A program made the position numbers and the translations under genes. The notes below the pieces were generated by a model that saw only the letters and a program-made list of their open reading frames with translations, was not told the DNA's origin and ran no database searches. Below are positions 1 through 64,000 of a stretch of DNA of 64,000 bases, in pieces (position 1 is the stretch's first letter; each line of letters starts with the position of its first letter). This stretch comes from an uncultured Hyphomicrobiales bacterium (GTDB taxonomy: Bacteria; Pseudomonadota; Alphaproteobacteria; Rhizobiales; Xanthobacteraceae). The stretch is taken from the NCBI GenBank assembly GCA_903885555.1, contig CAISIV010000078.1:25686-89685 (forward strand). Direction: 5' to 3'.

Positions 1-595
1 GCAGCCCGTTCCGATTATCAGCCTGCGCCCGACCCAGATCACGGTCGGCATGGAGGAGGTGAAAGAAAAGCGCAAACGCCTGCGGCAACGTGGCGCGAAA
101 AAGATCGGTGATTTTCTTGGCGATCACATGATTCCGGTGATCCTCGGTCCGAAGAAGCGCCACTATGTCATCGATCACCATCACCTCGCGCTGTCATTGC
201 ACGAAGAAGGCCTCGAGAACGTGCTGGTAACGGTTGTCAGCGACCTCAGTCAGTTGACCAACGAGGACTTCTGGCTGGTGCTCGATCATCATAGCTGGGT
301 GCACCCTTACGATGAGCGCGGTCGCCGCTGCGACTTCTCCAAAATTCCGAAATCGATCGACAAGCTCAAGGACGATCCGTTCCGCAGTCTTGCCGGCGCA
401 CTCCGCCGGGTCGGCGGTTTTGCCAAGGATACGACGCCCTTCAGCGAGTTCTTGTGGGCCGATTTCCTGCGCCGGCGGATGCCGCGCAAACGCGTTGTGA
501 ATAACTTCCCGGACGCCATCAAGGAGGCGCAGAAGTTGGCTAAAAGCCTCGATGCGCGTTATCTGCCGGGCTGGTGCGGGCCGGTCGATGGATGA
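1..595 (+). CDS. ParB-like nuclease domain protein (ParBc_2-type), 5'-truncated by the window edge
   Basis: The frame is open upstream of the listed ATG (QPVPIISLRPTQITVGMEEV). The motifs LRPTQITVG, YVIDHHH and FSEFLWADFLR are typical of this family. Confidence 0.8.
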   Translation, partial: QPVPIISLRPTQITVGMEEVKEKRKRLRQRGAKKIGDFLGDHMIPVILGPKKRHYVIDHHHLALSLHEEGLENVLVTVVSDLSQLTNEDFWLVLDHHSWVHPYDERGRRCDFSKIPKSIDKLKDDPFRSLAGALRRVGGFAKDTTPFSEFLWADFLRRRMPRKRVVNNFPDAIKEAQKLAKSLDARYLPGWCGPVDG

Positions 596-612
596 ACGGA
601 CGCGCGGTCTCT

Positions 613-637
613 GGAACCTGCCGCCCGCCTCGTTGTT
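613..637 (+). promoter_or_regulatory. Candidate EcfG/RpoE2 (general stress) promoter for the DUF3096 gene
   Basis: GGAAC-N16-TGTT, 30 nt upstream of ATG 668. Confidence 0.5.
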
Positions 638-667
638 GCACTACACATCAACCCCAAAGGACATCCC

Positions 668-811
668 ATGGTCATCGGCGTCACCCATCTCGCCCCCATC
701 GTCGCGCTTGTCGCCGGCATCGCCATTCTGCTAGTGCCGCGCCTGCTCAATTTCATCGTCGCCGCCTACCTGATCATCGTCGGCATCATCGGGCTGGGGA
801 TTATCCGGTAA
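668..811 (+). CDS. DUF3096 family small membrane protein (47 aa, not in ORF track)
   Basis: Hand translation gives MVIGVTHLAPIVALVAGIAILLVPRLLNFIVAAYLIIVGIIGLGIIR*. AGIxILxxPRLLNxIVAxYLIxxG is the DUF3096 pattern, and AAAGGA lies upstream. Confidence 0.85.
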   Translation: MVIGVTHLAPIVALVAGIAILLVPRLLNFIVAAYLIIVGIIGLGIIR

Positions 812-882
812 TCATTAGGGTGGGCTTGCCACTGCGGGCGCGGGGGTGCTTTTAAAAGGCTGCCCAATGCGAGTGATGACCT

Positions 883-3687
883 ATGGCTAAACGCAAAGCT
901 GCGCGCGCAAGCGCCAAATCGAAGAAGTCCGTGAAAAAGGCCGTAAAGGCCAAAGTCACGACAAAGGCGAAGCCGAAAGCTGCGGCCAAAGCTGCCGCGA
1001 CCGGCGCCAAAGGCAAATGGGTCTATTCGTTTGGCGGCGGCAAGGCCGAAGGCAAACCGAACATGCGCAACCTGCTGGGTGGCAAGGGCGCAGGTTTGGC
1101 CGAAATGGCGAGCCTCGGTCTTCCTGTGCCGCCGGGCTTCACCATCACGACGGAAGTCTGCACCTACTACTACGCCAACAAGCAGCAGTATCCGAAAGAA
1201 CTGCAGAGCCAGGTCGTCAAGGCGCTGGCGCAGGTCGGCAAGATCACCGGCAAGGTTTTCGGCGACAAACACAATCCGCTGCTGGTCTCGGTGCGCTCCG
1301 GCGCGCGCGCCTCGATGCCGGGCATGATGGACACCGTGCTCAATCTCGGCCTCAACGACGAGACCGTGGTGGCGCTGGCGAAGCAGTCCGGCGATCGGCG
1401 CTTTGCCTTCGACAGCTATCGCCGCTTCATCACGATGTATTCCGACGTCGTGCTCGGCGTCGGCCATGAGCACTTCGAGGAATTGCTCGACATCTACAAG
1501 GAGCGTCAGGGCTATACGCTCGATACCGATCTCTCGGCCGACGACTGGGTTGAACTCGTCGAGCGCTACAAGAAGCGCGTCAAGGACGAACTCGGCAAGG
1601 ACTTCCCGCAGGATCCGCAGGAGCAACTGTGGGGCGCGATCGGCGCCGTGTTCGGTTCGTGGATGAATGCGCGCGCGATTACGTATCGCCGCCTCAACAG
1701 CGTGCCGGAAGGCTGGGGCACCGCGGTCAACGTACAGGCCATGGTGTTCGGCAATCTCGGCGAGACGTCGGCGACAGGCGTTGCCTTCACGCGCAATCCC
1801 TCGACCGGCGAGCGCAAGCTCTACGGCGAATTCCTCATCAACGCGCAGGGCGAGGACGTCGTTGCCGGCATCCGCACACCGCAGGAAATTTCCGAAGCTG
1901 CGCGCGCCGAAGCCGGCTCCGACAAGCCGTCGATGGAAGCGACCATGCCGGACGCTTTCAAGGAGTTGACTCGTATCTACACCGTGCTCGAGCGCCACTA
2001 TCGTGACATGCAGGACCTCGAATTCACGGTCGAGCAGGGCACGCTGTGGATGCTGCAGACCCGCTCCGGCAAGCGCACCGCGAAAGCGGCACTACGAATT
2101 GCGGTGGAGCTTGCGAATGAAAAATTGATCACGCGGGAAGAAGCGATCCTGCGCATCGATCCGCTGACGCTCGACCAATTGTTGCATCCGACCATCGATC
2201 CGCGCGCGCATCGCAAGGTGGTCGCGACCGGTCTGCCGGCCTCGCCCGGCGCGGCGAGCGGCGAGATCGTGTTTTCGTCCGAGGACGCGGAAACTTTGAA
2301 GTCCGACGGCCGCAGGGTCATTCTGGTACGCGTCGAGACCTCGCCTGAAGATATTCACGGCATGCACGCCGCCGAAGGCATTCTCACCACGCGCGGCGGC
2401 ATGACCTCGCACGCCGCCGTCGTCGCGCGCGGCATGGGCAAGCCTTGCGTCTCTGGCGCCGGTACGCTGCGCGTCGACTACAATGCCGGCACCATGACGG
2501 CCGCCGGCCAGGTGTTCAAAAAAGGCGACTTCATCACGGTCGACGGCTCGACCGGCCAGGTGCTGGCCGGCAAGATCGACATGGTTCAGCCGGAACTGTC
2601 CGGCGAATTTTCCACGTTGATCGGCTGGGCCGACAAGGTGCGCAAGCTCGGTGTACGCGCCAATGCCGACACACCAACGGACGCCAAGGCCGCCGTGCGC
2701 TTCGGCGCCGAAGGCATCGGCCTGTGCCGCACCGAGCATATGTTCTTCGACGAGGAGCGCATCCAGGCGGTGCGCGAGATGATCCTGTCGGACGACGAGA
2801 AGTCGCGACGCGCCGCGCTCGCCAAGCTGCTGCCGATGCAGCGCAACGACTTCACCGAATTGTTCGAGATCATGGAGGGCCGTCCGGTCACCATCCGTCT
2901 GCTCGATCCGCCGCTGCACGAATTCCTGCCGCACGGCGAGGAAGAGATCGCCGAGGTCGCCGCCGCCATGGGCGCCGATCCCAAGAAACTGTCCGACCGC
3001 GCCCGCGAACTGCACGAGTTCAATCCGATGCTCGGCTTCCGCGGCTGCCGTATCGCGATTGCCTATCCGGAAATCGCCGAGATGCAGGCGCGCGCCATTT
3101 TCGAAGCCGCAGTCGAAGCCGAAAAGCGCACCGGCAAGCCGGTCAAGCCGGAAGTGATGGTGCCGCTGATCGCCACCAAGGCCGAGTTCGAACTGGTCAA
3201 GAAGCGCATCGATGCCATGGCGCAGGCCGTCTCGAAGGAGAGTGGCGCCAAGCTTACCTACGACGTCGGAACGATGATTGAATTACCCCGCGCATGCCTG
3301 ATGGCCGGCGAGATCGCGGAAAGCGCCGAGTTCTTCTCGTTCGGTACCAACGATCTGACGCAGACCACGTTCGGCATTTCACGCGACGACGCCGCTAGCT
3401 TCCTCGGTATCTACACCGCGCGCGGTATTCTGGGCGCCGACCCGTTCGTCTCGATCGATCAGCAGGGCGTCGGCGAACTGGTCAAAATCGGCGTCGAACG
3501 TGGCCGCAAGGTTCGTCCGAAGCTCAAAGTGGGCATCTGCGGCGAACACGGCGGCGATCCGGCCTCGGTGGCGTTCTGCCACGAAGCCAAGCTCGATTAC
3601 GTGTCGTGCTCGCCGTTCCGTGTGCCCATTGCGCGGCTTTCCGCCGCACAGGCGGCCTTGGGCAAGACCGCTGCCAGCCAAGCCTGA
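883..3687 (+). CDS. ppdK: Pyruvate, phosphate dikinase with Lys/Ala-rich N-terminal extension
   Basis: LLGGKGAGLAEM, PLLVSVRSGARASMPGMMDT, GGMTSHAAVVAR (phospho-His), GIGLCRTEHMF, FFSFGTNDLTQ, GICGEHGG. Confidence 0.98.
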   Translation: MAKRKAARASAKSKKSVKKAVKAKVTTKAKPKAAAKAAATGAKGKWVYSFGGGKAEGKPNMRNLLGGKGAGLAEMASLGLPVPPGFTITTEVCTYYYANKQQYPKELQSQVVKALAQVGKITGKVFGDKHNPLLVSVRSGARASMPGMMDTVLNLGLNDETVVALAKQSGDRRFAFDSYRRFITMYSDVVLGVGHEHFEELLDIYKERQGYTLDTDLSADDWVELVERYKKRVKDELGKDFPQDPQEQLWGAIGAVFGSWMNARAITYRRLNSVPEGWGTAVNVQAMVFGNLGETSATGVAFTRNPSTGERKLYGEFLINAQGEDVVAGIRTPQEISEAARAEAGSDKPSMEATMPDAFKELTRIYTVLERHYRDMQDLEFTVEQGTLWMLQTRSGKRTAKAALRIAVELANEKLITREEAILRIDPLTLDQLLHPTIDPRAHRKVVATGLPASPGAASGEIVFSSEDAETLKSDGRRVILVRVETSPEDIHGMHAAEGILTTRGGMTSHAAVVARGMGKPCVSGAGTLRVDYNAGTMTAAGQVFKKGDFITVDGSTGQVLAGKIDMVQPELSGEFSTLIGWADKVRKLGVRANADTPTDAKAAVRFGAEGIGLCRTEHMFFDEERIQAVREMILSDDEKSRRAALAKLLPMQRNDFTELFEIMEGRPVTIRLLDPPLHEFLPHGEEEIAEVAAAMGADPKKLSDRARELHEFNPMLGFRGCRIAIAYPEIAEMQARAIFEAAVEAEKRTGKPVKPEVMVPLIATKAEFELVKKRIDAMAQAVSKESGAKLTYDVGTMIELPRACLMAGEIAESAEFFSFGTNDLTQTTFGISRDDAASFLGIYTARGILGADPFVSIDQQGVGELVKIGVERGRKVRPKLKVGICGEHGGDPASVAFCHEAKLDYVSCSPFRVPIARLSAAQAALGKTAASQA

Positions 3688-3729
3688 TAACAAGTCTGAT
3701 AAGACGACTGCACCAAAGCCGGGGACATT

Positions 3730-4005
3730 ATGGATACGGGCCGCATTTTCATCATCTACGCGACCGTGGTCGGCCTGATCGTGGGCGGCGTCATCGTGCT
3801 TTATCCGCAAAGTCGCGACTTTACAGTTGCGCCATATTTCTGGATTCTGATCGCCTTCGGTGTGTTCGAACTGGTGGCCTTTGCCCGCTCCAGCAATGGC
3901 GGTCCGCCGATCACCGGTACGACGCGGATTATCAGTTTCGCCATCGCGCTTGTGCTGATGGTCGTGATCCCGATGGCCGCCGGGATGCCGATGAAGATTT
4001 TCTAG
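3730..4005 (+). CDS. Small hypothetical membrane protein (about 3 TM)
   Basis: 91-aa ORF with three hydrophobic segments. It fills the gap between ppdK and the MCP and has GGGGA upstream. Confidence 0.7.
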   Translation: MDTGRIFIIYATVVGLIVGGVIVLYPQSRDFTVAPYFWILIAFGVFELVAFARSSNGGPPITGTTRIISFAIALVLMVVIPMAAGMPMKIF

Positions 4006-4011
4006 ACCGCG

Positions 4012-5364
4012 CTACACCGCGACCTTGATCAGGAAGTCCTCGACCTCGAGCCGCAGGTTCGACACGGCGGCATCAACCTTCTCCGAGGCATCGCGCACCA
4101 CGCCCGCCGAAGCGCGCGTTTCGGTCGCGGCGCCCGCGACTTCGCCCAGCACCTCGACGACATCTCCAGTGCCTTTGGCGGCGCTCGCGACGTTGTGGGA
4201 GATTTCTCCGGTCGCCGCATTCTGTTGCTCGACCGCGGCGGCGACGGCCGAGGTGAATCGATTGATCTCCTGCATACGCCCCACGATCTGGCGGATCGCA
4301 TCGACCGCGCCGGCGGTCGAGTCCTGAACGCCGAGAATGTGAGCGGCGATATCCTCCGTCGCCTTGGCGGTCTGCACCGCCAGCGATTTCACTTCGGATG
4401 CCACCACCGCAAAGCCTCGGCCGGCTTCGCCGGCGCGCGCGGCTTCGATCGTCGCGTTGAGCGCCAGGAGATTGGTCTGCCCGGCAATATCGCGGATCAG
4501 CTTGATGACGTCGCCGATCTTCTGCGCGCCTTGAGCAAGACCGGCGATTTCATCGTCGGTCGAGCGCGCTTCGCCGGTCGCGAGTTCGACGATATTGCTG
4601 GTGTCCGTCAATTGACGGCTAATTTCCGCGATGGAATGCGACAGTTCTTCGGCCGCAACCGCCGCCGTCTCCACATTGGCGGAGGCTTCGTGGAATGCAT
4701 GCACGGCGCTTTCGGCGCGTTGCGACGTCTGTTCGGACGAACTGAACAAAGCACCGGCCGTCTTGCGCATTGCGGAGGCGCTACTGCTGACGCTGGAGAG
4801 CAACTTCTCGACTTGCGGGCGGAACGTGGTGATCGCCGCGTCGATTGTCGTGCGGCGCTCTTCCTGGCCGCGGATGGCGGCGCGTTCCTGTTCGGCGCTG
4901 CGTTGCTCGGTGACATCCTCATGCGTGGAAACCCAGCCGCCGCCGGGCAAAGGCTGGTTCTTGGCGAGCACGATGCGGCCGTCGCTGGCCGTAACATAGT
5001 GGAACATCTCCTTGCCCTGGGTCATCTCCTCCATGATCTTGCGGCAGTACGGCTCGACGTCGCCCTTGAACAGGCCTGTATCCTTGCGATGCTGGAGCAG
5101 TTGTGTGAGCGAACAGCCCGGCTTCACGATGTCCGGCGACAGGCTGTACATGTCGAGATAGCGCCGGTTGAGCAACGTGATGCGGCCTTGCCCGTCGAAT
5201 ACGTTGAGGCCTTGCGACATATTGTCGACCGCGTCGGACAGCCTTCGGAATCGCGACGACTGGCGCCTCTGAAGCATGACGGCGGCTGCCAAGGCTGCGA
5301 TGCACGAGGCAGCGAGCAGCATCATCTGGCCTGCTATGGTCGATGGCAAAATCGAAATGAGCAT
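4012..5364 (-). CDS. Methyl-accepting chemotaxis protein with PAS domain
   Basis: One N-terminal TM, PAS-like [13 protein letters not shown]...LLNRRY, and MCP signature [34 protein letters not shown]. Confidence 0.93.
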
Positions 5365-5672
5365 CCGAGCTCGCGGTAGTGGGAAACCGCATCATGCGTT
5401 GTCACGATTGCGATATAGTTAATAAAATTTTCTCAACGGTTGCCGTGGGGGCTCACGGCAACTGAAAAGGCCTCTGTTTTGCATGAATTCGCGCCAACAG
5501 GTCGTCGTTCTGTGCAGTCGTTGACGAAGGGTTTACGAAGCTGGAACTGCGTTGCGAGCGTTTGCCGCGGTTAACAGCTTCGCAAGGTTAATCAGTCCAT
5601 AAAAAAGCAGATCGCATTGTCGTCAGTCCGGCGGCGGGCGTGGACCTGATTTTCGTTGTGGTGGCGTAGCGC

Positions 5673-7010
5673 GTGCGTATGTCGGTTCCCAAGAAGCGTC
5701 GTCGAAGGAAGCTCGCACGGGTCGTTTCCGGCGTGCTTGTCTTCAGCCTTCTGCCCAGCACCATCGGTTTCCAGGATCTCGGCGCCTTGATTGCAGGCCA
5801 GCCGGCGGTTGCCGAGCGCGCTCGCGCACGATTGATCGCTTCGCCGTTTGGCACCATTCACGCCGCGACCTTCAGCATGCCGCGTCCGGTCGGCACCGCG
5901 ATCCCGCCGCCGCCGCTTTACGCGCTTGCTAATTTCGATCCGTCCGACATCACGGCGTCGATCGGTTCGCAGCCGCTCGGCGATCCGACGGCGACGCTGC
6001 AATTCCCTACCGTCAACCGCAAGACCAAGCGGGACTCTTTACTTTCGCGCACACGCGAACCAATGCCGCCATTGCCGCCGGTCGCGATGACCGAACCGCC
6101 GCCGGTGCAGGCTGAGGCCGCGCTGAAAGTCGAAAAGAACGAAGGCCGCTTCGAGCCTTACTCGGAATACGAATTTCCCGAAGCGCCGGGCCGCGACAGC
6201 GCCGCCGCCGACGTCGATATTCCCTATGCCGATATTCCGCCGACCAATCTCGCAGCGATCGCGCCGCAAATTCCCGCCAAGCACGACGATGGCCGCATCT
6301 TCTTCGGCGGCGATCCTTTGGCCTCGGAGCAGGAAGCCATCGCGCCATGGGCGCCGGGCGAAGCGCCTGTCGTGCTGGCCTCGCGTGCGTCGGGCGACAC
6401 CGACATCAAGCAGTCCGCGCTCGCGCCGCCCAAGGCTGGCGACATCAGCACGGGCGAAAGCATCGCCAGCAAGGGCGAGGTCACCGGCGACGACAAGCGG
6501 CCGAGATCGCCGGCCGAGCGGCTTGGCATCACCGGTGCCGAACGCGCCAAGGCGGAGAAGTGTCTCGCAAACGCCGTCTATTTTGAATCGCGCGGCGAAC
6601 CGGTGCGCGGGCAAATTGCGGTGGCACAGGTCGTGATGAACCGCGTGTTCTCGCCGTTCTATCCCAAGACCGTCTGCGGCGTGGTCTATCAGAATGCCCA
6701 CCGCCACAATTCCTGCCAGTTCACTTTTGCCTGCGATGGCATTCCCGACATCGTCACCGAGCCGGATGCTTGGGAGCGCGCCAAGCGCATTGCCCGCGAC
6801 ACGCTCGACGGCAAGCTGTGGATGCCCGAAGTGGCCAAGTCGACGCACTATCATGCCTTCTGGGTGCACCCGAGCTGGGTCGGCGAAATGAAGAAGCTCT
6901 ACAGCCTCGGCGTCCACAAGTTCTACCGGCCGCTGAACTGGGGCGATGGGTCCGACGAACCGACCTGGGGTGATGCCAAAGCCACCGAGGCCGAAGCTAA
7001 ACGGCTGTAA
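5673..7010 (+). CDS. Cell wall hydrolase (SleB/Hydrolase_2 family)
   Basis: C-terminal CLANAVYFESRGEPVRGQIAVAQVVMNR and CQFTFACDG, with an N-terminal anchor and a Pro-rich linker. Confidence 0.92.
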   Translation: MRMSVPKKRRRRKLARVVSGVLVFSLLPSTIGFQDLGALIAGQPAVAERARARLIASPFGTIHAATFSMPRPVGTAIPPPPLYALANFDPSDITASIGSQPLGDPTATLQFPTVNRKTKRDSLLSRTREPMPPLPPVAMTEPPPVQAEAALKVEKNEGRFEPYSEYEFPEAPGRDSAAADVDIPYADIPPTNLAAIAPQIPAKHDDGRIFFGGDPLASEQEAIAPWAPGEAPVVLASRASGDTDIKQSALAPPKAGDISTGESIASKGEVTGDDKRPRSPAERLGITGAERAKAEKCLANAVYFESRGEPVRGQIAVAQVVMNRVFSPFYPKTVCGVVYQNAHRHNSCQFTFACDGIPDIVTEPDAWERAKRIARDTLDGKLWMPEVAKSTHYHAFWVHPSWVGEMKKLYSLGVHKFYRPLNWGDGSDEPTWGDAKATEAEAKRL

Positions 7011-7146
7011 ACTCGCCGTTTTTGCGCGGGCTATGCACCGGGCAAATGCCGCGCATCACCAATTTTCGTTATGAAGTGCCTCGGAATCTCCCTATGTTCC
7101 GCTCTTCCGGCGCGGGTATTCTGCTGTCCGGAGCAGGAAATTTCGC

Positions 7147-8397
7147 ATGACATTGCAAGGCGCGACGGGACGGGCAGCGGCGGCTGTGGGATGGCGGACG
7201 CCATTGGTAGTGGTGATCTGCGGCTGTCTGATCGCGATGATCAGCTTCGGTCCGCGCTCGTCGCTCGGCTTCTTCCTCAGCCCGATGTCGATGGCCAATC
7301 ACTGGGGCCGCGACGTCTTCGCGATAGCGCTGGCGATTCAGAACCTGCTGTGGGGCGTCGGCCAGCCTTTCGCCGGCGCGATCGCCGATAAATACGGCAC
7401 CAACAAAGTTCTGGCCTTCGGCGCGATCCTGTATGCGGCCGGCATCGGCTTGATGGGCTATTCGACGACGCCCGGCACGCTCGATCTGACCGCCGGCGTT
7501 CTGATCGGCTTTGGTCTGTCGGCGAGCTCCTTCACCATCGTCATCGGCGGCTTCGGCAAGCTGCTGCCGGAAGAGTGGCGCTCACTCGCTTTCGGTGTCG
7601 GCACTGGCGCTGGCTCGTTCGGGCAATTTTTGTTTTCGCCGATCGGCGTTTATCTGATGCACGCTTATGGCTGGCAGACCGCGCTGCTGATTTTCAGCGG
7701 CGTGCTGCTGCTGATCTTGCCATTGTCTTTAGCGCTGGCGACGCCGCCGCGTCCGGCCGGGGCACCGGCGCCGCTCGCCGGTCAATCGATAAAGCAGGCA
7801 TTGACTGAAGCCTTCGGTCATCGCTCTTACGTGCTGCTGGTGCTCGGCTTCTTCACCTGCGGCTTCCAGCTCGCATTCGTCACCGTGCATCTGCCGTCCT
7901 ATCTGATCGACCGCGGTATCTCGGCCGAGGTCGGCGGCTGGACGCTCGCGGTCATCGGTCTGTTCAACATCGTCGGTTCCATGACGTCCGGCTATCTCGG
8001 CAGCCGCATGCCAAAACGCTACATTTTGTCGATCATCTACTTCGGCCGCGCGCTGTCGATCGTCGCCTTCATCCTGGTGCCGGCGACCACAACGACGACG
8101 CTGATCTTCGGTGCGGTCACAGGGCTGCTGTGGCTCTCGACCGTGCCACCGACGTCGGGATTGGTAGCTGTGATGTTCGGCACGCGATGGATGACGATGC
8201 TGTTCGGCTTTGCCTTCTTCAGCCATCAGGTCGGCGGTTTCCTCGGCGTGCTGCTGGGCGGCCTCGTGTTCGAACGCTGGGGTTCCTACGATCCCGTGTG
8301 GTGGCTGTCGGTATTCTTCGGCGTCGCCTCAGCACTGATCAATCTGCCGATCGTCGAGAAGCCGGTGGTGCGGCCCGCGGTCCCCGCCGCGGCTTGA
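7147..8397 (+). CDS. MFS transporter
   Basis: About 12 TM segments and the motif GAIADKYG. Confidence 0.92.
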   Translation: MTLQGATGRAAAAVGWRTPLVVVICGCLIAMISFGPRSSLGFFLSPMSMANHWGRDVFAIALAIQNLLWGVGQPFAGAIADKYGTNKVLAFGAILYAAGIGLMGYSTTPGTLDLTAGVLIGFGLSASSFTIVIGGFGKLLPEEWRSLAFGVGTGAGSFGQFLFSPIGVYLMHAYGWQTALLIFSGVLLLILPLSLALATPPRPAGAPAPLAGQSIKQALTEAFGHRSYVLLVLGFFTCGFQLAFVTVHLPSYLIDRGISAEVGGWTLAVIGLFNIVGSMTSGYLGSRMPKRYILSIIYFGRALSIVAFILVPATTTTTLIFGAVTGLLWLSTVPPTSGLVAVMFGTRWMTMLFGFAFFSHQVGGFLGVLLGGLVFERWGSYDPVWWLSVFFGVASALINLPIVEKPVVRPAVPAAA

Positions 8398-8473
8398 TTG
8401 AGCCGCGCTTGATTGTCTTGCGCCTCCGGCGCGGGCGCGTCACAAATGCTCCCAAAATAAAGGGAGCAGGCGC

Positions 8474-9460
8474 GTGGGCACATTCAAGGCGATGGTGATC
8501 GAGAAAACGGAGAGCGGCACCAAGGCCGCCCTGACGGATTTCGACGAAGCCAATCTGATGGATGGCGACGTCACCGTTGCGGTCGACTATTCCACCGTGA
8601 ATTACAAAGACGGCCTCGCGATTACCGGCAAGGCGCCGGTGGTGCGCCGCTTCCCGATGATCGCCGGCGTCGACTTTGCCGGCACGGTCGAGAGTTCAAC
8701 CAATCTCAACTGGAAGCCGGGCGACAAGGTCATCCTCAACGGCTGGGGCACCGGCGAAACGCACCTCGGCGCATATGCGGAAAAAACCCGCGTCAAAGGC
8801 GACTGGCTGGTGCGGCTGCCGGCCAGCATGACCACGCGCGAAGCCATGGCGATCGGCACCGCCGGCTACACCGCCATGCTCGCGGTGATGGCGCTGGAGC
8901 GTCACGGCCTGACGCCCGAGCGCGGCCCCATTGCCGTTACCGGCGCTGCCGGTGGCGTCGGCTCGGTTGCCGTCGCGATCTTGGCCGGCAAGGGCTTTTC
9001 CGTCAGCGCGATCACCGGGCGGCCGGAGGAGGGCGACTATCTCAAGAGCCTCGGCGCGACCGAGATCGTCGAGCGCAAGGATCTCGCCGGGCCTGTGAAG
9101 ATGCTTGCCAAGGAGCGCTGGGCCGGCGGCATCGACTCCGTCGGCTCCACGACGCTAGCCAACCTGCTGTCGATGACGCGCTATGGCGGCGCGGTGGCCG
9201 CCTGCGGGCTAGCCGGCGGCATGGACCTGCCGACCTCAGTCGCGCCCTTCATTTTGCGCGGGGTGTGTCTTTACGGCATCGACTCCGTGATGTGCCCGAT
9301 CGAGCTACGGCGGGAGGCGTGGAAAAGGCTGGAAACGGAGCTGGATCGCCCCAAACTGGCCGCGATGACCCGCGAAATTGGCCTTTCCGGGGTTCCCGAG
9401 GCTGCCGCGGCCATTCTGGCGGGCCAGGTCCGGGGCCGGATCGTGGTCAAAATCAGGTAA
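8474..9460 (+). CDS. acuI: Acrylyl-CoA reductase AcuI/YhdH-family MDR oxidoreductase
   Basis: STVNYKDGLA, VTGAAGGVGSVA, TSVAPFILRGV, GIDSV. GTG start. Confidence 0.88.
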   Translation: MGTFKAMVIEKTESGTKAALTDFDEANLMDGDVTVAVDYSTVNYKDGLAITGKAPVVRRFPMIAGVDFAGTVESSTNLNWKPGDKVILNGWGTGETHLGAYAEKTRVKGDWLVRLPASMTTREAMAIGTAGYTAMLAVMALERHGLTPERGPIAVTGAAGGVGSVAVAILAGKGFSVSAITGRPEEGDYLKSLGATEIVERKDLAGPVKMLAKERWAGGIDSVGSTTLANLLSMTRYGGAVAACGLAGGMDLPTSVAPFILRGVCLYGIDSVMCPIELRREAWKRLETELDRPKLAAMTREIGLSGVPEAAAAILAGQVRGRIVVKIR

Positions 9461-9562
9461 AGGCGTTCAGGATTTGGCGACTTTCGTTAGGCATAATCCC
9501 GGCAGGCTTGAAAAATAGGCCGCGTTTTCGCTTAAATAGTGGCGTCAGTCGGAGTTGTGTAA

Positions 9563-10027
9563 ATGTTGCGTGGTGTTGCGTTTGCGGCTGCCCTGTTGGC
9601 GGCGGTCCCGGCAATTGCTGGCGAGACGATGAGCCCTGAAGAAGCGCGCCGCTTCGTCGTCGGCAAGATGTTCACCTACACCTGTTTCGAAGGCACCCGC
9701 GGCCAGGGCCGCGTGATGCACGACGGGTCCGTGGTGGGCTCCATTCAATTCCAGGGCGCTGGACAGCTGCGTTATGCCGCGCTGCCGGCCGGCACGCTGC
9801 AGGTCAAGAACGACTCGGTCTGTGCTTCGGTGCGCGGCATGCCGTTTTCGCCGTGCTTCAATCTGACCAAGCTCGATGAGAAGAGCTTCCGCGGTGCGGT
9901 CTCGGGCTTCGGCTTTGCTTCGTGCGAGTTCACCCGGCAGAACGGCCGCGCCGCCGTGATCCGCAGCACGCACAACGAACCGCTGCGTCTGCGGCCTTCG
10001 ATTACCGCCAACGCCAGCGCCAACTAG
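9563..10027 (+). CDS. Exported hypothetical protein with four Cys
   Basis: Signal peptide ending AIA-G, upstream GGAG, coding-like composition. Confidence 0.8.
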   Translation: MLRGVAFAAALLAAVPAIAGETMSPEEARRFVVGKMFTYTCFEGTRGQGRVMHDGSVVGSIQFQGAGQLRYAALPAGTLQVKNDSVCASVRGMPFSPCFNLTKLDEKSFRGAVSGFGFASCEFTRQNGRAAVIRSTHNEPLRLRPSITANASAN

Positions 10028-10181
10028 GTTCCGCCGGCCAGTCGCTTACTGAAGCATGGTCGGCGTGGAACTTTATTTATTTCCAATTTCTTAATCCGAG
10101 TCACCGCTCTTTGCGTGGTGCCGGTGAAACTGCGTCTGCAGTGCGCCGGCTGTCGATGAGCGTGAAATGACGGGCTAGGTC

Positions 10182-10817
10182 ATGCGGCTGACGCGAAGTG
10201 CGTTTGCGTGCGTTGTGTTGAGTTTTTTCAGTACCGCCAATGCAGCCGACTCCATTCAATGGCGCAACACGTTGCAGCCATGCGCGGGCGATTGCGCGAT
10301 TTACGTTTTTGCCGGTTCTTCGGTCGCCACCAACGTCCAGGACATCTTCTTCAAGCCGATCGGCCCTACCGCGTGGAACTACAGCGGCGGCAGCAGTGTC
10401 GGCGGCGCCGTGTCGCGCCGCATCGCCACGGTGTTCAGTGTGTTTGACATCGAAGGCGAGTTGGGAACGGCCAAGCGTTTCGGCGATCAGACCGAGGGTG
10501 AATTCTGGGGCGCGTTCTATGTGCGCTTCACCGCGTTCCCATGGAATAATTTTATTTACACCACGCTCGGACTGTCGACGGGTTTGAACTACGCCACCGG
10601 GATTTCGCAGTTCGAGAAAGATCATTCCGATCTCAATCCGCCGGGCGGCACGCACATCCAGCATTATTTCGCGCCGGAGCTGACCTTCGCCTTGCCGGAA
10701 CACAAAGACCGGCAACTGGTGTTTCGCTTGCACCATCGCTCGGGCATGTACGGACTTATCAGCGGCGCGATGAGCGGCTCGACTTACATCACCGCCGGCG
10801 TGCGGCTCTGGTTCTAG
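10182..10817 (+). CDS. Putative small outer-membrane beta-barrel (PagL/acyloxyacyl-hydrolase-like, tentative)
   Basis: Signal peptide (ANA-A), amphipathic beta-strand pattern, FRLHHRSG motif, and C-terminal YITAGVRLWF ending in Phe. Confidence 0.65.
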   Translation: MRLTRSAFACVVLSFFSTANAADSIQWRNTLQPCAGDCAIYVFAGSSVATNVQDIFFKPIGPTAWNYSGGSSVGGAVSRRIATVFSVFDIEGELGTAKRFGDQTEGEFWGAFYVRFTAFPWNNFIYTTLGLSTGLNYATGISQFEKDHSDLNPPGGTHIQHYFAPELTFALPEHKDRQLVFRLHHRSGMYGLISGAMSGSTYITAGVRLWF

Positions 10818-11293
10818 CCGGCGGGAAAAATCATGCAGGTCGTGGAGGCGTGGGCGTAGAGTTTGCCGGCGCGGTCTTTCAAATCGCCTTCCGACGTGGC
10901 CACCGTGCGGCCGCGATGGATGACGCGGCCTTCGGCGCGCACCGGGCCGGTGTCCTTGGTCAAAGCGCGGACGTAGTTGATTTTCAACTCCAGCGTCGTC
11001 CAGGTGTCGCCCTTCTTTAGCGTCGAGAAAATGGCGCAGCCCAGCGCGCTGTCGAGCAAGGTCGCGGCAAAGCCGCCGTGAATACTGCCGATCGGATTGT
11101 AGTGACGGATTTCCGGCACCCCCTCGAAGGCGACACGGCCATACTCGGCTTCGCTGCCGCTGATTGCGAACAGTTCGAAGATCGGCGGCCGTGGCAGCGT
11201 GCCGTCGATGATGGCGCGCAAAAAGCCGAGGCCGTCGTAGGAGGTCAGCACGTCTGGCGAAACGACGCCGTATTTGATCTCGTCTTCGCTCAT
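10814..11293 (-). CDS. PaaI-family thioesterase
   Basis: YNPIGSIHGGFAATLLDSALGCA hotdog-fold motif. Its start overlaps the DUF2339 stop (ATGA). Confidence 0.92.
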   Translation of the reverse strand: MSEDEIKYGVVSPDVLTSYDGLGFLRAIIDGTLPRPPIFELFAISGSEAEYGRVAFEGVPEIRHYNPIGSIHGGFAATLLDSALGCAIFSTLKKGDTWTTLELKINYVRALTKDTGPVRAEGRVIHRGRTVATSEGDLKDRAGKLYAHASTTCMIFPAG

Positions 11294-13977
11294 GCACCGT
11301 CTCCCGGTGGCGAAGCGGCAGGTGTTGCAGGCGGGCTTTGCGCCGGAAACAGCAGCTTCTGATACAGCCAGCCGATACCGACCAGCACGGCGCCGAGTCC
11401 GATAAAGGACAAGGCGCGGAAAATGCCTTCCAATCCGGACATATCAACGAGGAAAACCTTGGCGATGGTGAGGGCCACCACCGCGGCGGAGGCCATGCGG
11501 GCCGGCTGCGAGCGCAGCAGGAAGCCTGCGATCAGAAGAGCGACGCCGAAGGAGAGCCAGACGGCCGAGTAGGAATACTGCTCGGCGTCGGTCGTTATGC
11601 CGCGTGACAGGAACGGTCCGTGGAACAGCAGGCGTACCTGCAGCGTGAAGTAGGCGATCGCCAGCGCCACCGCTGTCGCCGCGGCGAGATAGCGATAGCC
11701 CAGCGGCCGGCTATGGCGCGCGACCAGCGCCAGGCTTGCCGCCAGCAGCGCAGGGATGCCGTAGCCGAGCAGGATGAGATTGAAGAACGTGCCGCCGACC
11801 GGCCTGCCGGTGAACAGCGGATTGACCGTCAGTGCTAGCCCAAAGACGATCGCGGCAAATGTCAGCGCGCCAATGACCAGGGCGCCGAGATTGTGCACGA
11901 TGCTGTTGCTGCGACCGCGCAGCCATTCGAGACCGATGGTCATCGCCAGACCGACCGAAACCTGCATGGCAATTTCCGCCAGCGCGGTCGACTCGCGAAA
12001 CAGGTCGCCATTGTTCATGTAATGGCGAATTTCCAGCATCGCGAGCAGGACCGTGAATAGAATCGCGGCCGACTCCGCTGCGCGCGCCGGAGCATCGTCG
12101 GCGCGCCGCCGCAGCAGATAACCGGCGTACCAGAACGACACTGCAGGCACGCCATAGCCGTAGAGCAGCCAGTTGAAGATCGGCGTGGTGCCGAGATCAT
12201 TGCCGACGATGCGCGGCTCGTAGCCGACGCGGAGCAACACGAGGCCGGTCACGACAGCGGCGAGTTTGCGCAACGCCGGCAGCGGCCGTTGCTCTGAGAT
12301 CCAGGCGATGCCGGGGACCATCAACGCAAGACCGACGGTCAGCCAGCCTTTGTCGAGGGCGAAGGTCAGTGCCAGCGCCAGGCCGGCCACCGCGCCGGTG
12401 GCAAAGATGGCGGCCGATCCTGCGACGCCTGGACGGGGCTCGCGCCTCGTCAGCAACTCGGTGGCGTAGCCATAGAGGCCCGCGAGCACGAGCGCGAGGA
12501 CGGCAAACGGGATCGAGCGATCGAAGGCGGCGATACGCAGGTCGAGCGCGATTAATATTGCGACCGGGACGGCTACCGCTGTGCCGCTCCAGAGCAGCGC
12601 CGCGCGCGGATTTTCCGAGCGGCCTTGCGCCGCAAAGCCTGAAAGACCGAACAGGGCAGCCAAGAGGGCGCTGACGGCGAGATGCAAGCCGGTGCCTGTC
12701 GGCGGATCGGGGATAGCGCCGCCCGTCACACCCGCCGGCAGCACGAAATCTTCAAAGACCTCCGGCGCGCACCAGTGGAGGATGACAACAACCGTCATCA
12801 ATCCGGCGGCGGGCAGTGCCCACAGCGTGGCCTCGGTGCGCCACGTGATCGCGACGGTCGCCGCGGTCATGATCGAGAAGACGGCAAGCGCCGCCGGATC
12901 ATGGTCGCTGGCGATCGCAAGGATGGCGGCCATCAGGAGATATCCGCCGATCGCGCCCGACGAAATCTCGTCGATTTTCCCGGGCTCGCCGCTCGGGCCA
13001 AACAGTAATCCTGAAACGATCAGCGCCGCGGCCAGCGCAAATCCTGCGATCACGTGGAAGAGGTGCGCGCCGAGTGCGTCGACCTGCGGAAGATCGATCC
13101 CGGGAAACGTCCACAACGCACCCAGCACAACGGCGGTGACGGCAAGCCAGCGCCAGAGTCTGGCGCGCGCCAGCGCGAAGGCGGCGGCGGTGACGATGGC
13201 AAGATAGATATACAACGCCCAATAGTTCGGGGCGTCTGACGGGATCAGCACCGGCGTGACGAAGGCGCCCGCGAGGCCAAGACCGGCCAGCGCCGGACCA
13301 TGCAGCAGCGCGGCGGCGAGCGTTGCCAGCGCGACGAGGCCCAGCAGAATGAAAGCCACGGGTGGCGACAGGAAGCCGTACAACGCGAAGGCGGCGTAGA
13401 CCGTCGCATAGGCCGCAACGGTGCCGGCCGCGGTCAGGATGCTGGGAATATGCTGGGTGGGGATGCCGACTGCCCCGGTGGCGAGTTCGTTGCGTCGTGT
13501 CCATTCGCCGGTGACGATCAGCAGCGCGGCAAACAGCGCGCCAAAAAATACCCGCATGCCCGGGCCGAGCAGGCCTTGCTCAATCGAATAGCGCACGAGG
13601 AAGATGCCGCCGAGCGCCAGCGCCAGACCGCCGATCCACACCACCCACTTGGTGCCAAACTTTTCTTCCAGCGTCGTCGATGGTGGCGCGGGCGCCGCCG
13701 CAGCAACCGGAGGAACGGAAGTTGTTGGTTCAACGGTGGCCGGTTCCGGCGCGGGCGTTTCGACGATGGGGGCTGGCTTGATGATGGTAGCGGCCACGGG
13801 GGCCGCTTCGGGCGCGGCCGCCAGTGGCGTGACTGCTTGGCCCGCTTGAAACGCGGCGAGACGCCGCTCCAACTGCCGCACCTGGTCGCGTGCGCCGATC
13901 GCCATCACCAGTGCGACGATGGAAATGACCGGGAAGGCCACCAGCAGCAGAACGCCGAATACGATTAGAGTTTCCAT
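11290..13977 (-). CDS. DUF2339 large polytopic membrane protein
   Basis: LEEKFGTKWVVWIGGLALALG and C-terminal KVFLVDMSGLEGIFRALSFIGLG, with many TM segments. Start set at ATG 13977. Confidence 0.88.
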   Translation of the reverse strand: METLIVFGVLLLVAFPVISIVALVMAIGARDQVRQLERRLAAFQAGQAVTPLAAAPEAAPVAATIIKPAPIVETPAPEPATVEPTTSVPPVAAAAPAPPSTTLEEKFGTKWVVWIGGLALALGGIFLVRYSIEQGLLGPGMRVFFGALFAALLIVTGEWTRRNELATGAVGIPTQHIPSILTAAGTVAAYATVYAAFALYGFLSPPVAFILLGLVALATLAAALLHGPALAGLGLAGAFVTPVLIPSDAPNYWALYIYLAIVTAAAFALARARLWRWLAVTAVVLGALWTFPGIDLPQVDALGAHLFHVIAGFALAAALIVSGLLFGPSGEPGKIDEISSGAIGGYLLMAAILAIASDHDPAALAVFSIMTAATVAITWRTEATLWALPAAGLMTVVVILHWCAPEVFEDFVLPAGVTGGAIPDPPTGTGLHLAVSALLAALFGLSGFAAQGRSENPRAALLWSGTAVAVPVAILIALDLRIAAFDRSIPFAVLALVLAGLYGYATELLTRREPRPGVAGSAAIFATGAVAGLALALTFALDKGWLTVGLALMVPGIAWISEQRPLPALRKLAAVVTGLVLLRVGYEPRIVGNDLGTTPIFNWLLYGYGVPAVSFWYAGYLLRRRADDAPARAAESAAILFTVLLAMLEIRHYMNNGDLFRESTALAEIAMQVSVGLAMTIGLEWLRGRSNSIVHNLGALVIGALTFAAIVFGLALTVNPLFTGRPVGGTFFNLILLGYGIPALLAASLALVARHSRPLGYRYLAAATAVALAIAYFTLQVRLLFHGPFLSRGITTDAEQYSYSAVWLSFGVALLIAGFLLRSQPARMASAAVVALTIAKVFLVDMSGLEGIFRALSFIGLGAVLVGIGWLYQKLLFPAQSPPATPAASPPGDGA

Positions 13978-14067
13978 GTCGCCCCCCGGCCGATGCACAG
14001 TTCGCGGCAATGGTAGTGGGCTGCAATGCGATAGGATAGGGGACAGCGCGCCTGTGGACTGCGCCCG

Positions 14068-14574
14068 TTAGAGCAGGTCGAGGCGGAATGGAATGCCTTC
14101 TTCGGCGTCCTGGCCGGGGCCGAGGCTGTCGATAGCGCGGACCATGCGGCCATCGCGCTTGAGTAGTTTATCGGCAAGCGCGACGATGGCCGCGTTCGGC
14201 TTGGCCGTGCGCGAGGATTCGCGGATCGCTTGCGCGATCTGCATCTCGTCGCGTTGCGGATTGAGCGCGCAGGCAGCGGTGAAAGCCGCCGCGGTCGAGC
14301 GGCTGATGCCGGCATAGCAGTGCACGACCATCGGCGCGCTGCGGTCCCAGCGTGTCGCGAAATCGATGAGCTGCTGGACGTGTTCCTGCGCCGGAACCGT
14401 CATGCCGTCCATCGGCGCGGAAATGTCGTCGATCGACAGGATGAGATGATTTTCCGCCGCAATATGGCTCGGCCGCGTCACCTTGTCGGTGAACCGCAGC
14501 AGCGTGACGATATGACGGGCCTTGGTCTCGTCGACCGTGGCGTGCAGGCGTGCGAGCGAGCAGACGTGTATCAT
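14068..14574 (-). CDS. Protein tyrosine/dual-specificity phosphatase-like protein
   Basis: CX5R P-loop HCYAGISRS. Confidence 0.9.
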   Translation of the reverse strand: MIHVCSLARLHATVDETKARHIVTLLRFTDKVTRPSHIAAENHLILSIDDISAPMDGMTVPAQEHVQQLIDFATRWDRSAPMVVHCYAGISRSTAAAFTAACALNPQRDEMQIAQAIRESSRTAKPNAAIVALADKLLKRDGRMVRAIDSLGPGQDAEEGIPFRLDLL

Positions 14575-14594
14575 GGCGGCTTTCTAGGACGGCT

Positions 14595-15206
14595 TCAGGC
14601 GCGAAGCAATTTCTCGAATCGCTCGCGGTAGGTCTTTTCGGCAGTACCGGCCGGCCACGGCGTCAGGTAGTCGCGTTCGATCGCCGCGGAGAATTTCGGC
14701 GGTTGGCCGAAGAACTTGCGCGCCTCGTCGTCTTCAAAGCCGGCCAGCCGTGTCGCTTCGAGATAGGCGGCGGCGCGGTCGGCCGCCTTGATCATGGCCG
14801 TCATCGTCTCCGGGATTTTCGCCGGCAATCCGAAGCGCAGATGGATCGCGGCCAGCAGGCGGTGCTCGACCGCCTTGTAGCTATCGCCGATGACGGCTTT
14901 GAAGGGCGAGATCATGTCGCCGATGACGTATTCCGGCGCGTCGTGCAGCAGCAGCGCGAGCCGCGCGGTGCGGTCGAGGCGCGAGGTCTTGGCGCGCGCG
15001 ACGGCTTCCACCAGCAGCGAGTGCTGCGCCACCGAAAAGATGTGAGAGCCCTTGGTTTGTCCGTTCCAGCGCGCAACACGTGCGAGACCGTGAGCGATGT
15101 CTTCCAGTTCAACATCGAGCGGTGAAGGGTCGAGCAGATCGAGCCGCCGTCCCGACAGCATGCGCTGCCAGGCGCGTCGGCTTTTCGCGGCGGGAGGCTT
15201 GGTCAT
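14595..15206 (-). CDS. HD-domain phosphohydrolase (YfbR/YfdR-like)
   Basis: DIAHGLARVARWNGQT, FSVAQHS, LLHDAPEY. Start at 15206 overlaps the tag stop. Confidence 0.9.
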   Translation of the reverse strand: MTKPPAAKSRRAWQRMLSGRRLDLLDPSPLDVELEDIAHGLARVARWNGQTKGSHIFSVAQHSLLVEAVARAKTSRLDRTARLALLLHDAPEYVIGDMISPFKAVIGDSYKAVEHRLLAAIHLRFGLPAKIPETMTAMIKAADRAAAYLEATRLAGFEDDEARKFFGQPPKFSAAIERDYLTPWPAGTAEKTYRERFEKLLRA

Positions 15207-15823
15207 TTCCGTTTCGTCGGCTTTTTCGCGAGCTTGGCGCAAGCGTCGTGGCGGTGGCAGGTCGTCAGATGATCGTTGACCATACCGACCGCCTGCATGA
15301 AGGCATAAACGATCGTCGGCCCGACGAATTTGAAGCCGTGACCGATCAATTCCTTCGACATTCCCAACGCAATGTCGTTGCTGGTCGGGATCTGCTTGCT
15401 CGAGCGGAATTTGTGATCATGCGGCTTGTCGCCGAGATGCGCCCACAGCATTTTCGAGAAGCCGGGGCCGCTTTCCATGATCTTCAGAAAGGATTTCGCC
15501 GAATTGACCGCGCCCTCGATCTTGGCGCGGTTGCGCACGATGCCGGCGTCCTGCATCAGGCGCTCGACTTTCTTCGGCGTATAGCGCGCGATCTTTTCCG
15601 GATCGAAATCGTCGAAGGCAGCGCGGAAGTTGTCTCGCTTGCGCAGGATCGTGATCCACGACAGCCCGGCCTGGAAACCGTCGAGCATCAGCTTTTCGTA
15701 GAGCGCGCGGTCGTCCCACTCAGGCACGCCCCATTCGGTGTCGTGATATTTGACGTAGAGCGGGTCGAGCGTCGCCCAAGAGCAACGCTTGATGCCGTCG
15801 GCGTGCAGGAGAGGTCCGCTCAT
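15203..15823 (-). CDS. tag: DNA-3-methyladenine glycosylase I
   Basis: RCSW..YHDTEWG, FQAGLSWITILRKR, FKFVGPTIVYAFMQAVGMVNDH. Confidence 0.95.
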   Translation of the reverse strand: MSGPLLHADGIKRCSWATLDPLYVKYHDTEWGVPEWDDRALYEKLMLDGFQAGLSWITILRKRDNFRAAFDDFDPEKIARYTPKKVERLMQDAGIVRNRAKIEGAVNSAKSFLKIMESGPGFSKMLWAHLGDKPHDHKFRSSKQIPTSNDIALGMSKELIGHGFKFVGPTIVYAFMQAVGMVNDHLTTCHRHDACAKLAKKPTKRK

Positions 15824-16722
15824 GATGCCGCTTTGGTGTCGCCCGGCCACGGGAACGTTGCCCAGTCCGGTTTCGAAAGGTGGAGTTCGACGCCGCCGGA
15901 GATGACCGGCGTTCCGGCGGCCATCGCCTCGGCGACGCGGTCGAGCCGCAGCATGGCAAGGCCGCGGCCGGTGTTGGACGAACCCATCGTGCCGACCGGC
16001 TTTTCACCTGCCGTCACCGGCAACCCGGCGAGCGGCGCGTTCTCGAATTCGACCGGCACCACGCGGCTGCGCGCAGTGTGGCGATGCTCGACGCGGGACA
16101 CGACTTCCTGGCCGACATAGCAGCCTTTGTCGAAATCGACGCCGCCGAGCTGGTCCATGTTGGCTTCGTGCGGGAAGGTATCGCCATAGATGAAGTCGTT
16201 GCCGCCGCGCGGCACGCCGAGCGCGATGCGATGAGCGTCGTAAACTTCGGGCTCGACGAATGCCGCGCCGAGATCGGCGGCGGCTTCCGCAGCTTGCGGC
16301 GGCGGCAGGATGACGCGCGAACCGAGCGCGGGCAGCCGCGGATCGGTGAAGCTCAGGCCGTAATCGCTGGCCGCCGGTTCGCTGCCCCAGACAGCCATGA
16401 CACCGAGTGCATTCGACAGGTCCTCGACGATGATTTTCGCGCGCAATTTGTAGAACTTGAGCTTCTCGACCAGTGCCGGCGCCAGTGCGCGTGGGCAATC
16501 GAGAAAAAAGCCGCCGCCGTCCTCGGCCGGGGCTTCGGTGACGATGAAATCCACCACGATCTTGCCTTGTGGCGTCAGCAGCGCGGCAAAGCGCGCCGTG
16601 CCCGGCGCGACCTTGCCGATGTCGTTGGTGGCGAGGCCATTGAGGAAGTGCCGGGCGTCGTCGCCCGCCACCTTCACCACGCCTCGTTCGGGAAGCAGCG
16701 CTGCCTGCATGTGGGTACTCAT
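15820..16722 (-). CDS. ygfZ: Folate-binding Fe-S repair protein YgfZ
   Basis: Signature FDKGCYVGQE, plus LLTPQGKI. Confidence 0.95.
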   Translation of the reverse strand: MSTHMQAALLPERGVVKVAGDDARHFLNGLATNDIGKVAPGTARFAALLTPQGKIVVDFIVTEAPAEDGGGFFLDCPRALAPALVEKLKFYKLRAKIIVEDLSNALGVMAVWGSEPAASDYGLSFTDPRLPALGSRVILPPPQAAEAAADLGAAFVEPEVYDAHRIALGVPRGGNDFIYGDTFPHEANMDQLGGVDFDKGCYVGQEVVSRVEHRHTARSRVVPVEFENAPLAGLPVTAGEKPVGTMGSSNTGRGLAMLRLDRVAEAMAAGTPVISGGVELHLSKPDWATFPWPGDTKAAS

Positions 16723-16820
16723 CGCTAATCTCTTGCCAGAACTCGCGGCGAAACGTAAGCGCTGTTGGACATCTCTCAAGAGCCCTTGCCTCAAGAGCCC
16801 CTGTTTAGAGCCGGTTTAAC

Positions 16821-18158
16821 ATGGCCGAAACCTACGATCTGATCCTCAAGGGCGGCACCGTCGTCAATCAGGACGGCGAGGGCCTGCGCGATATCGGTAT
16901 CCGCGCCGGCCGGTTTGCCGTCATTGGCGACCTTTCGCGCGCTTCGGCCGGCGAAATTATCGACTGCAAGGGCCTGCATCTGCTGCCAGGCGTGATGGAT
17001 ACGCACACCCATATGCGCGAGCCCGGCCTCACGCATAAGGAGGATCTGGAAAGCGGTTCGCGCGGCGCGGTGCTGGGAGGCGTTACGGCGGTGTTCGAAA
17101 TGCCGAACACCGACCCGTTGACGGTCACGGCCGAGGCCGTCGCCGACAAGGTCAAGCGCGGTCACCACCGCATGCATTGCGATTTTGCGTTCTACGTCGG
17201 CGCCACGCGCGAAAACACCAAAGATCTCGCCGAGCTGGAAATGCTGCCGGGCGTTGCCGGCGTCAAAGTGTTCATGGGCTCGTCGACCGGCTCGCTGCTG
17301 ATTGAGGACGACGAGGGCGTACGTAACGTCCTCAAGGCGATCCGCCGCCGTTCTTCCTACCACTCCGAGGACGAGTATCGCCTGCGCGAACGCATGGGCG
17401 AGCGCATCGATGGCGATCCGCGTTCGCATCCGGTCTGGCGCGATGCCAAGGCCGCGCTGATGTGCACGCAGCGGCTGATCGCGCTGGCGAAAGAAACGGG
17501 CAAGCGCGTTCACGTGCTGCACGTCACCAGCCGCGACGAGATGGAATTCTTGGCCGGCCACAAGGACGTCGCCACGGCGGAATGCACGCCGCACCATCTG
17601 ACGATGGCCGCGCCGGAGGCTTACGAGAAACACGGCGTCTACGCGCAGATTAATCCGCCGATCCGAGATGCCTCGCACCGCGCGGGCTTGTGGCACGGCA
17701 TCGCCCAGGGCGTTGTCGATACTCTGGGGTCCGATCATTCGCCGCACACCCGCGAAGAAAAGTCGCAGCCCTATCCGAAGGCGCATTCCGGCATTACCGG
17801 CGTACAGACATACGTTCCGATCATGCTCGACCACGTCAACGCCGGACGGCTGACCTTGCAGCGCTTTGTCGATCTCTCCAGCGCCGGACCTGCCCGGGTG
17901 TTCGGCATGGCCAACAAAGGCCGGATCGCGGTCGGCTACGACGCCGACGTGACCGTGGTCGATATGAAGCGCCGCGAGACCATCACCAATCAGTGGATCG
18001 CTTCGCGCGCCGGGTGGACGACCTATGACGGTACGTCCGTAACGGGCTGGCCGGTCGGCACGCTGGTGCGCGGCTTCAAGGCGATGTGGGACGGCACCCT
18101 GGTTGACGCCGGAAAAGGCGAGCGCGTGCGCTTTCTCGAAGCCTTGGGTTGTGCGTAA
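16821..18158 (+). CDS. pyrC: Dihydroorotase (amidohydrolase superfamily)
   Basis: DTHTHMREPG, VFEMPNT, HVLHVTS, ECTPHHL, LGSDHSPH. Confidence 0.85.
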   Translation: MAETYDLILKGGTVVNQDGEGLRDIGIRAGRFAVIGDLSRASAGEIIDCKGLHLLPGVMDTHTHMREPGLTHKEDLESGSRGAVLGGVTAVFEMPNTDPLTVTAEAVADKVKRGHHRMHCDFAFYVGATRENTKDLAELEMLPGVAGVKVFMGSSTGSLLIEDDEGVRNVLKAIRRRSSYHSEDEYRLRERMGERIDGDPRSHPVWRDAKAALMCTQRLIALAKETGKRVHVLHVTSRDEMEFLAGHKDVATAECTPHHLTMAAPEAYEKHGVYAQINPPIRDASHRAGLWHGIAQGVVDTLGSDHSPHTREEKSQPYPKAHSGITGVQTYVPIMLDHVNAGRLTLQRFVDLSSAGPARVFGMANKGRIAVGYDADVTVVDMKRRETITNQWIASRAGWTTYDGTSVTGWPVGTLVRGFKAMWDGTLVDAGKGERVRFLEALGCA

Positions 18159-18302
18159 AGTTCCATCGGCGTAGTTGTCCCCAAGCTTTTCACGCAACGC
18201 TGCTCTGTGGAATTGCAAAGCTTACGCGACTGTCTATCAACGGTAACTGAACACCCAAATACATCTCGGATGTCCTCCGGGAAGGTGGGGCGGGACTGAT
18301 AC

Positions 18303-19049
18303 ATGGCCGGCGATCTGATGTCGCTTCGCATATTGGTGGTCGCGGCTGCGTTGCCGGACCACGAGTACTGGCATCAGGCAGTGGCCAAAGCACCGGTGCC
18401 TATCGAACTGGAAATTCTTGAAGTCGCACAGGCCGCGACGCTGCTATCCAGAGCCGGCACCGACGTTTGTATCCTGGATGCGGATTTGTCCGATGCCCAC
18501 AAAACTATTTTGATTAAAGCCGCGCGCGCGGCACCGCCGCCGCCTCTGATTTTCATGGCAGGGCCGAAGGACTCATCGCGGCCCGAAGGCATCGATGGTG
18601 TTGTCGCCAGACCCGCCAATGATGCAGAGGCTGACACTCTGGTCAATCTCTGTGTCCGCGCCAAGATTCCGACGCGCGTGCTGGTGGTCGATGACTCCGG
18701 CACCATGCGCAGCATCGTCAAAAAGATTTTGCTGGCGAGTCACTTCTCGTTGAACATCCAGGAAGCGGTCGAAGGCAGCGCGGCGCTCGAGCGCCTGCGC
18801 ACCGAAAAATTCGGGATTGTCTTTCTCGACTACAACATGCCGGGGCTGAACGGCTTTGAGACTTTGCTGGAGATCAAGCGGGAGTCTCCGAACGTCGCGG
18901 TGGTGATGATGACTTCGACGCTCGACAACGCTATCGCCGATCGCGCGAATGCGGCGGGCGCACTGGCATTTCTCAAGAAGCCGTTTTACCCGGCCGATGT
19001 CGATGCGTTGCTGGAGCGCTATTACGGCCTGAACGTGCCGCGCAGTTAG
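18303..19049 (+). CDS. Response regulator with divergent N-terminal REC-like domain and intact C-terminal REC; no output domain
   Basis: C-terminal VLVVDDS...IVFLDYNMPGLNG...FLKKPF. The N-terminal half has only a partial REC pattern (DVCILDADL). Confidence 0.85.
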   Translation: MAGDLMSLRILVVAAALPDHEYWHQAVAKAPVPIELEILEVAQAATLLSRAGTDVCILDADLSDAHKTILIKAARAAPPPPLIFMAGPKDSSRPEGIDGVVARPANDAEADTLVNLCVRAKIPTRVLVVDDSGTMRSIVKKILLASHFSLNIQEAVEGSAALERLRTEKFGIVFLDYNMPGLNGFETLLEIKRESPNVAVVMMTSTLDNAIADRANAAGALAFLKKPFYPADVDALLERYYGLNVPRS

Positions 19050-19058
19050 TCTCGTGCG

Positions 19059-19328
19059 CTACTGCCGCTTCTGCTGCTCGAGCGAAAATTCGCCGTTGCG
19101 GATGCGGGCGCCGAGACCTTCGGTGAAGGTGGCCGCTGCTTCCTCGCCATAGGTGGTGACGAATTCGGCGAGCGCGGCAAACAGGCAGGCCTGCGCGAGA
19201 CAATCGCCATCGATACCATCGAGGCGCGCTTCGGCCCAGGCTTCATGCAGGTAGCCGAGGGCCACGCGCTTCTGCTCGTGATCCGGTACCGGCTCGCGTG
19301 TCTGAGTGTCTCGGCCCGCTGTCGTCAT
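19059..19328 (-). CDS. Small conserved-looking hypothetical protein
   Basis: Helical core ALGYLHEAWAEARLDGIDGDCLAQACLFAAL...YGEE. Start set at ATG 19328. Confidence 0.7.
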   Translation of the reverse strand: MTTAGRDTQTREPVPDHEQKRVALGYLHEAWAEARLDGIDGDCLAQACLFAALAEFVTTYGEEAAATFTEGLGARIRNGEFSLEQQKRQ

Positions 19329-19447
19329 TGTCACCTTCGTCCCCTGGCGCCCACTGCGGACGCCAGTCCTAAATCCCGAAACGGACGTTAGCATGCGCGG
19401 CAGGCGGTCCAAGCCGGCACGTAAAGGAAAGGTTAATATGCGTGGGA

Positions 19448-19822
19448 CTAGTTGGCGTAACGCGCCGTGATTTCGCGTGCGATTTTAGCGCCTTCGTCGA
19501 GATAGCGGCGAATCGCGATATTCGCGGCCGGGGTGCAGGTCCGATAAGTCTGTTGAAAACCCCGGTAACCACGATTGAAGCTCGCCACGATCAGGCGCCG
19601 CCGTTCGCCGGAGGGCGCCTCGGCGTCGATCAGGCTCTGCATCTCGTTGCGCCATTTCTGGCCTTCATTGGGGCCGCAGATGCCGCGCAGATATTGCAGC
19701 GAGCCGAGGATCTCGCCGAGCCGCTGCAGGTCGTTGTCGAATGGCGCGGGATCGCCTTCGGCCGCGCGCACCGGCAGCGTCAGGCACAGCAGGACAGACG
19801 CGATGGCGAGCAAGGTTCTCAT
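19448..19822 (-). CDS. TIGR02301-family exported protein
   Basis: Signal peptide, LGEILGSLQYLRGIC, WRNEMQSLIDAEAP, FNRGYRGFQQTYRTCT. Confidence 0.88.
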   Translation of the reverse strand: MRTLLAIASVLLCLTLPVRAAEGDPAPFDNDLQRLGEILGSLQYLRGICGPNEGQKWRNEMQSLIDAEAPSGERRRLIVASFNRGYRGFQQTYRTCTPAANIAIRRYLDEGAKIAREITARYAN

Positions 19823-19871
19823 TGTGGCGATTGATATGCCCTTGGTCTGAGGCAATCGCAAGGCAGTGCCG

Positions 19872-20315
19872 TTAACGCCCGCTGGCGATGATTTCGGCCG
19901 CGGACGCCACGATTTCGGCCAGGCCGTCGGTGGTGCGCAGGCCCGCGATCTCCGACGGATCGAGCCAGTGCGCTTCGTCGAGCTCTTCATTGAGCACCGG
20001 TTCGCCGGATACCCAGCGCGCGGCAAAACACATGATGACGAAATGGCGCTCGACCCTGCCTTGGGCGTCGCGCATCACCGCCTCGCGATGGCCGGCCAGC
20101 GTCAGGACTTCGATCTGCAAGGCCGTTTCCTCGCGAACTTCGCGGGCGACTGCTTCGGCGAGCGTTTCGCCGGCTTCAACGACACCGCCGGGCATGGTGT
20201 AGAGATTGAGCGCAGGCTTGCGCGCCCGGCGCACCACCAGCACCTTGCCGTCGCGGAAAATCGCGGCGCTGACGGCGAGGAATGGGCGTGTCGGATAAGT
20301 GCGGACGTCGTTCAA
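19872..20315 (-). CDS. NUDIX hydrolase
   Basis: Nudix box GGVVEAGETLAEAVAREVREET. TTG start overlaps the upstream stop. Confidence 0.93.
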   Translation of the reverse strand: MNDVRTYPTRPFLAVSAAIFRDGKVLVVRRARKPALNLYTMPGGVVEAGETLAEAVAREVREETALQIEVLTLAGHREAVMRDAQGRVERHFVIMCFAARWVSGEPVLNEELDEAHWLDPSEIAGLRTTDGLAEIVASAAEIIASGR

Positions 20316-20824
20316 AATTTTGTCTTCATCAGCCGGTCGGCCATGGCTTGTGCGTCGGTTATTTCCCCGTCGCCTTCGCCGTTGATCAGGGCGCTTGCTT
20401 GCGCCAATAGCGGTTTGACCCAGGCGACGGCTTGCACCGCGAGGGCCGCGGCCGCTGCCGGCGGCAGGTCAGGCCGCAGTGACTCGCGGGTGGCCTCTAG
20501 CACGGCGGTCATTGTCGTGGCCATCGTGTCGAGGCAATCGCGCGTCGCCGGGTTGGCCGCGTCATAGGCGGCGATCGCCAGGTCGCGGCCTTTGAAGTGC
20601 GAGGCCATGAAATGTTCGCGGTAGGTCATCGGCCGCCAGGCCAGAAAGTCGTCGATGCAGTCCGGACAGTCCGGCAGCATCTCGAGCAGCATGATGGCTT
20701 CGTTGAAATGGTTGAGGTAGTCGGTGGCAAAGCCGGTGACCGGATTGATATTGGCGTCGGCCAGCCGCGCCGCGAGGTCGTCGCTCGCCGTTTGTACAGG
20801 CTCGGCACGATGCTGATATGTCAT
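20312..20824 (-). CDS. Conserved hypothetical protein (ATDYLNHFNE motif)
   Basis: NINPVTGFATDYLNHFNEAIMLLEM...WRPMTYREHF. Translationally coupled to the NUDIX gene. Confidence 0.8.
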   Translation of the reverse strand: MTYQHRAEPVQTASDDLAARLADANINPVTGFATDYLNHFNEAIMLLEMLPDCPDCIDDFLAWRPMTYREHFMASHFKGRDLAIAAYDAANPATRDCLDTMATTMTAVLEATRESLRPDLPPAAAAALAVQAVAWVKPLLAQASALINGEGDGEITDAQAMADRLMKTKF

Positions 20825-20870
20825 AGGCTTCCGGGACGAATCCACCGGGCGGCAGTCTGATTCTTGCCGG

Positions 20871-20885
20871 TTAAGGTGTCATTAA
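20871..20885 (-). promoter_or_regulatory. CtrA binding box, perfect consensus
   Basis: TTAA-GGTGTCA-TTAA, read on minus as TTAA-N7-TTAAC. GANTC sites at 20838 and 20859. Confidence 0.7.
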
Positions 20886-20909
20886 GCGTGGACGGGAAGA
20901 CGTTCGATT

Positions 20910-21668
20910 ATGTGCGGCCGTTATACGATCGTCCTCACGCCGGAAGAGCTCCACGCCATATTCCTTTACTTGGAACGGCCGAATTTCCCGGCGCGTTACA
21001 ATGTGGCGCCGACCCAGCCAATTCCCGTCGTCAGGCTGATGAATGGCGAGCGGCATTTCGCACTGGTGCGCTGGGGGCTTCTGCCGTCCTGGGTCAAGGA
21101 CCCGAAAGCTTTCCCGCTGCTGATCAATGCGCGCGGCGAAACCGTCACCGAAAAGCCGGCCTTTAAAGCCGCGATGAAGCGACGGCGTTGCCTGATCCCG
21201 GCCGACGGTTTTTACGAATGGAAGGCGGGCGGGCCGCGCAAGCAGCCTTATTACATTCGTGCCAAATCCGGCAAGCCGCTGGCCTTCGCCGGTCTATGGG
21301 AGACCTGGATCGGACCGAATGGCGAGGAACTGGAAACGGCGGCCATCGTGACGACGACGGCCAACGAAACCTTGGCGCCGATTCATGACCGGATGCCGGT
21401 CATCGTGCCGCCCGATCAGTTCGATCTTTGGCTCGGCAATGGCGACGAGGACACCACCGCGGCGGAGGCGCTGATCAAACCGGCGCCGAATGAGTTGCTG
21501 GAGGCTTATCCCGTCAGCACGAACGTCAATCGGGTCGCGAATGACGATCCGGCGCTGAGGGAGCGCGCGGCCGAAGTCGATCAGACCGCGCCTGCGCCAA
21601 AACCGAAGCGTGCCGCCAAACGCGCCACGCCGCCGAAGGAAGACAGCGGGCAGGGCACACTGTTTTAG
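20910..21668 (+). CDS. SOS response-associated peptidase (SRAP/YedK/HMCES family)
   Basis: N-terminal MCGRY (catalytic Cys2), RYNVAPTQ, LINARGET, RRCLIPADGFYEW, IHDRMPV. Confidence 0.95.
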   Translation: MCGRYTIVLTPEELHAIFLYLERPNFPARYNVAPTQPIPVVRLMNGERHFALVRWGLLPSWVKDPKAFPLLINARGETVTEKPAFKAAMKRRRCLIPADGFYEWKAGGPRKQPYYIRAKSGKPLAFAGLWETWIGPNGEELETAAIVTTTANETLAPIHDRMPVIVPPDQFDLWLGNGDEDTTAAEALIKPAPNELLEAYPVSTNVNRVANDDPALRERAAEVDQTAPAPKPKRAAKRATPPKEDSGQGTLF

Positions 21669-23110
21669 CGCTGCGGCAGCACCTTGCCTGGATTGAGAAT
21701 GCCGTTGGGATCGAGCAGTTGCTTGATGCCGCGCATCAGGTCGAGCGCCACCGGATCTTTGTAGATGTGCAGGATGTCGCGCTTCATGACGCCGACGCCG
21801 TGCTCGGCCGAGATCGAGCCGTTGTATTTCTTGACGACGCCGAACACGACTTCGTTGACGTCGTCCCAGCGATTGAGGAAGTCCTGTTTCGCCATGCCCG
21901 GCGGCTGCATCGCGTTGTAGTGGATATTGCCGTCGCCGACATGACCGAAGGGCATGGTTGTGGCGCCCGGGATGAGTTTCGCAATCGCTGCGTCCGCTTC
22001 GACGATAAATTCAGGGATCTTAGCAATCGGCACGGAAATGTCGTGCTTGATCGACGCGCCGATGTGACGCTGCACTTCGCCGAACAGTTCGCGGATGCGC
22101 CAGAACGCCTTGGCCTGTTCCAGGCTCTCGGCAAAAGTCGCATCGAGCACAAGTCCCTTGTCGACGCCCTCGGCGAGGATCTCTTCCAGAACCTCGCGCA
22201 GACCTTCGCGTTTTTGCGACGACACCTCGATCAGCACGTACCAGGGATAGACCGTCGCCAGCGGATCGCGGCTGACCGAGTCGAACTTGATCACCGCCTC
22301 GATACCGTTGCGCGCCATCATCTCGAATGACGTAACGCCGCCGGACAGGCGCGCCGATGCGATGCCGAGCAGATCGACCGCAGCTTGCGGGGAGGGCACG
22401 CCGGCGTAAGCCGTTTCGACCGCGCGGGGCTTGGGCACCAGCTTCAGTACCGCTGCGGTGATGATGCCGAGCGTGCCTTCGGCGCCGATGAACAGGTTCT
22501 TGAGGTCGTAGCCGGTATTGTCTTTCTTGAGTTTGTTGAGATTGTTGAGTACGCGTCCGTCGGCCAGCACGACTTCGAGCCCGACCGCATGCTGGCGCGA
22601 AATGCCATGCACCAGCGCTGCGATGCCGCCGGCATTGGTCGACAGATTGCCGCCGATGGTGCAGGTGCCTTCCGACGGCAGCAGTTGCGGATAAAGCCGG
22701 TCGGCGTCCGACGCGGCGGCGCGCGCGTTCTGCAGCGTGACGCCGGCCTCGACGGTCATGGTGTTGGAGACCGTATCGATCTCGCGGATTTTGTTGAGCC
22801 GGGTCAGCGACAGGATGATCTCGCCGCGATGCGGGATCTGGCCGCCGACCAGACCGGTATTGCCGCCCTGCGGCACGATCGCGGTCTTGGTCTCATTCGC
22901 GAGCTTGAGGATCGCCGACACTTCCTCGACCGAACCCGGCCGCAGCACGACGGGTGTGGTGCCGTGGAACAGGTCGCGCATTTCGACGAGATACGGCTCC
23001 TGCAGGTCGCGGTCGGTCACCGCATATTTCTGACCGACGATGTCGATGAATCGCTTGAGCAGTTCCGGCGCCGGCGGCGGGATCAGCGGTGGTTTGGTCT
23101 GCAGGTTCAT
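21665..23110 (-). CDS. FAD-binding oxidoreductase (D-2-hydroxyacid dehydrogenase type)
   Basis: PQGGNTGLVGG, KKDNTGYDLK, GAEGTLGIIT, GHVGDGNIH, SAEHGVG. Confidence 0.92.
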   Translation of the reverse strand: MNLQTKPPLIPPPAPELLKRFIDIVGQKYAVTDRDLQEPYLVEMRDLFHGTTPVVLRPGSVEEVSAILKLANETKTAIVPQGGNTGLVGGQIPHRGEIILSLTRLNKIREIDTVSNTMTVEAGVTLQNARAAASDADRLYPQLLPSEGTCTIGGNLSTNAGGIAALVHGISRQHAVGLEVVLADGRVLNNLNKLKKDNTGYDLKNLFIGAEGTLGIITAAVLKLVPKPRAVETAYAGVPSPQAAVDLLGIASARLSGGVTSFEMMARNGIEAVIKFDSVSRDPLATVYPWYVLIEVSSQKREGLREVLEEILAEGVDKGLVLDATFAESLEQAKAFWRIRELFGEVQRHIGASIKHDISVPIAKIPEFIVEADAAIAKLIPGATTMPFGHVGDGNIHYNAMQPPGMAKQDFLNRWDDVNEVVFGVVKKYNGSISAEHGVGVMKRDILHIYKDPVALDLMRGIKQLLDPNGILNPGKVLPQR

Positions 23111-23125
23111 GTCCGTTTCCTCTTC

Positions 23126-24100
23126 TTATTGTTTCGGCGCGGCGGCGCGCGCCAGCCGGTCGTTGATGGCTTCGCCCAGGCCGTGATGCGGCACGCTCAT
23201 GACGGCGATGTTTTTGGCGCCCGAGGCGTCGAGCGCGCGCAGATGCGAGAACAGATTGGCGGCGGCTTCGATCAGATCGCCGCGCGGCGACAGATTGAAC
23301 GTCGTGCCGGAAAATTCCGGCGCCGGTCCGAAGGCCAGCAGCGCCTCGCCGTCGCGCGGCGACGTTGCGTCGAGCCGCACGCCCGCCTTCGGCGCGTAAT
23401 GCGAGGCCAGCATGCCGGGCGCGAGCGGCGCGTCGTCATCGGCGGGAACGGCGGCCGTTGCCAGCGGATGACCGAGCACACGCTCGATCTGCTCCCGCGC
23501 CAGTCCGCCGGGCCGCAACAGCGTCGGTTCGCCCAGACACGACACGATGGTGGACTCCACGCCGACCGTGCAGGGACCGGCGTCGATCACCAGATCGATG
23601 CGGCCGCGCAGATCGGCCAGCACATGCGCGGCGTCGGTCGGCGAGACATGGCCGGAGCGGTTGGCCGACGGCGCCACCACCGGGCCGTCGAAAGCTTTCA
23701 GCAGCGCCTGCGCCACCGGATGATCGGGCACCCGCACCGCGACGGTGTCGAGCCCGGCGAGCGCCAGATCGGCGACGCCGCTGCCGGGGCGCTTCGGCAG
23801 TACCAATGTCAGCGGGCCGGGCCAGAAGGCCGCCGCGAGCTTTTCGGCGTCGGCGTCGAAAATCGCGATGCGCCGCGCCGCCGCCAGATCGGCGACATGG
23901 GCGATCAGGGGGTTGAATGCCGGGCGGCCCTTGGCGGCGTAGAGCCGCGCCACGGCCTCGCCATTGCCGGCGTCGGCGCCGAGCCCGTAGACGGTCTCGG
24001 TCGGGAAGGCAGCGAGCCCGCCGGCGCGCAGGCAAGCGGCCGCGGCCTCGATCGAGGCTGTTTCGGCCGTCAGGACCCGCGTTCCAGGCTCCGCATTCAT
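23126..24100 (-). CDS. sua5: L-threonylcarbamoyladenylate synthase (Sua5 type)
   Basis: AFPTETVYGLGADA, KGRPAFNPLIAH, APSANRSG, plus a C-terminal SUA5 domain. Confidence 0.93.
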   Translation of the reverse strand: MNAEPGTRVLTAETASIEAAAACLRAGGLAAFPTETVYGLGADAGNGEAVARLYAAKGRPAFNPLIAHVADLAAARRIAIFDADAEKLAAAFWPGPLTLVLPKRPGSGVADLALAGLDTVAVRVPDHPVAQALLKAFDGPVVAPSANRSGHVSPTDAAHVLADLRGRIDLVIDAGPCTVGVESTIVSCLGEPTLLRPGGLAREQIERVLGHPLATAAVPADDDAPLAPGMLASHYAPKAGVRLDATSPRDGEALLAFGPAPEFSGTTFNLSPRGDLIEAAANLFSHLRALDASGAKNIAVMSVPHHGLGEAINDRLARAAAPKQ

Positions 24101-24114
24101 TCTTTTTCTCAAGC

Positions 24115-24144
24115 TTGCGGTTTCAAGAGTGAGGGGGTTATAAG
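24115..24144 (+). promoter_or_regulatory. Sigma70-type promoter of tRNA-Pro
   Basis: (C)TTGCGG-N18-TATAAG, followed by the GC-rich discriminator GCCGCC. Confidence 0.55.
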
Positions 24145-24156
24145 GCCGCCGACAGT

Positions 24157-24233
24157 CGGAGTGTAGCGCAGTCTGGTAGCGCACCTCGTTCGGGACGAGG
24201 GGGTCGCAGGTTCAAATCCTGCCACTCCGACCA
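24157..24233 (+). tRNA. tRNA-Pro (anticodon CGG)
   Basis: 77 nt CGGAGTG...CACTCCG-ACCA. Anticodon arm CCTCG-TTCGGGA-CGAGG, T-loop GGTTCAAATCC, encoded CCA. Confidence 0.97.
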
Positions 24234-24391
24234 ATTTTCCAGACAATTTGGCCCACTTTCCCGCAGGCCAGGCCCGTTGGGCCGGATTTCCGGTTGCCTG
24301 ACCGGCGCGGCCACCCCCATGATCGACCCAGAACAGCATCTGCCCGCTCGATTATGAGCAGGGCGGGGCAACCGTCGGGGAGGTTTCTACT

Positions 24392-25360
24392 GTGCGCCAA
24401 GTCGCCAAGCTGCTGGTCGCGTTCCTGATATGCGGGGCGCTTGTCAGCGCCCCGGCCGCCCAGACGGCTTACCCCAACCGCCCCATCCGCGTGATCATCC
24501 CCTTCGGCCCGGGCGGGTTTGCCGACATCACTATGCGGATGGTCGGGCAGAAGCTGTCCGAGCGCACCGGCCAGCAGGTGGTGATCGAGAACCGGCCAAG
24601 CGCCGGCGGCATCATCGCCGGCAATGCCGTGACCGCGGCGAAGCCGGACGGCTATACATTGTTCGTGCTGTCGAGTGGCATCGCGCTCAGCAAGGCGCTG
24701 CTCAAGACCATGCCGTTCGATCCCGGTAACGCCTTCACGCCGGTCTCGACACTAGCGTTCTTCGATCTCCTGCTGCTGGTCAAAGCCGACTCGCCGATGA
24801 AGGCGGTCAAAGATGCGCTTGCGCTTGCGAAAAACGATCCGGCCAAGTTCAACATCGGCACCATTAGCCCCGGCAGCACCCAGAACGTCATGGGCGAGCT
24901 TTACAAATCGGCGACCGGCATTCCGATGACCATCATTCCCTATCGTACCTCGGGCGATGTGCTCACCTCGCTGCTGCGTGACGATACGCAGATCGGCGTT
25001 GAATCGTATGCGGCGTTGAAGTCGGCGATCGACGCCAAGACAATCCGCGCCATTGCTGCGAGCGGTGACAAGCGCTCGCCGCAACAGCCGGACGTGCCGA
25101 CGCTCAAGGAAAGCGGCATCGACGCCGAAGTGGTCGGCTGGAACGCACTGGTCGCGCCGGCCGGCACGCCGAAAGATGTCGTTGCCTTTCTCAATGGCCA
25201 TGTCCGCGCCGTCGTTGAGTCCGACGACTTCAGGAAACGCATGCTCGAAATGGGCGGCGTCGCGGGCGCGAGTTCGCCGGAAGAACTCGACAAGCGGCTG
25301 CAGGCTGATATTGCGATGTGGGCCGCCGTCGTCAAAAAGGCCGGTCTGGAGCCGCATTGA
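24392..25360 (+). CDS. Bug/TctC tripartite tricarboxylate transporter substrate-binding protein (1)
   Basis: Signal peptide, YPNRPIRVIIPFGPGGFAD, VIENRPSAGG, PDGYTL. Confidence 0.93.
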   Translation: MRQVAKLLVAFLICGALVSAPAAQTAYPNRPIRVIIPFGPGGFADITMRMVGQKLSERTGQQVVIENRPSAGGIIAGNAVTAAKPDGYTLFVLSSGIALSKALLKTMPFDPGNAFTPVSTLAFFDLLLLVKADSPMKAVKDALALAKNDPAKFNIGTISPGSTQNVMGELYKSATGIPMTIIPYRTSGDVLTSLLRDDTQIGVESYAALKSAIDAKTIRAIAASGDKRSPQQPDVPTLKESGIDAEVVGWNALVAPAGTPKDVVAFLNGHVRAVVESDDFRKRMLEMGGVAGASSPEELDKRLQADIAMWAAVVKKAGLEPH

Positions 25361-25364
25361 ACTC

Positions 25365-26183
25365 ATGACCGACACGCTCAAGATCGATGCGCAAAAAATC
25401 GACGCCCACGTGCATGTCTTCACCACCGACATGCCGTTGATCGACAATCCGCGCCACGCCCCGACTTACAGCTTCACGCACGAGCAACTTATCGGGACGC
25501 TCGATAGCAATGGCGTCGCGCGCGCCGTCATCGCGGCGGCGAGCCCGTGGGGTGATTACAACGACTACATGCTGGAAGCCGTGCGCGCGCATCCGAAGCG
25601 TCTGCGCGCCACGGCCATCGTCAAGCCGACCATCGATCGCTTTGCGCTGGAAGCGATGAGCAAAGCCGGCTTCATCGGCATACGATTGCCCTTCATCGGG
25701 CTGCCGCAGCTGCCCGACATCACGACGTTCGAGTATCGTGCGCTGTTCCGGCGGTTGGCCGATCTCAACTGGCACGTCCATCCGCACGTCAATGGCGACG
25801 ACCTGCCGAAAATCCTGCCGACGCTCGAAGCGTCTGGCGTCAGCATAGTGGCCGATCATCTCGGCCGTCCTAACGACAAGACCGGCATCGAGAGCGAAGG
25901 CTTCAAGACGCTTCTGCGCTCGATCGAGAAGGGCCGCACCTGGGTGAAGATGTCCGGCGGCTACCGCCTCGGCCCGTCGGCGCTGGAGACGGGGCGGGCG
26001 CTATTGCGCCATGCGGGGCCGGAACGTCTGGTCTGGGCGAGCGACTGCCCCTTTGTCGGTCACGAGAACCAGTTCCCGTACAAGTCGACGATGGACTGGC
26101 TCGATGAATGCGTGCCGGACCCCGTCGCCCGCGCCAAAATCTTCGGCGAAACGCCGCTGAAGCTGTATTTCGGTGGGGTTTAG
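25365..26183 (+). CDS. Amidohydrolase_2-family lactonase (LigI/sugar-lactonase-like)
   Basis: IDAHVHVF, VADHLGRP, WVKMSGGYR, LVWASDCPF. Start set at ATG 25365. Confidence 0.85.
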   Translation: MTDTLKIDAQKIDAHVHVFTTDMPLIDNPRHAPTYSFTHEQLIGTLDSNGVARAVIAAASPWGDYNDYMLEAVRAHPKRLRATAIVKPTIDRFALEAMSKAGFIGIRLPFIGLPQLPDITTFEYRALFRRLADLNWHVHPHVNGDDLPKILPTLEASGVSIVADHLGRPNDKTGIESEGFKTLLRSIEKGRTWVKMSGGYRLGPSALETGRALLRHAGPERLVWASDCPFVGHENQFPYKSTMDWLDECVPDPVARAKIFGETPLKLYFGGV

Positions 26184-26306
26184 GCTGCTGCCAGCCCGGT
26201 CGCCATCCCCCAAGCGGCCATAAGTCCTCTTGTGCGAGCCCCGTTGCGCCGCGTAGCTTTGGGCCGGGGAAGCAATGCCGGCGGCTAACGACCGGCAACA
26301 GAGAGG

Positions 26307-27296
26307 ATGACGCTCATGCAACGGTTCGCCGGCACGCTTTCGCGTGCGGTTTTCGCAATTCTCGGTTTGACGTTTTTGGCTGTTCCCGCCCAGGCGGCGG
26401 AGATATATCCGTCTCACCCGATCAAATGGATCGTGCCTTATCCGCCGGCCGGCACCACCGATATTCTCGCCCGCGTTGTCGGCGCGGCATTGTCGGAAGA
26501 ACTCGGCCAGCAATTCATCATCGAGAACCGCCCCGGTGCCGGCAACAATCTCGGCACCGAACAGGCGCTGCGGTCGGATCCGGACGGCTACACCATCCTG
26601 CTGGCCAATCCGGCGCACGGCATCAACGCGACGCTCTACAAGAAGCTCAATTACAATTTCATCCGCGACGCAGCGCCGGTCGCGGGCATTACGCGCGTGC
26701 CGAACGTGATGGAAGTCAATCCGAAGTTTCCGGCCAAGACCGTGCAGGAATTCATCGACTACGGCAAAGCCAATCCCGGCAAGATCAACTTCGCGTCATC
26801 GGGCAATGGCACCTCGGTGCACATGTCGGGCGAAATGTTCATGGCGATGACCGGCATCAAGATGACACACGTGCCTTACAAGGGTGCGGGCCCCGCGTTG
26901 ATCGATCTGATCGGCGGAACGGTCGACGTTCTGTTCGACAACCTGCCGTCGTCGATCGGGCATATTCAGGGCGGGCAACTGCGCGCCATCGCCGTGACGA
27001 CCGACAGTCCAAGCCCATTCCTCAAGGGCATTCCGACCGTCGGCGCGACGGTGAAGGGCTACGAAGCGAGCGCATGGTTCGGGATCGTTGCACCGAAGGA
27101 CATGCCGAAGGACCGCATCGACATTCTCAACAAGGCGGTCAACAAGGTGCTTGCCACCGACAAGATGAAGGCAAAGCTGGCCGAACTCGGCGGCGAGCCG
27201 ATGATCGTGACGCCGGCCCAATTCGGCGACACCATCAAGTCCGAAACCGAAAAGTGGGAAAAGGTCGTGAAATTCTCCGGCGCCAGCATCGACTGA
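26307..27296 (+). CDS. Bug/TctC substrate-binding protein (2)
   Basis: YPSHPIKWIVPYPPAGTTD, ENRPGAGNN, HVPYKGAGPA. Confidence 0.93.
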   Translation: MTLMQRFAGTLSRAVFAILGLTFLAVPAQAAEIYPSHPIKWIVPYPPAGTTDILARVVGAALSEELGQQFIIENRPGAGNNLGTEQALRSDPDGYTILLANPAHGINATLYKKLNYNFIRDAAPVAGITRVPNVMEVNPKFPAKTVQEFIDYGKANPGKINFASSGNGTSVHMSGEMFMAMTGIKMTHVPYKGAGPALIDLIGGTVDVLFDNLPSSIGHIQGGQLRAIAVTTDSPSPFLKGIPTVGATVKGYEASAWFGIVAPKDMPKDRIDILNKAVNKVLATDKMKAKLAELGGEPMIVTPAQFGDTIKSETEKWEKVVKFSGASID

Positions 27297-27326
27297 CGCC
27301 GCCGGCCGATTTTTCCGTGATTGCTG

Positions 27327-27358
27327 CGCAAGCCGGTTCATGCCGGCTTGCGTTTTCC
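27327..27358 (+). terminator. Intrinsic terminator-like hairpin
   Basis: CGCAAGCCGG-ttcatg-CCGGCTTGCG followed by TTTTCC. Confidence 0.6.
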
Positions 27359-27378
27359 TTTAAAGCCGGAATCTCGCA

Positions 27379-29106
27379 ATGACCAAAGTAAAGCGTCCCG
27401 AAGATCTGCGCAGCCATCGCTGGCTCGGCGTCAGCGACATGCGCTCCTTCGGCCACAAGTCGCGCTTGCGTCAGATCGGCTATGACGGCGAGGACTGGGA
27501 AGGCAAGCCGGTCATCGGCATCATCAATACCTGGAGCGAAATCAATCCCTGCCATGCACATCTGCGCGTTCGCGCAGAGAATGTGAAGCGCGGCGTTTTG
27601 CAGGCCGGCGGTTTCCCGATCGAATTGCCGGCGATGTCGCTGGCCGAAACCTTCGTCAAGCCGACCACCATGCTCTATCGCAATATGTTGGCGATGGAGA
27701 CCGAGGAATTACTGCGCAGTCATCCGATCGACGGCGCGGTGCTGATGGGCGGCTGCGACAAGACCACGCCAGGCCTGGTGATGGGCGCGATCAGCATGGA
27801 TATCCCGGCGATCTATATTCCGGCGGGCCCGATGTTGCGCGGCAACTGGAACGGCCAGCAGCTCGGCTCCGGCTCGGACGTCTGGAAATACTGGACCGAG
27901 AAGCGCGCCGGCAATATCTCCGACGACGAGTGGAGCGAGATCGAAGGCGGCATCGCCCGTTCGTTCGGCACCTGCATGGTGATGGGCACGGCGGCGACCA
28001 TGATGGCGATAGCCGAGGCGCTCGGCCTGTCGCTGCCGGGCGCATCGTCGATCCCTGCGGCGGATTCCAATCATCCGCGCATGTGCGGGCAGGCAGGCCG
28101 CCGCATCGTGGATATGGTGTGGGAAGACCTGACACCGAAGAAGATTCTCACCGTCGCGGCGTTCGACAATGCCATCAAGGTACATATGGCGATGGGCGGC
28201 TCGACCAACGCCATCATCCATGTCGTTGCCATGGCACGCCGCGCCGGTATTCCGATGGATATGGAGCGCTTCGACCAGTTGTCGCGCGAAGTCCCGGTGC
28301 TCGCCAATGTGCGGCCGTCGGGCAAGTACCTGATGGAAGACTTCTTCTACGCCGGCGGCCTGCGCGCGTTGATGACACAGATGAAGGCCAAGCTCGATCT
28401 GTCCTGCATCACCGTCACGGGAAAAAGCATCGGCGAGAATATCGACGGCGCCAAAGTTCACATTCCGGACGTGATCCACTCGCTGGAGGACCCGGTTTAT
28501 GCCGAAGGCGCCACCGCGGTGCTGCGCGGCAATCTCGCACCCGACGGCTGCGTCATCAAGCCCGCGGCGGCCGACAAGCGCTTTCTGAAGCATCGCGGCA
28601 AGGCGATTGCTTTCGACGACTACAACCACATGATGCGAGAGATCGATCGCGACGATCTCGACGTCACGCCCGACCATATTCTGGTGCTCAAGAATGCGGG
28701 TCCGAAAGGCGGCCCCGGCATGCCGGAGTGGGGTATGCTGCCGATCCCCAAGCGCCTGCTGGCGCAAGGCGTACGCGACATGGTGCGCATTTCCGACGGC
28801 CGCATGAGCGGCACCAGCTACGGCGCCTGCATTCTGCATGTCGCGCCGGAAAGTTTCGTCGGCGGTCCATTGGCCTTTGTGCAGACCGGCGACGAGATCG
28901 AGATCGACGTCGACGCGCGCCGTATTCATCTGCACGTGTCGGATGCCGAGTTGGCGAACCGTAAGGCGGCCTGGAAGAAACCGGCGCCGAAATATCCGCG
29001 TGGCTACGGAGCGTTATTCTCGGAGCATATCGGCCAGGCCGACGCCGGCTGCGATTTCGATTTCTTAGGCCCGCTTGGGCCGGTTCCTGAGCCGGAAATT
29101 CATTAG
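27379..29106 (+). CDS. IlvD/Edd-family dehydratase (L-arabinonate/pentonate dehydratase-like)
   Basis: Three Fe-S Cys motifs (NPCH, GGCDKT, GTCM), MGGSTNAIIH, GPKGGPGMPE, SDGRMSGT. Confidence 0.9.
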   Translation: MTKVKRPEDLRSHRWLGVSDMRSFGHKSRLRQIGYDGEDWEGKPVIGIINTWSEINPCHAHLRVRAENVKRGVLQAGGFPIELPAMSLAETFVKPTTMLYRNMLAMETEELLRSHPIDGAVLMGGCDKTTPGLVMGAISMDIPAIYIPAGPMLRGNWNGQQLGSGSDVWKYWTEKRAGNISDDEWSEIEGGIARSFGTCMVMGTAATMMAIAEALGLSLPGASSIPAADSNHPRMCGQAGRRIVDMVWEDLTPKKILTVAAFDNAIKVHMAMGGSTNAIIHVVAMARRAGIPMDMERFDQLSREVPVLANVRPSGKYLMEDFFYAGGLRALMTQMKAKLDLSCITVTGKSIGENIDGAKVHIPDVIHSLEDPVYAEGATAVLRGNLAPDGCVIKPAAADKRFLKHRGKAIAFDDYNHMMREIDRDDLDVTPDHILVLKNAGPKGGPGMPEWGMLPIPKRLLAQGVRDMVRISDGRMSGTSYGACILHVAPESFVGGPLAFVQTGDEIEIDVDARRIHLHVSDAELANRKAAWKKPAPKYPRGYGALFSEHIGQADAGCDFDFLGPLGPVPEPEIH

Positions 29107-29134
29107 CGCAATATCAGAACCGACACTTGAGGGG

Positions 29135-30112
29135 ATGACCATGCTGAAAACGATGTCACGGGCATTGCTGGCCGCTGGATTTGTCATCGCGGCATGGCCT
29201 GCGCTGGCGCAGAATTATCCAAGCGGTCCGGTGAAGATGGTCGTCGGCTACGCCGCCGGCGGCACCGGCGACGTCGTGGCACGCATCGTAGCGCCGAAAT
29301 TGCAGGAAGCACTCGGCCAATCGGTGGTGGTCGAAAACCGGCCAGGGGCGACGGGGGCCATTGCCGCGCACGGCGTTGCAACGTCAGCGCCGGATGGTCT
29401 GACGCTGCTGGTCGGTCAGACCGGGGAAGTGGCCATCAATCAGCACATGATGAAGAACCTTAGCTACAATCCGGACAAGGACCTCAAGCCGGTGGCGCTG
29501 CTGGCCATCGTGCCGCTTGCCATGACGGTGCCGGCCAAGGCGCCGTATTCGACCATGCCGGAGTTTCTTAAAGCCCTGCCGGGCCAGAAGATGACCTTTG
29601 CGTCGGCCGGCACCGGAACGCCCGGCCATTTCGCCGGCGAGTTTCTCAAAGCCAAGACCAAGGCCAACCTCGTCCATGTGCCGTACAAGGGCGCTGCGCC
29701 CGCGCTGAACGATCTGCTCGGCAGCCACGTCGATCTGTATTTCCCCGGCATGCCGGCGGTTCAGCCGCATGTGAAATCGGGCCTCTTGAAAGTGCTGGCG
29801 GTATCCTCGGCCAAGCGTTCCGGCATTGCGCCGGACGTGCCGACCATCGCTGAGACCACCGGCATGACGGATTTCGACTTCACGCTGTGGGCCGGCGTGT
29901 TCGCGCCACGCGAGACGCCGCAGGCCATCGTCACGAAGCTCAACACCGAGATCAACAAGGTGCTGAACGATCCGGACACCCGCAAGCGGCTGGTCGAGGC
30001 CGGCGCTGAAGTCGACGCCATGTCGGTTGAGCAGTTCCGGTCTTTCGTCGACCGCGAAAGCAGCAAATATGCGCGCATCATCAAGGAAACCGGCGTCACG
30101 ATGGAGCAGTGA
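29135..30112 (+). CDS. Bug/TctC substrate-binding protein (3)
   Basis: YPSGPVKMVVGYAAGGTGD, ENRPGATG, HVPYKGAAPA. Confidence 0.93.
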   Translation: MTMLKTMSRALLAAGFVIAAWPALAQNYPSGPVKMVVGYAAGGTGDVVARIVAPKLQEALGQSVVVENRPGATGAIAAHGVATSAPDGLTLLVGQTGEVAINQHMMKNLSYNPDKDLKPVALLAIVPLAMTVPAKAPYSTMPEFLKALPGQKMTFASAGTGTPGHFAGEFLKAKTKANLVHVPYKGAAPALNDLLGSHVDLYFPGMPAVQPHVKSGLLKVLAVSSAKRSGIAPDVPTIAETTGMTDFDFTLWAGVFAPRETPQAIVTKLNTEINKVLNDPDTRKRLVEAGAEVDAMSVEQFRSFVDRESSKYARIIKETGVTMEQ

Positions 30113-30118
30113 CGAGCG

Positions 30119-30147
30119 TTGAAACTTCCGCGGCCGTGAACTAGACA
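30119..30147 (+). promoter_or_regulatory. Sigma70-type promoter giving a leaderless MBL transcript
   Basis: TTGAAA-N17-TAGACA, with the ATG 6 nt downstream. Confidence 0.45.
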
Positions 30148-30153
30148 CGATCC

Positions 30154-31068
30154 ATGGCCGACGACATTCCTTTCGACAAAACACTCGATCTCGCACCCGA
30201 TACGGTGGACGAGGTAATGCCGGGCGTGCGCCGCGTGATGGCGAACAATCCGGGACCTTTCACCTTCAAGGGTACGCATAGCTACATTATCGGCCGCGGC
30301 AAGGTCGCCATCGTCGATCCGGGCCCGGCCGATGACGCGCATATCGCCGCCCTGCTCGATGCTGTGCGCAACGAGACTGTGACGCATATTTTCGTCACCC
30401 ATACCCACCGCGATCATTCGCCAGCCGTTCCCGCAATCAAGGCCGCCACCGGCGCCACCGTCTATGCCGAAGGCCCGCACCGCGCCGCGCGGCCTTTGCA
30501 CATCGGCGAGCAGAAGCGTCTCGACTCGAGCGGCGATCTCGATTTCCGTCCCGACGTTGTCCTCAAGGATGGCGAAGTGGTGACCGGCGATGGCTGGAGC
30601 GTCGAAGGCGTGACCACGCCGGGCCACTGCGCCAATCACATGGCCTACGCGCTGAAAGGCGCCGACACGCTGTTTGCCGGCGATCACGTGATGGCATGGG
30701 CCACCTCCATCGTCGCGCCGCCGGATGGGGCGATGGTCGACTACATGGCGTCGTTGAACAAGGTCGCCAAACGTCCGGAGCAGTTTTACTTGCCCGGCCA
30801 CGGCCCGGCGATCAAAGAGGCGACGCGCTTCGTGAACTACCTGATCCTGCATCGCAGGGCGCGCGAGGACTCGATCCTGCACCGCCTTGCCAAGGGCGCG
30901 ACCGATATTCCGACCATCGTGCGTTCAAGTTATATCGGTATCGATCCGCGGCTGATCGGCGCTGCGGGTCTCTCCGTGCTGGCGCATCTGGAAGATCTGG
31001 TGACGCGCGGCCTTGTGCAGACCGACGGACCGCCGTCGATCGCGGGCGTTTATCGCCTCGCCAGCTAG
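30154..31068 (+). CDS. MBL-fold metallo-hydrolase
   Basis: THTHRDHS, TPGHCANH, FAGDHVM, LPGHG. Confidence 0.93.
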   Translation: MADDIPFDKTLDLAPDTVDEVMPGVRRVMANNPGPFTFKGTHSYIIGRGKVAIVDPGPADDAHIAALLDAVRNETVTHIFVTHTHRDHSPAVPAIKAATGATVYAEGPHRAARPLHIGEQKRLDSSGDLDFRPDVVLKDGEVVTGDGWSVEGVTTPGHCANHMAYALKGADTLFAGDHVMAWATSIVAPPDGAMVDYMASLNKVAKRPEQFYLPGHGPAIKEATRFVNYLILHRRAREDSILHRLAKGATDIPTIVRSSYIGIDPRLIGAAGLSVLAHLEDLVTRGLVQTDGPPSIAGVYRLAS

Positions 31069-31925
31069 CGCTTCTTGTCGCCCTTTTTGTCGGTCGGCCG
31101 TTTCTTCTCGGCCTTCTTCTCGTCGCGCTCGGACTGTTGTTCGGCGCGCTTTTCCGCGACGCTGGCGGCTTCGTCGATTTCCTCGAGCAGCGCGCGGATG
31201 CGCGAGGCGTTGCCGCCGAAATCGTGGAAGCCGTAGCGTGAGGCCGAGCGGACGTCGATGCGGGAGCCATCGCCGCCCTGTGCACTAACGCGGATCGCTA
31301 CGTCATCGCGGAAGCCCATGATCGGCGTGCGTGCGACCGCTTCAATGGCGCCGGCGCGGCCGGGTGCTGGTGCCCTTGTATCGACCAGCAGCCATTTGCG
31401 CTTGGTGGCGACCGCGAGCGCAGTGTCATAGGCGAGCTTGGCCGGCACCGTGAGTTGCAGCGGCGCGACGTCGGGATAGGCCTTGCGCTGCAGTTCGGCG
31501 GTCGCCTGACCGGGGTAGTCGCTGCGGCCGCGCGGACGCAGCCGCGCCAGGACGTCGAAACGCGGCGGGTTCGAAGTGTCGGTGGTGATGTCGAAGATCG
31601 CGGGCAGCTTGGTGGCGCGGTAGGCGAGGTAGCTCGGATAGGCCAACAGCGCCAGACCAAGGAATAGCCCGAGGAAGGCGTAGCCAAGCCCGCCGAGTCC
31701 CTGCCGCCAAATCACGACGAAAGAGCCAAAGGCGAACAGGATAGCCAAGGCGGCGAACACCAACGAAGCGCCGAAGGTGGCCAGCGCCGGCACGATTTCC
31801 AGCAGCCCCGACCGCAGGATCACGATGGACAGAATAGCGACCGCCAGCGCGAACAGCGCAAAACGGCCGGACCAGGTCGCCAGCCGGGAGTTCGGTTCAT
31901 CGCCAAATGCAGGTCGCCGCGCCAT
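31065..31925 (-). CDS. DUF1499 domain membrane-anchored protein
   Basis: Three N-terminal TMs, IFDITTD..NPP, ARTPIMGFRDDV, IDVRSASRYG..DFG.NA.RI. Confidence 0.9.
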   Translation of the reverse strand: MARRPAFGDEPNSRLATWSGRFALFALAVAILSIVILRSGLLEIVPALATFGASLVFAALAILFAFGSFVVIWRQGLGGLGYAFLGLFLGLALLAYPSYLAYRATKLPAIFDITTDTSNPPRFDVLARLRPRGRSDYPGQATAELQRKAYPDVAPLQLTVPAKLAYDTALAVATKRKWLLVDTRAPAPGRAGAIEAVARTPIMGFRDDVAIRVSAQGGDGSRIDVRSASRYGFHDFGGNASRIRALLEEIDEAASVAEKRAEQQSERDEKKAEKKRPTDKKGDKKR

Positions 31926-31931
31926 TCGTCC

Positions 31932-33035
31932 CTATCCTGCGCAGATTCGTTTCAACGCCGCCCACTCTTTAGCATCGAGAAAGGGCGTCGTGCTCTTGGC
32001 GTCGGCGAATTTATTGATGGCCGCGACCCGGGCCTTGGTTTCGGGGTGATCGAGCAGGATCTTCATGCCGGGCTCGGTGGCGCCGCCGATCCGGGTCAGC
32101 ATCGTGGCCAGCGCGCGGACGTTGCCGCCCGCCTTGTTCATCAGCGCCGCGGCATAGGCATCGGCGGCCGATTCAGCCTCGCGGGTATAGGACGATTGCA
32201 GCACGGTCTTGGCTGCGATCACGACCGCGCCGCCGCCGACGAAATCGCCGAGCAGCATGCCAAACAGGAATGACAGGCCGCCGGCCTGCAATACCGCCTT
32301 GGTGCCGTCGCGGTGGGCGACATGGCCGATCTCATGGGCGATCACGCCGGCGACCTCGTCGGCATTCTCGGCTTTGTCGATCAGGCCGCGGAAGATGTAG
32401 ACCTGACCGCCCGGCAGCGCCAAGGCATTGGCTTCCACTTTTCGCACGACAATACTGCGCAACGGTCCCGGCAATCCGGCGGCGGCTTCCAGCCGGTGAA
32501 TCATCTTGTCGAGCGCAGCGCGGCCGGCCTTTTCGCTGTCTGCCGTTCCGCACTCGAAGGCGGTGCCGGTCTTGCCGGTATCCAGCATCGCGCGCGTCTG
32601 AACGTCGACGGCATCGCCAAGTTTGCGTTCGATCGTAACCGGCAATAACGGCGCGATGCGCTCAGCCAGCGCCGGGATGCCGAACCATGCGACCAGCAGC
32701 ATCGATACGGTCGCCGCCACCGTCCAGCCGATCACGCTGCCACGCTGGCGGCGCTGGATCATACCGGTCCGGTCGATGTGGATCGCCTGCTCGTCCACCG
32801 CATGGGCGAAGTCGGCGTCGAAAATTTCCAGCCGCTCCAGCGCAAGATTGCCGCGACGACCGATCCGTAACACCTTGTCAGGCGCCGTCAGCGGTTCGAG
32901 TTCGTTATAGGGCCAGTTAGCGAGAACGTTGCCGGTTCGATCAGAAATCACCAATGACGCGGCGCCGAGCGTCACCGCCACGTCATGGCGCGCGCTGGTG
33001 ATGCCATCGAAGAAAATGCCGGCGCCCGATTGCAT
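31932..33035 (-). CDS. M48-family Zn metallopeptidase
   Basis: NALALPGG, HExxH motif AHEIGHV, YTREAESAAD, LLDHP. Start set near ATG 33035. Confidence 0.9.
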   Translation of the reverse strand: MQSGAGIFFDGITSARHDVAVTLGAASLVISDRTGNVLANWPYNELEPLTAPDKVLRIGRRGNLALERLEIFDADFAHAVDEQAIHIDRTGMIQRRQRGSVIGWTVAATVSMLLVAWFGIPALAERIAPLLPVTIERKLGDAVDVQTRAMLDTGKTGTAFECGTADSEKAGRAALDKMIHRLEAAAGLPGPLRSIVVRKVEANALALPGGQVYIFRGLIDKAENADEVAGVIAHEIGHVAHRDGTKAVLQAGGLSFLFGMLLGDFVGGGAVVIAAKTVLQSSYTREAESAADAYAAALMNKAGGNVRALATMLTRIGGATEPGMKILLDHPETKARVAAINKFADAKSTTPFLDAKEWAALKRICAG

Positions 33036-33039
33036 CACG

Positions 33040-34299
33040 TTAGTATCCGCCTGTGTTGAGCGCATCGGCCAGGCCTTCGCCGATGGGCGAACTTGCCCGT
33101 CCGGCAGCCTTAACCTGATCCAGCGCCGACAGGCCCGATAATTGAAGCGATTCCATGCCCAGCTGCCAGAGCGACAGCAGCACGGTGGCGCGATAGACGG
33201 TCGAGAAGCCGAGCGCGAGGATAACGTAGCCGCCGAGCAGAATGACGGTCGCCGCGACCTCGCCGAAGATGCTGGTTTGTTCGCCGCCGGCGAGCAAGCC
33301 CGCTGCCACCAAAGCGAGTCCGCCGACAATCGCCGCGACGATACTGAACAGAATCGCGTACCCGACGAACCGTACATAGGCGCCGTAGACCTGCGCGGTA
33401 CGCAGCTTCGACGTCATGACGATGTCGCCGAACCGGAGGCCCGACGACCACCAGCGCAGCATCAGCGCCTGATAGACCGGATACAGCACCGCGGCGAAAG
33501 TCACGGAGGCGCCGCCCATCAGCATTGCAAAGACCATGACATCTGCGATTTGCGGGTTGGTGCTCTCAATCCTGCCCATGACGTCGTCGCCACCGGCCGC
33601 AGCCGCATCGGCGAGCGCCTGCCAGTCCACCACTTCGATGAATGCTCCGATGGTGACGGCAATCGGCGCCACCACGGCAATCCACATCGGCAGCCCGCGC
33701 AGGAACAGCCGCAGGCCGGAGCCGTCGAACCGTCCCGCGAGATCGCCGTAATAAGTGTGACGCATCTTGTAGCGCTCAAGGCTCGCGACCTGGAAAGGAT
33801 ACGCCAGCCCGATCGTCAGCCCCGTCAAAATCCACCACAGGCTGGCACGCAGTGCATAAAGCAACGCCGAGCCGCTTTGGTAGAACCGCAAACCGCGATA
33901 AATCGTGCGTGTCAGCCGGTAGCGGCGTGCGCGAAACACGGCGTATTGCCCAAGGACGCCGAGCGCGAGAAACGCAATCATACCCGACATCTGTCCGATG
34001 GTGCCGAGATCCAGCGCGGCCAGAAAAAATCCGAGATAGATCGGAATGAGAATGGCGATCGCGATCAGAAAGCCGATCAGCAGTTCCAGCGGCGTGCCGG
34101 TATATTCCAGCGTCTCGCCGGCCACCTCGGTGTTCGCCCATAAATAGCGGCGCACATCTGTGTTGAGCCAGAAGCGATAGATGCCGAGCGTCACCATCAA
34201 CAACAGCGCGCCGCGCACCAGCAGCCGCCAATAGGCTCGGCGATGTCCCAAAAACCGCACGCTGCCGCCCGGCGCGGGTTCTGCCTCGAGGCTGCTCAT
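33040..34299 (-). CDS. DUF898 (YjgN-like) membrane protein
   Basis: LLLMVTLGIYRFW, YLWANT, EYTGTPLELLIGF, YRLTRTIYRGLRF. Confidence 0.88.
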   Translation of the reverse strand: MSSLEAEPAPGGSVRFLGHRRAYWRLLVRGALLLMVTLGIYRFWLNTDVRRYLWANTEVAGETLEYTGTPLELLIGFLIAIAILIPIYLGFFLAALDLGTIGQMSGMIAFLALGVLGQYAVFRARRYRLTRTIYRGLRFYQSGSALLYALRASLWWILTGLTIGLAYPFQVASLERYKMRHTYYGDLAGRFDGSGLRLFLRGLPMWIAVVAPIAVTIGAFIEVVDWQALADAAAAGGDDVMGRIESTNPQIADVMVFAMLMGGASVTFAAVLYPVYQALMLRWWSSGLRFGDIVMTSKLRTAQVYGAYVRFVGYAILFSIVAAIVGGLALVAAGLLAGGEQTSIFGEVAATVILLGGYVILALGFSTVYRATVLLSLWQLGMESLQLSGLSALDQVKAAGRASSPIGEGLADALNTGGY

Positions 34300-34368
34300 G
34301 GTGTGAGGGATAAAGGGTAGGCGCGGGCGAGGCAATATTGGTCTTTGCGCGGCTTAGTCGCCGCTGCC

Positions 34369-36699
34369 CTAAGCGACCTTCTGCTTCGAAGGCGCTTGCG
34401 TGGCCAGCCGCTCCAGGATGGCCTCGCTCATCATCGGCTTGCCGAACAGATAACCTTGGCCTTCGTGACAGCCTTGCGACAGCACCAGCTTCATCTGCTC
34501 TTCGGTCTCGATGCCTTCGGCGACCACGATCTTGTCGAGATTGGCGCCGAGCGTGGCAATGGCGCCGATGATGGCGCGCGCATCGCGGCCGTCGCCGAGA
34601 TCGGAAATGAACGACTGGTCGATCTTGATCTTGTGGAACGGGAACTTGCGCAGATAGTTGAGCGACGAGTAGCCGGTGCCGAAATCGTCCAGCGACAAAT
34701 TGACGCCGAGATTGTTGAGCTGCTGCATGGTCGCCAGCGTGTAGTCATTGTCTTCGAGCAACAGCCGTTCGGTGACTTCCAGCTCAAGCCGCTGCGCCGG
34801 CAGGCCCGATTTCGCCAGCGCCGCCACCACCTGCAAGGCCAGGCCGCGTTCGCGGAATTGAATCGGCGACAGGTTGACCGCGACCTTGACCCCGTGCGGC
34901 CAGGTATTGGCTTCGACGCAGGCGCGGTTCAACGCCCACTCGCCGAGCGCGATGATCAGGCCGGTCTCCTCAGCGACCGGAATGAAAACCGACGGCGGTA
35001 CATCGCCGCGTATCGGATGCGTCCAGCGCATCAGCGCTTCGCAGGTCGTGGTCTTGCCGGTACGCAGATCGACCAGTGGCTGATACTTCAAGTGGAATTG
35101 GTCGAGCGCCAGCGCTTCTCGCAGATCGAGCTCGAGATTCCGGCGATCCTGGGCCGCGTCTTCCATTTCCATGGCGAAGAAACGGTGATCATTGCCGCCG
35201 CCGTTCTTGGCGGCGTAAAGCGCCATGTCGGCCTTCTTCAGCAATTCGTCCGGATCGGTGCCGTCGTGCGGCGCCATCGCAATGCCGATCGAGGCGCCAA
35301 TGTCGATGCGGTGGCCTTCGATTTCGAACGGTTCCTTGAGCGCGCGGGCAAGCCTGGTCGCCATGACTTTGGCGTCCTGCTGGCGTTCGGTCGCAATCTG
35401 CATGACGACGAACTCGTCGCCGCCGAAGCGGGTGATCATGTCGGCCGGGCCGATCACGGCGGTCAACCGGGCCGCGACTTCCTTGAGCAGCTTGTCGCCG
35501 ATCGGATGGCCGAGCGTGTCGTTGATCGCCTTGAACCGGTCGAGATCGATCAGATGGATGGTAATGCGATTCTCGGGCTTGTGGACTTCCTTGAGCATCG
35601 CGGTGATGCGCTCACGGAACTGGGTACGGTTAGCGAGCCCGGTCAATTCATCGAACTTGGCAAGATGCGTGATGCGTTCCTGCGCGCGCTTGCGTTCAGT
35701 GACGTCCTCGAGAATGACGACCGAACCGCCACCCGGCATCATGCGGCGCGATACTGCGAGCGTTCGGTCGCCGTCCGGCGAAGTCTGGAACTGGTCGAGC
35801 GATTCTTCGCGCAAGCCGGCGAGCAGATCGTTGAGGATGCGCTTGACGCTCTGGGACTTGTGGTTGCCGGCCCGGATGCTGTGCCGGATCAACTGCGAGA
35901 TCCTCATGCCGACGCGTACCGGCGCCTTTTCCAGATGCAGCAATTCCAGGAAACGTTCGTTCCAGACCTGCACGCGATCCTGCGGATCCAGCATGCAAAG
36001 GCCGTGCGACATGTTGTTGAGCGCGACGTCGAAGCGGTTGGCCTGCTCCTCGAAGCGCGCGGCGAGTGCGGCTTCCTTGCGGGTCATGGTCAGCGCCTGA
36101 ACAATGATGTTCCGGGTGCTGAGCGTGATGTCGGTGATGCCGTACATGAACAACAGCACGACGACGCCGAGGGCCTGATGAACCCAGTCTGGATAGATCA
36201 ACAGTGCGGCGACCATCGGCATCGTGCTGAAGGTCAACTGACCGAACGCGATCAACGGCCGGCCGGCGTTGCGGCCTGAAATGGCCGCCGCATAGCCCGC
36301 CGTTGAGGTCGTAACGGCCATCTGTAGCGACGCATCGATCGCGGGGTTGAGTGTCAGCCAGCACAACAAGCCGAGCAGCGCGGCGAAGGCCCAGGCGCCA
36401 TATTCGTAAACGTGCTCCCAGATTTTGGTGGCGGTGAGCTTCTCGCTCTCTTTGCTTTTATTATATAGCACGGCCGACAAAACGCGCAGCATGCCCACCG
36501 CTAGAATAGCGGCCGACACCGCCATGATCAGAGCATTGCCGACGCGCAGGGCGACCGCGGCGCCGATGATAGAGCAGGCGACCGCGCCGACGACCAGTGA
36601 CGCGACCGGCGCGAACAACGATTTGATCAGCGCAGCGCGAATCTCCGTCGGGAGTCCGGCGTCGGCCTTCCTGGTCTGAAATAGCTTCTTGATCAGCAT
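34369..36699 (-). CDS. Membrane-anchored PAS-GGDEF-EAL c-di-GMP protein
   Basis: About 6 TMs, PAS (ALNNMSHGLCMLD), DLDRFKAINDTLGH..RFGGDEF, EALMRW, SLDDFGTGYSSL, KIDQSF, AEGIET. No RxxD I-site. Confidence 0.95.
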   Translation of the reverse strand: MLIKKLFQTRKADAGLPTEIRAALIKSLFAPVASLVVGAVACSIIGAAVALRVGNALIMAVSAAILAVGMLRVLSAVLYNKSKESEKLTATKIWEHVYEYGAWAFAALLGLLCWLTLNPAIDASLQMAVTTSTAGYAAAISGRNAGRPLIAFGQLTFSTMPMVAALLIYPDWVHQALGVVVLLFMYGITDITLSTRNIIVQALTMTRKEAALAARFEEQANRFDVALNNMSHGLCMLDPQDRVQVWNERFLELLHLEKAPVRVGMRISQLIRHSIRAGNHKSQSVKRILNDLLAGLREESLDQFQTSPDGDRTLAVSRRMMPGGGSVVILEDVTERKRAQERITHLAKFDELTGLANRTQFRERITAMLKEVHKPENRITIHLIDLDRFKAINDTLGHPIGDKLLKEVAARLTAVIGPADMITRFGGDEFVVMQIATERQQDAKVMATRLARALKEPFEIEGHRIDIGASIGIAMAPHDGTDPDELLKKADMALYAAKNGGGNDHRFFAMEMEDAAQDRRNLELDLREALALDQFHLKYQPLVDLRTGKTTTCEALMRWTHPIRGDVPPSVFIPVAEETGLIIALGEWALNRACVEANTWPHGVKVAVNLSPIQFRERGLALQVVAALAKSGLPAQRLELEVTERLLLEDNDYTLATMQQLNNLGVNLSLDDFGTGYSSLNYLRKFPFHKIKIDQSFISDLGDGRDARAIIGAIATLGANLDKIVVAEGIETEEQMKLVLSQGCHEGQGYLFGKPMMSEAILERLATQAPSKQKVA

Positions 36700-36836
36700 C
36701 TGCTGCTCAGCCCCTTCGATAGCTCAAAGGTACCGGGGGAAGTTCAACAGGGATGAAACGGAACAGGCGATCGCGAGCTTTGGTGAATCCTTGGCCAATA
36801 GCTTGCTGACGAGCTCAGTAAAATTATTCTCTCCCG

Positions 36837-36851
36837 TTAACCATGCGATAA
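36837..36851 (-). promoter_or_regulatory. CtrA-like box upstream of the GGDEF-EAL gene
   Basis: TTAA-CCATGCG-ATAA (one mismatch, includes TTAACCAT). GANTC at 36785. Confidence 0.5.
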
Positions 36852-37046
36852 TCATAACTGGCAGGCCCCATCACCGCTCGTTATGCGCGGAACTTGCCGT
36901 CGCGCTCGAAAGGCCTGCAACAACTCACTGTCGTGGTTAATCCACGTTAAGCAGTCGTTTTATGCCGATGGCACAAGGAGAAAATCATTGTCGTCGTGCG
37001 TGGAACGCGCACCACGCATGCAGGCGCACCACAACGTTTCGTTGAA

Positions 37047-37071
37047 GGAACGCTAACGATCTGTTAGGGTT
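37047..37071 (+). promoter_or_regulatory. Candidate EcfG-type promoter upstream of the rpfF-like gene
   Basis: GGAAC-N16-GGTT, 14 nt before GTG 37086. Confidence 0.35.
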
Positions 37072-37085
37072 TCCAAATAGTTAAC

Positions 37086-38126
37086 GTGAGTGCAGAAATG
37101 TCGATGTATGCGTATGCTGACGTTTCTTCCCCGGTTAAGCGCGGGGTGCGTGCGGTTCCGCCGGCGCCGATGATCTTGCAGCGGCCGCAGATCGATCCGC
37201 GAATGATCGATCTCAAGGTACTCGACCCGAAAGCGGCCGAGCCGAAAGTCATCGATCTTAAGAAAAGCACCGACGCGCGCCGGCTCTTCGAGCTCGAGCA
37301 GCTCGAAGTGACGTTTGAAAAAGAAGCCGGCGCGATCTGGACTTTCATGAAGCCGCGTGGCCGCGCGAGCTACAATTCGGATCTGCTGGAAGACTTTCAT
37401 GCTTGGCAGCGCGGCATCGTCGCTGCTTTTGAAAACCGCGCGAGCGATCTGAAGTATCTGCTGCTCGGCTCGCGCACCCCGGGCATCTTCAATCTCGGTG
37501 GCGATCTCAATCTTTTTGCCGACCGTATCCGCGATCGCGCCGCGCTTGTCGCTTATGGCGAATCCTGCGTGCGTATTCTCGACCGCAACATGGCGACGCT
37601 CGGCATGCCGATGATCACCATCGGTCTTGCGCAGGGCGACGCACTTGGTGGCGGTTTTGAATCGCTGCTGTCGTTCAACATTATCATTGCCGAGAAGCAG
37701 GCAAAATTCGGCTTCCCGGAAACGATGTTCGGCCTGTTCCCCGGTATGGGCGCCTATAGCCTGGTATCGCGCCGTTGCGGTTCGGCCTTCGCCGAAGAGA
37801 TGATGCTGAGCGGCAAGACCTATACCGCCGACGAGATGAAGCAAGCCGGGCTGATCCATATGGTGGTCGAGCGCGGGCAGGGTATCGAGGCGGCGAAGGA
37901 CTATATGGAGCGCAACAAACGCCGCCATAACGGCAACCGGGCAGTGTTTCTGGCCGGCCGTGCCGTGAACCCCGTGCCGCTCGAAGAGATGGATCGCGTG
38001 GTGCAGATCTGGGCCGATACCTGCCTTGCCCTCAGCGACCGCGATCTCAAGGTGATGCAGCGTCTGGTCGCGGCGCAGGATCGGCTGAACGGCACGGCTC
38101 AGGCCGGCCAGCAAGCGGCGGAATAA
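37086..38126 (+). CDS. RpfF/DSF-synthase-like crotonase (enoyl-CoA hydratase family)
   Basis: WTFMKPRGRASYN, FNLGGDLNLF, GDALGGGFE, FPETMFGLFPGMGAYS closely follow RpfF, with both catalytic Glu positions present. Exact start uncertain (GTG 37086, ATG 37098 or 37104). Confidence 0.8.
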   Translation: MSAEMSMYAYADVSSPVKRGVRAVPPAPMILQRPQIDPRMIDLKVLDPKAAEPKVIDLKKSTDARRLFELEQLEVTFEKEAGAIWTFMKPRGRASYNSDLLEDFHAWQRGIVAAFENRASDLKYLLLGSRTPGIFNLGGDLNLFADRIRDRAALVAYGESCVRILDRNMATLGMPMITIGLAQGDALGGGFESLLSFNIIIAEKQAKFGFPETMFGLFPGMGAYSLVSRRCGSAFAEEMMLSGKTYTADEMKQAGLIHMVVERGQGIEAAKDYMERNKRRHNGNRAVFLAGRAVNPVPLEEMDRVVQIWADTCLALSDRDLKVMQRLVAAQDRLNGTAQAGQQAAE

Positions 38127-38294
38127 GCCGCCTTAGGTTGCTCGCGCCGGGAACGGGTTAGACGCTACGCGTACCGATGCGTTGGTGCCGCAGTCAGAAA
38201 CCGGCAAAATAAACTGCGTCCGTCATTCCCCATTGGGGCCAGTTGTCACCCGGCGCGGGCACTGGAGAAACGCCGGCGCGCGATGCCGGTTCCA

Positions 38295-39836
38295 TCAAGT
38301 CGTCGACGCGAAATCCTGCTCAAGCGATTTCAGCGGCGCACGGACTGTGCAGACGACGCCGTAAGGCTCGTAGACGAGATGAACCTCGCCGCCGAGCTGG
38401 GCGGCGAGGCCATGCTCGACCAGCCGCGCGCCGAAACCCTTGCGGGCGGGCGCAACTACTGTCGGCCCGCCGCTTTCAGCCCAGCGCAGTTCGAGCTGGT
38501 CGCCTTTGGGCGAGGGCACGGTCCGCCATGTAATCTCGACCTGGCCGCCATGCTGCGACAGTGCGCCGTATTTCGCCGCGTTGGTGCAAAGCTCGTGCGT
38601 TGCCATCGCCACGGCCAGCGTGCTGCGTGGCCCGAGGCGCACGTGGCCGCCGTCGACGCGGAAGCGCGAGGCGTCCTCGGCAAAGGGTTCGATCGCTACT
38701 TTGATGACGTCGCCGAGATCGGCGGCACCGACGCCGCGGCCGCCCATCAGTACATCCTGGGCATTCGCCAGTGCCTTCAGACGTCCACCGAATGCAGCGC
38801 GCGCGGCATCCAGCGTCGTGCCTTCGCGCAGGCTCTGGTTGGCGATTGCTTGCACCGTCGCCATCAAGTTCTTGACGCGGTGGTTCAATTCATTGGCCAG
38901 CAGTTCGCGGTGCTCTTCGGCTTCCTTGCGCTCGGTAATGTCGACCGCGGCGCCGGGAAACCGCGTCGGCTGGCCTTTGTCGTCGCGCAAGCAGTAGCCG
39001 CGCGCCAGCACCCAGCGCACCGTTTCATCCCATTGCAGCAGCCGGTATTCGCAGCTGAACTCGCCACCCGTCCGCACCGCCGTCTCGATGTCGCGTTCGA
39101 CTCGTGCGAAATCGCCGGGATGAATGTGATCGGTGAAGGTGCGCATCGGTGCGCCGGTGGCGGCCTGTGCCGGATCGACCCCGTAGAGGCGTGCAATTTT
39201 TTCGTCGGTGTAGACCCGGTCTTCCGGAATATGCCAGTCCCATACGCCGACAACGCCGGCATCGAGCGCGAGCTGAAACCGCTCTTGGCTGGCGCGCAAG
39301 GCTTCCATCGCGCGATGCTGTGCGGTGACGTCGTTGCAGACCACCAGCACGCCGCCGACGCCGCCCACTTTGGTCTCGTCGTCGATCGGGCTGTAACCGT
39401 AGGTCCACCAGACGTCTTCACGCTTGCCGTGGCGGGTGACGGGGACGAGGGCGTCTTCGTGCCAGGTGGCACCTTCGCCCTTCATCACGAGTTCGATCTG
39501 CGGCCCGATGATCGGCCAGATTTCTTCCCAGCATTCGCGACCGCGTTGGCCGAGCGCGCTCGGATGCCGCTCGGGCCCCATCGTCTGCCGGTAGGCGTCA
39601 TTGTAGAACTGGATCAGCTCGGGACCCCACCAGATAAACATCGGGTGCCGGGTGTTGAGCAAAAGGCGCACGCTGGTGCGCAGGCTTTGCGGCCAGCTCT
39701 CCGGCGCGCCGAGCGGGGTGGTCTCCCACGGGTAAACGCGCATCAGCGCGCCCATCTCGCCGCCGCCGGCCAGGAAGTTCAGCCGGTCTTCGGGTATTTG
39801 GCCGAGTTTCGGGGCGATTTCGACGTCGGTCGTCAT
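38295..39836 (-). CDS. Soluble PAS-domain HWE histidine kinase
   Basis: ELNHRVKNL H-box, ELCTNAAKYGAL, LRWAESGGP, with PAS/PAC segments upstream. Start set at ATG 39836. Confidence 0.92.
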   Translation of the reverse strand: MTTDVEIAPKLGQIPEDRLNFLAGGGEMGALMRVYPWETTPLGAPESWPQSLRTSVRLLLNTRHPMFIWWGPELIQFYNDAYRQTMGPERHPSALGQRGRECWEEIWPIIGPQIELVMKGEGATWHEDALVPVTRHGKREDVWWTYGYSPIDDETKVGGVGGVLVVCNDVTAQHRAMEALRASQERFQLALDAGVVGVWDWHIPEDRVYTDEKIARLYGVDPAQAATGAPMRTFTDHIHPGDFARVERDIETAVRTGGEFSCEYRLLQWDETVRWVLARGYCLRDDKGQPTRFPGAAVDITERKEAEEHRELLANELNHRVKNLMATVQAIANQSLREGTTLDAARAAFGGRLKALANAQDVLMGGRGVGAADLGDVIKVAIEPFAEDASRFRVDGGHVRLGPRSTLAVAMATHELCTNAAKYGALSQHGGQVEITWRTVPSPKGDQLELRWAESGGPTVVAPARKGFGARLVEHGLAAQLGGEVHLVYEPYGVVCTVRAPLKSLEQDFASTT

Positions 39837-39959
39837 ACTCACACTTTGTGGGCCCGGAGGGCCGGTAACGGGTCTTGAGCCTAGCACGGCCAACTGCAAT
39901 CCTAAACGGCGCGATTTTCGGCTATATATGCTAGCCTCATACTGTTGCACGCCGATGGA

Positions 39960-40637
39960 ATGACCATGGTCAATACCGAGCCCAAAGCACCCATTCGTAT
40001 TGCTATCGTCGAAGACGATTTGAGCTTTCGAAAACTTCTGGTGTCGACGTTACAGGCCGACCCGGACCACGCCGTGGTGGCCGAGTTTTCCGAGGGCGGT
40101 GCGGCGGTTCGCGCCATGTCCGATCTCGCGCCCGATATGGTTTTGGTCGACCTGGGGTTGCCGGATATGTCGGGGATCGAGGTGATCCGGCAATTGAAGG
40201 CGTCGCATCCCGAATGCGACATCCTGGTCGTCACGACCTTCGGCGACGAGAGGACGATCACATCGGCATTGGAAGCGGGCGCCAACGGCTATCTGCTGAA
40301 AGGGACGACGCTCGAGGAATTGCGACGCGACATTCAGCATCTGCGCACCGGGGGTTCGCCGCTGTCACCGATGGTGGCGCGGCAGCTTCTCAACAAGCTG
40401 CAATCCAAAGCCGCCGACAGCGCGCCGCAAGTGCCCGGCGGCACCAAGCTGACGCGGCGTGAGCATGACATCTTGCAAATGATCGCTAAGGGCTTTTCCT
40501 ACGCCGAGACGTCGCAGATCTGCGGAGTCGCCAGCGCGACCGTGCACAGCCATCTCAAGAGCATTTACCGCAAGCTCGAAGTCCACTCGAAGACCGAGGC
40601 GGTCTACGAGGCGCGGCGCCGAAGCCTTATTTCTTAA
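39960..40637 (+). CDS. NarL/LuxR-family response regulator
   Basis: IAIVEDD, LVDLGLPDMSG, GYLLK, and HTH LTRREHDILQMIAKG..TVHSHLKSIYRKL. Confidence 0.95.
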   Translation: MTMVNTEPKAPIRIAIVEDDLSFRKLLVSTLQADPDHAVVAEFSEGGAAVRAMSDLAPDMVLVDLGLPDMSGIEVIRQLKASHPECDILVVTTFGDERTITSALEAGANGYLLKGTTLEELRRDIQHLRTGGSPLSPMVARQLLNKLQSKAADSAPQVPGGTKLTRREHDILQMIAKGFSYAETSQICGVASATVHSHLKSIYRKLEVHSKTEAVYEARRRSLIS

Positions 40638-40648
40638 AGCCTGATTTC

Positions 40649-42322
40649 CTAAGCGGCACGATCCGGCAGAGCCGTCCGGTCCGCCGGCGGCATCTTCAAT
40701 TCGATACGGACCGTTGTGCCCTTGTCCGGGCTGGTGTCGATCACAAGCGTGCCGCCCGTCGAAATCTTGCGGATGCGCATTTTCATATTAAAAATGCCGC
40801 GTCCGGCGCTGCTACTCGAGTCAAATCCGCAGCCATCGTCCGCGACCGCGATGACGATCGCCGGCGTTGCTTCGTCGACATAAGCCGACAGAGTGACGTT
40901 TTGCGCCCGCGAGTGATGCAGCACATTGCTCAGCGCCTCCATCAGGATCAGCTTCATCGACAGCACATCGCGCGACGATAGTGCTGTAATGCTCGGCAGT
41001 TCCTGCACGCGCCAATGCAGATCGATGCCAGCCAGTTCGATGGCGCTTGCCATGCGATGCCTGACGCTGCCGAGCACGAGATTGATGTCGCCGTGGATAG
41101 GCTCGGTGCTGTCGACCAAGAGCCGCAGTTCCATCAGGATTTCGCCGATGCGGCGTTTGACGTCGGCCAGATTCATCGTCTCCGACGAGAAATGCGCGAG
41201 CAGCGCGGATAGGCTGGCGCCGATGCTGTCGTGCATGTCGGCGGAAATGTTCTGCCGTTCGTCCATGGCGGACTTGACGATCTCCAGCCGCGCGCGCTGC
41301 GCGGACTTTTCCAGGCGCCGGATGAAAAGAGCGGAGGCCACCATGGCTGCTGTCAGCACAAACCAGCACAACGCGATAATATAGTAAGTGTTGAGATACA
41401 GGCTGCGCAGGTAATCGCCGTCGTAGCCAACCACGACATAGAACGGCGTGGTATCGGAGACGACGAAGGTGCCGATGCGGGTGACGTTATCCGCGCTGCT
41501 TCGTCCGTAAAACGTGCCCTTCTTTTCGCCGGCCAGAACGCGCTCATAGACCTGCCCCATTTTCGGGATGGAGGCGCCGTAGCCGATCGTGCCGCTCAAC
41601 GAACGGATGCGCACGATGCCGTCTTTGCCGGTCAGTGACGCGATGCCCTGGTCGCTGAGTTTGAGCTTTTCGTAGATGTCGTTGAAATGCGCGAGCCGGT
41701 ACGACGCAACGACGACGCCCTTGAAATTTCCGGATGCATCCTGCAACGGGCGCGAGAACTGGATCGACCACTCGTTTGTCAGGTCGCCCCGCGTCGGCAC
41801 GCTGATATAGACCTTTGCATCGCCGCGGCCCTCGGCGTGGACGCGGAAAATGTTTCGGTCCTTCAGAGATATTTTCGGCACCGGGTCGACGCGTGCGCTT
41901 GCGATCAGCGTGCCATCGCGGCCGATGATGGCGGGTCCGATCACGGTTTCGCGCAAGGCGTAGCGCGTCAGTAGTTGGTGCAACTGGGTTTCATTGGCCG
42001 GCGAAATGTCGAGACCGCGAAGCTGGTCGGAGACCTGGCTGAGGACGGCGTCGAGGTTCGCAGCCGCTTCCTCGAAACCTGCCAGCAGCATCTGGGAAAT
42101 GTTGCCGGTATCCCGATACAGTTCGACCTCGGCGCGTTCCTTGAACTGGGCGCCGGCAAAGACGCATAGCGCCAGCACGATTGCCGAAAATCCGGCGCAA
42201 ACCAGCGCCATCGAGAGGCGGGAAAAACGGCCAAAAAGCTTTGCCAAAGTCGTATTTCCGCTCACGGCCACCGCACCCGCTGAAATCTGTCCGGAGGAGG
42301 GGACGATAGGGGCGCCAGCCAT
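40649..42322 (-). CDS. Sensor histidine kinase (Cache-like periplasmic domain, HisKA_3/HATPase)
   Basis: Two TMs, ERQNISADMHDSIG, EALSNVLHHS, DDGCGFD, GRGIFNM. Start set at ATG 42322. Confidence 0.9.
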   Translation of the reverse strand: MAGAPIVPSSGQISAGAVAVSGNTTLAKLFGRFSRLSMALVCAGFSAIVLALCVFAGAQFKERAEVELYRDTGNISQMLLAGFEEAAANLDAVLSQVSDQLRGLDISPANETQLHQLLTRYALRETVIGPAIIGRDGTLIASARVDPVPKISLKDRNIFRVHAEGRGDAKVYISVPTRGDLTNEWSIQFSRPLQDASGNFKGVVVASYRLAHFNDIYEKLKLSDQGIASLTGKDGIVRIRSLSGTIGYGASIPKMGQVYERVLAGEKKGTFYGRSSADNVTRIGTFVVSDTTPFYVVVGYDGDYLRSLYLNTYYIIALCWFVLTAAMVASALFIRRLEKSAQRARLEIVKSAMDERQNISADMHDSIGASLSALLAHFSSETMNLADVKRRIGEILMELRLLVDSTEPIHGDINLVLGSVRHRMASAIELAGIDLHWRVQELPSITALSSRDVLSMKLILMEALSNVLHHSRAQNVTLSAYVDEATPAIVIAVADDGCGFDSSSSAGRGIFNMKMRIRKISTGGTLVIDTSPDKGTTVRIELKMPPADRTALPDRAA

Positions 42323-42325
42323 CCT

Positions 42326-42445
42326 ATCCCCAATTTTGGGGATTGGTCGAACCCTTGTGCCTGATAGACGCTCAGCCGGGCATTTTCTGAGCGTTACCAA
42401 GGGTTTTGAACCCGAACGCATCCGTTTCGGCAGGGTCTATCAGGC
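42326..42445. other. Structured intergenic element with nested and alternative inverted repeats
   Basis: 11-bp IR GCCTGATAGAC 42359-69 / GTCTATCAGGC 42435-45. 8-bp IRs ACGCTCAG/CTGAGCGT and AACCCTTG/CAAGGGTT. Hairpin ATCCCCA/TGGGGAT. Confidence 0.6.
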
Positions 42446-42446
42446 G

Positions 42447-43091
42447 ATGAGCATGGAATTAGGCTCCAAAGAGATGTTCATGCTGTTCCCGACGCCGTTG
42501 TTCACGGGAAAGCTGCTCGATATTTCCGCCTGCGACCGCATCGAAAAGACCCTGCGCGACATGCAGAAGCTCGGCGCCGGCACGGCCTCGCAGGCCAAGG
42601 CGGCCGCTTACATGACACCGGACAACCTCCAGACCAATCCGGACCTGAAAGAGCTGACCGATCTTGTGATGGCGGAATCCAACCAGGTGCTCGACGCTTT
42701 CAAGATCAAGCGCGACTCGCACTACATCACCAACATGTGGGGCAACATCACCCACCCCAATCATCGCCACCACATGCACATTCATCCGAATTGCCTGCTA
42801 AGCGGCATCATTTACATCAAGACACCGGTCAACTGCGGGCCGACGATGTTTGCCTCGCCGCGGCAGTTGTCGCGCATGATCGAACCGACGTTTACCGCCA
42901 AGAACGAAATCAATTCCGACGTCTTCATCTTCCCGGCCGAGAAGGGCCGCATGCTGATGTGGCCGAGCTACCTGCCGCACGCGGTCGAGCACGGCACCGC
43001 CAACGAAGACGAAGACCGTATCGTCGTCGCCTTCAACGTCATGATCCGCGGCCTGACCGATCAGCTCACGATGCGGATGGATTTCAAGTAG
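42447..43091 (+). CDS. Putative 2OG-Fe(II) oxygenase (TIGR02466-like)
   Basis: LFPTP N-terminus, HxH motif HMHIHPNCLLSGIIY, LMWPSYLPHAV, RIVVAFN. Confidence 0.85.
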   Translation: MSMELGSKEMFMLFPTPLFTGKLLDISACDRIEKTLRDMQKLGAGTASQAKAAAYMTPDNLQTNPDLKELTDLVMAESNQVLDAFKIKRDSHYITNMWGNITHPNHRHHMHIHPNCLLSGIIYIKTPVNCGPTMFASPRQLSRMIEPTFTAKNEINSDVFIFPAEKGRMLMWPSYLPHAVEHGTANEDEDRIVVAFNVMIRGLTDQLTMRMDFK

Positions 43092-44069
43092 CTACTGCGC
43101 CGTCACGCCAGCCTTCTTGATGATCGGAACCCATTTGTCGATTTCCGATTTCAGGAAGGCCTGCAAGGCCGCCGGCGTCGCGCGTTCCTGAGATACGGTC
43201 TGCGCGCCTGAACCGGCGAAACGGTTTTTCACGTCGGGATCGAGCAAAGCCTGCTGCAAGGCCTTCGACAGTTTGTCGACGATCGGCTTCGGCGTGCCTT
43301 TGGGCGCGTACATCGCGAACCAGACGGTGATCTCGAAGCCGGGCAGGCCGGCTTCCGACGCGGTCGGCAATTCGGGAAAAGCCTCGAGCCGCTGTTTGGT
43401 CGTCACCGCATAGGCCTTGAGGCTGCCAGCCTTCACCGCCTGTCCGACGTTGAGCGTCTGATCGCACATGAAATCGAACTGTCCGCCGATCAGGTCGGCG
43501 AGCGCCGGGCCTGTGCCTTTGTACGGCACGCTGGTGACATTGGTGCCGATGGCATCGAAGAACAGCAGGCCGCACAGATGCGAGGCCGAACCGATGCCGG
43601 CAAAGCCGTAGCTGAGCTTGTCCTTGTTCGCTTTCACATGTGCGACGAACTCTTTCAGGTTGTTCGCGGGAAAATCCTTCTTGGCGACGAAAGCCATCGG
43701 CGACTCGGCGATGATGCCGATCGGCTCGAAGTCCTTGATCGCGTCGTAGCGCAGGTTCGGATAGAGCGCGGTATTGGCGGCGTGGCCGAAATGCATGACG
43801 AGCAGCGAATGCCCATCGGGAGCCGAGGCCGCGACCTTCGCCGTGCCGATGGTGCCGCCGGCGCCACCGATATTCTCGACGACAATTTGTCCGCCGAGCA
43901 CTTTGCTCATGCCAGCCGCGGCGATGCGGGTGATGACATCGCCGGGCCCGCCAGCGGCATAGGGCATCATCATCATGATTTGCCGTGAGCCGGGAAAATC
44001 CTCAGCCAAGGCGGTGGTGGCGGAAAAGCACGTCAAAGCGAGCGCAAACGCGCCACGGATCGCGGTCAT
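43092..44069 (-). CDS. Bug/TctC substrate-binding protein (4)
   Basis: MPYAAGGPGD, VENIGGAGGTIG, VPYKGTGPA. Strong GGAGG SD before ATG 44069. Confidence 0.93.
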   Translation of the reverse strand: MTAIRGAFALALTCFSATTALAEDFPGSRQIMMMMPYAAGGPGDVITRIAAAGMSKVLGGQIVVENIGGAGGTIGTAKVAASAPDGHSLLVMHFGHAANTALYPNLRYDAIKDFEPIGIIAESPMAFVAKKDFPANNLKEFVAHVKANKDKLSYGFAGIGSASHLCGLLFFDAIGTNVTSVPYKGTGPALADLIGGQFDFMCDQTLNVGQAVKAGSLKAYAVTTKQRLEAFPELPTASEAGLPGFEITVWFAMYAPKGTPKPIVDKLSKALQQALLDPDVKNRFAGSGAQTVSQERATPAALQAFLKSEIDKWVPIIKKAGVTAQ

Positions 44070-44186
44070 GATGGTCCCCTCCCAAGGCGCCGGCACCCAT
44101 TTTTATTGTTTGGTGTGCCGTCGATGCGCGCAATAGTAGCGGACGGCGAAGGCTGCCGCTACGGACGAAAATCATGCGGCGGAAGG

Positions 44187-44211
44187 GGAACCGGCCCGGT
44201 TTCCTTGCGTT
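44187..44211 (+). promoter_or_regulatory. EcfG/RpoE2 general-stress promoter, consensus match
   Basis: GGAAC-N16-CGTT, 50 nt upstream of ATG 44262. Confidence 0.65.
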
Positions 44212-44261
44212 AGGAGTGCTTCGCAGCGCACTATGTTGCGGCACAATATTTCAGGGCACCC

Positions 44262-45323
44262 ATGAAACTGTTTGAATGCCAATCGTGCGGCAACGTTCTC
44301 TATTTCGAAAATACGACGTGCAACAAGTGCGGACACCGGGTGGCCTACATGCCCGAGCGCACCGCCATGACGGCGATCGAGCCGATGGCGGACGATGTGC
44401 GCTGGGTCCCGCTGGCCGATATCGATCAGCCGCGCTTTCTTTGCGAAAACGCCCAGTACGATGTCTGCAACTGGCTGGTGCCGCCCGGCACCAGCGATGC
44501 TTATTGTCTGGCCTGCCGTCATAACCGCATCATTCCGAACTTAAGCGATCCGGCGCAACACGCTGCCTGGAAGCTGATGGAAATGGCCAAGCACCGGCTG
44601 TTCTATTCGCTGCTGCAATGGAAGCTGCCGCTCAAGACGACTGTCGAAGATCCGGCGCACGGCCTGTCGTTCGAATTCCTGGCCGATCCGCTGCAGTTCG
44701 GGCCAAAGGTTCTCACCGGCCACGACGAGGGAAAAATCGTCATCTCGCTGGTGGAGGCCAATGACGCCGAGCGCGAGAAGCGGCGGCTGGCGATGGGCGA
44801 GCCGTACCGGACGCTGCTCGGACATTTTCGCCACGAGGTCGGTCATTATTATTGGGACGTGTTGGTGCGTAACGGCAACAGGCTCGACGCGTGCCGAGCG
44901 GTGTTCGGCGACGACAGCCAGAATTACGAAGAGGCGCTGCAGCGGCACTATCAGCAAGGTGCGCCGGCCAACTGGCAGGACAATTTCGTCTCGGCCTACG
45001 CCACCACGCATCCGTGGGAGGATTTCGCCGAAACCTGGGCGCATTACCTTCACATCGTCGATACATTGGAGATGGTTGCCGCGTCAGGCATGACGGTGCG
45101 TCCGAAGATCGACAAGACCGGCGAGTACTCGGCCAGGATCGACTTCAACGCCTATCGCGCCGATGCGATCGAGCCGATCGTCGAGGAATGGCTGCCTTAC
45201 GTGTTCGCCATGAACAACGTGAACCGCGCGATGGGCCTTGCCGATCTTTATCCGTTCGTCATTGCACCGGCCGTAGCCGCCAAACTCGGCTTCATCCACG
45301 GCCTGGTGCACGGCAAGGTCTGA
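44262..45323 (+). CDS. Zinc-ribbon plus putative zinc-binding metallopeptidase (DUF2248-type)
   Basis: N-terminal CxxC pairs, RTLLGHFRHEVGHYYW (HExxH), YATTHPWEDFAETWAHY. Confidence 0.9.
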   Translation: MKLFECQSCGNVLYFENTTCNKCGHRVAYMPERTAMTAIEPMADDVRWVPLADIDQPRFLCENAQYDVCNWLVPPGTSDAYCLACRHNRIIPNLSDPAQHAAWKLMEMAKHRLFYSLLQWKLPLKTTVEDPAHGLSFEFLADPLQFGPKVLTGHDEGKIVISLVEANDAEREKRRLAMGEPYRTLLGHFRHEVGHYYWDVLVRNGNRLDACRAVFGDDSQNYEEALQRHYQQGAPANWQDNFVSAYATTHPWEDFAETWAHYLHIVDTLEMVAASGMTVRPKIDKTGEYSARIDFNAYRADAIEPIVEEWLPYVFAMNNVNRAMGLADLYPFVIAPAVAAKLGFIHGLVHGKV

Positions 45324-45330
45324 GCGCCGC

Positions 45331-45792
45331 TTACTTTACGCCCAGCAATTCGACGTCGAACATCAGTACGGCGTTCGGCGGAATGACGCCGCCGGCGCCG
45401 CTGGCGCCATAGCCGAGCGCGGGCGGAATGATGAGGGTGCGCTTGCCGCCGACCTTCATGGTGGCGACGCCTTCATCCCAGCCCTTGATGACCCGGCCGC
45501 GGCCGATCGGAAACTCGAACGGTTCGCCGCGGTCGACCGAGCTATCGAATTTCTTGCCCTTGATGCCGTTCACGTAGAGCCAGCCGGTGTAGTGCATGAC
45601 GCAGGTCTGGCCGGTCTTGGGGCTTTCGCCGGTGCCGACGACGGTATCGGTGATCTGGAGTCCTGAAGCTGTGGTCATGGTTTTCTTGGCCTGCGCCGCT
45701 GCTGGGGTGGATGAACTGGTGACAATAACGCCGCTGAGTAGGGCCATAAATGCAAAAGCCGCAACGGCGGTTGCACGGGGGAAAGGTCGCAT
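45331..45792 (-). CDS. FKBP-type peptidyl-prolyl isomerase, exported
   Basis: MHYTGWL, FDSSVDRGEPF, VIKGWDEG, IPPALGYG. GGAGG SD before ATG 45792. Confidence 0.95.
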   Translation of the reverse strand: MRPFPRATAVAAFAFMALLSGVIVTSSSTPAAAQAKKTMTTASGLQITDTVVGTGESPKTGQTCVMHYTGWLYVNGIKGKKFDSSVDRGEPFEFPIGRGRVIKGWDEGVATMKVGGKRTLIIPPALGYGASGAGGVIPPNAVLMFDVELLGVK

Positions 45793-45826
45793 GATGCCTC
45801 CTGGGCGGCGAATGGAACTATCTTGG

Positions 45827-45841
45827 TTAACCATCTCTAAA
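45827..45841. promoter_or_regulatory. CtrA-like box between the FKBP and MCP genes
   Basis: TTAA-CCATCTC-TAAA (one mismatch). Confidence 0.5.
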
Positions 45842-45946
45842 CGGCCTTCTCTGTACTGTGGCGGGGCCTGCGGTGTCTAGCGACCGCCAATGCCTGGCGA
45901 CTGGGTCGTAACGCTGCCTTTGAGGTTTCGCCACGCGGCGCCGCAT

Positions 45947-47647
45947 ATGCTTCGCATCCGATTTCCTAGGTTCGGCGGGATAACGTTCCGCATCGGCAGC
46001 AAGCTGGCCCTCACGGTCGGTGTGGGCGTTGTGCTGGTCGCAGGCATGATCGCCAATCAGCACAACAACAATACGCTGGTGTCGCAACAGGCCGACATGG
46101 AGCGCATCGAACGGGGTGCGATCGGAGATCTTCTGCGCGCCAGTATTGCCTTGCAGCGCATGCAGATCGGGACCCGCGAAATCCGCCTGGCGATTTCGGA
46201 GCGCGAAGCGGAAGCGGCGCTCGCCGAACTTACGCAGAACATGAGCCGCGCCGACGTCCTGCTCAACGGCGCGCTGTTGCAATGCATTGGAGCACCGGAC
46301 TGCGGCCGTCTGATCGACCTCCACGAGATGGCCAATCTCTACGCGCAGACGGCGGCGGAGATGACGCGGCTGAAAAAAGATTACGCGGAAATCACCGTGC
46401 CGCTGGCTGCGAACGAGAAGACCGGCAAGACAATCGACGAACTCATCGAAAAGGCGATTTCGGCCGCGCAGGCCCGCACCTCGCAACGCACGGCGGCGGC
46501 GACCGCCAGTATCAGCCAAAACGTCCGGATCAATATGGGCTTCGGCCTGTTCGTCATTTCCATTTTGATGGGGGGAGCGGCTTTCGGCGTGCTCTCGATC
46601 GGCCGGCCGATTCGCCAGATTACCGGCATGCTGTTGCGGCTGGCCGGCGGCAAACGAGGGATTAGCATTCCCTATACGGCGCGCGGCGACGAGATCGGCG
46701 ACGTCGCGCGGGCGGCGAACACGCTTCAGGACAATCTGATGCGGCTCGAAGCCGTCGAAGCCGAGCAAAAGGAGGCTGCCGATCACCTCGCGCTGGAGCG
46801 CGAAACCTTGGTCCGCGAGATCGCCGACAAGTTCGAAAAGGCCGTCGGCAATATCGTGAGCACGGTGTCGTCTGCTGCGATCGAGCTCGAAACCGCGGCA
46901 CTGACTTTGACGCGAAACGCCGGGGCGACGCAGGACCTGTCCGCCGAAGCGACGGTCGTGTCGGATGAAGCGTCGTCCAATGTCCAGTCGATCGCACAGG
47001 CCACGTCCGAGTTCGGCTTCTCCATCGAGGAGATCAGCCGTCAGGCCAGGCGCTCTACTGAAATCGCCGCCGATGCCGTACGCCAGGCGGAAGAAACCGA
47101 CACCCGTATCGACCGGCTGTCAAAATCCGCCAACCAGATCGGCGAAGTGGTGGCGATGATCAGCGCCATCGCGCGCCAGACCAATCTATTGGCGCTCAAC
47201 GCCACCATCGAAGCGGCGCGGGCTGGCGACGCCGGCCGCGGCTTTGCTGTGGTGGCCGGCGAAGTGAAGAACCTCGCGACTGAAACCGCCAAGGCGACCG
47301 AAGCGATCAAGGCCCAGATCGCCGGCATTCAGGACACGACGCAGGAGTCGGTTGCCGCCATCAATCGCATCAGCGGCACGATCGGGGAAATCGCGCAGAT
47401 TTCGGCTTCGATCACCTCGGCCGTGAGCACGCAAAGCAACGTCACCCAGGAAATTTCCCACAACATCGCCCAGGCAGCGCAGCGCGCCGCCGATGTCGCC
47501 AAGAATATTACGGCGGTCAATCGCGACGCGTCGGAGACGGGCTCGGAAGCAGCCAAGGTGCTGCGCGCCGCGCAGGTGCTCTCCAGCGAGAGCCGCAACC
47601 TGCAGGTCGAGCTGGACAATTTCATCAAGACCGTCCGCGCCGCGTAG
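45947..47647 (+). CDS. Methyl-accepting chemotaxis protein (2 TM, HAMP)
   Basis: Periplasmic helical domain, HAMP ([11 protein letters not shown]), [34 protein letters not shown]. Confidence 0.93.
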
Positions 47648-47855
47648 CGATTTAGGATAGCGCCATTTTTCCGCGCAGAGCGGACCGATCTTTCAAATCA
47701 TACCAAGGGCTAAGACGTCACCGTTCGACCTTTGTTTATATTCTTTATATGCGTTGTCTTGCGGCCTCCATGCTAGTTGCGGCCCCGTATTTGCATTTGT
47801 CGCGTCGTCGATTGTCACATCATCGATGACGTGTTTTCTCAATGGGAGCTTCTCT

Positions 47856-48551
47856 ATGCTTGTAAGATCGTTCGCGCCGGCCGTGATTGGCGCGTTTTTG
47901 TTTGCTGCGTCGCCGGCCTCTGCGCAAAGCGCGGCCGACAAGGCCCAGGGCGGTATCGGCGGCTATCTGGCGATCCTCGCCATCGGCAAGCTGTGCAACT
48001 TCGACCTGGACAAACCGACCACCGAAGCCATCGTCGCCAACATCAACGCGCTGCAGAAGACGTCCAAACTGAGCGACGCCGAGATCGATCAGGCAATGGC
48101 GAGCCTCGTCGACAGTTTCAAGAAGCGCAAGGATTCGCCCTGTGCCGCCGGCGCCAACGAATTTCCGGCGATGGCTGCCGCGATGTCGAAAGGCGCCGAA
48201 AAGGAAGCTGAAGGCAGCGGCGTGGCGCTGAAAGCCCTTCCGGCGCGCCAGGCGGCCGCCGTGAAGCCGGCTGTGAAGGACCCGAAAGAAGCCGCCAAGA
48301 ACATGCTGATCGCCGCGCACATGATTGAAGCGGTCGCCGACGAGTGCAAGATCAAGATCTCCGACAAGGAAAGCCTCGATCTCGACCGCGTGCAGTACTA
48401 CTTCCGCGGCAAGGCCGACGCGACCGCCGCGGAGGTCAAGGAGATCGTCGCGGTCGTCGAGAAGGAAGCCGAGGCAAGCCGCAAGAAAGTCTGCGCGCCG
48501 GAGTGGGGCTTCCGTGAAACGCTCGACACGCTGCTGGCGGCGATCAAGTAG
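47856..48551 (+). CDS. Exported hypothetical protein with two tandem C-X48-C helical repeats
   Basis: Signal peptide (ASA-Q). Two Cys pairs, each spaced by exactly 48 residues and joined by an Ala/Lys/Pro linker. Confidence 0.8.
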   Translation: MLVRSFAPAVIGAFLFAASPASAQSAADKAQGGIGGYLAILAIGKLCNFDLDKPTTEAIVANINALQKTSKLSDAEIDQAMASLVDSFKKRKDSPCAAGANEFPAMAAAMSKGAEKEAEGSGVALKALPARQAAAVKPAVKDPKEAAKNMLIAAHMIEAVADECKIKISDKESLDLDRVQYYFRGKADATAAEVKEIVAVVEKEAEASRKKVCAPEWGFRETLDTLLAAIK

Positions 48552-48600
48552 GGCGCTGCCGCAGTTCAACTACAGCAAGTAATTTTCGACGGCTGCAACG

Positions 48601-48630
48601 AAAGGCCTGGCGCTAGCCGGGCCTTTTTGT
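48601..48630 (+). terminator. Intrinsic terminator
   Basis: AAAGGCCTGGC-gcta-GCCGGGCCTTT followed by TTGT. Confidence 0.7.
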
Positions 48631-48849
48631 TTGCAAGCCGGGTAGCCCGGTTTTCCAGCGTAACTAATTTTTCTGTTGAACCAATTTGCCGTCAGAAAGT
48701 TATCGGTCGCTATCCAACTACCGCCTGCTATGAAGCGGCCGTGGGAACAAACGAGACAAGAAAAGAGATTTCCCAATGCCGAATTTGCCCCCAAACGTCC
48801 GAACCGCGACTGATCGCCTTCCGGCCACGGAAGCGGCGCGGTAATTCAC

Positions 48850-49131
48850 GTGAGCGGCGACGAAGAGGCATTGAAATGGGAAATCGCGTCGCTGCGTGCG
48901 GCGATTTCCGCCGACTGGGTGGCGCTGGCGTCGCGTCAGACATCGGACGATCCGGAGCGGCGCAAGGCCGTGCGCGACCATCTCGATATGAGCACCTGCG
49001 CGCTGCGGGCGGCGACCGAAAAACTCGAAGCGCTTCTGAGCGAGCGGCGCGGGCAGGGCATCTCCATCGATCTGGAAAAGCTGGCGGAAGAAATCATGCC
49101 GCCGCCAGCATCTCTGTCTTATAATTCTTGA
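48850..49131 (+). CDS. Small hypothetical protein, no recognisable family
   Basis: 93-aa GTG-start ORF with helical, coding-like composition. Confidence 0.5.
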   Translation: MSGDEEALKWEIASLRAAISADWVALASRQTSDDPERRKAVRDHLDMSTCALRAATEKLEALLSERRGQGISIDLEKLAEEIMPPPASLSYNS

Positions 49132-49165
49132 ATTCTGATTTTCGCTTTCGGGAGAAATCGAGGCC

Positions 49166-49477
49166 TTATTTCGTCTCGGCCTCGAATTTCGATTCCCGGA
49201 TCACCTCGCAGACTTGCAGGTGATAGGCCGAATAGAACTTCTCCCGACCCAGTTTCTTGGTGGGGACGTGTTCCGGATGAGTGGCCCAGGCCTTCAAGGT
49301 CTCGGCCGATTCCCATTCGAACAGCGACAGCCGCTCGCCATCCTCGGCGAGGTAGCCCTTGTGCGAAATGTAGCCCGGCATGGTGACCGCGATCTCGCTC
49401 ATGCGCTTGAACCAGTATTGATACTCGTCGCCGAGGCCTTCAGGCGTGCGGCGGGCGCGAAAGACAATGACCATCAT
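49166..49477 (-). CDS. Antibiotic biosynthesis monooxygenase (ABM) family protein
   Basis: MPGYISH, LSLFEWES.E.LKAWATHPEH, KFYSAY. Confidence 0.85.
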   Translation of the reverse strand: MMVIVFRARRTPEGLGDEYQYWFKRMSEIAVTMPGYISHKGYLAEDGERLSLFEWESAETLKAWATHPEHVPTKKLGREKFYSAYHLQVCEVIRESKFEAETK

Positions 49478-49575
49478 TGGCGGTTTCTTTGAGTTGCTAC
49501 CCTGCGGTGCATAGGCCCGGCGGGACCACAATTTCGGCACCGTTTACCGCAATATATTACCCCGAAGTTCCGAAT

Positions 49576-49604
49576 TTCCAACGGGCCGCCCTTCGGGCTA
49601 TAAT
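49576..49604 (+). promoter_or_regulatory. Sigma70-type promoter giving a leaderless DUF2778 transcript
   Basis: TTCCAA-N17-TATAAT, with ATG 49612 seven nt downstream. Confidence 0.55.
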
Positions 49605-49611
49605 GGCCGCC

Positions 49612-50661
49612 ATGGTGCAGATGCCACAGGTGAGGATGGCAGGAAAAGCAGGACGCCCTGCGCGCGTGGTTTCCGCGCGGGCCGCTTCCATTGCGCGGCT
49701 GTCATTTGCCGTCGCATGGGTTGGCCTGGGCGTTGCCGGCGTCAGTGCGGTTGCCGCCGCGGCGATATACCTGCCGCTGCCCCATGGCCGTTCCGTCCTG
49801 GCGCCTGAATTGCGCTCGTCGATTGCTCCGGAACTGCAGGCCCCGACCGATGTAGATGCCGCGCAAAATTGGCGCGAGGAGTGGATGCAACGCGTTGGTC
49901 TTGGCGGAATAGACCTGCGCGGGGCGCGGGACATTGCCTGGAACCCGCACGGCGGCATTTCGACTTTGCTGGCGACTCGCTTCCCGTCCGCCGCCCATGT
50001 GCGCATGCCGAACATCGAGGCTGCGATTCCTTTGCCACTGCCGCGACCTGAAATCATCGCGCCACAAGACATCGCGCGCCAAGATTTTGGGCGTCCTGCC
50101 GTTGTCCGCACCACGCCGGTGGTAAGCGAACCGCAGCTCGCGTCGCTGCCGCCGCAGACCAAACCGAGCGAGCCGGGCATTTTCGACAAACTGTTCGGAG
50201 ACCCCGATCGCGCCGCCAAGGCTGTGCTCGCCGCCAATCCGAACACGGTGCTGTACGACATCGCCAGGCGCGCGGTCTATCTGCCGGATGGCGTCAAGCT
50301 GGAGGCGCATTCGGGTTACGGCCAATACATGGACGATCTCGAGTCGATGCACCGCAAGGATGTCGGCGTGACGCCACCCAACGTCTATGCCGTCAGCTTC
50401 CGCGAGAAGCCGTTTCATGGTGTGCGCGCGCTGCGCATGAAGCCGGTCGGCGGCGGCAACATGTATGGCCGCGACGGCATTCTGGCGCATTCGTTCTTGC
50501 TGGGCGATGCCGGCGCGTCGAATGGCTGCATCTCGGTGCGTGACTACGACAAATTCCTGCAGGCGTACGAGGACGGCAAGTTCACCCAGATCATCGTCGT
50601 GCGCAGCGCCGACGAGCCGGCACCGTCGCAGGTCGCCAGCACGCAGGACCAGGGGACGTAA
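49612..50661 (+). CDS. DUF2778 / Tlde1-domain protein (L,D-transpeptidase fold), membrane-anchored
   Basis: LEAHSGYG, TPPNVY, RDGILAHSFLLGDAGASNGCISV (His...SxGC), one N-terminal TM. Confidence 0.85.
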   Translation: MVQMPQVRMAGKAGRPARVVSARAASIARLSFAVAWVGLGVAGVSAVAAAAIYLPLPHGRSVLAPELRSSIAPELQAPTDVDAAQNWREEWMQRVGLGGIDLRGARDIAWNPHGGISTLLATRFPSAAHVRMPNIEAAIPLPLPRPEIIAPQDIARQDFGRPAVVRTTPVVSEPQLASLPPQTKPSEPGIFDKLFGDPDRAAKAVLAANPNTVLYDIARRAVYLPDGVKLEAHSGYGQYMDDLESMHRKDVGVTPPNVYAVSFREKPFHGVRALRMKPVGGGNMYGRDGILAHSFLLGDAGASNGCISVRDYDKFLQAYEDGKFTQIIVVRSADEPAPSQVASTQDQGT

Positions 50662-50708
50662 AGTTCGCTGTCATTCGGGGCGCGCTATTGGCGTGAACCG
50701 GAAGACCC

Positions 50709-52349
<1,641 letters not shown>

Positions 52350-52542
52350 TGTCCCTCTCCCAGTCTTTACGGCGCGATTATTTCGCGCTTTCGCGTTGGC
52401 GCTTTGCGCGCCTTTTGGGCCAGCCCCTCGCTGGCCGCCGTCAGGTTAGCGGCCGGCCCAATCGGCGCAACGGTTTCGTGGCTGAGGTACGCAACAGGGG
52501 CGGATTTGGCTTCACGCCGGGTCCCGCCTATACAGCGCCGTC

Positions 52543-53454
52543 ATGGTCGATATCGTCGATAAGAGTCTTGGAATGAGGCTGGGTTTCGCAGTTTTGTTAC
52601 TGGCGGTATTTTGCTGCAATGCGGCCGCCGACGAAACCGATTCCGCGGTGGCGGCGATCCCGCAGCCGGTACCGCTGCCGCGCCCGCGCCCGGTCATCGC
52701 CAAGCCGGCCTGGCCCGAACCCCATAGCTTCCGCGAGGCGGCCGGCATCGAGTTCAAATCCGAGGACGTCACCAGCGCGCCGTCCGACTGCCGCCTGCGG
52801 CTGGAAAAGATCGCGGTGCTGACGCCGATGCCGCGGCTGATCGGGCCCGGCACCTGCGGCGGCGGCGATATGGTGGAACTGACCGCCGTGCGCATGTCCG
52901 CCACGGTGCAGATCGCGGTCAAGCCTGCGCCGATCATCCGCTGCACGATGGCCGAGCAGTTGACGCTCTGGATCAAGGACGAAGCAGCGCCGCGCATCGC
53001 CAAGGCCGGCGCGCCGCTGCGACAGGTCGATACCTATGACGATTTCAATTGCCGCGGCCGTAACCGCGTCATCGGCGCGCGCATGAGCGAGCACGGCCGG
53101 GGCAATGCCGTCGATATTCGCTCGTTCACGCTGCACGACAACAGACTGATCTTCCCGACCGACCTGCATGCCTCGAAGGATTTGCGCACAGGCTTGCGCG
53201 AAAGCGTCTGCAGCCGCTTCATGACGGTGCTGGGTCCGGGCTCCGACGGCTATCACGAGGAGCACATCCATCTCGATATGGCCGAGCGCAACAACAACTA
53301 TCGCATCTGCCAGTGGGACGTGCGCGAGCCGCCGCCGCCTCCGCCGCCGAAGGAAGAAGAGGCGATCGTTGCCGCCGAATTGGCCGACAAGCCGGTGCCG
53401 TCGCCGTTAACCGCGAAAGTCGGCGGACAGGGCGCGGCCAAGCGAAAACTGTAA
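52543..53454 (+). CDS. Extensin-like family protein
   Basis: Signal peptide, PVPLPRPRP, C-terminal SEHGRGNAVDI and LGPGSDGYHEEHIHLD. Confidence 0.85.
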   Translation: MVDIVDKSLGMRLGFAVLLLAVFCCNAAADETDSAVAAIPQPVPLPRPRPVIAKPAWPEPHSFREAAGIEFKSEDVTSAPSDCRLRLEKIAVLTPMPRLIGPGTCGGGDMVELTAVRMSATVQIAVKPAPIIRCTMAEQLTLWIKDEAAPRIAKAGAPLRQVDTYDDFNCRGRNRVIGARMSEHGRGNAVDIRSFTLHDNRLIFPTDLHASKDLRTGLRESVCSRFMTVLGPGSDGYHEEHIHLDMAERNNNYRICQWDVREPPPPPPPKEEEAIVAAELADKPVPSPLTAKVGGQGAAKRKL

Positions 53455-53501
53455 GGTGCCGTCCATCTTCCGTTCATAGTTAGCTGGCTAGCTAGACGAT
53501 C

Positions 53502-54440
53502 ATGACCATCGTTAATCCCAGGGTTCTGGTGCCAAATACTCGGCAGAATCGCGCGCCCCGCAAAATCACGCGGCGCAGCCTGCTGACGCGCGGCCTGGTG
53601 CTGACCGGCGTGGCCGGCCTGGCCGGCGCAAGCACCGCCGCTTACGGCGCCGCCGATGCCGCCATGGGTCTGGCCGTGACGGATTATGCGCCGGTGCCGG
53701 CGAACTGGCCGGCGCGCCAGAAGCTGACCATCACCGTCATCGCCGACATCCATGCCGGCGGCCCGAACATGGGCATCGCGCGGGTGCGCGAAGTCGTCGA
53801 TACCGCGATCGGCCTGAAGTCCGATCTCGTCGTGATCCTCGGCGACTATTTCGCCACGCATCGTTTCATCACCGAGCACGTACCGCATACCGCCTGGGCT
53901 TCGGAACTCGCGCGCCTCAAGCCGCGCTACGGCACCTACGCTATCCTCGGGAATCACGACTGGTGGCACGACGCCGACGGCGTGCGTGCCGCGCTACGCC
54001 AGTTCAAAATTCCCGAACTGAGGAATGATGCCGTACTGCTGGGCGAACGCGGTTCGCGGTTCTGGCTGGCCGGCATCGACGATCAGCTCGCGCATTACGT
54101 CGGCCACGGCAACTTCCGCGGCGAGGACGATCTGCCCGGCACGATGGCCAAGATCAAGACCGACGATCCGGTGATCCTGATGGTGCACGAGCCCGATATT
54201 TTTACGGAAGTGCCGGCGCGCGTCGCGCTGACTTTGGCCGGCCACACCCATGGCGGCCAGATCAAGCTGCCCTACATTCCGCCGGTCTGGGCGCCGTCGG
54301 CCTACGGCGCGCGTTTCGCCTACGGCCATATCGTCGAGCAGGGCCGCCACATGATCGTGTCCGGCGGCCTCGGCACCAGCAAGGTGCCGGTGCGCATCGG
54401 CGTGACGCCGGAAATCGTGCGGGTCACGCTCGGGGCCTGA
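53502..54440 (+). CDS. Metallophosphoesterase, probable Tat signal
   Basis: TRRSLL, IADIH, LGDY, LGNHD, LAGHTHGGQ. Confidence 0.9.
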   Translation: MTIVNPRVLVPNTRQNRAPRKITRRSLLTRGLVLTGVAGLAGASTAAYGAADAAMGLAVTDYAPVPANWPARQKLTITVIADIHAGGPNMGIARVREVVDTAIGLKSDLVVILGDYFATHRFITEHVPHTAWASELARLKPRYGTYAILGNHDWWHDADGVRAALRQFKIPELRNDAVLLGERGSRFWLAGIDDQLAHYVGHGNFRGEDDLPGTMAKIKTDDPVILMVHEPDIFTEVPARVALTLAGHTHGGQIKLPYIPPVWAPSAYGARFAYGHIVEQGRHMIVSGGLGTSKVPVRIGVTPEIVRVTLGA

Positions 54441-54450
54441 CCCACAAACA

Positions 54451-54478
54451 AAAGCGGCGCCCTGGTGGGCGCCGCTTT
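54451..54478. terminator. Bidirectional terminator between convergent genes
   Basis: AAAGCGGCGCCC-tggt-GGGCGCCGCTTT. Confidence 0.8.
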
Positions 54479-54499
54479 CAAATCGATGTTGAAGTCCGC

Positions 54500-55174
54500 T
54501 TAGCGGAACAGGCTCTCGCCACCGGCGCCCGCCATGCGCGGGCTGAACGGCGAGTCGCCCTGCTTGGGCGCCAGCACGACGACCACGGTACCGGTCTTGA
54601 CCCGCTTGTAGAGGTCGATGACGTCCTCATTGGTCAAACGGATGCAGCCCGAGGAAATCGCCTGACCGATGTATTCCGGCTGGTTGGTGCCGTGAATGCG
54701 GTACATCGTGTCCTTGTTGCCGTCGAACAGATAGAGCGCGCGCGCACCCATCGGGTTCTGCGGGCCGGAGCCGACGAAGTCGGGAACGTCCATGCGCTTC
54801 TTGATTTCGGCGGTCGGCGTCCAGGTCGGCCACTCGGTGAGACGGCCGACTTTCGCCACGCCCGACCAGGCCAGCGCTTCGTCGCCAACGGTCACGCCGT
54901 AGCGGATCGCCTTGCCTTCAGGCATCACGTAATAGAGGTAGCGCGCGTCGGAATCGACCACGATCGTGCCGGGCAATTCCTTGCGGTGATATTGGACGAT
55001 GTGGCGCTTGTACGGCTCGGCAACTTCGACCTTTTCGTACGGCGCGGCCGCCAGCAACTTCTTGTCGCGCGGCGTGAAGTTAGCCTCCGAAGACGGCTCC
55101 ATGGTGGACTGCATACAGCCGCCCAGCGCCAAAGCGACGCCTACCAGAACCAGCCCTAAACCCCTGACAGCCAT
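54500..55174 (-). CDS. L,D-transpeptidase (YkuD/ErfK), lipoprotein
   Basis: Lipobox LGGC, NPMGARALYL, YRIHGTNQP..SSGCIRL. Confidence 0.93.
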   Translation of the reverse strand: MAVRGLGLVLVGVALALGGCMQSTMEPSSEANFTPRDKKLLAAAPYEKVEVAEPYKRHIVQYHRKELPGTIVVDSDARYLYYVMPEGKAIRYGVTVGDEALAWSGVAKVGRLTEWPTWTPTAEIKKRMDVPDFVGSGPQNPMGARALYLFDGNKDTMYRIHGTNQPEYIGQAISSGCIRLTNEDVIDLYKRVKTGTVVVVLAPKQGDSPFSPRMAGAGGESLFR

Positions 55175-55393
55175 TGTTTTTCCTCGGTTTTTTCAGGTCG
55201 CTCGAATCAGCGCCCGGTCGCAGAACTATTCAGACCGCAATTAACCGAAACAGCCTACAGATAGCTACGTTTTCTGCCTGTTCCGCAGTTGCTTCCTGTG
55301 AACGTGTGGCCATTTTGTCGCACCACTTTAGACGTGCTCCAGTTCCTTAAAGGCCCTGATACCGCGTCTAAAATCAACTTTACCGCCAAGGCG

Positions 55394-55409
55394 TTAAGAG
55401 ATGGTCAAC
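55394..55409 (+). promoter_or_regulatory. CtrA-like box
   Basis: TTAA-GAGATGG-TCAAC (one mismatch). Confidence 0.45.
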
Positions 55410-55560
55410 CATACTGCGCGGTATATTAGTGAAATTAAGCACGACCCAATCGGCTTTCACGAATCGCCACGATAGGACACGAATGCCCGCGCAATTCTGC
55501 CCAAGTTGACGGCCAGATTCAGCGTTGAGGCAACCCAAGGAACGGATCGGAGAAATAGAC

Positions 55561-55746
55561 GTGACAATGCAAGCGACCCAGGCGCCTGAGCAAAAAGACT
55601 CCAAGCAAGACTCCACGCGCCCGCAGACCAACAAGCTCGACAACCGCTACGGCAAGATCGGCATCTCGGCAGTCGCCGCGGCCTGCGCCCACACGGGCAA
55701 GCAGGAAGGCGTTTCCGAATATCGTATTCCCTACGATCGCGACTAA
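55561..55746 (+). CDS. Small hypothetical protein (YGKIGISAVAAA motif), 61 aa
   Basis: GGAGA SD before GTG 55561. The core LDNRYGKIGISAVAAA resembles small rhizobial proteins as I recall them. Confidence 0.6.
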   Translation: MTMQATQAPEQKDSKQDSTRPQTNKLDNRYGKIGISAVAAACAHTGKQEGVSEYRIPYDRD

Positions 55747-55932
55747 GCGGATTTGATCGTGCCGGCCGCGCGTCAAGCGCGGGCTGGCTCTCCCGGCTTC
55801 ATAGTTGACATGACGATGCACGCCGCTGCCCGCCAGGCCGCGGCGTTTGTCATTTTATGTGCCGTATATGCCGTGCGCGATTTATTTCTTGCGCGATGCC
55901 GCGTGATGGGGTCATTGGAAGGCGTCGGGCTG

Positions 55933-55981
55933 GCGCATGATCCTGAAGCGGATACCGGTCTTTCGGATAAATCTCATGCGC
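55933..55981. repeat. REP-like palindromic repeat, degenerate copy
   Basis: GCGCATGATCC...TACCG...TTCGGA...TCATGCGC, homologous to 62375-62423. Confidence 0.7.
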
Positions 55982-56000
55982 CCGAAAAAAGTATGGCTGC

Positions 56001-56972
56001 ATGATTTCGGTCTACGTTCCGCACGGCAATTCACTCGAGCGCACAGCGGCTGAGCCCGGCGAAGCCCCGCCGCCCGCTGCGGTATGGATCGATCTGGTCA
56101 CGCCGAGCGTTCAGGAAGACAAGCTGGTCGAGCAGTTCCTCGGCATCGCGGTGCCGACGCGCGAAGAAATGCAGGAGATCGAAGTCTCCAGCCGGCTCTA
56201 TGTCGAGAACGGCGCGCGCTACATGACGGCGACGCTGATGTGCGCGTCCGACACGCCGACGCCGATGACCACGCCGGTCACTTTCATTCTGTCGAGCCAC
56301 CGGCTCTGCACCGTCCGCTACGAAGATCCGCGGCCGTTCGCCCTCGTCGAGCACAAGCTGGCGCGCAACTGCTCGCCCAAGGTGTCCGGCGAAACGGTGC
56401 TGATGGATCTGCTCGACGCGATCATCGACCGTTCCGCCGACATTCTCGAACGCATCGCTGCCGAAGTTGACCAGGTCTCGCACACCATCTTTGAGCCGGA
56501 TGACGCCGGGCCGCCGTCCTACAACGACGTGCTCAAGGCGCTCGGCCGCAAGGGCGATCTCACCTCCAAGGTGCGTGAGAGCCAGGTCTCGGTCGGCCGC
56601 CTGCTGTCGTTCCTCGCCAACGAGGCCGAAGGCATGAAGTGGCCGAAGGATGCCAGGCTGCAGCTCGCCTCGATGCAGCGCGACGTGACGTCGCTGTCGG
56701 ATCACGCCACTTATCTCTCGAACAAGATCACCTTCCTGCTCGACGCCATGCTCGGCGTCGTCAACATTCAGCAGAACGCCATCATCAAAATATTCTCGAT
56801 CATGGCGGTGGTGTTCATGCCGCCGACTTTGGTGGCGTCGATCTACGGCATGAATTTCCATTCCGGCATGATCGAACTGGACTGGGCCTGGGGTTATCCG
56901 TGGGCGCTGTTCCTGATGGTGGTGGTCGCCGTGCTGCCGCTGGCCTTCTTCAAATGGAAGAAGTGGCTGTAG
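56001..56972 (+). CDS. corA: CorA-family magnesium transporter
   Basis: WIDL, EIEVSSRLY, PPTLVASIYGMNF, two C-terminal TMs. Confidence 0.93.
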   Translation: MISVYVPHGNSLERTAAEPGEAPPPAAVWIDLVTPSVQEDKLVEQFLGIAVPTREEMQEIEVSSRLYVENGARYMTATLMCASDTPTPMTTPVTFILSSHRLCTVRYEDPRPFALVEHKLARNCSPKVSGETVLMDLLDAIIDRSADILERIAAEVDQVSHTIFEPDDAGPPSYNDVLKALGRKGDLTSKVRESQVSVGRLLSFLANEAEGMKWPKDARLQLASMQRDVTSLSDHATYLSNKITFLLDAMLGVVNIQQNAIIKIFSIMAVVFMPPTLVASIYGMNFHSGMIELDWAWGYPWALFLMVVVAVLPLAFFKWKKWL

Positions 56973-56994
56973 GGCTACGCGAAGCGCCGAAAGG

Positions 56995-57747
56995 CTAAAC
57001 GTGCTGGCCGCCGTTGATGTGGATCTCGGCGCCGTTCACGTAACTGCTCATCTCGGTGCACAGCACGTAGATGATTTTCGCGACTTCGTCGGGCGTGCCG
57101 AGACGCTGCATCGGAATCTGCTCGACGATCTTCTCGGTGCCCGGCGACAGGATCGAGGTGTCGATTTCGCCCGGCGCGATGGCGTTGACGCGAATGCCGA
57201 GCCGGCCGAAGTCGGACGCCATCTCTCTTGTCAGTGACGCGAGCGCTGCTTTCGACGTCGCGTAAGCAGCCCCCGCGAACGGAGGCACATGCGAGCCGGC
57301 GATCGACGTGACGTTCACCACCGAGCCCTTGGCCGCTTTCAATTCGTCGACGAGGCCGCGCGCCAGCATGATCGGCGCAAAGAAATTGACTTGGAACACC
57401 TGGTGCCAGACTTCGGTCGCTGTATCGAGCGAACCGAGCCGCTTGCCGCCGTCGGCCTTCGGCGAAATCGCGGCGTTGTTGACCAGCGCATGAAGTTCGC
57501 CGCCGGTCAGCCGGCGCTTGATTTCGGCGATCGCCTCCATGGTGTTGGCTTCGTTGGACAGATCGACCTGGATGTGATCTTCGGGACCTGCGCCCCACGG
57601 GCAATTTTCCGGAAAGGGATGACGCGAGCAGGTGATGACACGCCAGCCCGCGGCCGAGAAACGTTTCACGGTCGCGTGCCCGATGCCACGGCTGGCGCCG
57701 GTGAGCAGCAGCGTGCGGGGCGGCTGGTTGGTCTGCGAGTTCGGCAT
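56995..57747 (-). CDS. SDR-family oxidoreductase
   Basis: TGASRGIG, LVNNAA, YATSK (YxxxK). Confidence 0.93.
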   Translation of the reverse strand: MPNSQTNQPPRTLLLTGASRGIGHATVKRFSAAGWRVITCSRHPFPENCPWGAGPEDHIQVDLSNEANTMEAIAEIKRRLTGGELHALVNNAAISPKADGGKRLGSLDTATEVWHQVFQVNFFAPIMLARGLVDELKAAKGSVVNVTSIAGSHVPPFAGAAYATSKAALASLTREMASDFGRLGIRVNAIAPGEIDTSILSPGTEKIVEQIPMQRLGTPDEVAKIIYVLCTEMSSYVNGAEIHINGGQHV

Positions 57748-57771
57748 TGCGTTCTTTAGCTTTCTGAAAAA

Positions 57772-58413
57772 CTACGGATAGAGCCGCGTCTTGCTCCACG
57801 GTGCGGTTGGCGTGTCGCGCGTAAAGACGATGCGGTCGTGCAGTCGGAAGGGCCGGTCGTGCCAGAACTCGAACGTGGTCGGCACAATGCGAAAGCCCGA
57901 CCATTGCGGCGGCCGCGGCACGGTGCCGAGCGCATATTTGGCGGCGGTGACAGCGATAGCCTTTTCGAAGGCCATCCGGCTTTCCAGCGGCCGCGACTGC
58001 TTGGACGCCCAGGCGCCGATCTGGGCCTGCTTCGGGCGGGTGGCGAAATAGTCGTCGGCCTCGGCGTCGGTCACGTGCTGGACGGTACCGCGCAGCCGCA
58101 CCTGACGGTTCAGCGACTTCCAATGGAACACCAGCGCCGCCTTGGCGTGGGCGGCCAATTCCTGGCCCTTTTGACTGTCTTTGTTGGTGTAGAAAACGAA
58201 ACCGTGCTCATCGGCGCCCTTCAGCAGCACCATGCGGGCGTTCGGCATGCCATCGGCGTCGACCGTCGCCAGGGTCATGGCGGTCGGATCGCGCGGTTCC
58301 GAAGCGGTCGCGTCCTTCAACCATGCGGCAAATAGCCGAAACGGTTCTTCCGCGGCGGTGAAATCACCACTCGTTAACCAATTTGGCTCTTCTATTGATG
58401 CCGTATCGGACAT
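57772..58413 (-). CDS. pdxH: Pyridoxamine 5'-phosphate oxidase
   Basis: [41 protein letters not shown]. Confidence 0.96.
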
Positions 58414-58451
58414 TTTGGGGTGCTCGTTTGGTCGGCCTTCAGACCCGTCGT

Positions 58452-58949
58452 TTGGTTCGGGTTCTATATAGTGGATGCGGGGCGTCGCGCCTATGGCGCG
58501 GCTGGGCTGCGGCCGGAGCGGTCACGCTGGCGCTGGGCACCGGCGGCTGCAGTGTCGGCCAGCTCGACTCGATCTACGCCTCCGCCGAAAAATCCGACCA
58601 CACCGGCTCGATCACGCCTCGGCCCGAGGCCAAAACGTCCAGCGATAAGCAGGTCAACGATTTGCCACCCGAAGCCGATCTCGTCTTCACCAAGGCGGCG
58701 GTCCACCAGGTGCTGAACCGCACCGGCAACGACGCCAGCGAGCCGTGGGAAAATCCGCGCACCGGGGCGCGCGGCACGGTGACGCCGATCACGTCGGCCT
58801 ACGTCCAGTCCGGCCAGACTTGCCGCGACTTCCTGGCGAGCTACGTCAACGGCAGTTCGCAGTCCTGGCTGCAGGGCGAAGCTTGCAAGCAGAAGAGCCT
58901 GAAGGGCGCCTGGGAAGTCCGCTCCCTCAAGCCCTGGAAGCGGTCTTAA
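58452..58949 (+). CDS. RT0821/Lpp0805-like (17-kDa antigen) surface lipoprotein
   Basis: Lipobox [32 protein letters not shown]. Start uncertain (TTG 58452 chosen). Confidence 0.8.
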
Positions 58950-58983
58950 AGCCTCCGTTCGATCCCGGATCGGGCTGGAAACA

Positions 58984-59011
58984 TTGCATCCCGGCCGCTG
59001 GAACCCCACAT
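58984..59011 (+). promoter_or_regulatory. Possible RpoH-type promoter for the DnaJ-family gene
   Basis: TTGCAT-N14-CCCCACAT, an imperfect match to CTTGAA-N13/14-CCCCATNT. Confidence 0.3.
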
Positions 59012-59065
59012 TAAGGCTCGAGTCGCCGGCCTCCGCCGGCAGCATTTTCACGGGAGTTCGACAGG

Positions 59066-60043
59066 ATGCGCGACCCCTACGACATTTTGGGGGTTTCTAA
59101 GGGTGCGAGCGAGGCGGAGATCAAGAGCGCCTATCGCAAGTTCGCCAAGAAGCTGCACCCCGACGCCAACAAGACCGACCCGAAGGCCGCCTCGCGCTTT
59201 GCCGAGCTGAATGCGGCTTACGAAATCGTCGGCGACAGCGACAAACGCAAGGCGTTCGACCGCGGCGAGATCGACGGCGAGGGCAAGCCGCGCTTTCAGG
59301 GCTACGAAGGTGCGCAGTCCCGCGGCGGTGCGGGCGGTTTCAACGCCGGCGGCCCCGGCTTCGAGGGCTTCAGCTTCGGTCACGACGGCTTCCAGCGCCG
59401 GGCAGGCGGCGGGGCCGGTGGCTTCGAGGATATCTTGCGCGGCATGTTCGGTGGCGCCGCCGGTGGCGGCACGCGCGCGCGCCCGCAATTCGAACAGGAA
59501 GAATTCGGCACCAGCTCCGGCCAGGACCTTCAGGCGACGCTCAGCATCTCGCTCGAGGATGCGGCGAAAGGCGCCAAGACCCGTGTGCATCTGCCGACCG
59601 GCAAGGACATCGAAGTCAAAATCCCCGCGGGCATCACCAGCGGCCAGCAGATCCGGCTGAAGGGGCAGGGCTACCCCGGTATGGCCGGCCGCGCCGGCGA
59701 TGCGATCATCACCGTGACGATCGCGCAGCATCCGGTGTTCACGCCCGACGGCGCCGATCTGCGGCTCGATCTGCCGATCACGGTTTACGAAGCGGTGCTC
59801 GGCGGCAAAGTTCGCGTGCCGACGCTAGGCGGCGCGGTCGAACTGGCAATCCCGGCGGGCACCGACTCCGGCCGCACGTTCCGGCTCAAGGGCAAGGGGC
59901 TCAAGTCGAAAGACAGCACCGGCGATCTGCTCGCCACCGCGCGCATCATCATGCCGGCCAAGCCGAGCGACGAACTCAAGGCGCTGATGAAGCAGCTCCG
60001 CGACGACGCGCCCTACGACCCGAGAAAAGATCTCGAGTCCTAG
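59066..60043 (+). CDS. DnaJ/CbpA-type co-chaperone (J domain, G/F region, CTD; no Zn finger)
   Basis: RDPYDILGV, HPD motif, G/F-rich linker, DnaJ_C (IRLKGQG, FRLKGKG). Confidence 0.92.
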   Translation: MRDPYDILGVSKGASEAEIKSAYRKFAKKLHPDANKTDPKAASRFAELNAAYEIVGDSDKRKAFDRGEIDGEGKPRFQGYEGAQSRGGAGGFNAGGPGFEGFSFGHDGFQRRAGGGAGGFEDILRGMFGGAAGGGTRARPQFEQEEFGTSSGQDLQATLSISLEDAAKGAKTRVHLPTGKDIEVKIPAGITSGQQIRLKGQGYPGMAGRAGDAIITVTIAQHPVFTPDGADLRLDLPITVYEAVLGGKVRVPTLGGAVELAIPAGTDSGRTFRLKGKGLKSKDSTGDLLATARIIMPAKPSDELKALMKQLRDDAPYDPRKDLES

Positions 60044-60834
60044 GACTTCTTCGCGCCGGTCTTGTCGACCTGCTCATAGACCGTCTTGGTGACGTCCTCG
60101 AGCTTGCCGCGGTCGGCGGGGCCGCTCACGACATAGGCGACCTTGTCGTCGACCCAGTAGAACGCCGCCGACCCGTCGCCGTCCTTGAAGCGCAGCGCGC
60201 TTCCCGGCGCATCCGCCTTGGCGCAGTAGATCGTGAAGCGTTCGCCGGACGGTCCTTCGTACATATAGAACGCCGCAGCACCCGTCGGCCCGGGCAGCAG
60301 ACGGCCGCCGACCAGTTTGAGGCCGAGCGATTGTAGATCGGGAATGCGCAGTTCCGTACCGAGCCGCTTCGACAGCCATTGCGTCATGTGCGGACGTTCG
60401 TTGCCCGGCACTTCGACGGGGTGACGCACTTCGACGACGTAGAGCTTGTAGGCGCCGAGCGCTTCGGCGGTGAAGGTATCGAAGTCGGTCGGCACAACGG
60501 CCACCGCGCCGCGCGCGATCCAGCCGGCGGAGCCGCCGATCAGGAACGCCACCACCGCCGCGGCCGAAGCCAGCGCCGCCCACGACCGTCCGCTGGCGCG
60601 GTCACGCTTCAACACCTGATCGATCTGCAAACGCTGCGGCACCGGTTCGTCGGTTGCGGCGCCATAGCGGGCGCGGATGCTGTCGGCCTGCGTGCGCCAC
60701 GCGGCGACCAGCGCAGCCTGATCGGCATGTTGGCCCAGCCAGGCGTTGACGGCTTCCGTCCGGTCGGTTGGCAACTCGCCGTCGACGAACGCGTGAAGCT
60801 CTTCCTCGGTCACGGGTGAATCGCGATCGATCAT
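60040..60834 (-). CDS. Transmembrane anti-sigma factor
   Basis: ELHAFVDGEL anti-sigma domain, one TM, WLSKRLG..GGRLLP periplasmic domain. Confidence 0.9.
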   Translation of the reverse strand: MIDRDSPVTEEELHAFVDGELPTDRTEAVNAWLGQHADQAALVAAWRTQADSIRARYGAATDEPVPQRLQIDQVLKRDRASGRSWAALASAAAVVAFLIGGSAGWIARGAVAVVPTDFDTFTAEALGAYKLYVVEVRHPVEVPGNERPHMTQWLSKRLGTELRIPDLQSLGLKLVGGRLLPGPTGAAAFYMYEGPSGERFTIYCAKADAPGSALRFKDGDGSAAFYWVDDKVAYVVSGPADRGKLEDVTKTVYEQVDKTGAKKS

Positions 60835-60850
60835 GGGTCTTCCTTCTCTC

Positions 60851-61342
60851 TCATTTCACGCGGCGCAGCGCCGGGCGCTCGCCGTCGAGATAAGTTTTGA
60901 TCTGCACACGCGCACGCGCCAAACGCGACATCACGGTTCCGATCGGTACGCCTTGTACTTCCGCGACTTCGCGGTAACTGAGACCTTCGAGCACCACGAG
61001 CAGCAATGCGTTGCGCTGGTCTTCGACCAGCGTCGCCAGCGCCCGTTCGATATCGCGTCCGCCGGCTTCGGGGCCTGCCATATCGGGCGCGTCGTTATCT
61101 TCAATCGACGACATCGGCGGACGCCGCGACAGCGATCGCAGACGGTTGCGGTTGAGATTGGTCAGGATCGTGTAGAGCCAACTGCGCACCTCGCCGCCGT
61201 GGAATAGATGTTCTGAACGCAAGGCCCGTACCAACGTGTCCTGAACAAGGTCGTCGGCGATGTCAGAATCCCGGGTCAGCGCCCGGGCATAGCGGCGCAA
61301 AGCCGGTATCGTCGCTTCGACGTTCTTCTGAAACGTGGCCAA
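60851..61342 (-). CDS. ECF sigma factor (ECF26-like)
   Basis: LRRYARALTR...ADDLVQDTL; region 4 GLSYREVAEVQGVPIGTVMSRLARAR. TTG start. Confidence 0.92.
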   Translation of the reverse strand: MATFQKNVEATIPALRRYARALTRDSDIADDLVQDTLVRALRSEHLFHGGEVRSWLYTILTNLNRNRLRSLSRRPPMSSIEDNDAPDMAGPEAGGRDIERALATLVEDQRNALLLVVLEGLSYREVAEVQGVPIGTVMSRLARARVQIKTYLDGERPALRRVK

Positions 61343-61421
61343 GCAGGCCCCCTTGGTCGAACCTTCTGGGGCTCGGATACCCCAAATCTAGGATATTCGT
61401 CCCCCTGCGTCTGCGAGGTAA

Positions 61422-61446
61422 AACCCCATAATCTCAGACATATTCC
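61422..61446 (-). promoter_or_regulatory. Candidate autoregulatory ECF promoter
   Basis: Minus strand GGAAT-N17-GTT, about 80 nt upstream of the sigma start. Confidence 0.4.
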
Positions 61447-61562
61447 CAAAAACGAATTGAGTTAGCCCCAGGAATTGCCGGGCAGGCCGGTTTGCTTGAT
61501 GGGCTTAGGACCCTATGCCATACGAGGCGGTCGGCGTTTTCCGGCAAAGAACGGGAATTTAG

Positions 61563-62375
61563 ATGGCGGAAGTCTCAGGAATGATGCGCGGCAAGCGCGG
61601 GCTGATCATGGGGGTTGCCAACAACCGCTCGATCGCCTGGGGCATTGCGCGGGCCTGCCGCGACCACGGTGCCGACCTCGCTTTTACCTACCAGGGCGAT
61701 GCGCTCAAGAAGCGCGTCGAGCCGCTGGCGGAGGAGGTGGACGGGCTGGTGGTCGGCCATTGCGACGTTACCGATCCGGCCTCGCTCGACGCCGTTTTTG
61801 CCGCCGTGAAGGCGGCCTGGGGTTCGCTCGACTTCGTCGTGCACGCCATCGCCTTTTCCGACAAGGACCAGCTCGACGGCCGCTATGTCGATACGACGGA
61901 AGAAAACTTCACCAAGACGATGCTGATCAGCTGCTACTCGTTCACGGCGATCGCGCAGCGCGCGGAAAAGCTGATGACCAATGGCGGCTCGATGCTGACG
62001 CTGACCTATTACGGCGCCGAGAAGTGGATGCCGCATTACAACGTCATGGGTCTGGCGAAAGCCGCGCTGGAATCTTCGGTGCGCTATATGGCGGCCGATC
62101 TGGGCGTCAAGAACATCCGCGTCAACGCAATCTCGGCCGGCCCGATCAAGACGCTGGCCGCGTCGGGCATCGGCGACTTCCGCTATATCCTGAAGTGGAA
62201 CGAATATAATACGCCGCTGCGCCGCAACGTGACGCTGGAAGATGTCGGCAAGGCCGGCGTGTTCTTCCTGTCCGATCTGTCGAGCGGCGTGACCGGCGAA
62301 ATCCAGCACGTCGATGCCGGTTATCATGTCGTCGGCATCAAGCATCCCGACGCGCCGGACTTTACGGTGAAGTAG
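61563..62375 (+). CDS. fabI: Enoyl-ACP reductase
   Basis: MGVANNRSIAWGIA, HAIAFSDK, YNVMGLAKAALE, ISAGPIKTLAA. Confidence 0.96.
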   Translation: MAEVSGMMRGKRGLIMGVANNRSIAWGIARACRDHGADLAFTYQGDALKKRVEPLAEEVDGLVVGHCDVTDPASLDAVFAAVKAAWGSLDFVVHAIAFSDKDQLDGRYVDTTEENFTKTMLISCYSFTAIAQRAEKLMTNGGSMLTLTYYGAEKWMPHYNVMGLAKAALESSVRYMAADLGVKNIRVNAISAGPIKTLAASGIGDFRYILKWNEYNTPLRRNVTLEDVGKAGVFFLSDLSSGVTGEIQHVDAGYHVVGIKHPDAPDFTVK

Positions 62376-62423
62376 CGCATGATCCCGAAAAGTGGGTACC
62401 GTTTTTCGGACAAGATCATGCGC
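62375..62423. repeat. REP-like palindromic intergenic repeat
   Basis: 10-bp outer IR GCGCATGATC/GATCATGCGC, inner CCGAAAA/TTTTCGG, central GGTACC. Confidence 0.8.
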
Positions 62424-62431
62424 AATTTAAA

Positions 62432-63034
62432 ATGACCGCCAAGCCGACGGTCTACTATCTTCGTCACGGCGAAACTGACTGGAACGTCGGTGGCCGCCTG
62501 CAAGGCCGCCGCGATATTCCGCTCAACGCGCGCGGTCGCGGCCAGGCCATTCATTGCGGCGAGATCCTGCGCGATCTGTTCGCGCGCGACGGCCGCGATC
62601 CCGCCAACCTCGACTACGTCTCGAGCCCGCTCGGCCGCGCCACCGAAACAATGGAATTGGCGCGGACCGAACTCGGGCTGCCGGCGAGCGGCTATGCGCT
62701 CGACGAGCGCCTCGCGGAACTGTCTTTCGGCGACTGGGAAGGCTTCACCATCAAGCAGCTGCATGAGCACGATCCGGTGCACATTTCGCAGCGCGAGCAC
62801 GACAAGTGGCACTTCGTGCCGCCGGGCGGCGAGAGCTACAAGATGGTCTCGGCGCGCATGGCGCAGTGGCACGCCAGTCTGACGCGCGACACGGTGGCGA
62901 CCGCCCATGGCGGCACCGCGCGCGGGCTGATGGCCCATCTCGGCATTGCCAAGCCGGCAGCGGCGCCTCTGCTCGATATCGCCCAGGGCGTCGTTTACGT
63001 GTTTCAGGGCGATAAAATGACCCGGTATGCATAA
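62432..63034 (+). CDS. Histidine phosphatase (phosphoglycerate mutase-like)
   Basis: LRHGETDWN, SSPLGRA.ET, ELSFGDWEG, AHGG. Confidence 0.93.
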   Translation: MTAKPTVYYLRHGETDWNVGGRLQGRRDIPLNARGRGQAIHCGEILRDLFARDGRDPANLDYVSSPLGRATETMELARTELGLPASGYALDERLAELSFGDWEGFTIKQLHEHDPVHISQREHDKWHFVPPGGESYKMVSARMAQWHASLTRDTVATAHGGTARGLMAHLGIAKPAAAPLLDIAQGVVYVFQGDKMTRYA

Positions 63035-63083
63035 ATTCAGGGCCAATTTGACCCCCGCAAGGCTGCGGGGTACCTAAACCCTC

Positions 63084-64000
63084 ATGTCGTTCAATACCTT
63101 CGGCCATCTTTTCCGGTTCACCAGCTTCGGCGAAAGCCACGGGGCGGCGATCGGCTGCGTGGTCGATGGCTGCCCGCCGCGCATTCCGCTGACCGAAGCC
63201 GACATCCAGCTTCATCTCGACAAGCGCCGCCCCGGCCAGTCGCGTTTCACGACGCAGCGGCAGGAGCCGGATGCGGTCAAGATCATGTCCGGCGTGTTCA
63301 CCGGTGAGGACGGCATCCAGGTCACCACCGGCACCCCCCTGATGCTGCTGATCGAGAACGTCGACCAGCGCTCCAAGGACTATTCCGACATCAAGGCCAA
63401 GTACCGGCCCGGCCACGCCGGTTACGTCTACGACGCGAAGTACGGCATCCATGATTATCGCGGCGGTGGGCGCGCCTCGGCGCGCGAGACCGCGGCGCGT
63501 GTCGCCGCCGGCGCCGTGGCGCGCAAGGTCGTGCCCGGTCTGAACGTGCGCGCCGCGCTCGTGCAGATGGGGCCGCACAAGATCGATCCCGCGCGCTGGG
63601 ACTGGAACGAGATCGACAAGAACCCGTTCTTCTGTCCCGACGCCAAGCAGGCGAAATTCTTTGAGGAATATCTCGACGGCGTGCGCAAATCCGGCTCGTC
63701 GATCGGAGCCGTGATCGAGGTCGTCGCCGAAGGCGTGCCTGTGGGTCTCGGCGCGCCGGTGTACAAGAAACTCGATGCCGAACTGGCCGGCGCACTGATG
63801 GGCATCAACGCCGTCAAGGGCGTCGAGATCGGCGACGGTTTCGCTACGGCTGCGATGAGCGGCGAAGATAATGCCGACGAAATGCGGATAGGGAACGCCG
63901 ACAAGCCGGTATTCCTGTCCAACCATGCCGGCGGCATTCTCGGCGGTATCTCGACCGGGCAGGCGATTGTCGCACGCTTCGCGGTCAAGCCGACCTCGTC
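63084..64000 (+). CDS. aroC: Chorismate synthase, 3'-truncated by the window edge (not in ORF track)
   Basis: Hand translation [29 protein letters not shown]...[14 protein letters not shown]...RPGHA...[18 protein letters not shown]...NAVKGVEIG...[11 protein letters not shown]. Confidence 0.97.

Follow-up and report, generated by a model that had tools for sequence, protein, structure and literature searches.

The locus examined here, from a soil alphaproteobacterium resembling Pseudolabrys, encodes an RpfF-like crotonase (P0002) and, divergently, a membrane protein with GGDEF and EAL domains (P0001). DSF signalling operons have been described as rpfBFCHG, rpfF/rpfR and dspI types. The initial annotation of the window, the stretch of 64,000 nucleotides under analysis, had proposed a third architecture, and this reading is partly supported. 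We consider it rather probable, from sequence comparison, that P0002 and P0001 form a DSF-family signalling pair of an undescribed type, in which the synthase is accompanied by a membrane receptor of a new class that would control c-di-GMP. The annotated open reading frames, their coordinates and the 386-bp divergent spacer are confirmed (Table 1) with one small correction. The alignment of relatives places the probable start of P0002 at the ATG at 37098 (MSMYAY...), the start kept in these relatives, and the spacer then measures 398 bp. The neighbouring genes for an HWE kinase, a LuxR-type regulator and a dCache kinase were placed outside the module because two orthologous loci, L025 and L026, do not contain them.

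Table 1. Features of the locus, in coordinates of the window.
Feature	Position	Strand	Remark
P0001, 776 aa, TM-A / PAS_7 / GGDEF / EAL	34369..36699	-	predicted membrane c-di-GMP receptor and effector
EAL domain, aa 525-755 of P0001	34435..35127	-	Pfam 5.3e-68
GGDEF domain, aa 347-503 of P0001	35191..35661	-	Pfam 1.4e-45
PAS_7, aa 227-341 of P0001	35677..36021	-	Pfam 5e-27
TM-A, six-helix N-terminal domain, aa 1-215 of P0001	36055..36699	-	alignments A2, A3
R143-N144-A145-G146-R147-P148 motif, short TM4-TM5 loop	36256..36273	-	strongest TM-A signature
Divergent intergenic region, 386 bp	36700..37085	.	
Conserved block TGGTGAA	about 36781-36787		MAFFT, 21 loci
Conserved block GGTTAAT	about 36935-36941		MAFFT, 21 loci
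Conserved block ATTG...CTGTTAGGGT...AGTTAAC	about 37040-37085		MAFFT, 21 loci
P0002, RpfF-like crotonase, 346 aa	37086..38126	+	predicted DSF-family signal synthase
Crotonase core, aa 65-339 of P0002	37278..38102	+	holds E192, E212
E192 of P0002	37659-37661	+	Xcc RpfF Glu141, alignment to 3m6m
E212 of P0002	37719-37721	+	Xcc RpfF Glu161, alignment to 3m6m
HWE kinase, neighbour	38295-39950		
LuxR-type regulator, neighbour	39945-40637		
dCache kinase, neighbour	40649-42421		

By profile and tree, P0002 is a member of the RpfF-like family. Its translation contains all the RpfF-type motifs listed in the initial annotation, GGGFE (residues 188–192), FPE (210–212) and LFPGMGAYS (217–225). The protein scores 347.5 bits against NCBIfam NF006452, the PRK08788 crotonase family (cut-off 177), in a match that spans model positions 12–288 of 291. 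Against the RpfF equivalog NF053515 it reaches 205.8 bits (206.1 in a genome-wide profile search), below the curated cut-off of 550. The top matches in the PDB are the RpfF proteins of Stenotrophomonas and Xanthomonas (1e-51) and of Burkholderia (5e-44), and ordinary crotonases follow at 1e-17 or weaker. P0002 shares 40% identity with Xcc RpfF, which compares with 39% between the Xcc and Burkholderia RpfFs, and 33% with Bcam0581. The catalytic residues of Xcc RpfF, Glu141 and Glu161, and its substrate pocket, formed by Gly85, Leu136, Gly137, Gly138, Met170, Trp258 and Leu276 (PMC9864630), are all represented in P0002, the seven pocket positions by G138, L187, G188, G189, M221, W309 and L327. 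In a 16-sequence alignment of relatives, E192, E212 and the pocket residues are invariant, with the exception of L187 (Leu136 in Xcc), which is replaced by Q in one row and by Y in another. The catalytic glutamate pair is common to ordinary hydratases too.

The crotonase phylogeny separates the RpfF-like clade, P0002 included, from the ordinary crotonases with a support of 100/99 and a branch of 2.9 changes per site, and a 133-row crotonase tree agrees on this split. The grouping with RpfF put forward in the initial annotation thus stands for the wide family but not for the narrow one, where the equivalog cut-off is also missed: P0002 falls outside the smallest clade with the characterised RpfFs (Xcc, S. 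maltophilia, B. cenocepacia), in a tree with a partly unresolved backbone. The characterised enzymes cluster with RpfC-linked sequences, and P0002 belongs to a separate clade (support 91/75) that unites the crotonases associated with the N-terminal membrane domain of P0001, which we call TM-A. Because of its position outside the clade of the characterised RpfFs, the product of P0002 could differ from theirs. The type of partner changes six times over the crotonase tree, which is the minimum possible, versus 28 times when shuffled. The alphaproteobacterial homologues within which the characterised RpfFs nest have an RpfC-like hybrid kinase beside them at about 24 of 27 loci; because of this almost constant adjacency, the family as a whole behaves as a signal-synthase family. 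By analogy, P0002 would dehydrate a 3-hydroxyacyl-ACP and cleave the thioester, with the release of a free cis-2-enoic acid.

The description of P0001 as a PAS-GGDEF-EAL protein with about six transmembrane helices and intact motifs agrees with Pfam, AlphaFold2 and our reading of the motifs. RFGGDEF, CEALMRW, DDFGTG, KIKID and EGIE are preserved, as is QGYLF, and the GGDEF and EAL motifs are also intact in nearly all crotonase partners. At the I-site position the sequence reads GPAD, with loss of the arginine, and many relatives have RPxD there. Pfam detects no kinase domain in P0001. The AlphaFold2 model of residues 1–225 (pLDDT 90.6) displays six membrane helices and two short N-terminal helices. 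This region contains TM-A, a domain defined in this analysis with P0001 as the reference sequence, and a search of 1.84 billion representatives retrieves 542 clusters of it at E ≤ 1e-10. We rejected the idea that TM-A belongs to a Pfam family or to a fold already solved, since there is no match in Pfam, MASE families included, none in the PDB by sequence, and no significant hit in a Foldseek fold search (best TM-score 0.45, E = 1.8). A diverged RpfC sensor was likewise discarded (BLASTP E = 10; hhalign probability 0.4% versus an RpfC-like membrane domain). The signature of TM-A comprises R21, R72, E95, Y98, G135-Y136, the RNAGRP motif and Q154, all of them strictly or almost strictly conserved across 63 sequences. 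RNAGRP is also kept in TM-A copies unlinked to a crotonase, and constitutes an immediate target for mutagenesis.

The pairing of the crotonase with a membrane c-di-GMP enzyme recurs across genomes. Of 80 related loci, 68 encode TM-A beside the crotonase; the loci come from Pseudolabrys, Chelatococcus, Sphingomonadales and one Caulobacteraceae MAG, and P0001 orthologues with 64–95% identity adjoin the crotonase in 28 loci. The outputs of the partners vary. Among 123 classified loci there are 28 with PAS-GGDEF-EAL, 42 with GGDEF-EAL alone and one with HisKA-HATPase-REC (counts that include three loci from an earlier family search). The Sphingomonadales orthologues consist of TM-A-GGDEF-EAL and have no PAS, and the Caulobacteraceae partner has TM-A fused to a histidine kinase. 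Because TM-A is kept while the outputs change and PAS is sometimes absent, the conserved partner of the crotonase is, on this comparison of loci, the TM-A membrane domain and not PAS. The proposed membrane PAS-GGDEF-EAL partner is thus upheld as a membrane c-di-GMP enzyme, with a PAS that is dispensable in orthologues. Co-occurrence extends beyond adjacency, since 10 of 11 genomes whose crotonase clade does not adjoin TM-A encode a TM-A elsewhere with the signature residues kept, compared with a base rate of 4 in 401 Alphaproteobacteria; these counts are not phylogenetically independent, and most come from Sphingomonadales.

Chance could be suspected behind the adjacency, with no functional link between the genes, because GGDEF-EAL genes are common. 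Some 12–15 of them in a source MAG of 4.27 Mb, together with the recurrence of the pair in dozens of genomes, make such a coincidence unlikely. Given, moreover, that the pair spans at least three orders, persists across divergent and convergent orientations and changes of output domain, and that genomes in which the two genes are unlinked still encode both, chance adjacency is effectively refuted.

The variation in outputs also bears on the site of sensing. RpfR binds BDSF via its PAS domain (PMC4698668), and the PAS_7 of P0001 might likewise be the fatty-acid sensor, with the membrane domain as a mere anchor, a reading that follows implicitly from the comparison made in the initial annotation. 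We regard this as quite improbable: the 42 Sphingomonadales-type partners without PAS and the Caulobacteraceae partner with a kinase dispense with that sensor, and the polar motifs of TM-A are invariant. P0001 also has no RpfF-interaction (FI) domain, and no solved PAS, that of RpfR included, is detectably similar to its own; at the sequence level, a phmmer search of residues 202–350 against the PDB returned, up to E ≤ 10, only PAS domains of WalK and DHH and none from RpfR.

In the reading that we favour, P0001 is a membrane receptor that responds to the product of P0002. This lipid would enter the membrane, and the six-helix TM-A domain would sense it there; in TM-A, the invariant polar residues R21, R72, E95, Y98, Y136, R143, N144, R147 and Q154 could hold its carboxylate. 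They appear to lie towards the inner leaflet or the cytoplasm, and the RNAGRP loop would likewise be cytoplasmic, a topology taken solely from the positive-inside count. The long helix that follows TM6 (residues 172–223) may pass the change to PAS_7-GGDEF-EAL and shift the turnover of c-di-GMP, most likely towards degradation by analogy with RpfG and RpfR. Further, and more tentatively, TM-A may represent a new class of lipid-signal receptor that binds a cis-2-unsaturated fatty acid at its inner-leaflet face via the arginine-rich RNAGRP, with DSF-type quorum sensing widespread in Alphaproteobacteria.

The same orientation would suit a different role, in which the main task of TM-A or P0001 is to dock the synthase and regulate it through protein-protein contact, as the REC domain of RpfC or the FI domain of RpfR do with RpfF, and the signal is sensed elsewhere. 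The conserved polar residues appear to face the cytoplasm, the site of the soluble synthase, and to our knowledge all known DSF systems include contact between synthase and receptor. Such contacts were reportedly described by Cheng in 2010 and Waldron in 2019, and PDB entries 3m6m and 6dgn are both among the matches of P0002. Even so, docking as the main role is improbable. The genome offers no other receptor candidate, as neither an RpfC-type sensor nor an HD-GYP domain was found across the whole source MAG (95% complete), a result that extends to the genome the annotation's remark that RpfC and RpfG are not recognisable nearby. When the N-terminal extension of P0002 and its relatives was examined for a conserved docking segment, nothing proved common to the clade except LFxLxQLEV, just before the core. 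Docking and sensing are, besides, not mutually exclusive.

A biosynthetic role of the crotonase has more in its favour. The enzyme could supply a lipid intermediate for the envelope or exopolysaccharide instead of a diffusible signal, and the TM-A enzyme could be co-located because c-di-GMP governs the matrix or because TM-A monitors the lipid state of the membrane. One crotonase clade in exosortase/EPS loci (12 rows, support 100*) adjoins the exosortase EpsH and an asparagine-synthase-type amidotransferase, and is nested among the TM-A-associated ones. Some distant TM-A proteins, moreover, lack an RpfF-like companion, so that the domain is not exclusive to the crotonase pairing: the complete genome G398 encodes a distant TM-A-GGDEF-EAL protein and no RpfF-like crotonase, and for three of four sampled distant TM-A proteins the flanking sequence at hand contains no crotonase. 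In favour of the pairing, on the other hand, an RpfF-like crotonase lies about 1 kb from P0158, a more distant protein of the TM-A-PAS_7-GGDEF-EAL type. We nevertheless hold a biosynthetic role to be unlikely, as the characterised DSF synthases belong to the family and the remaining members are tied to RpfC-like kinases and not to biosynthetic genes, the pair has no gene for lipid or EPS biosynthesis beside it in the window, and the exosortase-linked genomes retain a TM-A protein.

A comparison of the predicted synthase-receptor pair with known systems reveals similarities to each and differences from all of them. As in the RpfF(Bc)/RpfR system of Burkholderia cenocepacia and Cronobacter, which uses BDSF, the synthase gene adjoins that of one protein in which sensing is joined to c-di-GMP turnover by a GGDEF-EAL tandem, and there is no phosphorelay. 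RpfR, by contrast, is soluble and senses through PAS behind an N-terminal FI domain, whereas the N-terminus of P0001 is a membrane domain of six helices, and its PAS_7 is dispensable in orthologues. With RpfF/RpfC/RpfG of Xanthomonas campestris the pair shares the catalytic and pocket residues of the synthase, a membrane-embedded sensor and a c-di-GMP output, but it lacks the hybrid kinase, the HPt and the REC-HD-GYP protein. RpfC has a periplasmic N-terminal peptide, in contrast with the seemingly cytoplasmic or inner-leaflet residues of TM-A. The annotated departure from both the RpfC/RpfG and the RpfR layout is therefore borne out. MASE-type input domains are also N-terminal polytopic membrane modules that precede varied GGDEF/EAL or histidine kinase outputs, yet TM-A matches none of their Pfam families, and we know of no MASE domain with a dedicated partner enzyme.

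Close to the pair, too, are uncharacterised alphaproteobacterial loci, found also within the same bacterial family, where an RpfF-like protein of PRK08788 (45–49% identity) is accompanied by an RpfC-like kinase and a REC-PAS-GGDEF-EAL or REC-PAS-kinase protein. These loci keep the two-component logic and an RpfC-type sensor, for which the window has one TM-A protein instead. A genome of the same genus (L036) carries such an RpfF-like and RpfC-like module at the same chromosomal site. The TM-A system is itself common in Sphingomonadales, and the earlier attribution of the architecture to a Hyphomicrobiales lineage is too narrow.

As usually treated, "gammaproteobacterial" DSF quorum sensing includes the Burkholderiales. 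A 2026 survey still terms DSF signalling gammaproteobacterial (PMC13711827), and our search of the open-access literature found no description of an alphaproteobacterial or Sphingomonas DSF system. If the proposed function is true, the locus type would represent a third principle of reception, in which a one-component sensor in the membrane relies on a domain not yet described, and the DSF signal family would extend to abundant soil and phyllosphere Alphaproteobacteria, among them plant-leaf and soil Sphingomonas in culture. Cultures exist of many carriers, among them Sphingomonas paucimobilis NBRC 13935, S. aerolata NW12, the Leaf20, Leaf34, Leaf231 and Leaf242 isolates, Chelatococcus albus and Parasphingopyxis lamellibrachiae, and the idea is therefore open to direct testing.

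We further compared the intergenic region among 21 loci of the window's type in a MAFFT alignment, which revealed three conserved blocks (Table 1). No sigma-70 consensus promoter was found in the divergent spacer (36700-37085). An EcfG-like promoter, GGAAC-N16-GGTT, is unsupported because even a 91%-identical relative (L041) does not share the GGAAC. Unlike GGAAC, the CTGTTAGGGT...GTTAAC block is kept in the intergenic alignment.

The two divergent open reading frames were found exactly where the initial annotation had placed them, with the motifs and the 386-bp spacer it described. All catalytic motifs of P0001, the membrane c-di-GMP enzyme, are intact (RFGGDEF, EALMR, DDFGTG, KIKID and EGIE). 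The RxxD position of its I-site reads GPAD, as it does in locus L041, and RPxD in many relatives; the cyclase half may have lost product inhibition in the window lineage. Residues 1–215, termed TM-A here, contain no named Pfam domain. The start codon of the crotonase, P0002, that is kept in relatives is an internal ATG, and the intergenic region contains blocks common to 21 loci of the window type, putative binding sites for a regulator. A proposed EcfG-type -35 box in the spacer is not supported, as its GGAAC is not kept in the closest relative.

Coordinates of the features in the window and in the compared loci
Feature	Sequence	Position	Strand	Description
P0001	window	34369-36699	minus	776 aa; PAS_7 227-341, GGDEF 347-503, EAL 525-755 (Pfam)
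I-site position of P0001	window	35220-35240	minus	aa 487-493
Intergenic block	window	36781-36787		TGGTGAA
Intergenic block	window	36935-36941		GGTTAAT
Intergenic block	window	37040-37085		ATTG...CTGTTAGGGT...AGTTAAC
P0002	window	37086-38126	plus	346 aa; crotonase with GGGFE, FPE, LFPGMGAYS
Start of P0002 kept in relatives	window	37098	plus	ATG (MSMYAY...)
Genes between crotonase and Peptidase_Mx gene	window	38295-43091		HWE histidine kinase, NarL/LuxR-type response regulator, dCache sensor kinase, 2OG-Fe(II) oxygenase
Bug/TctC-type genes	window	24392-30112; 43092-44096		periplasmic binding proteins (tripartite tricarboxylate transporter receptors)
Type B module	L036	3151-13323		region compared with window 30154-38126
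Region with TM-A kinase fusion	L114	5455-9803		Caulobacteraceae MAG
Exosortase-linked crotonase	L115	3646-7834		crotonase region in Erythrobacter longus
Exosortase-linked crotonase	L124	6995-10858		crotonase region in genome G296
Split or truncated partner	L091	7879-9139
Split or truncated partner	L096	5296-6489
Split or truncated partner	L079	7869-9156

With 347.5 bits, P0002 exceeds the cut-off of the NCBIfam model PRK08788 (177), but its 206 bits in the RpfF equivalog model stay below the 550 required there. Its best matches among solved structures are RpfF from Stenotrophomonas and Xanthomonas (1e-51) and from Burkholderia (5e-44), as against 1e-17 at best for ordinary crotonases. All nine residues listed for RpfF of Xanthomonas campestris (Xcc), namely Glu141, Glu161, Gly85, Leu136, Gly137, Gly138, Met170, Trp258 and Leu276 (PMC9864630), are matched in P0002; eight of them do not vary across 16 relatives, and the counterpart of Leu136 deviates in two rows. 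In trees of 133 rows and of 47 rows, the latter under a site-heterogeneous model, ordinary crotonases are split from all RpfF-like sequences with 100/99 support by a very long branch. The characterised RpfFs group with RpfC-linked alphaproteobacterial sequences, and P0002 falls into another clade. Its identity is 40% with Xcc RpfF and 33% with the Burkholderia enzyme, as against 39% between those two. On the basis of model scores, structure matches, residues and tree placement, P0002 is best classed as RpfF-like, as in the initial annotation, and stands outside the RpfF group in the narrow sense. Its homologues are annotated as "DSF synthase" by the JGI pipeline and as generic crotonases by NCBI. 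The closest public relative, 91% identical, comes from a MAG of Pseudolabrys sp. (Xanthobacteraceae, Hyphomicrobiales).

Homologues of the crotonase occur in 17 of 151 genomes from the window's own bacterial family and represent two locus types. In type A, which matches the window, the crotonase adjoins a full-length P0001 orthologue. In type B, the genes after a crotonase of about 45% identity encode an RpfC-like hybrid kinase, built from a membrane domain, HisKA, HATPase, REC and HPt, and a REC-PAS-GGDEF-EAL regulator. The genes directly beyond P0002 were rejected as members of the module because they are absent from the orthologous type A loci L025 and L026, which also suggests that the block is probably a lineage-specific insertion. 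A type B module is found in locus L036, from a genome of the window's own genus (G098), at the chromosomal site of the type A module of the window; both sites have MBL, DUF1499, M48 and DUF898 genes as landmarks, and their crotonases are 46% identical. This looks like the exchange of one signalling module for another at a fixed site within one genus.

We further scanned named genomes, searching each of 80 loci with separate pieces of P0001. The gene pair is conserved: TM-A adjoins the crotonase in 68 of these loci and, when the three type A loci known from the bacterial family are counted as well, in 71 of 123 classified loci. TM-A is followed by PAS-GGDEF-EAL in 28 of the 71 (Pseudolabrys, other Hyphomicrobiales and Chelatococcus albus) and by GGDEF-EAL without PAS in 42 (Sphingomonas, Allosphingosinicella, Parasphingopyxis and Altericroceibacterium); in L114 it is fused to HisKA-HATPase-REC, as checked with Pfam. 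The orientation of the pair, divergent or convergent, likewise varies among loci. Because outputs and orientation vary, the constant companion of the crotonase is TM-A, and neither the PAS nor an output domain. The membrane PAS-GGDEF-EAL partner proposed for the window is thus general in its membrane domain but not in its PAS or its output.

TM-A matches no Pfam family and no PDB sequence, and has no similarity to the membrane domain of the RpfC-like kinases. The AlphaFold2 model of the region (pLDDT 90.6, pTM 0.85) comprises two short N-terminal helices and six long helices, with a continuous helix 172–223 leading into the PAS domain, and a Foldseek search of the PDB with this model returned no significant match. 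An alignment of 63 TM-A sequences revealed (nearly) invariant residues at R21, R72, E95, Y98, G101-A102, G135-Y136, R143-N144-A145-G146-R147-P148 and Q154. The count of Lys and Arg suggests an N-in, C-in topology, in which R21, E95/Y98 and the RNAGRP loop would face the cytoplasm. Among 1.84 billion representative proteins, TM-A was detected in 542 clusters at E<=1e-10, in every case at the N-terminus; ten sampled full-length proteins carry PAS_7-GGDEF-EAL, GGDEF-EAL, PAS_7-GGDEF or PAS-PAS-GGDEF-EAL behind it. The complete genome G398 has no gene for an RpfF-like crotonase, although it encodes a distant TM-A-GGDEF-EAL protein. Of four distant TM-A proteins looked up on metagenome contigs, three have no crotonase within the available flanks; about 1 kb from the fourth lies one that is RpfF-like and shares 39% identity with P0002.

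Nested within the TM-A-linked crotonases is a clade of twelve sequences, found in Novosphingobium, in Erythrobacteraceae and in related genomes, whose neighbours are an exosortase EpsH and an asparagine-synthase-type amidotransferase in place of a sensor. These surroundings leave room for the main alternative, a biosynthetic or envelope role of the crotonase product, which we consider rather unlikely. Of the 11 genomes searched from this clade, 10 encode a TM-A-GGDEF-EAL protein elsewhere, about 660 aa long and with the signature residues kept; the single exception is a partial MAG of 1.9 Mb. Among 401 evenly sampled Alphaproteobacteria, only 4 genomes have TM-A and 32 have a PRK08788 crotonase; of those 32 with enough flanking sequence, about 24 have an RpfC-like kinase adjoining the crotonase. 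The TM-A-associated crotonases form one clade in the 47-row tree (91/75 support), on which partner type requires 6 changes, the minimum possible, versus 28 with shuffled labels. The co-occurrence of crotonase and TM-A is consistent, its counts being phylogenetically non-independent.

We favour the reading, which we consider fairly probable, that P0002 is a DSF-family synthase and P0001 a new class of membrane receptor controlling c-di-GMP. The initial annotation is confirmed in its observation and supported in part in its interpretation. The locus most resembles RpfF/RpfR, in that a single protein is predicted to combine sensing with c-di-GMP turnover; unlike the BDSF receptor RpfR, however, P0001 is membrane-bound, lacks the FI domain and has a PAS unrelated at the sequence level. 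A predicted sensor in the membrane is what it has in common with RpfF/RpfC, from which it differs in the kind of membrane domain and in lacking a phosphorelay. Neither an RpfC-type sensor nor an HD-GYP domain was found in the source genome (a 4.27-Mb MAG in 320 contigs, 95% complete), in agreement with the reported lack of RpfC and RpfG neighbours. DSF signalling is treated as gammaproteobacterial in a 2026 survey, which distinguishes three types of operon (PMC13711827), and our searches of open-access papers found no description of an alphaproteobacterial or Sphingomonas DSF system. The locus would be a variant of the known DSF-type systems, with a putative sensor domain, TM-A, not previously described. 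The proposed third architecture is supported in that the layout is neither RpfC-type nor that of RpfR; its carriers extend beyond Hyphomicrobiales to Sphingomonas and the Caulobacteraceae MAG.

Some loci show further particulars. In L114, the other flank of the crotonase is occupied by a second kinase-REC gene, and in Parasphingopyxis and relatives (L066, L067, L070 and L081) a second GGDEF-EAL gene lies in tandem immediately upstream of the TM-A-GGDEF-EAL gene. The partner genes of L091, L096 and L079 seem split or truncated (two BLAST segments in different frames, or a short ORF), and may be pseudogenes or assembly errors. In the window itself, several Bug/TctC-type genes, named from their sequence only, are scattered on either side of the pair.
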